Below are positions 1 through 64,000 of a stretch of DNA of 64,000 nt, piece by piece. A model generated the notes under the pieces. It made no database searches. It worked only from the letters and a program-made list of their open reading frames with translations, and was not told where the DNA came from. The stretch's first letter is position 1, and each line of letters starts with the position of its first letter. The position numbers were made by a program, and so were the translations under genes. The DNA comes from Dimorphilus gyrociliatus (lineage: Eukaryota; Animalia; Annelida): the NCBI GenBank assembly GCA_904063045.1, contig CAJFCJ010000037.1, positions 82,151-146,150 of the forward strand. Direction: 5' to 3'.

Positions 1-1
1 A

Positions 2-703
2 ATGAATTTTTATAGTTGTATCATTTTGAGTCAAACTATCTTCCTGTTTATTGCCATATCATCATTTACATTAACATTGATATTATTTGAAAATTTTTTG
101 GCTGTTATCATGCCATTAAATTTTCACAAAATATGGACATTACAGAGAGGATTTATCCTTCTTTTTCTCATATGGTTTATTTGTCTTATCATTTCCTCAA
201 TTCCTGTTTTCATTTGGAATAAATATGAAATCATTAAGGAACAAAATACGACTCTTTACTGTGATTCTACAAATGTTGTTTCTTTTTCATATCTATATTT
301 TTGGACATTCAGTACTATAATACCAAATGCTATTGTCAGTTTGCTATTATATATTCCAATTCTCAGAGCAGTAAGGAAACACAGAAGAGCAATTTCTGAT
401 TTATCAAATGTTGATAGTTCAAGGTCAGAAGGAAGTAGTATTAAGGTCTTAACCAGTTTATTAATATATAATAACATCTTATTGGTTGTGCTACCCATAA
501 TTTCACTTGCAACTTATCACAAGAGTAAACAAATATTTTCTCTATCAGATGCAGAATTTAATTTATTGAAGGATTTGTTTGCAGCAGTTGCTGTCTCTAA
601 TTCCATAATAAATCCCCTTGTTCATAGCTATACAAAATTATCAGTTAGGCTTCAAACAAAGAAATTTTATAGAAACCTTTTTAAAAGGATTACTTGTAAA
701 TAG
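2..703 (+). CDS. Rhodopsin-class (family A) GPCR, 3' part (TM3-TM7), truncated by window start; probably LRR-ectodomain (LGR/GRL101-like) type
   Basis: Five hydrophobic segments, an ECL2 cysteine (LYCD), and a TM7 SNSIINPLVHSY motif (NPxxY-like). The paralog at 27048-29507 has LRR remnants upstream of its 7TM. Confidence 0.8.
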   Translation: MNFYSCIILSQTIFLFIAISSFTLTLILFENFLAVIMPLNFHKIWTLQRGFILLFLIWFICLIISSIPVFIWNKYEIIKEQNTTLYCDSTNVVSFSYLYFWTFSTIIPNAIVSLLLYIPILRAVRKHRRAISDLSNVDSSRSEGSSIKVLTSLLIYNNILLVVLPIISLATYHKSKQIFSLSDAEFNLLKDLFAAVAVSNSIINPLVHSYTKLSVRLQTKKFYRNLFKRITCK

Positions 704-904
704 TCAGAAGATATATCAATAGAAATCTACTTGGGAGTTAACAAAGGCATAAAGAACATGGAAAAAATGTATGTTAAAAAGTTGTTACATCTTTTTCAAT
801 ACCATATACTGATGAGGCAGGCCTGTTTACTGTGGCACATGTTTGGCATGTGGCCCTAATCTTAGCATTATATTTTACATGTGCCATATAACAGTATTTC
901 ATAT

Positions 905-1480
905 TTTAATAGGCATATTGGTGAATCATTTGAAGAAATATTTAAAGGATTAGAATCATCATCTGCTACTTTGCAAATGTTGAATGTTTGCGTCTGTCTT
1001 TTAAATGAAGATCAAGGCAAATCTTTGGGAAAATAGCTCAAAAAGTGTTTATATATAAAATACATAAATTTTACATCGAATGAGTCTATGAGTAGATCAT
1101 TTGAAGAAGTATTTCAAAGATTACAATTATTGTCACATTCTTTACAAAGCTTCAACATTATTAACTGTATTTTTTTGGGAAAATTACTTAAAAAGTCTTT
1201 ACATATAGAAAACATTGATTTGTCGAGAACTAGACATATTGGTGAATTGGTTGAAGAAATATTTGAAGGACTAATTTTCTTTGGTCACCTCAAAAAGACT
1301 TAATGTTCATGAATGTAACTTGAATAAAAAAACAAAAAAATACTCTGAGAAAATTAGATATAACTGTAAACTTTTAAAACAGTTGTTTTATTGAGGAATA
1401 TGCATATGGAAAAATGTTTCAAGATATTGTACTTTATTATATTGTAATTGTAGAAATTTCTAACTCTTCAGACTGTAATA
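905..1480 (+). pseudogene. Decayed RI-like LRR repeats (same family as 2689-4068)
   Basis: Reads NRHIGESFEEIFKGLESSSATLQMLNVCVCLLNEDQGKSLGK*LKKC...HIENIDLSRTRHIGELVEEIFEGL, with an in-frame TAG and frameshifts. 1430-1480 resembles the reverse complement of 49270-49330. Confidence 0.65.
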
Positions 1481-1863
1481 CTCTTTAACAAAGTGTTTTA
1501 TTTAAATGGTTTATTTCAAATAAAATACCTAATCTTGTAACTATATAAAAGTTGAATAGCAAAATAGATAGTTTCTAATAACAGGTTGCCATGTTAGCAA
1601 CCTAGTATACAATGTTGAAGGAGTTTTAAGGCTTGTGTCAGTGGAAGTTATTTCCAGTTGGTCTTTCCAGTTTTAGGTGAGATATTTGGAATGAAACAGT
1701 AAAGATTTATATTCATGAAGGTTTGTCTCTAATATTCAATTGCCACTTTACATGAAATGTCAGTAAATAGTTGATTCTTTCATTTTTGTTTTGGATTTCT
1801 ATTCTCAGCAAAGTTGACAGTTTAACATTGATTTACAGACCTTATGATACACACTACCTTAAG

Positions 1864-1901
<38 letters not shown>
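1864..1901. repeat. (TA)n microsatellite
   Basis: Near-perfect TA run, directly visible. Confidence 0.95.
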
Positions 1902-1949
1902 CAGTATATCGTTAAGTTGGTAGTTATTCAAAAAATTAGTGATGAAAAG

Positions 1950-2330
1950 AAAATGTCCAGAATCTAGGCCAAGTTTACCAAGTCTGAATAATAACTTTTT
2001 TCTGCTGTGTACCTTGGAATAGTTTGATACAGTGATGATCCTCCTTCCTTATGGTCCTCATTAATATCATAAGGAATCCATTTTGCACAGATTATTCTGT
2101 ACTTTCTTCACAAATGTATCAATTTTTTGGCAATTGCTCTCTGAGAAATAGTCCAATCATCTCTTATGAGCCTGTTCATTACAGTTGTCTTTGAATGATC
2201 ATGTCTTGACAAGTTTTCAAAATTTTGATTTCTCAGCACACAACACTTGTAAATATTAGCAGAATATCTCTGTTGAAAACCAATGCAGTCCGTGTTTTAG
2301 GATTACCCTTATAAAAATCTTTTACTGTCG
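1950..2330 (-). mobile_element. Mariner-like transposase relic
   Basis: Minus strand gives LIRDDWTISQRAIAKKL...RKYRIICAKWIPYDINEDHK, matching the mariner HTH and ARWVPHxL motif. Stops and frameshifts present; adjacent to a TA run. Confidence 0.6.
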
Positions 2331-2460
2331 GAAATCTATAAAATTCGTGTTAATACCTTAAACTTTCACACATTTTACAAAATATTAAATATTCTACAAA
2401 GAGAAATCTACATTTCAAATATAAAGTGAATGTAATAATATTTAGGCGTAATCCTAATTT

Positions 2461-2472
2461 CAAAATGGCGGC
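2461..2472 (+). promoter_or_regulatory. YY1/Pho-like motif (CAAAATGGCGGC)
   Basis: Matches the AANATGGCG consensus; an isolated GC-rich motif about 220 bp upstream of the LRR ORF. Function untested. Confidence 0.2.
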
Positions 2473-2688
2473 CATCAGTATATGATAACACAATTTTGAT
2501 TAAAATTTGACATTTGCTCAGATTCACTGAAAGAAAGTGATTTAGGAATATCTATTGTTAAACAAACAGAATGTTGTAGTGAGCCTTCAATAACAATGAA
2601 TAGTTAAATATTTATAATAAACTGCAAAAATCCTTAAATGCTTTGAACAATCTGGATTACGATAGTTGTTTTTTAAATTCTGAGCAAA

Positions 2689-4068
2689 ATGTCGAGAATA
2701 AAAACAACAAATGGTTTGATGACTATTTGCAAAGGACTCAGATTCTCTTCAAATACATTAAAGATTCTTGATTTACGTTTGTGTGACTTAAGCGATAAAC
2801 AAGGGACAGAGATTGGAAAATTACTGGAATATTGTTGCAGAATACAAACAATAAATCTATGTGGTAATGAAGAGATGGATAATGGAATAATAAATGTTTG
2901 TGAAGGACTTAAAATGTCTTCAAGTACTTTGAAAAATCTTAATATACAATGGTGTAATTTAAATGAAGAACACAGTACAGAGGTTGGAAATTTGCTAAAA
3001 CATTGTTCCAGAATTGAAACAGTGAATATAAGTTCAAATAGAGATATGGGTAATGGTATATTAAATATTTGCCAAGGGCTTAAAATGTCATCAAATAGTC
3101 TGCGGAATCTGGATTTAGAATGGTGTAATTTAAATGAAGAACAAAGTAGGGAAATTGGAAAATTATTAAAACATTGTTTTAGTTTAGAACTAATAAATCT
3201 GTCTGGGAATGAAGGGATGGGTAATGGAATAAGGAATATTTGTGAAGGACTGCAAAAGTCATCTAACACTTTGAAAAGTCTTCTTTTCAATAATTGTAAT
3301 TTAAGTGAAGAACAGAGTAGAGAAATTGGAAATTTACTAAAAAATTGTACAAGAATAGAAACAATAAATTATTGTGGAAATGCAAATATGGGTAATGGAA
3401 TATTGGAAATTTGTATAGGACTGGAAATGTCAACATCTACTTTGAAAAATATTGATTTCCAATGGTGCAATTTAAATGAAGAACAAAGTAAAGAAATTGG
3501 AAATTTGTTAAAACTCTGTTGCAGATTAGAAGGTATAAAACTTTGTGGGAATACAAAGATGGATAATGGACTAATGAATATTTGTGAAGGACTTAAAATG
3601 TCTTCAAACTCTTTGAAGAATCTTGATTTGCTTGCATGTAACTTAAATGAAGAACAAAGTATAGAGATTGGTGAATTGTTGAAATATTGTTTTAAAATAG
3701 AAACAATAGGTCTGTCAGAGAATACAGAGTTTGGTAGAGGATTATGGAATATTTGTGAAGGACTCAAAATGTCATCAAATTCTTTAAAGACTATCATGTT
3801 TCAGTGGTGTAGTTTAAATGAAGAACAAAGTACAGAGATTGGAAAATTGCTTAAATATTGTTCCAGAATAGAAATAGTATTCCTATGTGGGAATGCAGAG
3901 ATGGGCAATGGATTTTTGAATATTTGTAAAGGACTCCAAATGTCAACAAATACTCTGAAGAAACTTGATTTAAAATGGTGTAATTTGAATAAAGAACAAA
4001 TTGAAGAGATTGAAAATTTGTTAAAACGTTGCATCAAAATAAAAGATAAAAACTTATTTGGGAATTGA
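2689..4068 (+). CDS. Ribonuclease-inhibitor-like / NLR-type leucine-rich repeat protein, about 8 tandem 57-aa (171-bp) units; may be a truncated fragment
   Basis: Intronless 459-aa ORF of units like NGIxNICEGLKMSSNTLKNLDLQWCNLNEEQSxEIGNLLKHCSRIETINLSGNxxMG (alternating 28/29-aa RI-type repeats). No NACHT domain or signal peptide is visible. Confidence 0.8.
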   Translation: MSRIKTTNGLMTICKGLRFSSNTLKILDLRLCDLSDKQGTEIGKLLEYCCRIQTINLCGNEEMDNGIINVCEGLKMSSSTLKNLNIQWCNLNEEHSTEVGNLLKHCSRIETVNISSNRDMGNGILNICQGLKMSSNSLRNLDLEWCNLNEEQSREIGKLLKHCFSLELINLSGNEGMGNGIRNICEGLQKSSNTLKSLLFNNCNLSEEQSREIGNLLKNCTRIETINYCGNANMGNGILEICIGLEMSTSTLKNIDFQWCNLNEEQSKEIGNLLKLCCRLEGIKLCGNTKMDNGLMNICEGLKMSSNSLKNLDLLACNLNEEQSIEIGELLKYCFKIETIGLSENTEFGRGLWNICEGLKMSSNSLKTIMFQWCSLNEEQSTEIGKLLKYCSRIEIVFLCGNAEMGNGFLNICKGLQMSTNTLKKLDLKWCNLNKEQIEEIENLLKRCIKIKDKNLFGN

Positions 4069-4769
4069 AAGATGAGTAATGGACTATTTGAATAATTGTA
4101 AAAGATTTCAAAGATTCTAAGGTAATTTTGAAGAGACATTGACCTTATGCAAAAGTATGTCAAACCTAGCAGATCTCTATTATTAGTGCTATCAGGACTA
4201 GTTCAACACTACTTTTCTATTGTAGAATAGAGCTTAAAAATACACATGTACAATTTATCTGGACTTGTTTGAATAACTATTTAACATGCATTTGTAAAAC
4301 CCTAACCCTAAATAGCAAGATTGTACAATAAATAGTAAACAAGTATATTCTTTTAGTAATGAATTGAAATACTACAGCAATTTTTCAAAAAAGTTGATTA
4401 ATGTAATAAACAAGATTAGGGAGAGACAAGAGACATGTATTTTTGTTACACATATTTCAACTTTCTCTTTATTTTGTGAAAACTGCGAGATTACAAAATC
4501 AAGATTAATCTCTTATTATAACAGATTTATTATATGATAGAAATAGGAGATGAAAATTGAAGATTCTTTGTTGTTAGATAAATAAGGTGATTTGTTTTTT
4601 AAATACTATATCAATAGTCTTATCTTAATATTTAGAGAGTAATTTTATCATATCAACAAGATTCCATCCTACTATAAGGTCTACAATGTCTTATAAACAG
4701 TGCAGTTCGGATAATAATAAATATGACACACCATGGTTTTCAAAAACTAATGAATGAGCTCCTGATAAA

Positions 4770-5132
4770 AATATCACAGTTCCCCCAGTTTTGTTGATTG
4801 TCAAATTTATTATCATTGCCAAAATGGCATTGGTTGGCCTCAAACCTGTCCGCCTGGTCACTTTTATGAACCAAAAATGAATTCAAGAGGGTGTACAATG
4901 AGTATGTACTTACCCAAAAAGGAGGCAAACTGTCGTACTGCAGGTAGTTGGGTCTAAGTTGTCAGCAGGGGGAGATTGTGAAACCATATGTGGTGAAGAA
5001 GAAATTCAGACTAGAAGGAGAAAGTGTGAAAATTCACCTCCATCTAATGGTGGAGATGACTGTCCAGGTGTTTCAATTGAGATAAGGTCATACATGAATC
5101 CAACTGTACAGAATATGAATATACAACTTTAA
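4770..5132 (+). pseudogene. Chitin-binding type-2 (peritrophin-A) + thrombospondin type-1 pseudogene fragment
   Basis: DCQIYYHCQNGIGWPQTCPPGHFYEP (CBM14-like), then a frameshift at the WxxW motif (~4950), then GDCETICGEEEIQTRRRKCENSPPSNGGDDCPG (TSP1). Confidence 0.7.
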
Positions 5133-5505
5133 TGGTTTCAATGAAAAGGTCTGTCCAGTTGAACAAAGGCAAAGTTAAATGGAGTTCAGTTGATTTAAAT
5201 ATTAATAATCTCCTGGAAAGTAGGTGATTAGGAAAGTTTATTGAGAATTACTGAACTAAATGCTATTTGCTTCCTAATCACTTAATAACTACCTGTATTG
5301 TGCAATATATTTTTACCCATTGCTTGAATTGTTAAGTAAAGTTTTTGTTAAGAATTTTATTTGTAATGTGTTTTTCACTTGAAAATATTTCATTACATTC
5401 ATATTGAAAAAAATTTAGTTTGGGAAGAAATGAATCATTTTTTGTGCATTCCTTATAAAAGCTTTTGATGATAAGACTTTGTGTTAAAGGAAGTTTAGCT
5501 ATAAA

Positions 5506-6217
5506 ATGAATTTAATATTTGTGAATTTTCTTATATATCTCATAGTTTTACTTTCCTTTGCCAAAGGTTAGTTTTTTATTGTTTATCAAATAATTAAATA
5601 AAAACCTTATAATTCATTTTCTTTGTTGCAAAAACAAAAAAAAAAAGGTAAGATTGTATTTTGGCAATGCGACTTTGAAACAGATAATTGTTTACTGGAA
5701 ACAACTGTACCAGATGATCTAAGAATTTACAAATTTCGTAGAGGACACTTAAATTCATCTTTAAACTCTACAGGTTTTTACATTATTAATCAATGATTAA
5801 TTGTCTTTGTGTTATAATAATAACAATTTTTAGGAAAATGCATGTACGCAAAACAGAATAGTTCTTTTATCAAAGAAGCTTATCTATATTCGAAAAAATT
5901 GAAAATTCCAATAATTTCTACAATTTTTCTATGTTTAAAATTTGATCTTCTTCTAACATCTTTCACTGATAAACTATATATTTACGCATTGAAGAATGGA
6001 CGTGTTTTACAAGTAAAAGTCTTTTCTGCAAGTTATTCTGATTATAAAAAATGGATTACAAAAGAAATCAGTTTAAATGGCAATTTTGATCAGGTTTGAA
6101 TGAAATATATACAGTCTACAATAAAAATATCAATATAATCAAGTCTGAGAGGTAACTATCCAACAGGAAGCTTATTACTAGATAGTCTTGATTTGTCATC
6201 TAACTGCTATATTGTCA
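5506..6217 (+). CDS. Signal peptide + MAM domain exons (possibly the 5' end of the downstream MAM/SPH gene; lesion near 6094-6141)
   Basis: Exons 5506-5566 (MNLIFVNFLIYLIVLLSFAK), 5648-5773 (WQCDFETDNC) and 5834-6093 (CMYA...CLKF...KKW) splice in phase. The MAM C-terminus (SLRGNYPTGSLLLDSLDLSSNC, 6142-6207) cannot be joined without a stop. Confidence 0.55.
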
Positions 6218-6716
6218 GTTGGTCTAGGATTCATCAATGATGAAAACATCTATTTTAGCCATTGCTGATAGACATCCACCTCCCTATTCATTTAAAATTT
6301 TGTGGATGGTGTTTTTCAGCTCTTTTTATAATCATTTGATAAGCTTTTTCTTCCTTAAAGTCTTTGACAGTCTTTTCTGATAAGGAATTTTGATTTTTCA
6401 ATTGATCTAGGTCATCTTGTTCTTTTTTTCCCCCCTTGTCAGCTATCTCATTTGTGTATAGACATCAATACAGATATTTACGGTGTAGACTGTATATGTA
6501 TACTATATTTAATATATTGTATAAAACAGCTATTCACTTTTTATAGTGCATTATCAAAGCTGAAAAAGTCACTGAAAGTGATTCTATAGTGGCTATTGAC
6601 AATATTGAAATAAATAGTTGTTCAAGTATGTTTGAATTATTTAATTATTTTCTTGAAATTAACTGAAAGATATGGATTAATTGTTATTTGTTTTGTTTTG
6701 TTGTTTGTCATTATAG

Positions 6717-9700
6717 ATGATTTACCTACACTTTCTCCTCCATCTTCCCTATCAGTAAAGTTGAATTGTAACTTTAACTTGAAAAATTTCTGTCAATACT
6801 CCCAGCAAACCAATGGAAGTAGTTGGCAAATAAATGATCCAACTATACACTATTTACCACCTTATCAGGATGTAAGTAAAACAGGTAAATATATATAGTT
6901 TCCATCAATCATTAAAACTAATCTATATTTATCATTAAAGGACATTTTGCTCACATTAACTCTTACTTTTGTAAGAATGGAGTTATTGAAAGTTTCCACA
7001 GTCCTCTAGTAACAATCAATGAGAAAGGATGCAAATTTTCATTCTATTACTTTATAAGTGGTAATAATGTTGCAAATGGTATAAAAATCTATACAAAAGG
7101 TAAGGGAAATCAACAAAATTTACTATTGGATAATCCAAGCTCAAGTGGAAATGGATGGATTAAGAGAACAGTTGATCTTCCAGTTGGAAGCTATAATGTA
7201 ATTTTTGATATTTTTAAAAAAGGATTGACAAAAGATTAAATCTATTTTAAAAAATTGGTTATAGATAATTTTTGAACGAGAATGTAAATGGTTCAGTAGT
7301 TATTCATTTGCCATTGATCAACTTAAAATGGAAAGCTGTAAAGTAGGGTCAGAAGAATCAACAGCAGCAACAACAGCAGCAACATCAACTGTAAGACCTA
7401 TTGCTAATAGTAAGTATTAGTAGTGATTTCTTTGATATGCTCAATAAAAATTTTAAGTAATTGGTTGATTAAACAATACAGAATATCCTCCCGAAAGATT
7501 GCAATGTACATTTGAGAAAGGATTTTGTAATTATACACAAAAGTCTAGTTTTAATTGGTCAATTGGCACAAAAACACCTTCATTAGAAACTGGCCCGCAA
7601 CAGACATATTTTGGTCAATTTGTCTATTTTGAGGCAAGCTATGCCTATGAGACAGATGTTGCTATTCTAGAATCTCCAATTGTCTATATAAATAAGAAAA
7701 TTTGTTTATCATTTATATATAATATGTATGGAGAAGATATGGGTCATTTTCTTGTCTCATTAGTCACTTTAGACAAAAATAAACAGATAATAGTTGGTAA
7801 TGAAACTCTTCTATATAAACATGAAAATCAAGGAAAGCAATGGCTAAAATTTTCACATACAATCCATGGAAATTCTTCTAAAATTGTGGTAAGATTCAAA
7901 AAAGAAATATTTCAAATATATTCGATTGTTTTTCAATTGTCATTAAACAAAGCAGTATCAGAGATTGCTGTTCTATGGATTTTATAGTAAAGGCTATACA
8001 GGAGATATTGCTTTTGATGAGATTAAAATAGCTGATGGAGTTTGCCAAACATCAAAACCAGGTTGAGACTATTTTTTGATTGTTAATTAATACTACTTTA
8101 TTCCTTTGGGGTTATTTCTTCAGATATTGATATTAATAAGCCACTTTGCGGTAGAACTGGTAATATTAGTGCAGTAAAAAATGCTTCAATAGCAGACTTT
8201 CCATGGCATGTATGATAAAGTTTGGTTTGTTTTTTTAAAGTATTTTATACAACACTTGTTCTAATTTAAAGGTTTGGATATATGGACTTATAAACAGTAC
8301 CTATTACATTGTATGTGAAGGAGCAATTGTTCATAAAAGATTTATTCTAACTACTGCAGCTTGTGAACTTGATAGGTAAAAAGAAAAATTGTTATATTCT
8401 CTCTTAAATACAATTTTTCTCTATTTGTTGAATTTTTCATTCAAAATTTTAGATATACAAAATTCTCAATTATTGCTGGATCTTCAAAGAGATATAGTGG
8501 AAAAGCATACTATGGAGAAAAGTTTATAAAACACTCAAAGTATAGCCATCTTCCAATTAATTATAATCTAGCTCTAATAAGGTTGGAAAAGGAGATTGAA
8601 TTCAGTGATAAAATTAACCCTGCCTGCTTAATTGAACAAAATCTGAATGGAATGGAGGAATATGAATGCTATGTTACAAGTTATGGAACATTAAGTAAGA
8701 ATGATAAAAGAGATGATTGTTTTTTTGTTTCTTTTTTAAATATCATTTTTGTATTTAAAGAGCCAAAAATTCTTACTTATAACCTTACAAAACTGCAACA
8801 AAATCTGGTTAATGAACAACAATGCAAGGAGTCTTTCTTCATCAACTATACTTTATATCCGGAAACGCTTTGTGCAAAATCTTCCAAGACTTCTCAAAGT
8901 CAATCTATCTATGTACACAATTTTTGATAGTATTTTATTAAGATAAAAACTTAATATCCATCTTTTTGTTATATCATTTTGCAGTACGATATAGGATCTC
9001 CATTAAGTTGTAAAGTTAATGGAAAATGGTTTGTTGGAGGAATTTTACAGAATTCGACCAAATTGTATAAAAATGGTTTAATATTATATTCACAAACTGG
9101 AAAAAATTACAGATGGATAGAGAAGACTATAAAAAATAATATTAACATCAAGTTAACAAGACCAACTGTTCCACCTTCACCTATGACTCAAAAACCTAAA
9201 ATTAGGCCTACAGTTGGACTCAATCATAAAAATTGCGGTGTTCTAGGTAGTAGTCCATTAATTATTGGAGGAAGAAGGGTTACCTCTGCAGGGGAATTTC
9301 CATGGCAGGTAAAATTTTAAATTGGGGGAAGTAGGTGGAGATGAAAAGTTCATTTTAGTAAAAATACTACAATATCCTATATATTAGGTACAAATAATAC
9401 AAACAACATATACAAACAACTTTGTTTGTGGTGGAATTCTTATTCATGAACGATTTGTACTTACAGCTGCTTATTGCGTACCACAGTTCGTTTTTTATTT
9501 TTTACCATTTGTTTTAAATTTTAAATGTCATCAGACATAGTTGTTTTATTAATTAAGGATATCTGTTCAGAGCAGTAACCTTCATTGTAAAATTGGGATC
9601 TACTAAATTATACAATGGAAAACAATATAATGTGACAAAAATCCATATCCATCCAGACTATAATGAGATTTTTAGCCAGAATGATATAGCCATACTAAAA

Positions 9701-10292
9701 TTGGATAGAGCTGTTAAAATGTCAGATTCAATCAACACTGCTTGTTTAGATAATCAACCTCTAACTGGTAATGAAGACTATAAATGCTACACTTCCGGTT
9801 TTGGATATTTATCACAAAATTGTAAGTGTAAAATTATTTTTCAAACATAAAATAATAAATGAGAATTTTGAAATAATATTATTTTTTTTTTAATTTTAGC
9901 CACAGATGCTAGTTCTTATTTGATGAAAACTAAAATTCAATTGAAAACACAACACATTTGTGCTAATGAAATGATTAAGAAAGCTAATAAGCAAATAACA
10001 CTATTAAATTATCCAGAAAAAATCTGTGGGTATGGTATTGAAACTGCTGATTCTCAAATTTGCTATGTAATTGAAATTATCTTTTCAATATGTATATATA
10101 TCATTTAATATAAATTTCTTTTAGGGTGATGGTGGAGGTCCTCTATCCTGTAATATTGGTGGGAAATGGACAGCAAGTGGAGTAGCTAGCTTGATTATTA
10201 TAGGGTGTCTACATGGAAAATCTATATTTTCCCAAACAGCAAGCCAATACAACTATATTAAAAAAGTTATTGAATATGAAGAAAACATGTAG
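6717..10292 (+). CDS. Multi-exon MAM-MAM-serine protease homolog x2 (both trypsin domains non-catalytic)
   Basis: About 14 exons with short GT-AG introns. MAM motifs CNFNLKNFC and CTFEKGFC...GYTGDIAFDEI. Domain 1 has TTAAC/NLAL/YDIGSP; domain 2 has IIGG...TAAYC/NDIAIL/GDGGGP. Stop TAG at 10290-10292. Confidence 0.85.
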
Positions 10293-10689
10293 ATGAATGA
10301 TATTCTTAATAATAAATTTCATTTAAATTCTTATAATCTCTCTCTCTCTCACTAATTTTTATAGACCTAATGAAAAATGTGGAAATGATTATGCATAATT
10401 TTCAAAAAGTATATATATATATATATAGTATAAAAGACAGTTTGCAACCAATTCTAAAACAAATACAACCCATCTCTTCAATATTGACTCATTCAATTTA
10501 TCACAAACCTACAAGTAGATTAGAAGCTATTTATATTTTGATCAGAATGTAAAGTTCCATTATGCTAATTCCTAGAAAATAAAAGTTATTTTAATGTTCT
10601 ATCATGTCTAATGTCTAAATATCATTATTTCCAAGAATTTTGAAAAATTTTCACAAACATCATGTTTACATTCCAAAAAAGATTTTCCT

Positions 10690-11000
10690 TCGGATAGGAC
10701 AGAAAATGACCCCAAATGCATTGCTTTACCCTGAGTTATCCTTTGTGAATCACTAACCTTTTTATTACCCCAAATTTTTCAATGGAACCATTCTAACTTC
10801 AAATCAATAAATACTTTTTTCAAATATCCTCTTGGGATAATTTTCTATTAATTCATTTTCTTTCTTGCCAAAAACTCTAATCCAGCCAATGTTCGTTTAG
10901 AGAAAGCATTTCTGTTCTTGAGCAAATGTTTGACTCTTGTAAGCCTATGCTTGCCTCATGCGAAACCAGAGAATGGATGCATTAATGTGGGAAATAATCT
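10690..11000 (-). mobile_element. Possible Tc1-like transposase relic
   Basis: Weak minus-strand motifs KHRLTRVK/FAQEQK and CIWGHF among many stops. Confidence 0.25.
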
Positions 11001-11289
11001 CACCTTTCAGAGTTGAGAAGTGTCACAGAATTGGTGTTACAGGAAAATTAAAAAAAGACTAAGTCATATTTGGAATTAAAATGATCAAGGTTTAAAAAGT
11101 TACCTTGATTTTTCAACACAAGAAATAACTCTCTCTTTGTTTATCTTTGATCACGTGATGTATGGTAACTGATTGTATAACTGCTCAAGATTTTTGAATA
11201 ATGGCATTTTATCAAGTTTACATTGCAAAGAACATGGCATATTAAAAAAGTGACAATAAAAATATTATTGACTTTGATAAATAAAATGT

Positions 11290-14151
11290 TTATATATATC
11301 CTTTTCCCTTTTTGGCTTTAATAAATAAGAACAAAAATGTTAATATGGCAATTGACACCATTACACCAACACTGGAAATAGCAATTATTAAATAAGTCAT
11401 TTCAGAAGTTTTCTTAATAACTGTTTGTGAATATGATGTGGTATCAATAATTTCTCCACCAGATGTAGTTAGGTAATTTGAAAATGCTTTAGTAGTAAAA
11501 TCTGTATCTTCTTCTGTACTAAATTCATTCAGAGTACTTTCCTCATTTGGTAATGTACTTTGTATACTTTTAGAAATAGTTCCATCTTCAGGTTTTACAG
11601 TTGTAACTTCCACTTCTTCTCCTTGTTGAATATAAACAACAAAGGTGGATGTACTTGAACAAGGATCATCAGATTTATCTAAAGCAATAAGACGATGTTC
11701 AAATCGTCCAACTGGAAGAGGATACTTTACTGTTACTATTTCTGTTGAATTTCCTCTAACTTCAAAAATATTTGATTCTTTTTCAGTTTTCTCTAGTTTG
11801 TATGTCAGCTCTCCTTTCAAACCATAATCAAGGTCAGTTGCATCTATCCTTAATACCAAGGATCCTTGAGGTATACTTGAATTTAACAGAATCTTATCAT
11901 TCAAAACTGGATGTTTAATTACTGCACATTTATTTACATCCTCAACATTTATAGTTACAGAGGCTGAAGAAGATAACTTTGATAATGTATTTTCCATTGC
12001 TACTACTTCTACATTGTAACTTCCTGGTTTAAATTCTACATTAGATTGCAACACGCCTGTTATTTCATCAATTGTTACAGAAATATTTGAGAAGCCTAAA
12101 CTATAGAAGATTCCTTTAGTAGATCCTATATCTGTGTCATTAGCCTGAATTTGTAATAAATATTCATTGTTTGAAATGAGTTCATCAACAACTACTGTAT
12201 AATCATCACTTAAAAATTGTGGTTTATCTATATTTGGAACAGCTTTTTCAGAGCAATCCTCTCCTGTGAAACCATTTTTACATTTACAAACATTTGGTGC
12301 CACACATATGCCATTTCCTGAGCAATTTGATTGATTTTTACATGATGTTTCAGAGTATTTTGGTCCATACCATAAAAGATCACATGAACAATTATCAAAT
12401 GAAATATAACTACCTCGACCTGAACAAAAATTTAATGATTCACATGAAAATTCAGAACAAGTCATTCCTTCAAATCCTAGGTCACACTTGCACTCATTGG
12501 CTGAAATACATGTACCATTCAATGAGTATGGTGGATCACACTCTGGTACACTACAATTTCTTCCAGTGAAACCACTATCACAGATGCACTCTGTTTCATT
12601 CTTACAAATTCCATGACCATTGCAATTCATTAAATCTGGACATGATTTTAAATGTTCACAATAATCTCCATGAAATCCATTATTACATAAACACTTATTG
12701 GGTGCAATACACTCTCCATTCAATGAACAATCTTTCTCACAAATTGCAATTGAACAGGCATCTCCTTTCCATCCATCCTCACACAAGCATTCATCAAATC
12801 CCAGACAAGATCCATGATTGGTGCAGTAGTTCATATTCTCGCAAGAATACAGTAAACAAGTTGGTCCTGTATATCCTACTTCACATTTACATTTATCATG
12901 ATCAATACACACTCCATGGTTTGAACATCCCTTTTGACATATTGCTACCTCAGAACAATTATTACCTGTCCAACCTATTTCACACTCACAAACACCAGTT
13001 TTCACACAAATTCCTCTTGAAGAACAGTTTCCCTCACAGAATGCCTCTATCTCACATGTTGATCCCTCAAAACCTTTAAAACAAGAGCAGAATCCTTCAG
13101 AACAATTACCATTGACACATTGATCACAGAACCCTATTTCGCAATATTCTCCAGACCATCCATCAATGCAAACACATACTTTATCTTGACAAGTTCCTCT
13201 ATTTGAGCATTGATTTTTACATTGCTTCAATGTCAAAATACCTTGTTTGGCTATAGAAGGATCATCTGACATAACAACATCATATATACATCTTTTCTTG
13301 TCATCTTCATTCACATCATCACCTGCACATAACTCCGAAGCAAGATCAATTTTTGATTGGTTAATATATTTGAGGCTATAAATAGGTTTATGAGAAGAGA
13401 GAGTATAACTAGAATCCATAACATCATCTTTATGAAAGTTAGATAGATGAAATGACCAAGTGTTTAATAGACCTCTATTTTGTCTATAGGTACTTGTCAT
13501 TCTCCATGATTCAACAAAATCAATATGTGATGTAAAGTTTTCACCATTTGGGCCTTTAAAGTCATCACTGTCTTCATCATTCATCACTCCACATATGCCA
13601 GAAGTTTGATTAAACATTTTTTCACTGCCAGTAATTGACAAACTTAAGTATTGACATTTCATTTTCTCACTGAATGATGTGATAACTGAGATTGATGATC
13701 CACTATTGTATTTGACTGATGTTATCAAAATAGTCGGATCTTTCTTGTTTATGAGAGAAGATTTTGGTGAAATATCCAGACGAATTGTGTCATTGTCAAA
13801 CTTATAGGAATGGTTACTGTTCAAGTTATCAATTAAAGATCCATCCAATCTTAGAGAAGGAAAATCATCAGCTGTTATATTTAGTTTAGTAGTCACAGTT
13901 AAAACAGATGAATTTCCTACTTTGATGACAATTGCTCCAATGAATGATGTAGTTTTATAAGCATAGAATCTATATTGATATGACAAAGATGGTGAAATAC
14001 AGCCCCAAAATTTAACAATACCAAAGTAATCAAATGCTCTACCATCCAATGTTTCTAAATGAGGATCACCCCAAGCTACCCTTGGATTACGTATTTCACA
14101 GGCGTTACCCATCCATTGTCTAAAGCATTGACAGGTTGCTTTACAATTCAT
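11290..14151 (-). CDS. Open 953-aa 3' exon of the above: VWD + ~12 EGF + 2 cadherin repeats + TM + short tail
   Basis: WGDPH VWD motif, CSxxGxC EGF repeats, cadherin motifs IQANDTD and IDATDLDYG, TM YLIIAISSVGVMVSIAILTFLFLFI. Several EGF Cys are replaced by Tyr. Confidence 0.75.
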   Translation of the reverse strand: MNCKATCQCFRQWMGNACEIRNPRVAWGDPHLETLDGRAFDYFGIVKFWGCISPSLSYQYRFYAYKTTSFIGAIVIKVGNSSVLTVTTKLNITADDFPSLRLDGSLIDNLNSNHSYKFDNDTIRLDISPKSSLINKKDPTILITSVKYNSGSSISVITSFSEKMKCQYLSLSITGSEKMFNQTSGICGVMNDEDSDDFKGPNGENFTSHIDFVESWRMTSTYRQNRGLLNTWSFHLSNFHKDDVMDSSYTLSSHKPIYSLKYINQSKIDLASELCAGDDVNEDDKKRCIYDVVMSDDPSIAKQGILTLKQCKNQCSNRGTCQDKVCVCIDGWSGEYCEIGFCDQCVNGNCSEGFCSCFKGFEGSTCEIEAFCEGNCSSRGICVKTGVCECEIGWTGNNCSEVAICQKGCSNHGVCIDHDKCKCEVGYTGPTCLLYSCENMNYCTNHGSCLGFDECLCEDGWKGDACSIAICEKDCSLNGECIAPNKCLCNNGFHGDYCEHLKSCPDLMNCNGHGICKNETECICDSGFTGRNCSVPECDPPYSLNGTCISANECKCDLGFEGMTCSEFSCESLNFCSGRGSYISFDNCSCDLLWYGPKYSETSCKNQSNCSGNGICVAPNVCKCKNGFTGEDCSEKAVPNIDKPQFLSDDYTVVVDELISNNEYLLQIQANDTDIGSTKGIFYSLGFSNISVTIDEITGVLQSNVEFKPGSYNVEVVAMENTLSKLSSSASVTINVEDVNKCAVIKHPVLNDKILLNSSIPQGSLVLRIDATDLDYGLKGELTYKLEKTEKESNIFEVRGNSTEIVTVKYPLPVGRFEHRLIALDKSDDPCSSTSTFVVYIQQGEEVEVTTVKPEDGTISKSIQSTLPNEESTLNEFSTEEDTDFTTKAFSNYLTTSGGEIIDTTSYSQTVIKKTSEMTYLIIAISSVGVMVSIAILTFLFLFIKAKKGKGYI

Positions 14152-17100
14152 GACTGGTTTACAAATACCATGATTGTTACAATTTTTTGAAGGACTACAA
14201 ACTGGTTGTTCACACTCTTTACCTTTCCTTTCAGATAGACAAATACCATTGATGCCACACTGATTTCTGCAAGTACACTCACCAGATGGTGCCTCTTCTC
14301 AGCTCTGTCTATTGAACATTTAGAACATGGTTGGCAAGAACATAGCCCAAATATCAATCTAGATGGTGTTCCATCAGGACATATACATGGACAAGAATTA
14401 TATATGTCATAAATACTTTTTGCAGATCCATCAGGACAACAAAGTCAAGCTCCAGATTCATATTTATAACTAAATTCCCTTTTTCCATTTTCACATCTAC
14501 AAGGACACATACATTGTTTATTTTTCTTATTGTAGAGTCCATTTTTGATGTCATTGCCATATTGACCACATTTACAAATGTCATACTTTCTTCTCATTCT
14601 ACGTTCATAGTTGCTACCTTGGCTGAAATTTTGTAAATATTTTTTGTTTTTATTATCAAAATAGTATATATTGTAAAAAAGAAAACATTTACCTAAATAT
14701 AGGAAAGTCTTTCTTTATACAATTGATATAAAATATGTCTTTTTCATAAATAGAAAACCTATTTTTCCTTTAATTGTGATATCATTTAACATAACACTAC
14801 CAGTGTTTGCTTCTCTTTCATCACAAATATGTCCATCAGAGTATCCAGTTTTAATTTCTATTTTTTTATTTATCACCATATCCATTGATAGTTGATTATT
14901 TGTTTTTGTAGAAAAATTTTCAATTTCTATACCTGTTTATACATAGATAATTATAGGTAAAATATATTTACAATGATTTCTTTGATACTATACTTGCAAG
15001 CCAGTTGTTTACAGATTTCAATGATCCTTTTCTAGCAAAATATTTCAAGTTTTCATTTAATTTTTTAGATTTTATAGTATTTTTATAAAGTGGCCATTTT
15101 AGAGAAAATTTTGATTTAAATGGAATATTAACTTTTCCATATCCAATTCCATTTAATGCTGACATGCAAATTTTTCCTTTGCTTTTCCGCTATTGTCCTA
15201 TGATTGTCTAAATTTGTTTTGTTGTAGAAGATAAGTGAACTGTACAATAAACTTGAAAGTGTACAGTTCTTAGATTGAAAGAGAAAATTATCTCTTGATT
15301 GAAGAGTAACTGTTCCAACTGAAAATTCTGATGTAGATACTATACCAGGGAAATTAAAGCCATCAATTTCAAATCTAAATTGATAAGTTCCTCCTTAGAA
15401 ATATCATAGTTGATATAAATATCATGATTTATAGCCAAAGAAGATTTGAAATATTTAACACCATAATCAGGCAGGATTTTTATTTCCATTGTTGTTTGAA
15501 TTGATGAAATAGCCTTTGATACAATTGACACCTTAGCCACCTTTTTCTAATAATAAAATAAAGATAAAGGTTTATTACATTAATATTTCAGATTCTTATT
15601 CTTTTTAATTTCATTAAACACTTACATCTAGCATTACTGATGGTAAATTCTCTTGAATTGATAGCTCTAATTTATCATTAGAATTGGTTGAAATTGAATT
15701 AGTTTTTTTTGTAATTTGATTAAAATTTATATTAATTTCATCTAGAAGATTTGTCAATGAACCTAAATTGATTAATTCAATCATTTTCCATCCATTCAAC
15801 AAAGTTTTTGAATTAATTACATAACCAAGTGAAGTAGATACTTTTTGTCCAATAATGATTTTACCATTGTCAATAATATCATCTGTTTGTGAGTAGTATA
15901 AATTATGATTATTATTTTCTCCTCTGCAGTATAATTGATATGAATAAACTGGTATTTTGTCAAACTCTTCATTTTCAATATTATAATTTGAACAGTCTAA
16001 TAATGATGATTTTATAAACAAATCTTTATTAATTGTTTGATAAGAACTTTCAACTTTTTCTAGAAAACCTAAAGTATTTTTAACGATGACAACATCTTTT
16101 TTTTCAAATATCTCCGAATCTTCTACGATGATGTAATAAGATCGAAGAGATTCACCTTTATACTGGTACACTTCTCCTAAACATTTCATATTAATTTTCT
16201 TATCATTATCAATTATTTTCCCCTTGTCATTTGAATTTTGAAGGAATTTTGACAATTCATCATCAGATGGAGCCATATGTACCGTTTTCTCATCATTAAT
16301 TTTATTAAATTTACCATTTATTTTCAAATGAGCATATTTTAAATATATCCAATGGATTTATTACATGTGCAACCATTATTTCAAAATTTGATAATACTTT
16401 CATGCTGTTCAAGACTTCATGATGAATTCTATAATTCTTTCTACTTATTATAATATTTCCAACAGCGTTAATTACATCACTTCCGTCTTCTAGTACAAAT
16501 ATTTCATATTCATCGTTCAAATCACCATTTAATCTCTCATTGCTATCACATTTGTACAATGTTGAAGAATTGGGTATCTGAATAATGTTTTCCTTGAATT
16601 GAATGTCATTTAATCTTTGCTCAGAGGTCAAATCTGTATGTGGAAAGCCATCTGGGCATTTCTTTTCATTCCATACTCTACACCCAGTTTTTGTTTTTTG
16701 ATAACAATTATTAATGTCAATACATTGTTGACATACTTTATCAGCAGCACTAGAACAATAATGTTCAATACAATTAAATGATAATATTTGATTGGAACAA
16801 GAATTTGGCTTGATAGTAAGACAATTCCAGTAAAACCAATCAGGACAAGATCTATAAGGTAAACTAGGAGTTCCAGGCATACATCTTTGAGTAGAATCAC
16901 ACCATCCACAAGCATTTTTTTCTGTGCATTGTTTACAATTTGTATATCGTGGACATTTCGATATTGAACATCTTTTTCCATACCATCCTGGATCACATTG
17001 ACAAAAATTTGGACCAATACATTTTCCATGCTTATTACAATATCCAACATTTTTACATGTAATTTGAGAGCAATCAGCCTTTGTCCAACCAGAATCACAA

Positions 17101-20100
17101 ATGCATATTCCATGGAAGCAAACTCCTCTTTTAAAACAATTATTATCACAAGCAAAAGTATTAAACTCTCTACAAACAAAAGGTTTTATAATATCATGTT
17201 TAAAAGGAGAATGATTATTGGATTGGTGTTGTAAATTTGGAGAATTTGTTAATAACCATATATCAGTACTCTTTAAATTATTATTGAAATCTCTATATGT
17301 AACGATTTTTCCAATATCGTCACTAATTTCTAATTGATTCTTTGATATAAGATATGAAAATTCTCTTTTTTCAAAAATACTGTTTGGCTTGAACAGCAAT
17401 TTGGTGAAAAGATTATGGCATGTTGAAAAAACTGAGGATCTTTTTCCCCATCATACCAACAATCCGTCGTTTTCCTTTCTGTTAATCTGATTTGCTTATA
17501 GATAGAGTTTGGAAATAGAATTTTCCATCCACAAAGATTATTCTCAAATGTACATTGAGTTACTGAATATAAGAAAAAAAACTAGTTTATTTCAATACTA
17601 ATGATAAAATTTAACTGAACCTGGTCTTTTGATTGAAGAGAAGAGAATCTTCAATGAATATTTATGATAATATCTGTTTAATTGTATTCTCATATCATTT
17701 TCATAAATAAATATTTCTTGCTGTTTTGGAAAAGTTGGAGTTATTTGTATGAGAGAGTAGTAATATTTAAGATTCTATATACTTGATTCACATTGTGTAG
17801 AGTATAAGGTGATTTATTCTTTGGAAAAATGTGTGTATCTTTAGTTGAAATAGATCCAGATAAAATCTGTATTCTAAAAATAAAACCATAAGGAATTGTT
17901 AAAATTGCTGAGCATCCTTCCTTTGAGAAATCAAACCAATGTGAATCAAACCATAGTAGTGATTTATATTGTAAATTGAAAACTGCTCCAATTGTACAGA
18001 AAGTAATTGGTGAAGAAATTGAATATTCAAAAGATGGTTTATAAATTGGAATTTGATGATTCATTTGAGTTAATTTAATTGAATTAAGATTTTTATTAAA
18101 ATTACTATTTTCAATTGAAATTCTATTATATGAACCAATTAAATCCAATCCAGCTCCTCTAATAGATTCTACAAGGATATTTGATATCATTAGATTTTCA
18201 ACTTTATATAATAAAGTAATTTGTAAGCCAATTTGAGATGATAAGAAATTTGATTCTTTTACAATTACTTCTTCACTAAGCATTAAACTCAGAGCTACTC
18301 CATCAAAAACAGTATTCTTTATATAATTACTTACACCTTTTAAACTAACTATAGCTGTATTAAATTTTAGTGCGGAGCAGCTAAAGATAATTGTTACATT
18401 AACATTTTCTTGTAGAACATTTCTACATTGAGATAATTGGGTCACATTATTACAATCAAGTAATGATTCAAAATAATTGTTTTCTATTTTTAAATCGGGT
18501 CCAAATCTGAATATATCTATTCCATAATTCTGAGTTATGAAAATGTTTAAATTGAAAACATACTCCTAAAAATTTATTATTGACAATTTCAGCACTTGTT
18601 GATTTTTGGATAATATTATAATCTATAAAACTTAAATATCTAAATGAATTTCCGTAAAATGTAGTATTTCTTATTGATATTTTGTTTCTTGTTCTTTTTT
18701 TGCCTTAGTGTGTATTATGTTGAAATTAGTATCTTCAAAGCAACTAGATTCAATTGTAAAGGTTCTATATAGTAAATTTACTCTGATGTAGGAATTTTTT
18801 AATGTTGCCTTATATAACATTAAACTTTGCACAGATTGTAAAGCAAAACACTGATTTCTTTATCTAAAATTAAGGATAAAAAACATTTAGTTAAAAAAAA
18901 GAGTACTATTAAAGAATGTGATATGACGTAATAGCAAGCAAACCTTCTCCCATTGAATTTATAGACAGATAGTTTTGTCTTTGTGCAATGTTACATTGTA
19001 ATGTAATATTTTGACTTTTAGTTATAAAAGAAGTCTACATTTTTTTCTTATATATATATACTTTCTGTTTTAATATCATTAATCATAAATTTATTATTGG
19101 ATTGAATACAAAGACCCTGCCAGTTATTTTCCAGAATAATTGAATTTAGATTGTAATTATAAAATTTTTTATCATTCATTAAAGAAATGGCATTTCTAGA
19201 TGTTGAATTTCGAATTTGTATATTTCTTTATAAAAACAACAACAAAAAAAAGAAATCAATATTTCAAACATCAAAAAGTAAAAATACTTAATAAAACTAA
19301 TTATACCAACTCAATTAGCTGAATATTTGAATCTTGAAAGTTGATAGCAGCCTTTTCGCTATCTACATTTGATATTGACACTTTGTTTGAATTTCTTACC
19401 AGAATTCCATTATTTAATCCTCCATAACATTGACGGAAAGTTGGTATTACAAGACTATCAAGTATTTCATCAGCTGTTGAGTTCAAACAAATTGATTTAA
19501 TTGATTAATTTATTCATAATATAAAATATTAACATTTATGTCTTTTACAATTTCTAATATCAACTATACCAGTAGAACATTGAATTTCTTGGCAAGTTTC
19601 TTTTGCAGTACTCACATCCACAGTAAGAGTTTTCATCCAAAAGCATCATTTACAAACTAAAAACAAACAATCAAAAATCATTAAAATCTCTCCCAACTAA
19701 TTTTTTTTTCAAATTAGTAATTAAAAAGACATATTTACTTGTAAAACTCTACTGTTTAAATTGATATTATGGCATAGATATAGGTGTTCATCATTAAATT
19801 TGAATTTCAACCGAAATCTATCTTTCATATTTAAAAATAAGAAAAAAAAACCATTATTTTATGCTAAGAAAAAACTACTTTGTTCTTTTTACCATTATCT
19901 AAAAATTCTAAAATAAAATCATCTTTTATTGGAATTTCTTCAACATTCATATAAATTTTTTGATTTTTTTAAACCATTCATTTCTACATTGTCATTTTCT
20001 ATTACTATTTTAGTGAATTGAGAAGCAAGTGTAATATTTGCACCATGTTCAACAGTCAATGATGATGGTCTTATTGTAGTTGTAATCCTATGATGGCCAG

Positions 20101-20206
20101 ATGGAATAATTAAAGATTTACCATTATTTATGGAATTAAAATCAAAGCAACTTATCCAAGGTAATATCATGAATAAAATGATAATAGATGAGTTGGATGA
20201 AACCAT
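11290..20206 (-). pseudogene. Giant mosaic single-pass receptor/adhesion gene (signal peptide, beta-helix-like, CUB-like, MAM, EGF, PSI, VWD, many EGF, 2 cadherin, TM), multiply disrupted
   Basis: Signal peptide at 20206; MAM CTFENNLCGW (~17560); EGF and PSI CKQCTEKNACGWCDSTQRC (16311-17399); AWGDPHLETLDG VWD. Frameshifts near 17400, 16338, 15395, 15300 and 14295; in-frame stops at 14445-14447 and two TAGs in 15181-15240. Confidence 0.75.
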
Positions 20207-20859
20207 AATGACAACAGATTGAATAATCTATCAAGCTAGTCAACTAGCTACTTTCAACATTCACTAACTTAACAGCTACATATAAAAAATAATTCTTCTT
20301 TAAAGAAGAAGGAAGAAAAATTTGTCTTTAACTTGTAAATATATTTTCAGCTGTTGTCAAGGTGTCTTTTATATTTCGAGATTATCCCATTCAATCTATT
20401 CAATACTTGACAATAAGAAAAAAGGAAATTCTATAAAGCCTAACTGAAAATAGCTTTTTATTGATTTTTACTGTTCTAGTCAAACTTTATTTTAGATACG
20501 AAATACTGCAAAAATGTTTTGAATATGTTTATAATTATCAATATTATGATATTAAGATTTTGTGTTTTTAGCACTACAAATTCTTATCTCTCTTTGATAA
20601 ATTTGTAGAAAGCACTCACACACAGGATTAGATAGTTTATCAGGTTTTCAGAGCCTTCATTTCGATACTGATTACGTAATCTTATATATGAATAGATAAT
20701 AATTTTGCCTAAAGTTGCTTTGCAAAAGTAATTGAGACTCTTGAAGTATGAGAATTCTGTTTCTGTCTTTTTTGATTTTGATGTAGCCAATAAATTATTA
20801 ATCCAGACTTCTTTTATATTTATACTCCATAGCTGTTATTATCTATTCTTTTCTTTAGT

Positions 20860-21060
20860 TAAAAATGTGGTGAAAGGTTGAAAGTCGGGATTTCTAATAT
20901 GTAACTTTTTTTTTGTTCTAATTGAAGGTCAGTGAAAGACAAATCAATTTTGTCTACACAATTGTCTCCAGTAACTACACAGGATAGATCTGGTGTATGT
21001 TCATACTGTTCAAGTGACACATCGGGAGGTGATATAACAGAAAACATCACAATGTTTAAC
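20860..21060 (-). mobile_element. Fragment of a Gypsy element related to 51117-59884 (RNase H-integrase linker)
   Basis: LEQYEHTPDLSCVVTGDNCVDKIDLSFTDLQLEQ aligns with MEQYEHTPELTFVATSDNSKEKIDLSSVDLQSEQ at 56713-56610. Confidence 0.7.
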
Positions 21061-21149
21061 ATGGTTTAACCCAAGCCCCAACCTGTCCAAACAGTACAAC
21101 AGCAAAAATAAATATTTAATACAGTTGATAAGAGGCAAATGACAGTTGA

Positions 21150-22580
21150 TCTTCTATGATAATTTTTTCAAGGTTATTGAAATTTTTATTGAATCTTTGC
21201 TGTTGCAGCTTGTCTTATTCTGTCCTCAATTTCACTACTATCATTTTTCTTGTCAATAAATTTGCAGAAATATACAAGATAACAGAGCATACTTTATTCA
21301 AAGTCTCTGATTCCAAATCTTCCTAGGCAGGTAGGGAATCTGACACCAAACAAACAATAGATCATTACTACAAACAACAGTTAACAACTGCAGTACGACC
21401 TACTTTTTTACTGCACTAATACCATCTCGCAAAACAAAAGTGAACAGGATAATAACCTGAATGCTAAAAATATGTGCTTTAACCAAATTATGTCAATGAA
21501 CTAATATAATGAAATAACTGCAAAACCTGTTACAAAATGTTTCATTTGAAGATCAATGATCTTACCACTAAAAACTGCATATAAATATAAAAAGTTCCAT
21601 TTGTCAGCCACATACCATTTTCATTTTTTGGTAATAAAAGAAAACTATAAATACTTTTAAAATGAACAGCAAAACTACTAAAGCTATAATTCTACTTTTT
21701 TCACTTTGTTTTGTCAATTTCTTTTTAATTTCTATTGAAAAATACATATTTTTCGTTTATTTTTATTTCTACTTTTACTTTTTACAGTTTGGAATGATTT
21801 CAATATTTGAAGGAAGTATTCAAGGAAAATCCTATCATTCTCAGCAAGATTGTTCATCTGATCCAAAAATGGCATGTGTCTCCTGAAAATGTTGATCACC
21901 TGATAAAGATGATCATGGATCACTATTAGGTGTAAAGTAAATTGGAATATCCAGGTTGAACTCAAAAGCGTCAACTTTAGTACAAGTTAATCTCATCAAT
22001 GCAGATTTTGCAGAACAAACTTTAGTTACTACAACATTATCTTTAGCATATCCAACAAAAGCAGTTTTAGATTTATCCAAAATTGCTTTATCAGGATTTG
22101 GGAAGGTATAACTAAAATAACATAATTAAAATTCACATTAACTCTCACTTATTTCTCATTATGAATGAAAATATTTTTTCTTCATTTTCAAAATGTTAAA
22201 AAAATGCTTACTTGCAATTCCATTGTGTATCTACACCATAAAAGACAACAGTGTTTGATGATGATTCTATAGTTGAGATTTTAATTGTGATGTAAAGCTC
22301 ATAATAAGGTTGATAGTCTAGATAGGAAAATTAAATAAATGTGTAAAATGTACTACATTTTTTGAGAAAGTAAATAATTCCTTTCTTAAAAATAGAGTTT
22401 TCAAGTTAAAAGAAAACTTGTCCATTCCTTCAGTACATGTGAAACTTTGAGTAATTGTCCTGGATTCTATTATATTTTTAAAAGTATTATATGGGATTAC
22501 AAATTGAGTGTCTTGATTTACATTTACAGATGATCTATATAGTTCAGTCTCATCTGGTTTTGTGAGAATGACACTGAAAA
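21150..22580 (-). pseudogene. Unidentified multi-exon coding remnant
   Basis: GT-AG-bounded open segments (VILTKPDETELYRSS..., YQPYYELYITIK...QWNCK, YTFPNPDKAILDK...) with in-frame TGA stops downstream. No family recognised. Confidence 0.3.
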
Positions 22581-22667
22581 AAACAGTTAATCACCAAATG
22601 AAAAACATATTTGTTGATTTATAACTAACTCGTATACTGGTGATCCTAAATCTCTATACAGTTAGAT

Positions 22668-22900
22668 GGGCGCTGCTGAAAACGCCCATTTTGCAGTTCT
22701 TTTGGGGTGAGATTTTGGGCTGGGAAAGGGTTAGGAAAAATATTCCAACAATTGATTTGTAATTAGGTGGGTCCAAACTAAAGGTTAGGAACAATGCAGC
22801 GCTTAAAAAAGGATCCAGGGCTGGGTTAGGGTTTACCCCTTAATGTGTATGGTTTAACCCCTTTTATTTGTATGGTTTAATCCAGTACAGTTTCACCTGC
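22668..22900 (+). repeat. MULE-TIR-like motif plus GGGTTAGG-containing repeat element
   Basis: GGGCGCTGCTGAAAACGCCC motif (cf. 24267 and 44688) followed by GGGTTAGG / ATGGTTTAACCC motifs shared with 38550-38760 and 21061. Confidence 0.4.
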
Positions 22901-22989
22901 TCCAATTTATAAAAATGTATTAAAAAAGAAAAAGCTAAAAATTTTACACAAAGTTTAAATATTACTAGAATATAAACAAAGTATGTTAA

Positions 22990-23746
22990 GACACTAAGAA
23001 TTATTTTGAATAGATTGATGCAATCTTCTTCAAGAGGATAGCAGATGTAATTATGCCCAATTTGTATTCATCCCAAACAGCAAATACTTGGTTCTGCATC
23101 TGGATCACACTTTTCTTCATATACTTCTTTAGCCTTTTCTCTTATAGAAGTTTCTCTACAACTGGAATAAGACTTGATTCCTGTTTTAAAATGTCTATGA
23201 CCATATAAAATGACCCTTTTGCAGGAGTCTTTTCATTTATTCTTCTGTGCCATCCTTCAGCATCATTGTTGGTCCTGATGGCAAGACCAAATACAGACCA
23301 ACAATCTGATGTCCAAATTGAATGTTTAATCCAAGTACATTCAATGTATTGGAAAAAGTCCAAAAATTCCTTTCTCTCAAAGGCCTCATATTTTAGAATG
23401 TAAAAACTGTTTAGAATAGCTTCTTCTGAAAATATGCCAAGAAATGTAAAATTTATCTTTCACTTATAAACAATACAATGAAATAATTCATTTCTATTTT
23501 AAAGCATTACATAATTCAGAGAAAACTGGTATAAACATTACAATACATATACTTTTCTTGAACAATATTAATATTTTATTCTATAAATGAAGTAAACAAC
23601 AAAGAGAAAAATATTTCTGATTAAAAGTATGAATAATTATACCTAGAATATCTTTAGCCATGCATGGGATGTTTTTTCCCAGACTTTAGAAAATTTTTTC
23701 CCAACCTTTAGGACGTTTTTTCCCAAGGATATTTTTTCCCAACCCC
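22990..23746 (-). mobile_element. Mutator-like (MULE) transposase relic with terminal repeat array
   Basis: WSVFGLAIRTNNDAEGWH motif. 23390-23746 is homologous to 40470-40813 and ends in GGACGTTTTTTCCC-type subterminal repeats followed by AACCCC. Confidence 0.75.
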
Positions 23747-24088
23747 ATATGTCTCAGTGACAAATAAGAAAAAAACACAAAAAATTGATGAAAAAAGTTA
23801 TCTAAAAACTATTTGATAGAAATTTATATGTAGATCCAAGTTTTACCTAATAATTAACAGCTACAAAATTAAAAAAAAAACAAATCTTTTTTGATAAAGA
23901 AAAACATTTTTAATGTTCAAAATTTACAGTGTCCGGATTTTTAAGTCGCTTACTTTATATAAGTCATCTGTTCTGTATAATAAAAGTCTTGTCTCATTAA
24001 AAAAATTGTGATTTTATAGTTAAAAATATCAGACAATAAATCATTGCACATATAATTTAAAAAACTAATTGTCTTTGTTTACATGAAG

Positions 24089-24116
<28 letters not shown>
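24089..24116. repeat. (TA)n microsatellite
   Basis: Directly visible. Confidence 0.95.
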
Positions 24117-24119
<3 letters not shown>

Positions 24120-25084
24120 TATTTGAAGACAGTTAAAAGAAAAGAAAATGGGAAGTAAATTAATATTCTTTTTTTTCTTTTTTGATGTTTCTTACCATTT
24201 TTGGTTTGTAAATAAGAGTTTTATTAAAAAAATCTTCCTAATATTGTTACATTGTTCTTTTCTATAGGGGATGTTGTTGAAAACGCCCACAGTTTTGTGG
24301 TTTTTTCCACTGCCACTTTAAAATAACTAACATGCATTAATAAATGTATTATTTTGAATACTATTCTATATACTATATACAGTATATATATATGTGTGTA
24401 AATTATTAAAACCTACTTTTCCATCTATAAAATTCCATTATATTTTGTTACTTAGAATATACCAGTTTTTAATATTTGTACTCATTTCAAGTCAGACATT
24501 TTGATTGATTTTTGATATTAATTTTACAAAATTCTCAGTGAAATATTATTCTGGGAATCTATCAAAAATAAAAAAAGGTAAATTAATTATTATTGACGAT
24601 AATAGCAGTTTTTCATAACTTTGAAAATAAGTTTATTGGAGTAAATAGTGAAATTTCTGCCTGCAAAAAAAGCAAAGGTCAAAATCAATTCTGTTCCATT
24701 CATGAAAAAGAATGAACAAAAGTTGAAACTAGTTAAATACTTCAATTTCAAAGTAATTTTTAAGCATGTATGGTCAATTTTCAGGTTGTTCATATGGTTC
24801 TGTAATTTAAAGTAACAACATATTTTAATTACATCAAAATGTGATTAAATTATTGAAAAATTAACTAAAGTAGTATAAAATGTCAATCATCATTCAAATG
24901 TTAGTTCAAACAACATCAGGTGCTCATAATTAAAAGGTGAAAGTACTAAACAGCTCTTTGTAGTTTTGTAGTTTATTGCTATTGTTCAAAAAGTGACTTC
25001 TGCAGTAAACAATGAAAAGGGTTAGTATAAAAGTGAGTTGATATTTAAGAAAATTATACTTTGTGAAATAAATGGCTGTTCATC

Positions 25085-25818
25085 ATGAAGTTGACTAAAC
25101 AGATTTTCTTTTTAATAAGCTTTGCATACTGTTTTATATCAGGTAAAGAGAGGGCAAGATTCATATCTTGTGTTGGTCTGTCTGTCTGTGTAGCTAAAAA
25201 TTAATTGGTCATTGTCTATTTTTAGTTGAAGGACAAGATCTTTTTGGATTTAGTGTCAACAGAAATGCAACCTTATTATCATGTTCTTGATCAATCTTGC
25301 TCTGCTGGAAGTGATATGAATATTATAAATGATGCTACAGTTGAGAAATGTTCAAAGTTTTGTAATGAGAACAAGCAATGTCTGGCTTTTTCAATCAATT
25401 ATGAGAGAAAGATATGCTGGATAAAGAATAAAATAAAGAGTACAACTCAATTTACAGCTACACCAAATAATGCATTCTTTCAGAAAGATTTCAAGCGTTG
25501 GTATTACATTCTCCCTATTATTCTTCTTTATTTTCCATTCTAATTTATTCATTTCTCCAACTAGTTATGCCAATAAATGGCTATACCAGAGTGGACTATT
25601 ATAGTATAAAGTTCAATACGGATATTGTTAAACATGATGGAAAAGATTTTTCAAAGTGTCCTAGTGAGTGTAATAGAAAGAGTTGGTGTCTTGGATTTAT
25701 CATTTACTATAGTTCATGCCGACTGATTAAAAGCCTATCTGAAAATTATCATAAGTTTGGCACACCATTATTTCTCAGTAATGCAAAAAAAAGCCAGTGG
25801 GAGAGTCTATTAAAATAA
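25085..25818 (+). pseudogene. PAN/apple-domain gene, pseudogenised paralog of 46634-47630
   Basis: Same signal-peptide exon as the paralog. A ~250-bp deletion removes most of exon 2 and the following intron, giving an early TGA; a further 1-nt deletion occurs near 25528. It lies within a duplicated block (~24640-26010 vs ~46135-47820). Confidence 0.8.
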
Positions 25819-25829
25819 TTTGATTTATC

Positions 25830-26200
25830 TAAAAATATTAGTGAAACTGTAATAGAACTGTCATTCAAAAATTCTGCAATGCAAAATATTTGCCTTTTCA
25901 TTCTATTTTTCCCTAAACCCAATTCTATGACCTCTAAAATAAATGTCTTCACTAGTCTATTTCTCATGTTTTTTATAACCTCCAATATTTATTGTTTCAT
26001 TTTTTGAGCAATGTGTCAGAAGTTGGCCTTTAATTTTACAATTTTCTTGCTTTAAAATATACCAAATACCAAAGACTTTTAAAAAATTCCTTCAATTACA
26101 ATTTCAGCCTTTGTTGTGTTAACAAAACATTAATCAAGCTTAATCAATATCCAATCAAGAGAAAGTCACAATAACTTCATGATAGCATTAACAATCACTT
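25830..26200 (-). pseudogene. RI-like LRR relic
   Basis: WYILKQENCKIKGQLLTHCSKNETINIGG...IFCIAEFLNDSSITVSLIFL matches the 57-aa unit. Parts are shared with 42735-42840, 47640-47810 and 49330-49400. Confidence 0.55.
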
Positions 26201-26319
26201 ACTGAGCTATATCACACTTATTTCTGTTATAACTACATTGTATCAGATAACAGAGAATTTTTGACTGGAAGAAGAGATTAAAGATGGGAATTCCAGTGAA
26301 TAAAACTAAAATAAAAGAT

Positions 26320-26680
26320 ATTACCAAATTGTAAGAATAATAGAACTGTATTCTAAAGTAATACTAGTCCTGTTCACTAAGATGGTTCATTCAGGAATAA
26401 ATGCCTCTTACTACCTATGTCCTGCATTTTATACAATTCCTTATCAGTTGTTTACGCCTTGGTATCAACAACAAGGTCAAACCCTAGATATGGATTATTA
26501 ACAACTAACAGGATCAAGTGTTATCATATTACAATATCATGTAAACCACAACAATTTTGTGTAGTTAAACCCTTAAGAGTCAATTGTTACATCATATTTA
26601 TGTACATAAACACTTGTTATTGTTGTCAAAATGTTTGGTTATGTAATATCTTACCCTTTGTTTATAAAAAGGGTTGATTC
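26320..26680 (+). mobile_element. Truncated copy of LTR family 2
   Basis: Homologous to 48670-49020 (e.g. ATACAATTCCTTATCAGTTG, GGGTTGATTCTGGTA); duplicated with its flank at 42845-43215. Confidence 0.7.
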
Positions 26681-27047
26681 TGGTATGTTTTGCAGAAATA
26701 TATCTGTTGTTGAGCATTCTTACAAAAACATTCAACCTTTGCTGTCTTTAGAATTCAGTTTATCAAATTCAGCCTATATCAAATGGAAGAATATTAAACA
26801 TCTCTGGCTTCTTTGACAATGCAGGCAAGAAAAGAATTACATAGATTTTTAATGATGTGGATCAGAGTGAACAATTGCAACATAACACTTACAAGATTGC
26901 AAATTGTACTTTGTTGTATTACGATCATAGGAATTTCGTTCTTGTCCCAACTGTGTTCATCTGTTTTTTCAACACATTAATCAACTCACTTTCTATTAAT
27001 GATAAAAAATATAGGCCTAGAGTGTACGGTTTTAAAAATACAGCAAA

Positions 27048-29507
27048 ATGGCAAGAATTTTTCATAATCCAATTTCCAGTATGACATCATTGACTAACCT
27101 TGACACTCCTTTACTATTGTATTTAGACATATCTCATACGAAAATCACATCATTGAAGACAAAATAATTTCGCTATTGCCAGGCCTTGTTGAAGATATTG
27201 AAAATGGTGGAATGTTCTTTAAAAGATGTTGTATTGGATTTTGGTGTCTATTTAAAAACTGTAATTCAAATTCATTTCAATAATACACAACTTCCAGAAA
27301 ATTATCGTATCACTGTTCAAATATAATAGAAAAAAGAATCAAATCAAAAAGTCCTTTCTGGTAACAATCCCAACTAATATTTTGTGTTGGTTTCCATTGT
27401 CAACTTTAGGTAAAACATTCTAAAAGAAAAATAACTACACATCATGAAAACTGGTAAAAAAATTTTTATTTATAATTTCAGTCATTCTATCATCAATAAG
27501 AGAATTGACAATAAACAACGACATTAGGATCCGGCTTATAGTATTCTTAATCCCTATAAATTCAGTTAATAAGCCATTCATATTCTCATTATCAACTCTA
27601 TATGAGTATTACACAATTCAAATGGATATATTGCTCAATAGAGGCAGAAAAAATAGAGAAAATATTGAATATAACCTAAAAGTAAAATGCAAGTATTTTG
27701 TTTTTCAAACTGTTTCCAACGCCATCTGGTGTTTGTTTATTTAATTTCAAAATTGACTTAAGCAGTTATTTCCTGTATAAACAAGTATGATGAGAATCAC
27801 GTGTCCTTCTTACAATTCTATAATTCTACATTATGTTTGCCAGTAGAAAATTATATATTGGATAGTTTCAATTATTTCAAATGCATTAAACAGATTTGCA
27901 TAGCTTATTGCTCTTTACATTCTCAAAAAATATCCTTTATGGGCCAATTGACATTTGAAAATATTATATATCACGTGACTAATCAGATAAAATTTCATTA
28001 TTTAAAATGCAAAGTATAATTTATTTTATTTTTAGGAAAGACAGAAAAAATTCTATGTTTATTGGAGGAAATTTGCTGCAATTAAGGATTCTATGGAGTT
28101 GCATGATATTTTTTTTATGGCAGATTTGTTCAAAAGATAATGAATTTGAAAAAAATGAACCCTATTACAAATTTTTCACCATCTCCAGTTACTGTAGAGG
28201 AAGAAAATTGATTAACTTTTGTACATAAATCTACATGAATCTAATACATTTTAATAACAATATTAAACATTTTCTCTTAGTTATGTCATCAGATACATTA
28301 GGTCTTAAGGTGTAGTTACAACAACCCTTTCTAATCATTTAAAAATTTACCAAAGTACTCAATCAAATAGAAGCTTTCAAGTTTGTCCACAAATAGTCAT
28401 AATAAAATGTAATTTTAAATAATCAGTTGACAGTTAGAGAACTGAACTATAAACTTTTAAGGATCACATTAGACAACAAGTAAGAATTTACTCTGAAAAT
28501 GATATGACCAAATTTCTTCCATTTATATTTGTTTACCTTACTGTATGTAGTAGGAAAAAATTTCTTGGCTGGTGTAGAGATAGAAGATCACCAGGGAAGT
28601 GATGCAGAGCACAAGAGTAAATTGTTAATTTACAAAACTGATCTCTTATTAACAAAGCAAATTATACAGCATTTTCTTATATTAATCTATAAATAATTGA
28701 TGAAGAGATAAGCAGTTTGTAAAAAGTTTATAAATTTGTAGAACATTATCCTTAATAATTTACTTAAACCTTTTACTCTATAAATATTGAATTTGAATTT
28801 ACTGCGAGACTGTTTCTTTCAAAACGTATTGATTGATGGATTATGTTAAAAACTTTTTACTTGTTATTTCCTGTTTAAATCAAGTTGTTGGATTTTGTCT
28901 AAATTTTAATTTAATTTTAATTCGTTTAATTAATAAAGATTTATGGAAATTACAAAATTTTGGAGTAACAGCTTTGATAATCACTGACATTCTTTATTCA
29001 ATAAGCCTACTATTCTTTTATTCTGTCAATAGAGTAGAAATGACTTTTTAGAGCTGTATCATTCTGATTCAAGCTGTTTTCATGATAATTATTATATCAT
29101 CTTTTACATTAACATTAATTATGCTTGAAAATGCTATTACCAGTTTACTATTATATTTTCCAATTCTTAGAGCAATATACAAACACAGAAGAGCAATTTC
29201 TGATTTATCAAATGTTGACAATTCAAGATCAGAAGGAAGTAATATTAAAGCCTTAACCATTTTATTAATCTACAATACCATTATTATGACTGTACCATCC
29301 ATAATTGCTCTTTCAACTTATCGTATCAGGAAAAAAATATTTTCTTTGTCGGATGCAGAGTATAGATTATTTGTTGATTTATTTACAGCAATTACTGTCT
29401 CAAATTCAACAATAAATCCCCTTGTTCATAGCTATACAAAATGTTCAATTAGGCTTCAAACCAAAAAATTCTATAGAAATCTCTTTGAAAAGATTACTTG
29501 CAAATAG
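27048..29507 (+). pseudogene. LRR-ectodomain (LGR-like) GPCR pseudogene, paralog of 2-703
   Basis: Decayed LRR (RIFHNPISSMTSLTNLDTPLLLYLDISHTKITSL); TM1-2 at 28833; TAT>TAG nonsense at 29049-29051; 234-bp in-frame deletion relative to the 1-703 copy. Confidence 0.7.
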
Positions 29508-29639
29508 TCAGAAGAAAAAAACTGGATTACCTACAATCTACTTCAGATTGATCTGAATATCTTTTGGTAAAGTATAGGGAAGGACAATCTGAATCTGAGG
29601 GGAAAAGATCATCAAAAATACTTTGATATTTTGCCAACA

Positions 29640-29940
29640 TTTGTGTTAGCAGTGTATGACTGAATATCATAGGCAAACCTCAAAGTATATAAATCCTTGC
29701 TATTTTCATTCTATTCAATTGTATCTGGATCCAAGCACCTGGGAACAAACTCCTCTGGAGACAGTCTTTGGCAATCTGCTATTACAAATCATCTACACTG
29801 CTATTGAACTTTCACATTGTTATTTTCTCAAGTATTTCCATTTCAAATAAAACATTTAATTAAAACAATTGTTTAAAAGATTCGAGTAGAACCAGTACTG
29901 TTTTAACTTCCAAATACATAAATTGGCAAAGCACATCACG
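29640..29940 (+). mobile_element. Old truncated member of LTR family 1
   Basis: Shares GGCAAACCTCAAAGTATATAAATCC and TTCGAGTAGAACCAGTA with the 635-bp LTRs but is strongly diverged. Confidence 0.75.
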
Positions 29941-30150
29941 TGACAATGTTTGAAAGATATTCACACTTAGATTGAAAATTACAGTCACATTTTATATTTT
30001 TGAAATATTTAAAGAGTCACAAATGCTAAACAGAGGAAAAGATTCCCCAAAATTGGAACAACATTTTCCTAATCCCAACAATGACATAGTTGAGAATTAG
30101 TGAATCACAAACAAAACATTTTAAAATTCGTTAAAGCATTTTTTTTCTTT

Positions 30151-32276
30151 TTAAGGATTTACATGACAAATTTCAACACTACTCAATTGTGTTGCAGTTG
30201 TACTGATCATAAAGTATAAATTTGTAATTGTACTATTCAGTTGATCACACGTAAAAACAAATCTATGATAATTATTATTGCTAATAGCCGCAATTTTCAA
30301 TGTACAAAACATTACGTCATGTTCTTTGTAAGAGTTTTTATAACCAACTTGAACATGGATGAAGTTAAATAAATGTTTGTCAAATTTCAAAACAATTTCC
30401 GGTTTAGTTTTTATTGAATGCCTATTGATTGGTATTCCATTTAAATTAATAGTTTCAATTATAGTTGATTTATTTGGTAGAGCAACGCAAGTAGAAACCA
30501 GTCTGTCAGTTAGATATTGGCTTGGTACTTTTGAACACGATTCTCTATTATGTATAAAAACGTTTCGTCCATCTATTTTTTAAATAGAAATAATGAGATA
30601 AACAAAAAAATAGACACTTTTCAATTTAAATTTCAATGATACCTATGTCATTAATTTTGATGCTATTTTTAAAACTGGATTCTTTAGATTTCCATGACAC
30701 TTCTGTAATTCTATTGACTTTGAACTGAGTAGTTAAAATTGTATTTACATTATACAATAGGCCCTTGCCAAATTGAATCGTATCATTAGACATAGAAATC
30801 CAAAAATCATTTGTTTCATTACAAAGAATAAAAAATTTATCGACTTCCATTGCTTTGACTATGAAATTAGGAGTTACAATTTCAATATAGCTCTTCAATA
30901 AATTTGATATGAAAATTTTAAATACAACATCCATATTGGAATAGAATGAAATTATTATGTCACCACAATCATCTGAAAAGCTACTGTTTCTTTTGAACAA
31001 TTGAAAACTGAATGATTTAAATTTGTTATGAATGTAGGATGGAAGTTTATAAGCATAAGTGGAAGTGCCTGCTAGTGTGTAGTCTCTTGCAAATAACTCT
31101 AATAGAATAGATATTGAACATAATTAAGTTTTAAAATTTTTACAAACTACAACAAACCCTTTACAAACACTTGAACTTGTGCAAATCCAATATTTTTATT
31201 AGCTTGTATCTCTCTTGATTCTAGATATAGTCCAGTTTCAATAAATTCTTCATTATACTCAAAACATTGCTGCTTTTGATTTGGTTTTAAATCTTGTAAT
31301 TTTATTAAACCAGAAGTCCATTTTTCCATTACTTTTATAATATACATTTTAGATGATTGTTTATTTGTAAGGCAATATATAGTTGGTTTGCCATATTTTT
31401 CAAATGTAATATTTATATATTGTCCAATACAGTCACTTCCTGTGCAATCTGCCACCCATTCTTGCTTATTTTTAAAAAAAAGATAACTTTGAAAATCTAG
31501 AGCCAATCGACAATTCCAATTTTCAGATAGTTGACTTTTTGCAGTACAAGTCGCTCCATTTGCTGTTGAAGAAACATCTGTAAAATAGTCAGCAGATGTC
31601 ATATTTTCTGATGTATCTGTAAGAGAAGAGAGTAGAGTGATTAAGAAATAGAAGGACACCCATTTAGAGATTTATATACCATTATCATAGGCATATATCA
31701 CTATTGAACTTAGGCCTGTATTTCTATTTTTATAACGATGACCAATGATGAATGTCATCGTTTGAACATTTTTTCCATAATTCAGTTTGGGTAGGTAACA
31801 TTCAATATTTTTTTCCATATCCAATTTAACATTCATCGATTGTTGGCCATTAAAGCAAAATTCAACTTGTTTTACCTTATTTTCATCATTAAAAAATGGT
31901 TGAGATAGGCATATTTCGCAAATATCATACTCTTTTTTAAATGTTAACGAATATTTTTCTTTATAACAACTAGGACTACAGTTCGAAATCCAAGGATTTA
32001 TATTAATCCATTGTGGAGATAAAGCATTTTCGCATTCGAATGTAAATAAATCAGTTGAAGGTCTTGTTGATTCAGCAGTACAACTAGAATTCATTGACAG
32101 ATCAGCAATATTTAGCAATTTTTCACCTTAAAATCAAAATTAAAGAATATATCTATCCCTATATCAAGTTATTTAGTTTTACATTGTTTTATCTTACCTA
32201 TTGCTGTTCCTATTGCTGTTTTTAATAAAAAAACTGGTATTAAACACCAAATTTGACTGAAACTAGAATAGAACAT
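30151..32276 (-). CDS. Secreted protein: signal peptide + 2 discoidin/galactose-binding-like domains + FAMeT-like domain + Cys-containing C-terminal domain
   Basis: Five exons (32276-32198, 32126-31680, 31616-31158, 30972-30643, 30572-30151), all joined at phase-1 GT-AG junctions with no stops. FFILCNETNDFWISMSNDTIQFGKG resembles Methyltransf_FA. Confidence 0.7.
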
Positions 32277-33731
32277 TTTCAATTTTAGTGAATAATAGTG
32301 CTTTTCTTTTTTAAATAAGACGTGTCTAGAAAAAGATAATGAATTTTTTATTATCTATTGTTTTGCAGTCAAAAGATAAGATCGATATTAAAAATTTCCA
32401 ATTTAAATTTGTAAAGAAAATTTAAAACTAGATAAATAAAAATTTCTTTTTTTAAATTTTTTGTAAACAGTATTAAATATTATCAATAATTTGTTTTAAA
32501 ACTATTTCAATATGTTGACATTAAAGTTACTTATAGACTTTAACAAAGAACATAAATCAATTAACAAGTCACATGGTATGTAAGCGAGTCATTTATTAAT
32601 ATCACTATTATTACTATTATTATTATGTAAACTCTCCAGCCAGGAATGTGTGCATATAGAAAATAGAGAAAGTAAGCAGAAGATTTCTTGGGATAATTTT
32701 TCCATTGGCTAGATGGCAGCATTTGTTTAATAGAGTCACAAACTCGACTATGAACATCTGCAAACCAATCTTATTACAAACTCTAAGAGAGTGAAATATT
32801 AAAGGTAAAGGTCTGGAGTCTTGTCTCTGGAACTGGCAGAAAATGGTTAGAGCTCTGATAGAAAACCAACAAATATTGTAAATAATGAGAATCGTTTGAA
32901 GCGATTCAGAATTAGGGAAATCAACTGGTAAAGTGACAAATATCTAATGTTAAAATTGTTTTAGATTTATATGTAGACCCAGAACATGAACATGGGCAAA
33001 GAGTAGCAGAGCAACTGTCCTTCCTCATTTGCCATTCTCAAACATTGTCTCTCTATTCTTCTATATCTCTAAGTTATCATCTCTCCTTCCAGTAGCTTAT
33101 GCTATTGGTCCCTGTTTCTTGGTATCTGTCTCACGCTAATTTGGTATCTGGATGGTAAATTAAAGGTTGTCAAAGAACCATTTGTTCAACTTTTCTCCAT
33201 CCCTTCTTTTATTAAAAAAGATGAAGAAACAAAGCAGTTTGTTAAATCTGATAACTTTCTCATTTTTCATCAACTGTATCAAAAATGATAAAACTTGCTC
33301 TTGTTAACAGGGGACGAATTTTCCCAGAGACAAGTTTTCCTGCTCCCTTTTACATTTCATCTTAAAGTTAAATGCACGAACATTGAATTTTTCATATCCA
33401 ATATTATTGCAGATCATACTAATGTATCTGACAAGTACATTTGACCATTGCAATTAGTTTTTGAGCAGTTTTCAAAACCTCTTTATTCACTTTTATCTTA
33501 AAGATTGCAAATTAAATTAATAATAGAAAGTTAATTTCTAAATAATATATATAATTATTTGGGAAATTTTTTCTCCTTTTTATCCCAAAAATAGATAATG
33601 TTCAATTGTATATAATTGGCTTATTAACTTAAATGCACTATTAGTTTTAATATTGGTTATAATAATACAGTTTTTACATAAGCCTATAGAGGTAGCCATT
33701 GTTTTGATATTTTGATATTGGAAAGAAAATA

Positions 33732-36725
33732 ATGAAATTTATCATTACAATTGTTTTTCTCTGTCTTCTCATTTCTCTAACAAAGTCTACTACTTGTAAG
33801 AATGTTCAATTTTCAGCTGTAACACCAGAACTATGCTCAATAAAAGCACATGAAATTCTAAATTGGATAGAGGATGATATGCCTCATACTATGAGAGAAA
33901 AGGCATATAGAATAGCAATGGAGTATTTCTCATCAAATCCAACATTTACTTTTTTAAATTTTTGACAAATTTTCCAAAATTATCTGCAAGATTTTAAATG
34001 TTAAATCATATTCAGAATTAAGTGAACAATTACTTTCAATTTTAAAATGGAAAATCTCCTCTGTGGACTTTACTCTTTCAATTCAGAAGGAATTGACACA
34101 TAGGAGACTCTATTTTGAAAATGATTACTTTCATAGAATTGTTGAAATGTTGAAAGAAATATTGAATTATCTCCGTGAAAATATTGTCAATGAAAATGTG
34201 AATAGAAAATCGAAATTTGTCAAGAAATTTAATGAATTGATAATATATATGAATTCAAAATATGGTCCAAATTGGTTGGGCGATATAAGAGCTTCCAGTC
34301 TATTTGATATATTTTTCAGGCGTTTTCGTTGTACAACTTTTGTTATATTTTACATGCTCGAACTCTATTATTTGATGCAACTTATACATGTACATCTTAA
34401 AACCAACGCAAGAAAATGCTATAACATTGGCCAAACATAAGTCTGATTAGTCAGCTTGAAGGCTCATCTTTAATTACCAATAAAGGTTTGGCCAAGTTAT
34501 AATTTAATTAACTTGCCTAGGGTGTGGCCAAGTTATAATTCAATTAACCTTCCTAAATGTTCAACCTTGTAACATCCTCTTACTAAACATAAATATGAAC
34601 TACACATTTCGGCAACTGTAAAGTGATGATTGGATGTCAGAGGCAAACCTCAAAGTATATAAATCCTCACTATTCTCATTTGGCATGCAGCTTCCATCTG
34701 GACCCAAGGACATGGGAAAATCATCTGGAAACAACCTCCACTGGAACCATCCATCTACTCCTCAACATTGGAAGACAGTTTGGTAATTTGGCAACCTGCT
34801 TTTACAAACTATCTACTCTGCTATCAAACTCTCATATTGTTACTTGCTTAAGTATTATTATTGTGAAAAAACCGTTTTAATTTAAACATTTGTTTAAAGG
34901 TTCGAGTAGAACCAGTATTGTTATAACTTGCAAACACATAAATTGGCCAAGCAAGAACAGTACATCGTCAATGGAAAACGGTTGATAATGTGAGAGAAGC
35001 TGTTGATGCAATAGCTGGTATCATATTTTTATAATAGATGCAAATTTATTCAAATTGAAGGCAAAATTTTCTTCCCTTCTAGCTAGATATTACAATATGT
35101 CTGATCCTAATAACAACTTTAGAGAGGAATTACTTCTTCAGGCTTATAATTTAGTAAAAGCCAAATGCAATAAACAAATTAACATTGTAATAAAGTCATT
35201 CGACAAAGCCTATAAACTATTTCAATACTTTTATAAAATTGGTGGATTTAACCTACCAATCTGCTCCTATGATGACATATTTAATAAAATGATTACTCAA
35301 TTCAAAGAGAATGAAATTCTGTTTGAAAAATTTTTATCATCAGAAGAAATTTTATTTTTTTAGAAAATTTTCTCATCACCAACAGATTTTAAATTAAACA
35401 GTTGCAACATTTTCCATTCACAAGATATAGGCAATTTCAATAATAGAATGGCTATGTATATTGGATTATCTAAGAAACATATAGAAAACTATGAAAGTGC
35501 ATTATCCTTTTATCTGCTTCCAACCAATTTGTATAGAAATACAATTAGGATTAGTGAAGATATTTTCTCATTTATGGCAAATACGAAAATACTTTTGGAA
35601 TGGCCAATAAAATTTCCACCAATAGAAATTCAAATGTTTTTAGATAGTTTATTAAATACTTATGGAGAAAACTGGTTGAAATATTTAGATCCTTTTAATC
35701 AGTTTGGTATTCATCATTTGAAAATGAATGGGGATATGAATGAAAAAGTCTCTGGTCTATTTATAGGTATTGAAAATGAACAGCAATTCTTCCAGAATAT
35801 AGGCCTATCAAGAAACCAAAAATTGCTCTATAGTATAAAAGCATTAAAAGATTTTCTATTTAATAAACAAAATCCTTTACTTTGGAAAAACTATATAAAG
35901 ATAACAAAAAACTTTTTAAGCATATATAATGGCCTTGAAAAGATTGATGTCTCTGACCTAATTACCACTCAACCAAAAAAATGTGATTCAAGCAACCATA
36001 AGATCATTGAAAATGTATTAAAATTTTGGGAAAAGAACAAAAATCTACTGAGAAATACTGTATTTCATCTACTTCAAAAACATTTACATTTTGAATTTCC
36101 TGCCAATGACATTGCCAAAAGATGGATTTCAGAGTTTTTCTGTATCATTTTAGAATCTTCAAATGAGGATTTTAAAATAAATTTGTATGGATTTCTTGGA
36201 ACGAGACTGGAATTTTTTCAACATGATATTATTAAGGTTATAGTTAAAATTGGTAATGGAAAGAAGGATGAAAAATTTGCTAAATCTATAAAAATATGGT
36301 CAGCCATTTTGGAAGGATATAAACAACTTGAAATAATGAAAGCTAATGGAGAGAATAAAATGGAAATTGTATCATTTGTTGAAAGTCAATTAGAAAATAT
36401 AATAAAATCATTTGGAGAGAAATGGACATCAGTATTGAATCCATTTAATCATTATATGTTCTCTTTTGACTATAGCTTCTCAGATTCATATTTTATAACA
36501 AAAGTGGCAAATTCTCTTGTAAAAGCCAATAACGCTTATGAATTTAATTCTAAAATGAATTTTCAACACTACGCCGCTGAAAATAGTCAAATAATATTCA
36601 ATATTCTTGAAAATCTAGTCAAACATGATTTAGGAAATATATGGGATTCTGCAAATGAATTTGAAAATCTTATTATTCAATTTAATCATACAAAAGTAAT
36701 GAAGAATTTAATTGAAATGCATTAG
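33732..36725 (+). pseudogene. Orphan secreted helical protein with three YGxNW-type repeats, disrupted by a solo LTR
   Basis: Signal peptide MKFIITIVFLCLLISLTKS. Removing 34330-34968 restores the frame (FRRFR/QWKTVDN). Additional stops at 33963 and 35361 and a poly-T frameshift near 35025. Confidence 0.65.
34330..34964 (+). mobile_element. Solo LTR, family 1 (635 bp), TSD TCGT
   Basis: TGTACA...GTACA ends; TCGT at 34326-34329 and 34965-34968; TATA-like GTATATAAA; near-identical to the 51117 and 59250 LTRs. Confidence 0.95.
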
Positions 36726-36765
36726 AAGTCTTTTTAAAATTATTACAATTTACTTGGCTTAGTAG

Positions 36766-37940
36766 AGTACAACTTTTTATATATTTGATGTTTATACTAT
36801 GTATGCTACAATATACCACTTATTCAAAAACCTATGCCAGAAATGCAATTAATCATCATTTGGCCAAACTCAGACCTTGCCTGGTCATATTTTAGGTTCA
36901 TGTTTAAGTGCAACTCAAGGTTTGACCAAGTTGTGATTGATGAGCTTGTTGAGCATTTGGCCAAAGTATGATTAATTAGCTTTCTCATCTGTTCAACTTT
37001 GTAACATATTGTTCCTAGACCACCTACAGTGAAGTGATGATATGATATTGGAGACAAACCTGCAAGTATATAAACCCTAACTGTTTTACTCTAACTGTAC
37101 TACCTTGAACTGGAAAGATCAAATGGAGACAACCACTGGGACAAACCTTCTACCCTTTCAACATTAGACATTAGTGTACAACTTTGGTTATATTTTACAT
37201 GCTTGAACTCTATTATTTTATGCAACATATACATGTACATCTTAAAACCTACGCAAGAAAATGCTATAACATTGGCCAAACATAAGTCTGATTAGTCAGC
37301 TTGAAGGCTCATCTTTAATTATCAATAAAGGTTTGGCCAAGTTATAATTCAATTAACCTTCCTAAATGTTCAACCTTGTAACATCCTCTTACTAAAGATA
37401 AATATGAACTACACATTTCGGCAACTGTAAAGTGATGATTGGATGTCAGAGACAAACCTCAAAGTATATAAATCCTCACTATTCTCATTTGGCATGCAGC
37501 TTCCATCTGGACCCAAGGACCTGGGAAAATCATCTGGAAACAAACTCCACTGGAACCATCCATCTACTCCTCAACATTGGAAGACAGTTTGGTAATTTGG
37601 CAACCTGCTTTTACGAACTATCTACTCTGCTATCGAACTCTCATATTGTTACTTGCTTAAGTATTATTATTGTGAAAAAACCGTTTTAATTTAAACATTT
37701 GTTTAAAGGTTCGAGTAGAACCAGTATTGTTATAACTTGCAAATGCATAGATTTTGCCAGCAAGAGCAGTAAATTAGTTTGGTAATTTGGCAACCAGCTA
37801 TTACAAACTGTCTACTCTGCTATTGATCTTTTATGTTGTTACAAGCTTAAGTAGTTTATTTCAAGTAAACCATTTAAATTAAACACTTTGTTTAAAGATT
37901 CGAGTATAACCAGTACTGTTGTAACTTGCAAATGCATAAA
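36766..37940 (+). mobile_element. Old diverged family-1-like LTR split by a younger solo LTR
   Basis: 36766-37174 plus 37778-37940 rejoin into a colinear LTR-like sequence (GTATATAAA, TTTGGTAATTTGGCAACC, TTCGAGTATAACCAGTA). A small related piece lies at 50306-50370. Confidence 0.7.
37175..37773 (+). mobile_element. Solo LTR, family 1 (599 bp), TSD TTAG
   Basis: TTAG on both sides; lacks one 36-bp internal tandem unit relative to the 635-bp copies. Confidence 0.93.
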
Positions 37941-38549
37941 TAAGATTTAAAAAGTTGGTGTGGAAATAAAAAGAGAACTGAAAAAAGAGACCAATAGAAC
38001 CAAAAGATTATGACTTTGAAATAAATATGGATTTCATACTAGACAACTTTCTGAAGAAAGACATCTTTGAAAAGAATGAATAAAATTCTTATATTTGGAA
38101 CAGACTATCAGTTGAATTGTTGGGTAAATTGGGGTTATTGGTTTGTGGTCCAACATTTAAAATAGTAAAAGAACCATTTTACAAATAATTTTTGACCATC
38201 CAAAACTTAAGATTGATCTTAAGTGAAAACAAGGGGAACATGAAACATGTCCCACTGGCCTTCATTTTCATATCATCCAAATACAAGAGAGCTTATAAAT
38301 TGGCATTCTAAGCTTTAATAATTAATTACATTTTCAGTTTGTTAACTGTTAAACATATTTCCCATAGTCTATTAAGAAGATGATTAACATGTTAGAGCCT
38401 GAAAATGTCACTTTTAGATGATTGAATAGTCAAGTGAGCTCAAAAAGCTCATTCTACATGCTAGTTAATGAACTGAAAAGAGAGGGAGACTTGATTTTTA
38501 TCTCTGAAAACATGAAAAACAAAGTAAATGTATCCCAGAGAAAAAAATA

Positions 38550-38760
38550 TGGTTTAACCCACTAGTGGATACAGATTACCAGGGTACAGTTTAACACAGG
38601 TAGTTTCACCCCAATTGGGCTGGTTTAGGGTTAGGGTAAAAGCAGTGATTTGTGGACACTTTCTGTTGAATCCACTCAAAACTCTATTCTAATTAGACAA
38701 TTACTAATTTACCTACTAAAAAGAATATTACAAATATACTTATTTTATACCCTAACCCTT
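38550..38760 (+). repeat. Repeat element with TTAGGG-like and GGTTTAACCC motifs
   Basis: ATGGTTTAACCC...CAGTTT...GGTTTAGGGTTAGGGTA and CCCTAACCC; related to 22820-22900. Confidence 0.4.
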
Positions 38761-39523
38761 TGGATACCCTAATAATTTGCTTCGCCATCTATGGTGTTGT
38801 AATTACTAGGTCTATCACCTTTTGGTTTATCTTTTACCATAAACATTATTAAAAAATGCTTCAAATATTTTTTGTTTTTGTTAAGCTACATTTAGAAACT
38901 TTAACCATTTTTTAGATAAACATTTGAAGTTTTTGAACTAATTATTTTGAATAGCCCAGTAAAAACTACTTGTCATTAATTCTAATTATTGAAAGCCCAT
39001 ATGTGTAATTGCAAAACACCTGTAAACACTGATACAATATTGTTCTTGACAATTTCTGGCTGGTCACAGTTGTGCTCATCGATTCAAATCATTTTCCAAT
39101 TTACAAAAGTACCCCACACCAATAGAACCATTTAATTTCATCCATAAATAGTCTTCATAAAGGAAATTTTTTGTAAGAAAACTTAACCTTTATCTTAACA
39201 AAATAGCACATGAATCATCTTTCAGTGATGAATTACTAAGGAAAAAATTCATTATAAAGTGGTATTACTCATATTATGACATATTTTAAAATATTATTAA
39301 TTAATTATGAAGAGGATATTATGCTAAGAGTAGCTTTCAGGACTACAGCCAGTGAGTTATATTCTTATATAAACAGTTAGAGTCAATTAAGTGACAATTG
39401 CCTTATTCTTCTATAAGGAAACATTATGTATAATTGATGTAAAAAATGAAAAAAATCAATCTTAAGTTCTTGTATAAAAAGAAACAGAATTTTTTTGTTC
39501 TATCCAATCAGAATATTTGCATA

Positions 39524-40321
39524 ATGTTTATCCATTTTCTCCTTTTTCTTCAATATTCTCAAATTGGTAAGCAATTTTTTCCATTTATGGCAAATAATTA
39601 ATTTTTTTAAATAGCCTTTACAAGGTTACCATTCCTGCACAAGGATTCTGAAACTATCCTGTTGTATGACTGGTACAATGAAACAAACTTTGGTCCTTTA
39701 ACACCAACTACAGTATTACATGATATTGGAGGATCAGAGTTGGGACAATTGTTGGTTCAAACTCTAAAACCAATAAGGATGGTTCAATCTATTTTGGATT
39801 TGAAAGCTATTTAAAAGTTAGAATTTTTGTTTTTTGATGTTTCGATGATTATTTGTTTTTCTACATTTAGATTGTTCATGATGGTGATTTTATAAACAGT
39901 GATTTTACAGTTGAAATTGTAACAAAATATCTTTTACCAGCAAATTATCCACAAGATGAGATATTTTATTCATTTAAAAAAGGTTATCATTTGGGATTAA
40001 AAATGTCAATAAATGGAGAAGGTTCACTACTAACTAGAGAGGGAGAAAAATTGGGAATTGTTATGAAGCCATTGTCTAGTGATTATTTAACATACTTTGC
40101 ATTGGTTTATAATCCAAATTCAAAAAGAATGCACTACTATATGAAAGGAGTTAAATATGGACATGTTAATGTTTTAAACTTTATAGGTGCACCTAAAGAT
40201 CTTGCACTTGGATTCTGTGTTGGAGCTTGTAGTGAAAAAGATTTTCATGGTAATATTTATGCTTTTAAATGGACACGTTCTCTGAAAAGTGATGCTGACA
40301 TAGCAAACAAATGGCTGGAAA
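39524..40321 (+). pseudogene. Secreted LamG/concanavalin-A-like jelly-roll domain gene with one frameshift; 3' end unresolved
   Basis: Signal exon MFIHFLLFLQYSQIG; LLYDWYNETNFG...HDIGG...GQ, then a frame change near 39748 to VGSNSKTNKDGSIYF; YFALVYN...HYYMKG...FHGNIYAFKW. Confidence 0.6.
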
Positions 40322-40469
40322 GTTTGTATTATTTTTTAATTCAAATATCTCTGTTATTTTTTTAAATTTTCATTACATCCTTTCATATTATAACTCACTG
40401 GAAAGAAGGGTTCTTAAAAAATGTATAATCTTGTAATATTCAATAAACTAAATCAGTACCAGTGTTTCA

Positions 40470-40813
40470 ATGCTTAAAAAACAAATTAGCCTGAAAATAT
40501 GCAAAGAAATGCAAAATTTATCTTTCACTCACAGACAAGACAAGGTAATAACTCATTTCTCTTTTAATAGCATTACATAATTCAGAGAAAACTGGTAAAA
40601 ACATCACAATACATATCCCTTTCTTCAAAAATATTAATATTTTATTCTATAAATGAAGTAAACAGCAAAGAGAAAAACATTTCTGACTATAAATATCAAT
40701 AGTTATGCCAAGTATATCTTTTGCCAGGCATAGGACGTTTTTTCCCAGCCTTTAGGATGTTTTTTCCCAACAATTAGGACGTTTTTTCCCAGGGACGTTT
40801 TTTCTCAACCCCC
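40470..40813. mobile_element. MULE terminal fragment
   Basis: Homologous to 23390-23746; four GGACGTTTTTTCCC-like repeats ending in AACCCCC. Confidence 0.7.
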
Positions 40814-42199
40814 ATTTAAATATTCAAAGGCACAAAGTAATTTTTCCAAAAAATTTCAAATTGTGTTGATACATTCCATTTGATATTTTTGTAACATTTT
40901 TTATCAAAATTTTCTAAATTTTGCAATCACCCTGCAAGTGAAAGACTTTAAAACCATCTCATTTAATGAAATTCTTTTGGGATGTTTTTACAAATTGAAA
41001 ACTGGTATAAAAATCCATCAGGAAATTATTTCTTTTGCCATTTGTATTATGATTTTATAAACTTTATTTTCTAGGGGAAAATTCAAGACAACAAAGAATA
41101 GCATGAACTGTTAACTATCTGCAATCTTAAAAATTAGTATATTCAAGATATGTTAAGCTTTTCAAAGAGCTATGAATCCATTCTAATGCCCCTGATTAGC
41201 AGTTTTTGTGATACATTTTCAATGATTTTAAAATTCTTTATCTATCTTTATATATTTTTTTCAATGTAAAAGAGTTTGTTTAATAAATTAAAAATCCCTT
41301 AATGCTATTCCTAATATTGTTTTATTATAACTTTAAGAATTTATAGCTAGTAGATAGATTTTCAAGCATACAGTTCACAATGCAAAGCAATATATATTGA
41401 ATAACAACCTCTAATTTGGGTTATAAATATTTTCATATTTTGCAGTGATCAAAATCTAAAGCCTTATATTGTATAAATACTTTAATGTATAATTGTTATA
41501 GTGGCGACCTCTATGCAAGACATTTATTTTTAGTCTAAAACCAGAAGTTCAAGATTGATTTGTTCTTACATTAATTATGTATCATTTTTCCCTATGAAAA
41601 TACAGGACAATTGTCTCTTAATTGACATTAATTGTATTTAAAAGAATGGAACTCATTTACTGTAGTATGGACAGCAGTTATTAACATCATACCCTGTTTA
41701 TAATATATTATTAATACTTTTAAAGTGGGCTTATTGTCTCTAGTCCAATAGAGCTTGGTTGTATTTCAAAGTAAATATCTTCTTTTTTCATGAGCTAAGA
41801 AAAGATGATTCATACACTCTTTGTAGAGTTAATTACAATGCCTATTTAACAGGACAAATAAAATTATTTTATTCATCAATTATATGAAGCACAATTGCAA
41901 TCTTATATACATTTTGTATATTTAGTTGTAATAGTTAACTAATTTTAATAATCTTTTTTTAATATTATAGCCCATATGTGTGTTTATAGATCAAAGAAGT
42001 ACTCTTTGATTTTAAACCAAAGATCCATCACCAATAGTGATTTTTTCCAAGAAATCTTCTTTTTCTAACAATGGCTCACCCTCACCTCCTCATTAATACT
42101 TGACAAAACTGAATGAAAGTTTACAGAAAAAGTAAGATATTTGAAATAGTATTATCAATATTTACAGCAAACTGTAGGTGATATCCTAATCGTCCTCTA

Positions 42200-42560
42200 A
42201 TATCAGTCATATCCCTATCAACCAGCGAGAATGTTTTAAGGAACCACAACTTGAGAGGCTATGTTGCTGCAAAGAAACCCATATTAAAAAAAAGATATTT
42301 AGCAAATAGGAGAAAGTTTTGCAAAAGACTCCTCTGTCTCTTGGAGAACAGATGAAATCAAGTCAAATGTGTTTTCGGATGAGACAAGGATAGATCTATA
42401 TCCAAAACACAGGACCATGTATTCATGCAGGATGGTGCTCCCTGCCATAGATCTGGTAGTACCTTAAGGTACCTAAAAGAAAAGAACATAAGGTACTTGG
42501 AACAGTGGCCAGCCAAGAGTCCTGACCTTGGGTTGGTAAACATATCTGCACAAATGTAGA
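42200..42560 (+). mobile_element. Tc1-like transposase relic with internal deletion
   Basis: LRNHNLRGYVAAKKPILKK (HTH), VFSDETRIDL, FMQDGAPCH, WPAKSPDL. Confidence 0.85.
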
Positions 42561-42734
42561 GGTTTAGATAGAGGCTACAGTTGTGTCTTTTCAATAAGGG
42601 TGGTCATACTAAGTATTAAAAAGGTTTAAAAGTATTATTCACTGGATATATGTGCTATTGATAAGACTTTTGGCAATGCCTTTTAAAATGAATTTCAAAG
42701 TTATTTTTAACAAGTCCTGATAATATACATTTCA

Positions 42735-43215
42735 AAAAATTCCTTCAATTACAATTTCAGCCTTTGTTGTGATAACAAAACATTAATCAAGCTTAATCAA
42801 TATCCAATCAAGAAAAAGTCATGATAACCTCATAATAGTTGTCTAACTCTAGATATGGATTATTCACAACAAACAGGATAAAGAGTTATCATATTACATT
42901 ATCATGTAAATGACAACAACTTTGAGTAGGTTACCCCTCAAGGGTCAATTCTTACATCATATTTATGTAAATAAACACTTGTTGTTGTCAACATGTTTAG
43001 TTATGTAATATCTTATCCCTTGCTTGTAAAAAGGGTTGATTCTGGTATGTTTTGCAGAAATATATCTGTTGTTGAGCATTCTTACAAAAACATTTGACCT
43101 TTGCTGTCTTTAGAATTGAGTTTATCAAATTCAGCCTATATGGAATGAAAAATTATTAAACATCTCTTGCTTCTTTGACAATGCAGGCAAATAAAATAAT
43201 TACTCAGATTTTTAT
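42735..43215 (+). repeat. Duplicated segment (matches 26080-26200 and 26480-26855), including an LTR family 2 fragment
   Basis: Colinear high-identity blocks visible by eye. Confidence 0.8.
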
Positions 43216-43469
43216 AATTGAAAAAGTTTTTTAGATGTGAAAATAAAATCTGCCTATCAATATTGAATAGTATTGTTGTAGATTTAATGCTACTCTACGC
43301 AACAAGCAACTCTCCAACTTTTACTTTCGTTTTTGTGAATATTGGAATTAAAAAAATTTTAAAAATTTTAAAAATTTAAAAATTTAAAAATAAACTAATT
43401 ATCATTTATTTTAGCCTATAGTGTTTTATAAGAGTCATTCTATCTTATATTATTCATTTGCCATCCAAC

Positions 43470-44027
43470 ATGCAAAATTACGACAATTTAAAAAGAGATA
43501 TTGAAGAAAGTTTATTCTGTATTGAAATTAGAGTTTATCGAAAGACTAATGGTGTCAGACATGTTGGATTTGCTATTTTTATTGATAATAAATGGAAGTA
43601 TACCCTGGATTATGAGCCAGTTCATTATGTATTGGGACTGTTTGGGTCAAGAGCACATTTTGTAATAAATGTGGTTTCTGATGAACCTAGAAAAATGAAA
43701 ACTGATGGAGTACAACATAAATATACTAGAAATGAATATAAATGGAGAGAAAAAGCCTTATCTAAAATTGATGAGCTTTTAAAACCAATAAATAAGACTT
43801 ACAGACTTCTTAGTACTAATTGCTCAAATGAAATTAAACAAAAGTTAAATAATGATGATCCAGCTGGAAAGCAAATTCATAAAGAAGCAGCAACCATTCA
43901 CACAAGTATGATCGCTACTTCATTTGTTGCTCTCAGTTCGGCTGTAGTAATCGGTGCAGGAGTACTGATATCACATCTTGCAAAACAAGATAAAGAAAAA
44001 AACCCCAAACGTATCGCAAGGCGTTGA
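43470..44027 (+). CDS. Intronless permuted papain-like H-box/NC protein (LRAT/PLAAT/PPPDE-like) with C-terminal TM helix
   Basis: RHVGFAIF His box, YRLLSTNC catalytic Cys motif, hydrophobic MIATSFVALSSAVVIGAGVLISHL tail. ATG at 43470 (the ORF track starts at a TTG). Confidence 0.65.
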   Translation: MQNYDNLKRDIEESLFCIEIRVYRKTNGVRHVGFAIFIDNKWKYTLDYEPVHYVLGLFGSRAHFVINVVSDEPRKMKTDGVQHKYTRNEYKWREKALSKIDELLKPINKTYRLLSTNCSNEIKQKLNNDDPAGKQIHKEAATIHTSMIATSFVALSSAVVIGAGVLISHLAKQDKEKNPKRIARR

Positions 44028-44389
44028 TCGCAATAATATGATTTTTTCAAAATTATCCAAGTGATTACAGTGATGATTATTATTGATGTAGAATACAAAA
44101 ATTGTAAAATTTTAGCCCTTATGTTTTTTATTAATGTAAAATCTCATTTAACTTAAATTTAAGCCAATTCAGCTTATAATTCAAGAGCAATTATATATTA
44201 AGAATAGTGGTTATGACCTTTGAACAACCACAAGGTTGTGGTTATAAGTCTTAACTCTATTTTTTTTTGTTAAACTGTAGTAAAAATAATGCAACAATAA
44301 GAGGATGCTAAGTGTAGGTGAGGTGCGAAACTGTATAAAATGAATATCTGCTGAACAATTGATCTAAAATGGAAGAAATGAGAAAAACA

Positions 44390-44500
44390 AAAATCGGAAA
44401 TGGATTATTAAAGATTTTTGATAGATTTCTCTATTCTTCAAATACCTTAAAACTAATTGATTTTGGTTCTTGTAATTTAACTGTACATCAGCTTTGTTAA
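44390..44500 (+). pseudogene. RI-like LRR relic (single unit)
   Basis: KIGNGLLKIFDRFLYSSNTLKLIDFGSCNLTVHQ. Confidence 0.55.
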
Positions 44501-44687
44501 ATTATACATGAGGAATCACACTCTATCAGTTAAAATCCAATACAGTACACAGATAACTTATCTAAAACTTTTTAAGGTTATCAGTGAAATTTTATGAAAG
44601 CAGTCCACATTTTATTGAAAGTATTTCGACTACATAAACATTTTCATAAATGAAATAAATGATAGGCCTATTATCCAAGTGTTTTCC

Positions 44688-44741
44688 GGATATTGTTGAA
44701 AACACCCATTGTTAAAAATGCCCACTGTTGAAAACGCCCAC
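44688..44741 (+). repeat. 3 x 16-bp TGTTGAAAACGCCCAC array (MULE-TIR-like)
   Basis: Units at 44694, 44710 and 44726; single copies at 24273 and 22675; similar in form to the 2 x GGAGAAAACGTCCACT array at the MULE end (54520-54551). Confidence 0.6.
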
Positions 44742-45832
44742 TAAAATGGAAAGAAAATAAGAAAACCAATTTCTTTTGCTTCCAAGCTTCTAATCAATAC
44801 ACAGCTAAGATATGCAGCTATTTATTATATAAAACAAATCTGAAAGAATTATTGATATCTTTTCAGTGGAAACTGGTAGATTGTTTTCTTGTAAAAATAG
44901 CAGGAATTGAGCCTGTGAGCATATGTTTTTAAACTTTAAATTAAAATAATAAACTCTATAGATAATGTCATGGTGTCTTAGAAAAAGTAGATATAAATGT
45001 GGTTTTTGCTCCAAGGCAAATATATCTATTGAATTTCAATTTTAAAAAATCTCTTATATTGATAAATAAATAAATAAATAACAAACATGGCTGATATCTA
45101 TTAAAACATTTCAAATAGAATCCAATATTTGTTGAATTAAGAAATTGTTTAATGAAAAAAAGAAAAGAGAAAATATACTTTTTATATGCAAATTAGGTAA
45201 GAAATCTAACAATTTAAAATTATTATTCTTCATTTCAACTTCAAAGTATGGAAAAGCATTTGTCTTTAGTTGTTTTGGGTAGGCAATTCAGTGAAGGAAA
45301 TCAAATCCAAATTGCTGACATAGCTCATTACTTTTACTTAGTTTTAATGGTTAAAATTTCACAGGATTATAATGGTTATTATGTAATATATATAATGAAC
45401 CAGTGAAGCTTTTATCACTATCCACTGATTGGCTGTCAAATATCAGGTGAATTCCATTCCATTTTACATTAATTTTGCCAACGACCCTTGATTTGTTGTG
45501 TAATTGTTCACAACGTTTGTAGAAAGGGATTTGAAAAATGATGGCAATAACAATTCTATTCATACTACATTCACGTATTGCAGAATAAATAATGATAATA
45601 TTTCTTTTATCTCTTAAAAAAGTCTACATATTAATCAGAATATATTTTATCTAACCAATTTTTTTATTAAGAAAACCTTTGCTATTTCTAATAAGCCAAT
45701 AAACTGGTAGAAATTGAAACAACTAGATAATCATTCCCCGACTATTATTTATAAAAAATAATAATTATTTAGTTAATATACTAAAAATGTTTTGCTTGTT
45801 TAACAATTACTTGAAATGTTTTGAATGGGGTT

Positions 45833-45897
45833 GGGTGCGAACATACCTGGATGCCAACATAACAGAGTGGCAAATGTACCCAGGTATGTTCGTACCC
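45833..45897. repeat. 18-bp inverted repeat hairpin (MITE/TIR remnant)
   Basis: GGGTGCGAACATACCTGG (45833-45850) and CCAGGTATGTTCGTACCC (45880-45897), one mismatch. Confidence 0.75.
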
Positions 45898-45949
45898 TTT
45901 TTTTTCTTTATTATTTTTATGGATTTTTCATAGAATAGTTTGGTTAGTG

Positions 45950-45973
45950 ATATATATATATATATATATATAT
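45950..45973. repeat. (TA)n microsatellite
   Basis: Directly visible. Confidence 0.9.
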
Positions 45974-46633
45974 CTATAAAGTGAAGAGACAGCCATTCAT
46001 TTTCTGATGGAGATTATTATAAAAACGGTAAATAATTATAACCTGTTAAGTAGATTATTTATTATCATTGATAGAGAGATCTTTTATTGTCTTGTAATTT
46101 TATTTATAAACTATAGCAAACAAAATTTAGTAATGATAAATTTCTACCTCCAAACAAAAACCAAGGTCAAAATCAATTCTGTTCCATTCATGAAAAAGAA
46201 TGAACAAAAGTTGAAAGCAGTTAAATACTTCAATTTCAATGTAAAACTTGTTTACTCAATTTTCAGGTTGTTCATATGGTTCTGTAATTTAAAGTAACAA
46301 CATATTTTAATTACATCAAAATGTGATTAAATTATTGAAAAATTAACTAAAGTAGCATAAAATGTCAATTATAATTCAAATGTTAGTTCAAACAACAGCA
46401 GGTGCTCATTATTAAGAGGTGAAAGTCTTAAAAAAGTATTTTAGTTTTGTAGTTTATTGCTATTGTTGAAAAATTGACTTTTACAGTAAACCAAGAAAAG
46501 GTTAATAATCAATTGAAATTTGTTTAAAAATGAAAAATCAGCAAAAATGAAATTTTCTGTATAAAAGCAAGTTGTTAATATAAGAAAGTTATACTCTGTG
46601 AAAAGAGTTTGTTTTGCTGTTTAAAAGTTGATC

Positions 46634-47630
46634 ATGAAGTTGACTGTACCAATATTTTGTTTAATAAGCTTTGCATACTGTTTTATATCAGGTAAAGAAA
46701 GGGGGAGATTGAGTTTATTCATATTCTGTGTCGGTCTGTCTGTCTGTATAGCTAAAAATTAATTGGTTGCTTTCTATTTTTAGTTGAAGGACAAGATCTT
46801 TTTGGATTTAGTGTCATCTCTGATCAAATTTCATCATCAACCAAATTTGAAAAAATAAGAATCACTTTAGATAGATGTCTTCAAGATGCTGCCTTTAAAA
46901 ATGTTAAAGTAGTTGGCTATGATGAATCATATTGCTATTTTTTTTATGGAGGTAATGAGAATAATTTAAAGACCAAAAATAATGCTAAAACATATCTGAG
47001 AAAGAGTGACAGTAAGTCTATAAATATAAATTAGAAATTTTTAATATTCACTGTTGAAACCAACAAACAACAGAAATGCAACCTTATTATGACGTTATTG
47101 ATCAATCTTGTTCAGCTGGATATGATTCGAGAATTATAAATGATGCTACAGTTGAGAAATGTTCAAAGTTTTGCAATGAAAACAGTCAATGTCTTGCTTT
47201 TTCAATCAATTATGTGAGAAAGATGTGCTGGATTAAGTATAGAATTAGGAGTAGATTCACATTTACTCCTAGACCGAATAATTCATTCTTTCAGAAAAAT
47301 TTCAAGCGTTTGTATTACATTTTCCCTATTATTCTTCTTTTATTTTCCATTCTACTTTATTCATTTATTCCACTAGTTATGCCAATACGTTACTTTACCA
47401 GAGTGGACTATACAATTAGAATAATGAATTTTGATCAAGTTAGACATTCTGGAAAAAATTTTGCAGCGTGTTCCAATGGATGTAGAACTAGGAGCTGGTG
47501 TATAGGTTTTTCCATTTACAGTAATATATGCCGACTGGTCAAAACCATATCTTCACCTCGTCACCAGTTTGGCTCACCATTATTTCTCCTGAATTCGAAA
47601 AAAAGAGAGTGGGAGAGTAAATTACAATAA
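46634..47630 (+). CDS. Signal peptide + PAN-like + PAN + hydrophobic segment + PAN protein (~280 aa)
   Basis: Exons 46634-46691, 46784-47011 and 47074-47630 splice in phase 1. PAN motifs EKCSKFCNENSQCLAFS...CWIK and ACSNGCRTRSWCIGFS...CRL. Confidence 0.8.
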
Positions 47631-47639
47631 TTCAATTTA

Positions 47640-47810
47640 TTAAAAAATATTAATGAAACTGTAATACAACTGTCATTCAAAAATTCTGCTATGCAAAATA
47701 TTTGTTTTTTCATTCTTTTTTCCCCTAAACCCAATTCCAAGACCTCCAAAATAAATTTCTTCACTAGTCTACTTCCCATATTTTTTACTTCCTCCAATAT
47801 TTATTGTTTA
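47640..47810 (-). pseudogene. RI-like LRR relic (paralog of 25830-26000)
   Basis: ORF 47561-47797 segment LEVLELGLGEKRMKKQIFCIAEFLNDSCITVSLIFF aligns with the 57-aa unit. Confidence 0.5.
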
Positions 47811-48550
47811 ATTTTTTGTACACAGACATTTGTCAGCTATACCCTACAATAGAGAAGTAGTATTGAACCAGTATTGTACTATGCAGATAGCACTCATAGA
47901 GATAAGCAGGATTGACCTAGTTTCGCATAGGGCAGTTCATATACTTTGCGTGGCAATAAAATCTATTAAATTATATACAGGATATGGCTATTTGCAACCT
48001 AGCATTATTATTACAATTTATTAATCTATGCATTAATAATTTTGAACTACAATTAGTTCAACTAAATATCAATTATGCATAAAATTCAAGTTTAGATTAT
48101 ATTCAGTATCCAACAGTATTGTAAACACAATACTCTTCTACTTAACATGCATTAATCAGATATACTTCCTCCTCACATACTGATGCTAAATTTACAAACT
48201 CAATCAATTGAATATCATTATTAAGGTAGAATATAAAAATGGTCAAATATACAAGCCACATGTTTTCTTGATTGTTGGATTTGTCCTATTCAAATTGTTA
48301 CATCTTATGCAACTCTCCAACCTTCAAAATTCAACTATTAGTTAGAAGAGAAAAACAATAAACACATGACCATATTCACAACTTTTCTTTGTCTTCAAAT
48401 GTTACTTTTTTTGTGAATATTGAAATTTGTGAACTATCAACCCTTAAAAGAGCATATAAACCCTATGAAATCAACAGTTGATAGTCAGTTCTCTAGCCAT
48501 CAGATGGTTGCTAAAACTAGCTTGTTTAGAACCAGAAGCTCATTTTACTC

Positions 48551-49125
48551 TGTACTTTCCTGCTGTGGTTGTAGGTAGGTACTGGCCCAAATAGAACTGA
48601 ATTAGGAGTAAGCCACTTAGAAGACAGATGTAGAATTGAGGGAGGATGAAGATAAAACCAAAATGTAAGACTAATATAACTGTATTCTAAAGAAATATTA
48701 GACCTGTTTGCTAAGGGAGTTGATTCAGGACTGAAAGCCTCCTACTACCTACGCCCTGCTTTTATACAATTCCTTATCAGTTGTTTATGCCTAAGCTGTC
48801 AATAACAAGGGTCTTACCCCAGATAAGGATTGTTCACAACAAACAGGGTCAAGGGTTATCATATTATGCAATAGTGTTGTAAACAACAATAACTATGTGT
48901 AGGTTACCCCTCAAGGGTCAATTCTTACATCATATTTATGTAAATAAACACTTGTTGTTGTTGTCAACATGTTTGATTATGTAATATCTTATCCTTTGCC
49001 TAAAAAAGGGTTGATTCTGGTAGTTGGGTACCATCTACCCCAGAGGCAACATCTACTTCAACACTTCTACCATATGGTAAGTATTATTTATAAAATATCT
49101 GTAAACTATAGTTCATAAGTGTACA
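48551..49125 (+). mobile_element. Solo LTR, family 2 (575 bp), TSD TACTC
   Basis: TGTAC...GTGTACA ends; TACTC at 48546-48550 and 49126-49130; homologs at 26320, 42845 and 63353. Confidence 0.9.
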
Positions 49126-49249
49126 TACTCAATACATATTCTTTGGACAAAATACTGGTATTTTGTTTGATTAATTTCTACAGAAATTACATTTGTTAGA
49201 CTATTTGTGTAGGAACTTGAAAGGTTCTATTTGTTTGAGTACTTTGGCA

Positions 49250-50110
49250 AATTGGTAAATGATTGGCAAGGACAATTACAGTTGTGACAAGCCAGAAATT
49301 TCTACAGTTACAATACAATAAAGTAAATTTTTTGAGCAATGTTTCAGCAGTTGGCCTATAATTTTACAATTTTCTTTGTTTAAATTACACTAAATAAAAT
49401 TTGTATCCTTCAAAGTGTTGGCAGATTGCAAAATTCCGTTGCAAATGTTGAATAATCCAAGTCCCTTCATTGAATTTCCACCTAGATGAATTGCAGTTGT
49501 CTCTAATAATGAGCTTTTTTTAAATAAATTTCCAACCAATCTGCTGTTCATCATTCAAATTACAACTAAAAAAATGACATTTTTTCAAAGTGTTGAATGA
49601 TCAAGTCCATTGCAAATATTAAAAAATGTATTGCCCATTGTTTTATTTTATCCCAGATTAATACTTTCAATTGTTGATGATTTTTTCGATAGATTTCCAA
49701 TTTTCATGATAAGCTCCTTTTCTAGACTGCAATTCTCCAAAGCAATATTCCCTGTTTGGTATGTAGAAAGTTGTAAAGTTTTCCAAATTATTCTCTATTC
49801 TTTCTCTCCAACACTTCTTTTCACATGGTAGTCAAGTTTGATGCATTTTTTTGTTTGCCTTATCAATTTGTTGACAGAAATTTTCTTATTGAATTTCCAA
49901 TAAATTACCAAAATCAACACTTGTCATCATGAAATTTGAAATTTTTCAACCCGGCTAACTACAAATCAAAAGCTCTTTCACTCCTGCTAACCATTATATA
50001 ATCTGAAATCTTGCTTTCAAAAATCTCAATTTGGGACATTTTCTGTGGTATTCAATAATATCTGGTCACCAAATAATTGGTTAGTTGTTTTTGTTTCATT
50101 TTTTGAGCAA
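49250..50110 (-). pseudogene. Decayed NLR-type LRR region
   Basis: IGNLSKKSSTIESINLG*NKTMGNTFFNICNGL...CNLNDEQ...GLFNICNGILQSANTLK...CNLNKENCKIIGQLLKHCSK, with stops and frameshifts. Confidence 0.7.
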
Positions 50111-51116
50111 TGTTTCAGCAAATTCCATTGAATAATGACTTGGAAGGCTTCAACAAGAAATTCAATATAAAATTCTTTATTTTATTTCACTGTGGATAAG
50201 TTGAAGAGAAAAAGTGATTTTATTGGTGTTTATCAAAAGCTATTCTTAGAAAAAAAGATTTTTAATGTACAATTTTTGTTACATTTGATGCTCATACTGC
50301 TTCAATCACCATTTGGCCAAACTCAAACTTTGCCTGGTCATAGTTAAGGCTGATCTTTAAGTGTCACTAAAGAAAATTTATGAATTTTGGGATCAGTTTT
50401 AGAATGGTGATATTTGTGACAGTGAGGTTTTGGAGAAATGTTCAACAATTTATCATGTAAAAATCTGTCTGCCATGTTTGTTATTCTCCATTTAATTATA
50501 TTAAATTTCTTTGATGAACTGGTAAGAATACATTATTCACTTTCTCTATGATTGCAATATAAGATATTATCATTTCAAATGTAATAATTCAAGCTTAGTA
50601 GTTTTAATGTAATAGTTATGGATTTTACATTTAAAATACGCTAATCAATGTCATATCAAAAGTAAAAAAAATTTCTAACAAGACAAGAAAATAATCCATG
50701 AAATTGATGTTTTTCCTATTTCACCAAAAAGATGTACATTCCTCCAGGAGCCAATAGCACCAAATTAGAAGGAAAATAAAAAATGATATATATTTACAAT
50801 TGGAAACACTATGTATTTCACACACTAGGTTAACACTTTAGCAAAGTAACAATACTAGCAAAATTTAAGGTGCATTGTACCAAAGTTCTGTTTAAATTAA
50901 AAACAAGTAGTAGAGTTTGAACAACAACTAAATTATGAATGAAAAAATCATTTCACAGGTGAATTATGTAAAACTGGAGGTTTCTTTTCCTCTTTAGCTT
51001 ATTTTTGAATAGAGAAAAACTACTGCAATTTGTAACCATTGGCAACAAGACTATATTTAGATATTTGTATAGCAAGCAACTGTATTATGCAACAGTAGAA
51101 TGATAGCATATAATAC

Positions 51117-51751
51117 TGTACTGCTCTTGCTGGCAAAATCTATGTGTTTGCAAGTTATAACAATACTGGTTCTACTCAAACCTTTAAACAAATGTTTAAA
51201 TTAAAATGGTTTATTCGCAATAATAATACTTAAGCAAGTAACAATATGAGAGTTTGATAGCAGAGTAGATAGTTTGTAAAAGCAGGTTGCCAAATTACCA
51301 AACTGTCTTCCAATGTTGAGGAGTAGATGGATGGTTCCAGTGGAGGTTGTTTCCAGATGATTTTCCCAGGTCCTTGGGTCCAGATGGAAGCTGCATGCCA
51401 AATGAGAATAGTGAGGATTTATATACTTTGAGGTTTGCCTCTGACATCCAATCATCACTTTTCAGTTGCTGAAATGTGTAGTTCATATTTATGTTTAGTA
51501 ACAGGATGTTACAAGGTTGAACGTTTAGGAAGGTTAATTGAATTATAACTTGGTCACACCCTAGGCAAGTTAATTAAATTATAACTTGGCCAAACCTTTA
51601 TTGGTAATTAAAGATGAGCCTTCAAGCTGACTAATCAGACTTATGTTTGGCCAATGTTATAGCATTTTCTTGTGTAGGTTTTAAGATGTACATGTATATG
51701 TTGCATAAAATAATAGAGTTCAAGCATGTAAAATATAACCAAAGTTGTACA
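51117..51751 (-). repeat. 3' LTR (family 1)
   Basis: TG...CA on the minus strand; about 13 substitutions versus the 5' LTR by manual comparison. Confidence 0.95.
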
Positions 51752-51752
51752 A

Positions 51753-51766
51753 CTTCCCCCTTCTTT
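51753..51766 (-). promoter_or_regulatory. Polypurine tract
   Basis: AAAGAAGGGGGAAG one base upstream of the 3' LTR on the minus strand. Confidence 0.9.
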
Positions 51767-51782
51767 GTGAAGGTGAGTCCCT

Positions 51783-54201
51783 TCATCTTGATTTAATGAG
51801 AATTACAGGTGGTTGTTCTTCTTCATTAGTTTGATGTTGACTAGAGCTACAACTTTGTTTCATTAGTTTTGGGTTTTCAGGAGAGTTATCTGTGCTCTCA
51901 CTTGGTGTAGCGGTTTCTTCTCTTTGTTTTCTTCTAATAATAATATAGTCGAAAATGATGATACATACCATTGACACTACAATACTCAAACAAATATTTC
52001 GTATGATAACATAAAGTGTTTTCCCAGGTTTATAGTACCAACTATGGAAAAACTGTTTAATTCCAGATAAATTGGGTACAATGCCATTTTTCTCTGCAAC
52101 AGTGACCATGTTATCATACCTTGCCTGCTTCTGTTCCAGTGAACTGATAACTTGCTTAATTTTTGAGTGCTGGTATGCAATATCCTTCTTTACCCATGGT
52201 GGAGTAGATCAGCTAATCTGGCAATTTCAATTTTTGGTTCAGAAAGGTGATTGTGGATATGTAACTGCATGGATTTTGCAGACACAGTGTGAAATCTGCA
52301 TCCTCTTTCTGAATAATACACATACATTTTGTCTTTCAGTGGTTGGTTTCTTATAGGATTTAATGGGTTGTGAGTTGTTTTGTAGAATAACTTGTTAGAC
52401 TTACACTCATTATAGGTAATCTCTTCAGGATTGACTTGCTGTAAAACATGAGTAACTGGTTCTACTTGGAAAAGCAGGTTGTTCATGGTGACAAGTAAAA
52501 ATTGAGAACATTTGTTATTCTTTTTTATCATGCTTAAGTCACAAACTACTTCTGTTGAGGCTATTGGTGAACATTGTTTAATTATAGCTAATTCTCCCAT
52601 CTGACTACTGTGCATTCCCAACTCATTTGTTAACACTGTGGTCAATTGAGGATCCAATTTGCTAGTAATGCCATCATCCTGCTTCTTTGAACAAATTGAT
52701 TGCAGAGAAGACTTGACAGCTGTTGGGTAAACTTTTTTAAATTCTTAAAATTTGAATCAATGCCATGTAGTAAGGTAGATGTTTGGGCAGCTTCTCTCAT
52801 TTCCAATGGGAATTTGTGATATGGGTTTTTACTTATATTATGTTTCAGTTTTGCTTCCTTCTTCATCTGCTTTTTAGCCATTCGCATGTGTAGAGTAAAA
52901 TAAATTCCTTCATGGGTAATCTTAAATTCTCTGGCTGGTGGTCCTTTATACCATATGCCCAATGTTGGTAATACCTTCTGTTTGATTCTTTTCTCACTGT
53001 ATACATATTTTGAAATTGTAACAGATTGTCTTGTTGCCCTTGTCCAATTGACTGCTTGCAGCATTTCTTGGATATAATAGTTATCCAGCTCCCAGTAAGA
53101 TGGACTAATGGGTTGCTGTAGATGATATATCACAACTTCCTTGAGTGTGCCTTTATTTCTCATTAGTTTATACTTTGTGTTTGTTTCTCTATACCATTGG
53201 TTAAGACTTGGTAAGGGGTTGTTTCACTTGTATAGTATAATTTGTTCTTTCACTTTATTGGGATAGTTTAATAGTCGTTTTTCTTCATTTTTTCCAATCT
53301 TCTGATATTGTAGCAAATTGTATAGGTGTTCCTTGCTTGTTTCCTGTATTGAACTCTGTTCCTCCAGTGATACTAATAGTTTTGTTCCAGGACCACCAAT
53401 TCCATCAATGAACTTATCTTGATAAGGGATGTCCAGAATAGAATACCCTGGACAAGAATAGTGACCAGCAAATTTGATACAACTAATTCTGTTGCTAATT
53501 TTTATCCATGGTGATTGTTGCCCCAGTGTGTAATTATTCTTGAGGTTTCTAAAGACAATAATTGCCTCTTCTGTCTCACAATAGGACTGCCCTGGTAAAC
53601 AATCTTCCAGGTAGTCCAGATTAATTGTAATTTTCATATTAGGAGGTTGCCAATATGCTTTGCCAAACTGGATAATTGTGGTGTATTCCAGCACCTTGGT
53701 AGTTGTTGGCCATGTATAGGCAGCAGGAAACTGATCTTGGTGGATCCAAGTGTTTCTTGTCACCATTAAAGGTTTTCCTTGAAAAGATTGTTTGTCTTTT
53801 ACCATCTGTCTGCATTGATCATGAGTTACTTTAATAACTGAGTTAACAATTCTCCTCTTCTTTGCTCCAAAGAAATAGTAAGTGTAACAATTAGTTCTTA
53901 GATACACTTGACATTTTACTGCTCTTGTTTCAATTTCTTCCAAGTTCAATTCATAGATATCAGCTGTAATTGTCTTGGTTTCTTGTGATTCTATATTACA
54001 AGTTGGCTCATCTGCTAGATCAAATGCCTGGCTTGGTAGTTGGTTAGAACAAAAGTATAACAGTGGTTTAAATGTTAAGGTAATGTTTGCACTTGTAACA
54101 TGTGCACCTTGGTAGGATGGTTTCGGAACTGTTATTGAGTGGATGCAGCCACAGATCACCATTACAGTCATCACTAGTGGAAGCCACAACATCTGTTTCA
54201 T
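51783..54201 (-). pseudogene. env: env: class III viral fusion glycoprotein-like (~800 aa), with 1 in-frame TGA and 2 frameshifts
   Basis: Signal peptide MKQMLWLPLVMTVMVICGCIHS; AVKC...NCYTYYFFGAK; DQCRQMV; AYTWPTT; LCNQF...LAKLDPQ...QMGELAIIKQC; KCSQFLLVTMNN...EPVTHVL; TM ICLSIVVSMVCIIIFDYIII. TGA at 53224-53226; shifts near 52660 and 52200. Confidence 0.75.
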
Positions 54202-54512
54202 GTTAGCTCTTCCTGTGTTGGCTATAGTTGAATTGTTGAAAATTTTGTGTTGTTGTTCCACTCTGATAGTTATTCCATCTTCTAACTCTATATATTGTGG
54301 TTCCACTTCTTGTTGGGAATCTAATTGTTCGGAGATGATTTTAGTCTCATCTAAAAATATGACTGACTCATTGTCTGTGTCACTTGTATTTTCTTTCTCA
54401 TCTTGGGATGAATCTACCACTATGAGGGACTCATTATCTGAATGGGTTATGTCAATAATTTCACCTTCAATAATTGTTGACTCATTATCAGAATGGGTTA
54501 TATCAATAATTT

Positions 54513-55775
54513 GGGTACAGGAGAAAACGTCCACTGGAGAAAACGTCCACTATAAAACTTCAAAGTAAGATATAAGATATTTGATAGATGGAGTTTTTAG
54601 GGCAATTTGACAGGAAAAAATGAATAATAAGAATTACAAATATTTAAATATTAATATATTGATTAAGTAAAAACAAGCGTTATAACAAGAATGATTGACA
54701 ACAGTGTAACAACATTAAAGAATAAAGGTATTTTAAACTGGTGAATAAATGTCAGAAGCTTTATCAAGTCCAGGGAGGTAATTGAGGCAATTTCAAATTG
54801 TTTCCATAAGCTGAATATTTTGCTCTGAATATTCTGATATGCTTTTCTTTGCTGTCTACAAATTTTCTTTTCACTCAGTAATTTTTTATATAGCTTTATC
54901 AGATCAGCTTCTCTTTTCAGTTCATCTAAAAGCAAATAGAATGCAGTGTTAGAGCAAAGATTCTTGTTAAGCCTGTGATGCCATCCTTCAAGATCATTAT
55001 TTGTCCTTATAGCCTCACCATAAACAGACCATACCTCTGGTTTATAAAATCCATTTATCCATTGTGTCTCAATGTACTCCAATAGAGACTTCATTTCAAT
55101 AGGACTTATTTCTTTAATAGTCTTAAATGTTGGTTCTATCAGATCAGAGGGCAGGAATGGTAATGCCATTAATTTCTTCATGATTCTATATTCAGCTTTT
55201 TTCTCCTTGTACATCTTACATAATCCTAATTCCTGGAAATAAATATGTCAGTTCTATCTAGACCTCAAATACTAAATTAAAGTATTACTTGAATCTTTCT
55301 GTATATTGCCTGTGTCCAGTGAAAAACACACCCTTTAATGTTTGCTTCAGGATAAGTGAATGATAGTGCTTTCCAAATAGCTTTTTCAAAGTCTACAACA
55401 ACTTTTTTGGGGCTATGCCCATTTGTTAAATCTTGTATTGCCTGTTAATTTAACAAATTAGATTATTCAATTTAAAATGCAAAATTATTGTACCTTAAAT
55501 AATTTCTTGTAGGCTGTCTTTCTCTTAGATCCCATAAAAGCAAAAGCCATTGGAATTTGTTTTATTTCTCCATTTTTTTTTATAAATCCATGAATAGAAA
55601 AAAGTTGATAAAAAGGGTCTTTCACACATTTAAATGTGCCATCCATAAACCATATTTTGCCTTTAGATAATAATTCAATTTGCTTTGTAGTTGAAAATAT
55701 TAGTATTCTATCATTCTCCATTTGTATATCCATTTGTAAAAAATCATCAGGAATAAAAAAATTTTGCTGGTGCCA
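54513..55775 (-). mobile_element. MULE transposase (5'-truncated, two introns) nested in the Gypsy element
   Basis: WFMDGTFK, VVDFEKAI, CVFH and RTNNDLEGWH motifs; introns 55493-55442 (52 bp) and 55288-55233 (56 bp); terminal 2 x GGAGAAAACGTCCACT at 54520-54551. Confidence 0.9.
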
Positions 55776-56713
55776 AAAAGAAGTTCCTGGGGTGGTAGTC
55801 TTGTACTTCCTACAGGTGATTGATTCAAAAATGCTTGAATCAAGGGTAGGTTTGCAACCCAGTTATGCTGATTTTCTTCCACCACTAATTTATTGATTTC
55901 CTTCCTCACTTCTCTATTTCTTCGTTCAACTAGTCCATTGCTCTGGCTTCTATAAGCTGTTGTTTGGATTTTCTCAATACCTAATACCTCCATAAACTCT
56001 TTAAAAGCTTTACCAACAAAGTTTCTTCCTTGATCTGTCAACATTTGTTTTGGAATTCCAAAAATGGGAAAAAATCTGTTGAAAAGAAGATTTGCAATTT
56101 CTTTACTGGTTTGCTGTTTGAGTGCATATAAAACTGTGTATCTACTGAAATGATCCACTATCACAAGTATGAATCTGTATGATTTAACCATGGGTAAGGG
56201 TCCCATTATATCCATGGCCACCAACTCCATTGGTGATGCAGGGTGAAAGGTTTCTACCAAAGGGTATACTCTACTCCTACCATTCATTTGTTCACACAAA
56301 GTGCAATCCTTTATTGAATTCTCAATCATAATCTTTAATTTTGGGTGCCAAAAGGTCTTTTTAATTATTTGTAATGTCATTCTGGGTCCATGGTGATTGT
56401 GAATTTTATTTTTATGGAATTTAGGGAGCAGAGTTAGCATCACATGGTCAGGTAAAACCAGAATGTTTCTTTTTTCAAGGATAATCCAGATCATTTCCTT
56501 ATGAACAAACATCTCCATTATGAAAGGTGTAAAAGTTCCAAAATAAGGAATAGGTAGCTGACCATCCAGTGTTAAATATTCTTTAATTGATTTCAAATTC
56601 ACATCTTTTTCTTGCTCTGACTGTAAGTCAACAGAAGACAAATCAATTTTCTCTTTACTGTTATCACTGGTAGCTACAAAAGTTAACTCTGGTGTATGTT
56701 CATACTGTTCCAT
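55770..56713 (-). CDS. pol: Gypsy integrase (zinc finger + rve core), C-terminus lost
   Basis: H-H...CTLC zinc finger; VAMDIMGPLP, VDHFSRY, LTDQGRNF, SNGLVERRN. Confidence 0.92.
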
Positions 56714-56809
56714 TTTAACTGAAATAGAGGGAGAATTCTCCTCTTTGATTCTTCCATGAATTAGCTCTTCAAATGTTACTTTCCTTGGGGGTGTATATTC
56801 TTCTAATCT

Positions 56810-57560
56810 TGTTAATGCATCTGCTCTATTTTTTCATCCTGTCACATAGTTAATTGTAAATTTTAAATCCATTAAAGCCATGACCCATTTTGCTGTGCTG
56901 ACATTCAATTTGTTTTGCTTAAATGTTTGTACTAGACTCTGATAGACTCTGATGTCAGTATATAAAAAGAATGGCTTGTCTTGAAGNNNNNNNNNNNNNN
57001 NNNNNNNNNNNNNNNNNNNNNNNNNNNNNNNNNNNNNNNNNNNNNNNNNNNNNNNNNNNNNNNNNNNNNNNNNNNNNNNNNNNNNNNTTAGATAAATTCA
57101 AACAAGCCAAAAGGTGTAATAAATGCTGTTTTAGACCTATCTTCTTTCTTGATGTTAATGTGGTGGTATGCACTTGTCAAATCCATGTAGAAAAGAATTT
57201 ATTTCCTCCTCCCAAATGGTCAAAAAGATCATCTTGATTTGGCATGGATACTTGTTTTAACTGTCATTTTGTTTAGTTTTCTATAATCTACACACATTCA
57301 TAGACTACCTTCCTTCTTTCTTACGAAACAATTGGTGAAGCCAATTGCTCTTGCTTGGTTGAATAACTTTGCTTTTTACCAATTCAGCTATCTGTTGCTT
57401 ACATTTTCTTGTTTTGAGGAGGCATTCTATATGGCTTTGTCTATATGGTGTTGAACCTGGTTCAAGAGTTATTTCCAAGGGTGGTACCTCTGGATTGCAA
57501 TATCAAATCTGTCTTCTGCAATAGTTTCTTTATATTTTGCCAGAATTTGGGTAACTTTGT
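56810..57560 (-). pseudogene. pol: Gypsy reverse transcriptase (5' part) and RNase H (3' part), frameshifted and interrupted by the gap
   Basis: KYPMPNQDDLFDHLGG...LTSAYHHINIKKEDRSKTAFITPFGLFEF; FFLYTD...KWVMALMDLKFTINYVTG*KNRADALTR. Confidence 0.88.
56987..57087. other. Assembly gap (~100 N placeholder) hiding the RT YxDD region and most of RNase H
   Basis: N run; the flanking motifs imply several hundred bases are missing. Confidence 0.95.
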
Positions 57561-57563
57561 TCT

Positions 57564-58040
57564 TCATCTCGGGATTTTCTTGTTCAATTGTTGTTGAAGG
57601 GTATGTATTTGACTCTCATTCTTTTTCATAATAAGAGGAACTGGGTAAAACCTTTGAAAGATAAGTGTTGTGTCCAACAGGTAATTCTTTTCTGTACCTG
57701 GCTGGAGTATAATCTGTCTCTTGCCAAAGTCAAGGGTAGCTCCATTTTGTTGTAGAAAGTCACACCCAATAATACATTGTTGTGTCATGATTTTGTTGAT
57801 CAGAAAGCGTTGTTTAATAATCTTTTCATTAAAATAAAGTCTGAGAATGATTTCTCCACATATCTCGATGCTATTTCCTGAAGCATCTCTAGCATTTTTC
57901 ACAGTTTGTTCTGGGAAGGATGCTTTTCCTTGAACTTGTCTTAATACTTTTTTGAAATGAAGATCTGTCACTACCAGAGTCTATCAAGGCATCAAACTTA
58001 AAACCAGTATTAGTTTCAAATTGTCCAATAAATGTTGAAG
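57564..58040 (-). pseudogene. pol: Retropepsin aspartic protease (frameshifted)
   Basis: FDALIDSGS active site (~57975-58000) and IIGCDFL motif. Confidence 0.88.
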
Positions 58041-58139
58041 CATTTCGCTCAGATTGTTTGCTTTGTAACAGCTGACAAGTGGATTCGTCACTATCTGAAA
58101 ACAGAGAATATCTTGAACTTCGTCGTTTTCTGACATGCT

Positions 58140-59189
58140 TTCATTGTCTAATGTTTCTAATTTTTGTAGCTTAGGTTCTCTTTCAGTATCGTCTTTGCTG
58201 GTTGATTTTTCTTATAATACCTATTTGTTGTAGTGGTGCATACTTTTGGACTTTTGGCTTGAAAACTTTTCTTTAGTAGCATTTTTGTTGTCAGGTACAT
58301 GCTTCTATTCCAGAAATTTGGGTTTCTGTAGAAGCATCTTTTCTGATTACTGGGTCTTTTTGGTCTTTTCTTTGTTGAGTTCCAATTTGACACCATTGTG
58401 ATCGGTTTTCTTGAGTTAGTTTTAATGAAGTTTCTGCTTGCTTAGCAGCCTCATATAGTTCTGCCAATGTTTGACATTTAGGATGTAAGGTGTACACTAA
58501 ATGTAGAATATCCTGTTGTAATCCTCTTTGTAAAACTCCATCAGTTTTATTTCTTTCATAGTTGCAAGCAATTGTGGTTCCATTGGTCTAGGTGGAGAAA
58601 ACCTCTTTATCAATTTCTTTGCTCTATTAACAAACTGAACCACACTTTCGCCATTCATTTGCTTTAAGTTAAGCAATTTCTCCTGATACTCCAAAGGATC
58701 TAGATCAAATTCGTCATGGAGGGCTTTCCATATTTCTCACAGTAGGCTCTCCATCCAGAGCCAACACCAAATCCTTTGCAGGACCAGTTAAATAATCTAA
58801 AAGATTTGCTTTCACAACATCTTCTCCTATCCAACCATAAGCATAACATGCCTGATTAAAGTCTTCTTTGAATTTTGAACACTCCTTGCTTCCATCATAC
58901 AACTTGAGAATAGTTCTTGAGGGCAGTCCCAAGCAGCCTTAATGCTTGAATTACTGTTGTGATATCAACATTTGGGTTCTGTGCTGGGTGATGTGTTCCA
59001 TCTCCATGATCTGTTGGAATTGTGATTCGATTTCTTTTCATTTCACTCACCAATCTATCATAGTCTTCAATTAGTCTTTGTTGCCTTTCTGACATTCCTG
59101 CTGGCTGAATTGTAATTGTTGGAGTTGCTGGGTTGAAGGGTTAGAGTCTGTAACTGCCCCAGTGGCGTTTCCATTTCCTCTTCTGCCAT
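58140..59189 (-). pseudogene. gag: Gypsy gag (multiple frameshifts)
   Basis: ATG at 59189; LYDG...FKEDF...YGW...LLDYLTGPAK and LLNLKQMNGESVVQFVNRAKKL retrotransposon-gag motifs; no clear CCHC knuckle. Confidence 0.8.
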
Positions 59190-59228
59190 ATTTACTTTCT
59201 CAAAACTTTTGAATAAACCAAAAGAATA

Positions 59229-59245
59229 TCCTGTCGACTGCACCA
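59229..59245 (-). promoter_or_regulatory. Primer-binding site, tRNA-Ser-like
   Basis: TGGTGCAGTCGACAGGA 4 nt after the 5' LTR; complementary to a ...TCCTGTCGACTGCACCA-3' end resembling GCAGTCG-initiated invertebrate tRNA-Ser. Confidence 0.75.
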
Positions 59246-59249
59246 AATT

Positions 59250-59884
59250 TGTACTGCTCTTGCTGGCAAAATCTATGCGTTTGCAAGTTATAACAATACT
59301 GGTTCTACTCAAACCTTTAAACAAATGTTTAAATTAAAATGGTTTATTCGCAATAATAATACTTAAGCAAGTAACAATATGAGAGTTCGATAGCAGAGTA
59401 GATAGTTTGTAAAAGCAGGTTGCCAAATTACCAAACTGTCTTCTAATGTTGAGGAGTAGATGGATGGTTCCAGTGGAGGTTGTTTCCAGATGATTTTCCC
59501 AGGTCCTTGGGTCCAGATGGAAGCTGCATGCCAAATGAGAATAATGAGGATTTATATACTTTGAGGTTTGTCTCTGACATCCAATCATCACTTTACAGTT
59601 GCCGAAATGTGTAGTTCATATTTATCTTTAGTAACAGGATGTTACAAGGTTCAACATTTAGGAAGGTTAATTGAATTATAACTTGGCCACACCCTAGGCA
59701 AGTTAATTAAATTATAACTTGGCCAAACCTTTATTGGTAATTAAAGATGAACCTTCAAGCTGACTAATCAGACTTATGTTTGGCCAATGTTATAGCATTT
59801 TCTTGCGTAGGTTTTAAGATGTACATGTATATGTTGCATAAAATAATAGAGTTCAAGCATGTAAAATATAACCAAAGTTGTACA
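59250..59884 (-). repeat. 5' LTR (family 1)
   Basis: 635 bp, TG...CA, TATA-like GTATATAAA, internal 36-bp tandem duplication. Confidence 0.95.
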
Positions 59885-60200
59885 ATAAAATAAGTTCCTT
59901 TAAATTTGAACAGTGATCTCTTAAATTTTGAAATATTTCTCTTTTAACATTTGACCCAATTGTATTGTTATTCAAATTCAGTTCTTTCAAATGTTGATTA
60001 CATTTTTTATTAAACAAGGAAGCAAAGCTAAACAATGGTACACTTTTGTAAAAGTCTTCTGTTCTTCTGAGATTGAATTCCATTGCATTCAATTTTTTGT
60101 CTGAAATTGCCTTTAGATTCAAAGTGTTTTCTCCAATGGCCAATTTCTTAAATATTTTTTAAATATGTTCTGTACAGGCACTCTTGAATTCTGTATCTGT
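59885..60200 (-). pseudogene. LRR gene fragment abutting the Gypsy 5' LTR
   Basis: KCNQHLKELNLNNNTIGSNVKREIFQNLRDHCSNLKELIL runs into the LTR; stops upstream. Confidence 0.6.
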
Positions 60201-60803
60201 CTTGAAATCTTGCTCTTAGACATCTTCTTAATTTTCTTTCCACCACTAATTTTCTTACATCTAAGCTATGTATCAGATTCACTGCATTCAGCTATTTTTG
60301 TCCATTTGTTTAAAATAGAAATGGAACTAAATATTTATTTTGTTTTAAAAGTTTGATTTGAAAGAAATGAATTGTATTGCAAACTTTTTATATTGTGTTT
60401 TGCAAAAAATTAAATGATTAAATTCAAATTTTGATTGACATGAAGATGAAATTTCTGATATAAAACCTTTGGAAATAGTTTTCAAAAATTTCTAAAAGAG
60501 AATAATAAAAATTTGTTCTGTTTTAATATAAAAGATAAGCTAAATGAAACTGTATGTCAACCATTTCAATACCATCCTATTGTTTTTCTGTTTTAAAAAA
60601 TGTTTGTTAATTCAATACTTCCGGTGTGTGACATTTTAGAATTAATTAAAAGATTGTTTCAATCAATATTTGTTCTAAACAAGTTTAACACTTTTTTCTA
60701 TTAAAAAATGAGAATGTAAAAAAATGATAATATTTTGGAAATATATGCAAATTTTTTAATACTCTATTGATTATTTTATAGGAGAATTATAAAGATATAT
60801 TAC

Positions 60804-61477
60804 CACAGCCATATAATTCAAAGGCTAATGCTGAATAGAAACCAGTTATTGGGTGTATCCTTAGTGTATCAGCTTCAATTTTCTTGTCAAAAGTCTTTCT
60901 ATTAGGTATATTCCATGTTGCTCCGACATTTCCATTGAGGATCTTTATGAAAATGAAAAACAAATTATTACTTTTCTTAAACATTAATTTTCATTTAGAA
61001 CAACTTTTTCTACTTCATTTTCATCTACATAATAATTAAATTGACCTCCATTTAATGAATAAGATAATTTAAAGGTTGTAATATAATATTGCTCATTATG
61101 ACCATTGCTGCACCAACAATCTCCTCTTGTATCCATGCCATGTATATCATAAATCTCACCTGAAAAATAAATTGATTAGTAAGAATTTGTCTGGAAATTA
61201 ATTTCCTTTCTCACAAACCTAAATATACTTGTACCCATGCAACTCCATAATTGACTGACATCCATGCTGTAAATACATCTTTAAGTCTGACGTCATATGC
61301 TTTTCTACCTCCATGTGGTAAATAATCAGTAAAATATGAATTCGGAAATTTGTTTTCATTGTAAATTCCAATTTTTTTTTGTTGACAATAATTTAATGTT
61401 AAGCAATAATTGAATAAATTGAGAATAACAGCTGCCACAAACATCCATCTTATGTTCAAGATAATTAAACAATTCAT
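60804..61477 (-). CDS. Secreted single F5/8 type C (discoidin) domain protein; last exon uncertain
   Basis: Exons 61477-61219, 61159-61005 and 60942-60804; motifs AW...WVQVYLG, DTRG, YITTFKLSYS, GN, LRIHP, LAFELYGC. Confidence 0.8.
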
Positions 61478-63352
61478 GCTAAATGTTTAAAGCAAACTTC
61501 AGATTGTTACTTTTATATTAACAATACACTTGTGTGAAATTTTCCAAGTTTTGTAAATGGTGAATCAAAAGATTAGCATAAACAATAGAGAGGAAGTACT
61601 ATTGATTTATGTATTATTGTTCTTGGTATAATATAAGTATGTCAAAGTAATATTACAGGAAGTGTAGTGAAGAGTATTCAAGTAGCATTAATAATTTTCC
61701 TATAATCTTTAAATGAGTTTTTATTTTATAAAGCTCCATGTGGAGTGATATATGTTATAATATAACTTACTATTACCAAAATTATATATTCAAAATGAAT
61801 TGGACAAAAAGTTTAATATGAATATATTCACAAGAAGATTTTGAAATTATTGCATTTTGATGGAAGACTTAGGCAAGCTATAGAATTCCTGTATGTATCC
61901 TACATTAATCAAAAACTTCAATACTTGTACATTTGATTCCAAAAATTCACATTGAATTTTTCCTCCATTTTTTTATCTGGATGTGAAATCATTTAACCAT
62001 AGAAAACAATTATAAATAACAAATCACTGTATAAACAATACATAAAAGACTGTAGACTCTTAATAAATCATTTGTAAATTGTCATATTGCAGATGAGGAT
62101 TCCAATGAAATATGTGTTATATCAATTAAAACTAAATGTGAACAGCCAAACAAAATTGTAAAATTTCCAATAAAAGTGTTTTGGCAAAGTATTTTAGAAA
62201 AGCATTTGCTGACAAGGGAACAAACACATACACAATTTGGTAGATAGGGGAAAAACTTATAAGGAGAACTTTCTAGAAGAACTTATGGAACTTTATGAAA
62301 ATTATAAAGCTAACTAGTATAACTTAGAGAAATATCAAACTCCTAATTTGATCTTGAATTTATAATAAGAATGTCAATAATTTTTTTAAATTTGTGTGAT
62401 AAAAAAAATCTTTCCACCATTTTGTTGAGAAACTATTTCCTATTTCTGACTTCCAGTTTAGGTTTCTTACAGAAGATAAATCATTCTCAATAATTTAGGT
62501 ATTAAAAACATTAATTCTATAATTTCTTATACTTTTTTGTGTTTTATAATTATTAGTTTTTGTATTATCTTGATTATTCCAATGAGAAATTCACTTTGCT
62601 TAATTGACAATATTAAATTATTTGCTAAATTTAGATATTGAATTTTTCTTGCACAATACATAAGTTAATTGCCTAAATGAAATTCATTTCTAAATTTTTG
62701 TAATATACATTAAGATATTTGAAAATTATTAAACATTCAGTTAACTCCTATTATTCCATTGAATTATATTATTGTTAGTGAATTTGGCAATAAACTTGAA
62801 TTGAATAACTCTATCTAGCTTGAAATCACATGTATCATCTGATGGTATACACTGATTATCACACAACTCTGGCCAGTTCAGCACCTAGTCTCAGCTTGTA
62901 CTAAATCTAACATTTCACACAGTTCCAACCTAACTTCCCAATCTTAATCTTGAAAGGAAATGAAATCCCAAATCTTCCTTGTACTGAAATTGTCTACACA
63001 AGAAAGGAAAAGAGTAACTAGTCAAAAAGTGGCGAAGAGGAAAAGAAGGGTAATTCCACCATTTAAGATTTTTTCTCTGATAATCCTCCAGCATTTCCTC
63101 AACTTGAGACAGTAGGGGATGTCCAAAAGCTAGTAAAGGACATATTGGGAGAGGAGTTGAATAAATTCAAGAAAGAGATAATGGACATCAGCACTCCTTC
63201 CACAAATTAAGGTGACTCTACATCTATGATGGAAAAATTGTAGTCCAGTTTTTACAACACCTGTCATCATCTTTATATCAGAAAGTTTAACTATTAAATA
63301 TTCATTTGGTAAACTCTCATTTGTTGAAATGAAGAATTTTGCCAATACCAGT

Positions 63353-63886
63353 TGTACTTTTCTGCTGTAGGGTTGTAGGTAAGTACTGGTCACATAGAAT
63401 CAAATTAGGAGTAAGCCACTTAGAAGGGAGATGTAGAATTGATGGAAAATGAATATAGACCAAATCTTGTTCATTCAGGGCTGAATACCTGTTACTACTT
63501 CGCCCTGCTTTGAATCTTAGTTAGAGGAGATGCTGGTGTACACTTATGAACTATATGAGATTATATAAATAATACTTGCTATATAGTGAAAGTGTTCAAG
63601 TAGATGTTGCCTCTAGGGTACATGATAATACCAGAATCAACCCCTTTTGTAGGCAAAAGGATAAGATTTTACATAACTAAACATGTTGACAATAAGAGCA
63701 AGTGTTTGTTTACATAAACATGATATAACAATTGACCCTCAAGGTTTTACCTACACAAAGCAATTGTTATTTACATCAGTATTGCGTAATTTCATGACCC
63801 TTACCCTTTTTGTTGTGAACAATCCTTATCTGGGAATAAGACCTTATTGTTGACACCAAGGACATAAACAACTGATAAGGGAAATT
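63353..63886. mobile_element. Solo LTR family 2 rearranged by a local inversion
   Basis: 5' part at 63353-63511 is in + orientation; the 3' part plus ~25 bp of flank (63512-63886) is inverted; TSD-like CCAGT/CCAGC. Confidence 0.8.
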
Positions 63887-64000
63887 ATTTTAAACTTTTT
63901 GAAAAGTATAAGATAAAATGTATAAAATAGTATATAGGTCAATTTAGAATCAAATCAAGTACAACATTCATTGTAAAGTAGATATATAAGATATAATATG

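Follow-up and report, generated by a model that had tools for sequence, protein, structure and literature searches.

In the genome of the annelid Dimorphilus gyrociliatus, a stretch of 64,000 nucleotides (hereafter the window; contig CAJFCJ010000037.1 of assembly GCA_904063045.1, positions 82,151 to 146,150, forward strand) contains a series of interrupted open frames near a set of retrotransposon domains. This locus raises a key question: do the frames represent a single envelope (env) gene carried by a Ty3/Gypsy element, and, if so, is its product a class III fusion glycoprotein, and does the element belong to a lineage that has already been described? The reading that we hold with good confidence is that of a defective Ty3/Gypsy copy with a predicted class III env, likely belonging to the published Dingle family.

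Structure of the element

The Ty3/Gypsy LTR element occupies window positions 51117-59884 on the minus strand, as do its parts described here, and its integrase, env and 3' LTR lie within one gap-free stretch. Both LTRs (5' LTR, 59250-59884; 3' LTR, 51117-51751) are 635 bp long with TG...CA ends and differ by 13 substitutions and no indels (K2P 0.021). A primer-binding site of the tRNA-Ser type (59228-59245) lies 4 nt past the 5' LTR, and a polypurine tract (51753-51766) lies ahead of the 3' LTR. The gag-like region (58290-59190), which has many frameshifts and no match in the Pfam search, was placed by position alone. It is followed by a frameshifted aspartic protease with an LIDSG motif (57564-58050; RVP, E 0.004, under the curated cutoff) and by the N-terminal part of the reverse transcriptase (RT), also frameshifted (57088-57500; RVT_1, E 5e-6, under the cutoff). 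An assembly gap of 101 N (56987-57087) takes the place of the remaining RT and most of RNase H. Beyond the gap are the end of RNase H and an integrase with zinc-binding and core domains and a lost C-terminus (55765-56986; Pfam Integrase_H2C2, E 3.8e-9, and rve, E 2.3e-13). The RNase H end upstream of the integrase was assigned by what we take to be its motif, and the fragment gave no significant match in the domain and structure-sequence searches. The pol order is that of protease, RT, RNase H and integrase, with RNase H mostly inside the N gap and known by motif alone. The heavy frameshifting of gag-pol in this copy may reflect true decay or assembly error.

Another important question is whether the polymerase is of the Gypsy or the BEL/Pao type. 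The best PDB matches of a 74-residue RT fragment were 4ol8 (E 8e-10) and Ty3-G Gag-Pol 7q5b (E 2e-9), in a set of PDB matches that contains no named BEL/Pao RT for contrast. The fragment aligns with Ty3 RT over the motifs VDYRxLN, DLxSxYH and KTAFxTP, which we take to be Ty3/gypsy signatures, the contrasting BEL/Pao signature being likewise our assumption. The best PDB alignments of the integrase were with foamy virus integrase and Ty3 Gag-Pol integrase. Judging from the sequence, pol is almost certainly of the Gypsy type, as originally predicted, and the RT and integrase matches (rve, Integrase_H2C2 and Ty3 Gag-Pol) bear this out. We consider it extremely improbable that the element is a BEL/Pao retrotransposon carrying a gB-like env of the Tas or Anakin kind, given the alignment of the RT fragment to Ty3 RT through Ty3/gypsy-type motifs, a solo LTR with a 4-bp target duplication, and scanned fragments in which no BEL/Pao-specific Pfam family was found; what favors it is that the comparison set lacks a named BEL/Pao RT and that, according to the available text of PMC13524379 and PMC9094657, BEL/Pao elements are known bearers of gB-like or chuviral glycoproteins.

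On its plus strand, the window also contains a pair of solo LTRs from this family, one at 34330-34964, with 96.5% identity and a perfect 4-bp target-site duplication, and the other at 37175-37771, with a 36-bp internal deletion. In the target-site duplication of the full element, three of the four bases agree. Moreover, the 5' LTR interrupts an ORF resembling leucine-rich repeats (59853-60158, minus strand), which is not resumed by the sequence past the 3' LTR. Because of these two features, the element halves on either side of the N gap may be separate insertions. Older LTR relics of the same or related families (66-85% identity) were found at 1483-1760, 29651-29924, 36767-37085 and 37776-37941.

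The remainder of the window contains several other features. An open frame at 2677-4068 (plus strand) encodes at least seven leucine-rich repeats of 171 bp (57 residues), and a broken paralogue of this frame (49330-49800, minus strand) lies close to the 3' flank of the element. Duplicated blocks extend over 23.5-26.8 kb and 40.5-49.0 kb and include paired small genes (25471-25818 and 47058-47630), the second of which has PAN domains. A 1002-codon open frame at 11290-14298 (minus strand) combines VWD with many EGF and cadherin domains and probably has a membrane anchor, with further EGF and PSI exons upstream. Finally, a 201-codon ORF at 43422-44027 (plus strand), for which no Pfam match was found, shows a His...Tyr-x-x-x-x-x-Asn-Cys pattern that, in our assumption, resembles that of permuted NlpC/P60 (LRAT/PPPDE) enzymes.

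The env gene and its breaks

The env gene runs on the minus strand from an ATG at 54201 to a stop at 51783 (2419 nt, ~ 806 codons) and is broken by an in-frame stop (53224-53226) and by 1-nt frameshifts near 52655 and near 52192. According to models and fold searches, piece 1 (53227-54201) comprises a predicted signal peptide, a class III fusion domain that bears two aromatic loops, and a predicted PH-like domain. Past the in-frame stop, piece 2 (52655-53223) contains, as indicated by homologue matches, most of an insert of ~ 150 residues and then the predicted start of the central helix. Piece 3 (52193-52654) is a Cys-containing stem region that is conserved in the homologue alignment, and piece 4 (51783-52192) consists of the membrane-proximal region, a transmembrane segment (hydropathy 2.69) and the cytoplasmic tail, with 47% identity to the natural protein P0002. 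Upstream of the ATG, an acidic stretch remains open in the env frame (54202-54512; 104 codons, 24% Asp+Glu).

Do these pieces belong to one gene? P0002 aligns successively with pieces 2, 3 and 4 (71, 63 and 47% identity, respectively), and the proteins P0004 and P0005 both do so with pieces 1, 2 and 3. Since P0002 spans pieces 2-4 and P0004 and P0005 span pieces 1-3, we conclude that the pieces form a single gene. The original prediction had joined four ORFs into one protein of ~ 800 residues by repairing one stop and two 1-nt shifts, and both the positions of the pieces and the homologues that cross the breaks in one frame agree with it. In a chance control, none of 500 base shuffles attained the 441 codons of the longest open stretch, the best reaching 190.

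The other sequence features expected of this protein were largely recovered. The N-terminus is hydrophobic (19-residue hydropathy 2.07), as is a C-terminal segment (2.69), and these hydropathy values alone account for the predicted signal peptide and C-terminal transmembrane segment. The ectodomain contains 15 Cys (9+1+5), matching the ~ 15 spaced Cys proposed. The motifs YYFFG, YTWP, GELAIIKQC, LLV.MNN and EPVT.VL were all found, but LAKLDP occurs in no single frame because the string spans the first frameshift. In comparison with P0004 and P0005, env has ~ 150 extra residues (roughly 293-438) where the PH-like domain gives way to the predicted central helix, and this insert parts domains II and III. 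It includes an R-x-x-R motif, and our guess is that this part of the insert is a cleavage loop.

Env homologues and other copies of the element

An exhaustive search of 1.84 billion protein sequences (E up to 0.001) yielded nine matches, eight of which are real homologues; the other, P0011, is an unrelated repeat protein and was set aside. Pfam Rhabdo_glycop_FD matches four of the nine proteins, one of them above the cutoff. Six positions (C75, F88, G90, C108, W142 and P143) are invariant across nine aligned sequences, and relatives of env with open frames have identities of 43-71%. A word-indexed protein search with env recovered one relative among 2508 candidates and none among 3125 longer candidates, and its profile version returned only a query member. 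No named protein was present among the listed members of ten homologue clusters. Searches beyond protein collections gave no relatives of env among 272 pattern matches in metagenomes, no related locus for P0008 in viral contigs, and no related sequence among 21 integrase matches in viral contigs; one of 238 integrase matches in metagenomes was related, being a distant Gypsy fragment without an env ORF. The P0008 cluster itself has four members on contigs of 7.4-9.6 kb, which may be RNA viruses or retroelements, and includes a full-length, 631-residue distant homologue of env.

Are the breaks in env a property of the family or of this copy? Approximately half of the sampled env words were present in five of six listed sequencing runs, and none of the runs listed was an RNA library, which has no bearing on expression. 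Contigs were compared for four of the six runs, with the qualifications that contigs collapse copies and that one run may be the source of the window itself. In the contigs of X1, X2 and X5, which come from two studies, env is covered at ~ 98% identity, and none of the three break sites, i.e., the stop and the two frameshifts, reads as it does in the window. Since these contigs are free of the lesions, the breaks are a property of the window copy or its assembly, and env is a property of the family. The presence of env in these contigs and in the homologues also speaks against a captured host gene absent from other family copies, an objection that the original prediction had itself raised. Run X6 provided short, diverged pieces only; they are AT-rich, and C>T and G>A differences are strongly overrepresented, which would fit a bisulfite library.

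The same contigs bear on the region between integrase and env. In the window, a truncated fragment of a Mutator-like (MULE) transposon (54513-55758, minus strand; ~ 1.25 kb; Pfam MULE, E 5e-4, under the cutoff) separates the two. In the X1, X2 and X5 contigs, which run from integrase into the env region, the Mutator piece is absent, and 1089 other bases take the place of the 1252-base stretch of the window (joint 54512-55765). One Mutator end lies at 54513, the other end is absent, and contigs with Mutator sequence run on beyond 55758. We infer an insertion followed by an adjacent deletion; an assembly chimera is possible. According to the available text of PMC7854359, the host genome of the published element Dgyr_errantivirus_1 also has Mutator elements. 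Thus, env does lie upstream of the polypurine tract, as proposed, but the intervening Mutator-like fragment means that it does not directly follow integrase. With the 1089-base length of the other copies, env shares the integrase frame, behind the 104 open acidic codons, an arrangement that chance alone would give one time in three. Given the three breaks in env, the frameshifted gag-pol and the Mutator fragment that replaces the integrase end, the window copy cannot work alone.

Evidence for a predicted class III fold

The four env pieces matched no Pfam envelope family above the cutoff, a single-sequence PDB search with env gave no matches, and the ESM Atlas gave no usable match for piece 1. 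A profile of 11 homologous sequences, in turn, matched four PDB glycoproteins (E 0.002-0.006), including rabies G (7u9g and 8a1e), and in the profile alignment, the FFG and WP of env line up with the two rabies G loops. In the structural model of piece 1 (mean pLDDT 66; block means mostly 72-94 over residues 51-230, with one block at 68; below 60 beyond residue 240), FFG caps a long hairpin, and WP is in the loop that follows. All 39 rows listed by Foldseek against the PDB for this model were glycoproteins of the gB, thogotovirus or vesiculovirus kind, the lowest E being 1.4e-6, with TM-scores against solved gB of only ~ 0.3.

An additional piece of evidence was provided by VIA-align, a fold search independent of Foldseek that covered 48,161 chains. 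Ranks 1-11 were all class III proteins (gB, vesiculovirus G, thogotovirus GP, rabies G and GP64; Z 10.0 to 4.8), and the first unrelated row had a Z of 3.5. The match to gB with a Z of 10.0 had an rmsd of 7.8 over 204 residues, and that to prefusion gB (Z 7.3) had an rmsd of 3.5 over 123. The alignment of model residues 52-273 with gB 141-449 includes the PH-like domain flanking the fusion domain, where pLDDT falls below 60 past residue 240. Among predicted viral structures (BFVD), the top matches were G proteins, either from rhabdoviruses or rhabdo-like (E 7e-9), and a chuvirus-like protein came tenth; of the 50 rows listed, none was named an F protein, and five were nameless. In the same database, the uncharacterized entomopoxvirus proteins W6JPK9, A0A916P111, Q9YVZ3 and Q9EME2 match the class III models obtained here (E about 1e-6 to 1e-7), on account of which these poxviruses may carry a class III-like glycoprotein.

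For the C-terminal half, where class III fusogens have a central helix and a crown domain, a model of homologue P0005 was used, which is of low confidence (329 of 548 residues with pLDDT below 50), and some of its gB alignments reach residue 429. Could the product instead be of the F type, a class I protein resembling baculovirus F in which the fusion peptide follows a furin site, or a chimera of F and G? With P0002, the ESM Atlas returned clusters partly labelled Baculo_F (0.93-0.94; family share 12-43%, recognition flagged weak) and a Fusion_gly cluster (0.87), and a weak GP41 match was obtained near the membrane anchor (E 0.004). Against this, the Atlas recognition is flagged low, P0002 has no Pfam Baculo_F match at E up to 1, three fold searches place the N-terminal half in class III, and P0004 and P0005 hold both halves in one chain, with the P0005 alignments to gB just mentioned. 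The Baculo_F lead for P0002 (0.94), flagged as weak and without Pfam backing, was rejected, and we regard an F-type or chimeric protein as very unlikely.

The models make it nearly certain that the N-terminal piece of Env adopts the predicted class III fold, the C-terminal half being modelled with low confidence. The proposal of a class III fusogen is thus upheld for piece 1 by Foldseek, VIA-align and the profile, with both loops at fusion-loop positions, and was left unconfirmed by fold for the C-terminal half. Env would have in common with the class III fusogens of viruses (herpesvirus gB, rhabdovirus G, thogotovirus GP, baculovirus GP64 and chuvirus-like G) a fusion domain of elongated beta structure that bears a pair of aromatic loops and precedes a predicted PH-like domain, but the sequence identity to env is only 4-17%. 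By sequence and predicted structures, the nearest viral proteins are the G proteins of rhabdo-like and other negative-strand RNA viruses.

Relation to published elements

These data raise a further question: is the element new? The original prediction suggested an uncharacterized lineage, which does not hold, as gB-type Gypsy elements have been published (PMC7854359 and PMC13524379), probably including this family. A literature search on Dingle retrotransposons in Dimorphilus returned PMC7854359 alone. The available text of that paper (2020) names Dingle, the Dinophilidae Gypsy-like elements of the Ty3/gypsy type, as an abundant family with disrupted copies whose gB-like gene lies 3' of integrase and whose env resembles the gB of CMV and HSV-1 by HHpred and modelling; ten env peptides were aligned, and the name 'Dingle-1' is used. 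Compared by description and not by sequence, Dingle and the window element share the Ty3/gypsy LTR backbone and a gB-like gene downstream of integrase, the window copy being defective.

A 2026 survey (PMC13524379, likewise cited from its available text) finds Ty3/gypsy elements with a gB-type env from across the animal kingdom, with 1512 elements in its methods and 221 occurrences of ENV_HSV in its first table, i.e., about 220 gB-type elements. Row 15, Annelida_Polychaeta_Dgyr_errantivirus_1, is the one gB-type row among ~ 74 annelid rows (148 matches, two per row) and has a gag-pol-env order and seven near-identical copies, with the listed copy intact. One of its LTRs is 635 bp and the other 630 bp, and its primer site lies 4 nt past the LTR. 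Its primer-site 12-mer occurs in 26 table rows, the other 25 being insect F-type elements, and is given as tRNA-Ser in 25 of the 26; the window site is one letter off, and the X1 contig has the exact 12-mer at a loose end. The LTR-to-LTR spacing differs by 815 nt between the window element and the published one; going by the Gypsy relative L001, the N gap should account for ~ 720 nt of RT-RNase H, which is a rough fit. The survey names Dgyr_errantivirus_1 as a chromodomain outlier, and its chromodomain site falls in the stretch that the Mutator fragment replaces in the window copy. Thus, gag-pol-env order, gB-type env, LTR length, primer-site offset and a compatible length are shared, and the differences are the intact state and chromodomain of the published copy, the Mutator fragment at this place in the window, and one letter of the primer site.

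On these grounds, it is likely that the window element belongs to the published Dingle family and corresponds to Dgyr_errantivirus_1. This match is based on LTR length, primer site and spacing rather than alignment, and so a sister family of gB-type Gypsy elements, distinct from the listed one, has to be weighed; the ten aligned env peptides and the name 'Dingle-1' (PMC7854359) suggest that Dingle subfamilies may exist. Since four independent measures fit the sole annelid gB-type row of ~ 74, as far as the available table goes, we consider a sister family unlikely and retain the assignment to Dingle and Dgyr_errantivirus_1.

The BEL/Pao Tas element and the mosquito chuvirus-G elements, the latter reportedly described by Dezordi et al. 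as BEL/Pao elements with a chuvirus-G env, are, as far as described, LTR retrotransposons with a class III env like the present one, but the pol of the window element is Ty3/gypsy-like instead. In nematode BEL/Pao elements, the Tas env is gB-like and the env of the Cer kind is phlebovirus-like and class II (PMC9094657, available text); of the background to the original prediction, gB-like BEL/Pao env therefore stands, but not the inclusion of the Cer elements. The Drosophila errantiviruses gypsy, ZAM and Idefix share a Ty3/gypsy backbone with env, but their env is F-type (PMC13524379, in the part available).

The original prediction also proposed an independent capture of the fusogen, which the data do not show; the available text of PMC13524379 argues for an ancient origin and rare recombination. 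A separate capture of env from a rhabdo-like or related negative-strand RNA virus would be in keeping with the lone annelid gB-type entry, the chromodomain-outlier pol and the lineage-specific insert of ~ 150 residues; the protein would then arise by read-through or fused to Pol, given that env in the other copies is in the integrase frame behind the open acidic linker. We regard this scenario as doubtful.

Proposed role of Env

If class III fusogens and Drosophila gypsy are a guide, Env in working copies would enter the secretory path, trimerize and coat budding Gag particles. Once these are taken up, Env would put both loops into the target membrane, probably at endosomal pH, and its refolding, as in class III fusogens, would lead to release and delivery of the capsid. 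The direction of transfer would most likely be from somatic cells to the germ line, as in Drosophila gypsy; Drosophila errantiviruses are the model for soma-to-germline spread in the available text of PMC13524379, which also says that it is unknown how gB-type elements enter cells.

Does Env, then, serve extracellular spread? The analogy inclines us toward this role. Alternatively, and less probably, Env could be kept for local cell-cell fusion or as a passenger, with the element spreading inside germ cells. In the text of PMC13524379 that was available, no activity or particles are described for any gB-type Gypsy env, and herpes gB is said to depend on partner proteins, but the closest viral folds of the window Env include the single-component rhabdovirus-like G proteins. 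Moreover, the open env frames in the family contigs and in relatives (43-71% identity), together with the invariant loops and cysteines, suggest selection for a fusion function, and a role of Env in extracellular spread remains the reading that we prefer.

The kind of element, and probably the family, was thus described in 2020 and 2026, and the window copy adds confirmation and two anatomical details, i.e., the insert of ~ 150 residues and the frame shared by env and integrase, small details that are without mention in the available text (figures aside) of PMC7854359 and PMC13524379. For asking whether gB-type envelopes let invertebrate Gypsy elements pass between cells, a recently active family in a small genome would be a good test case.
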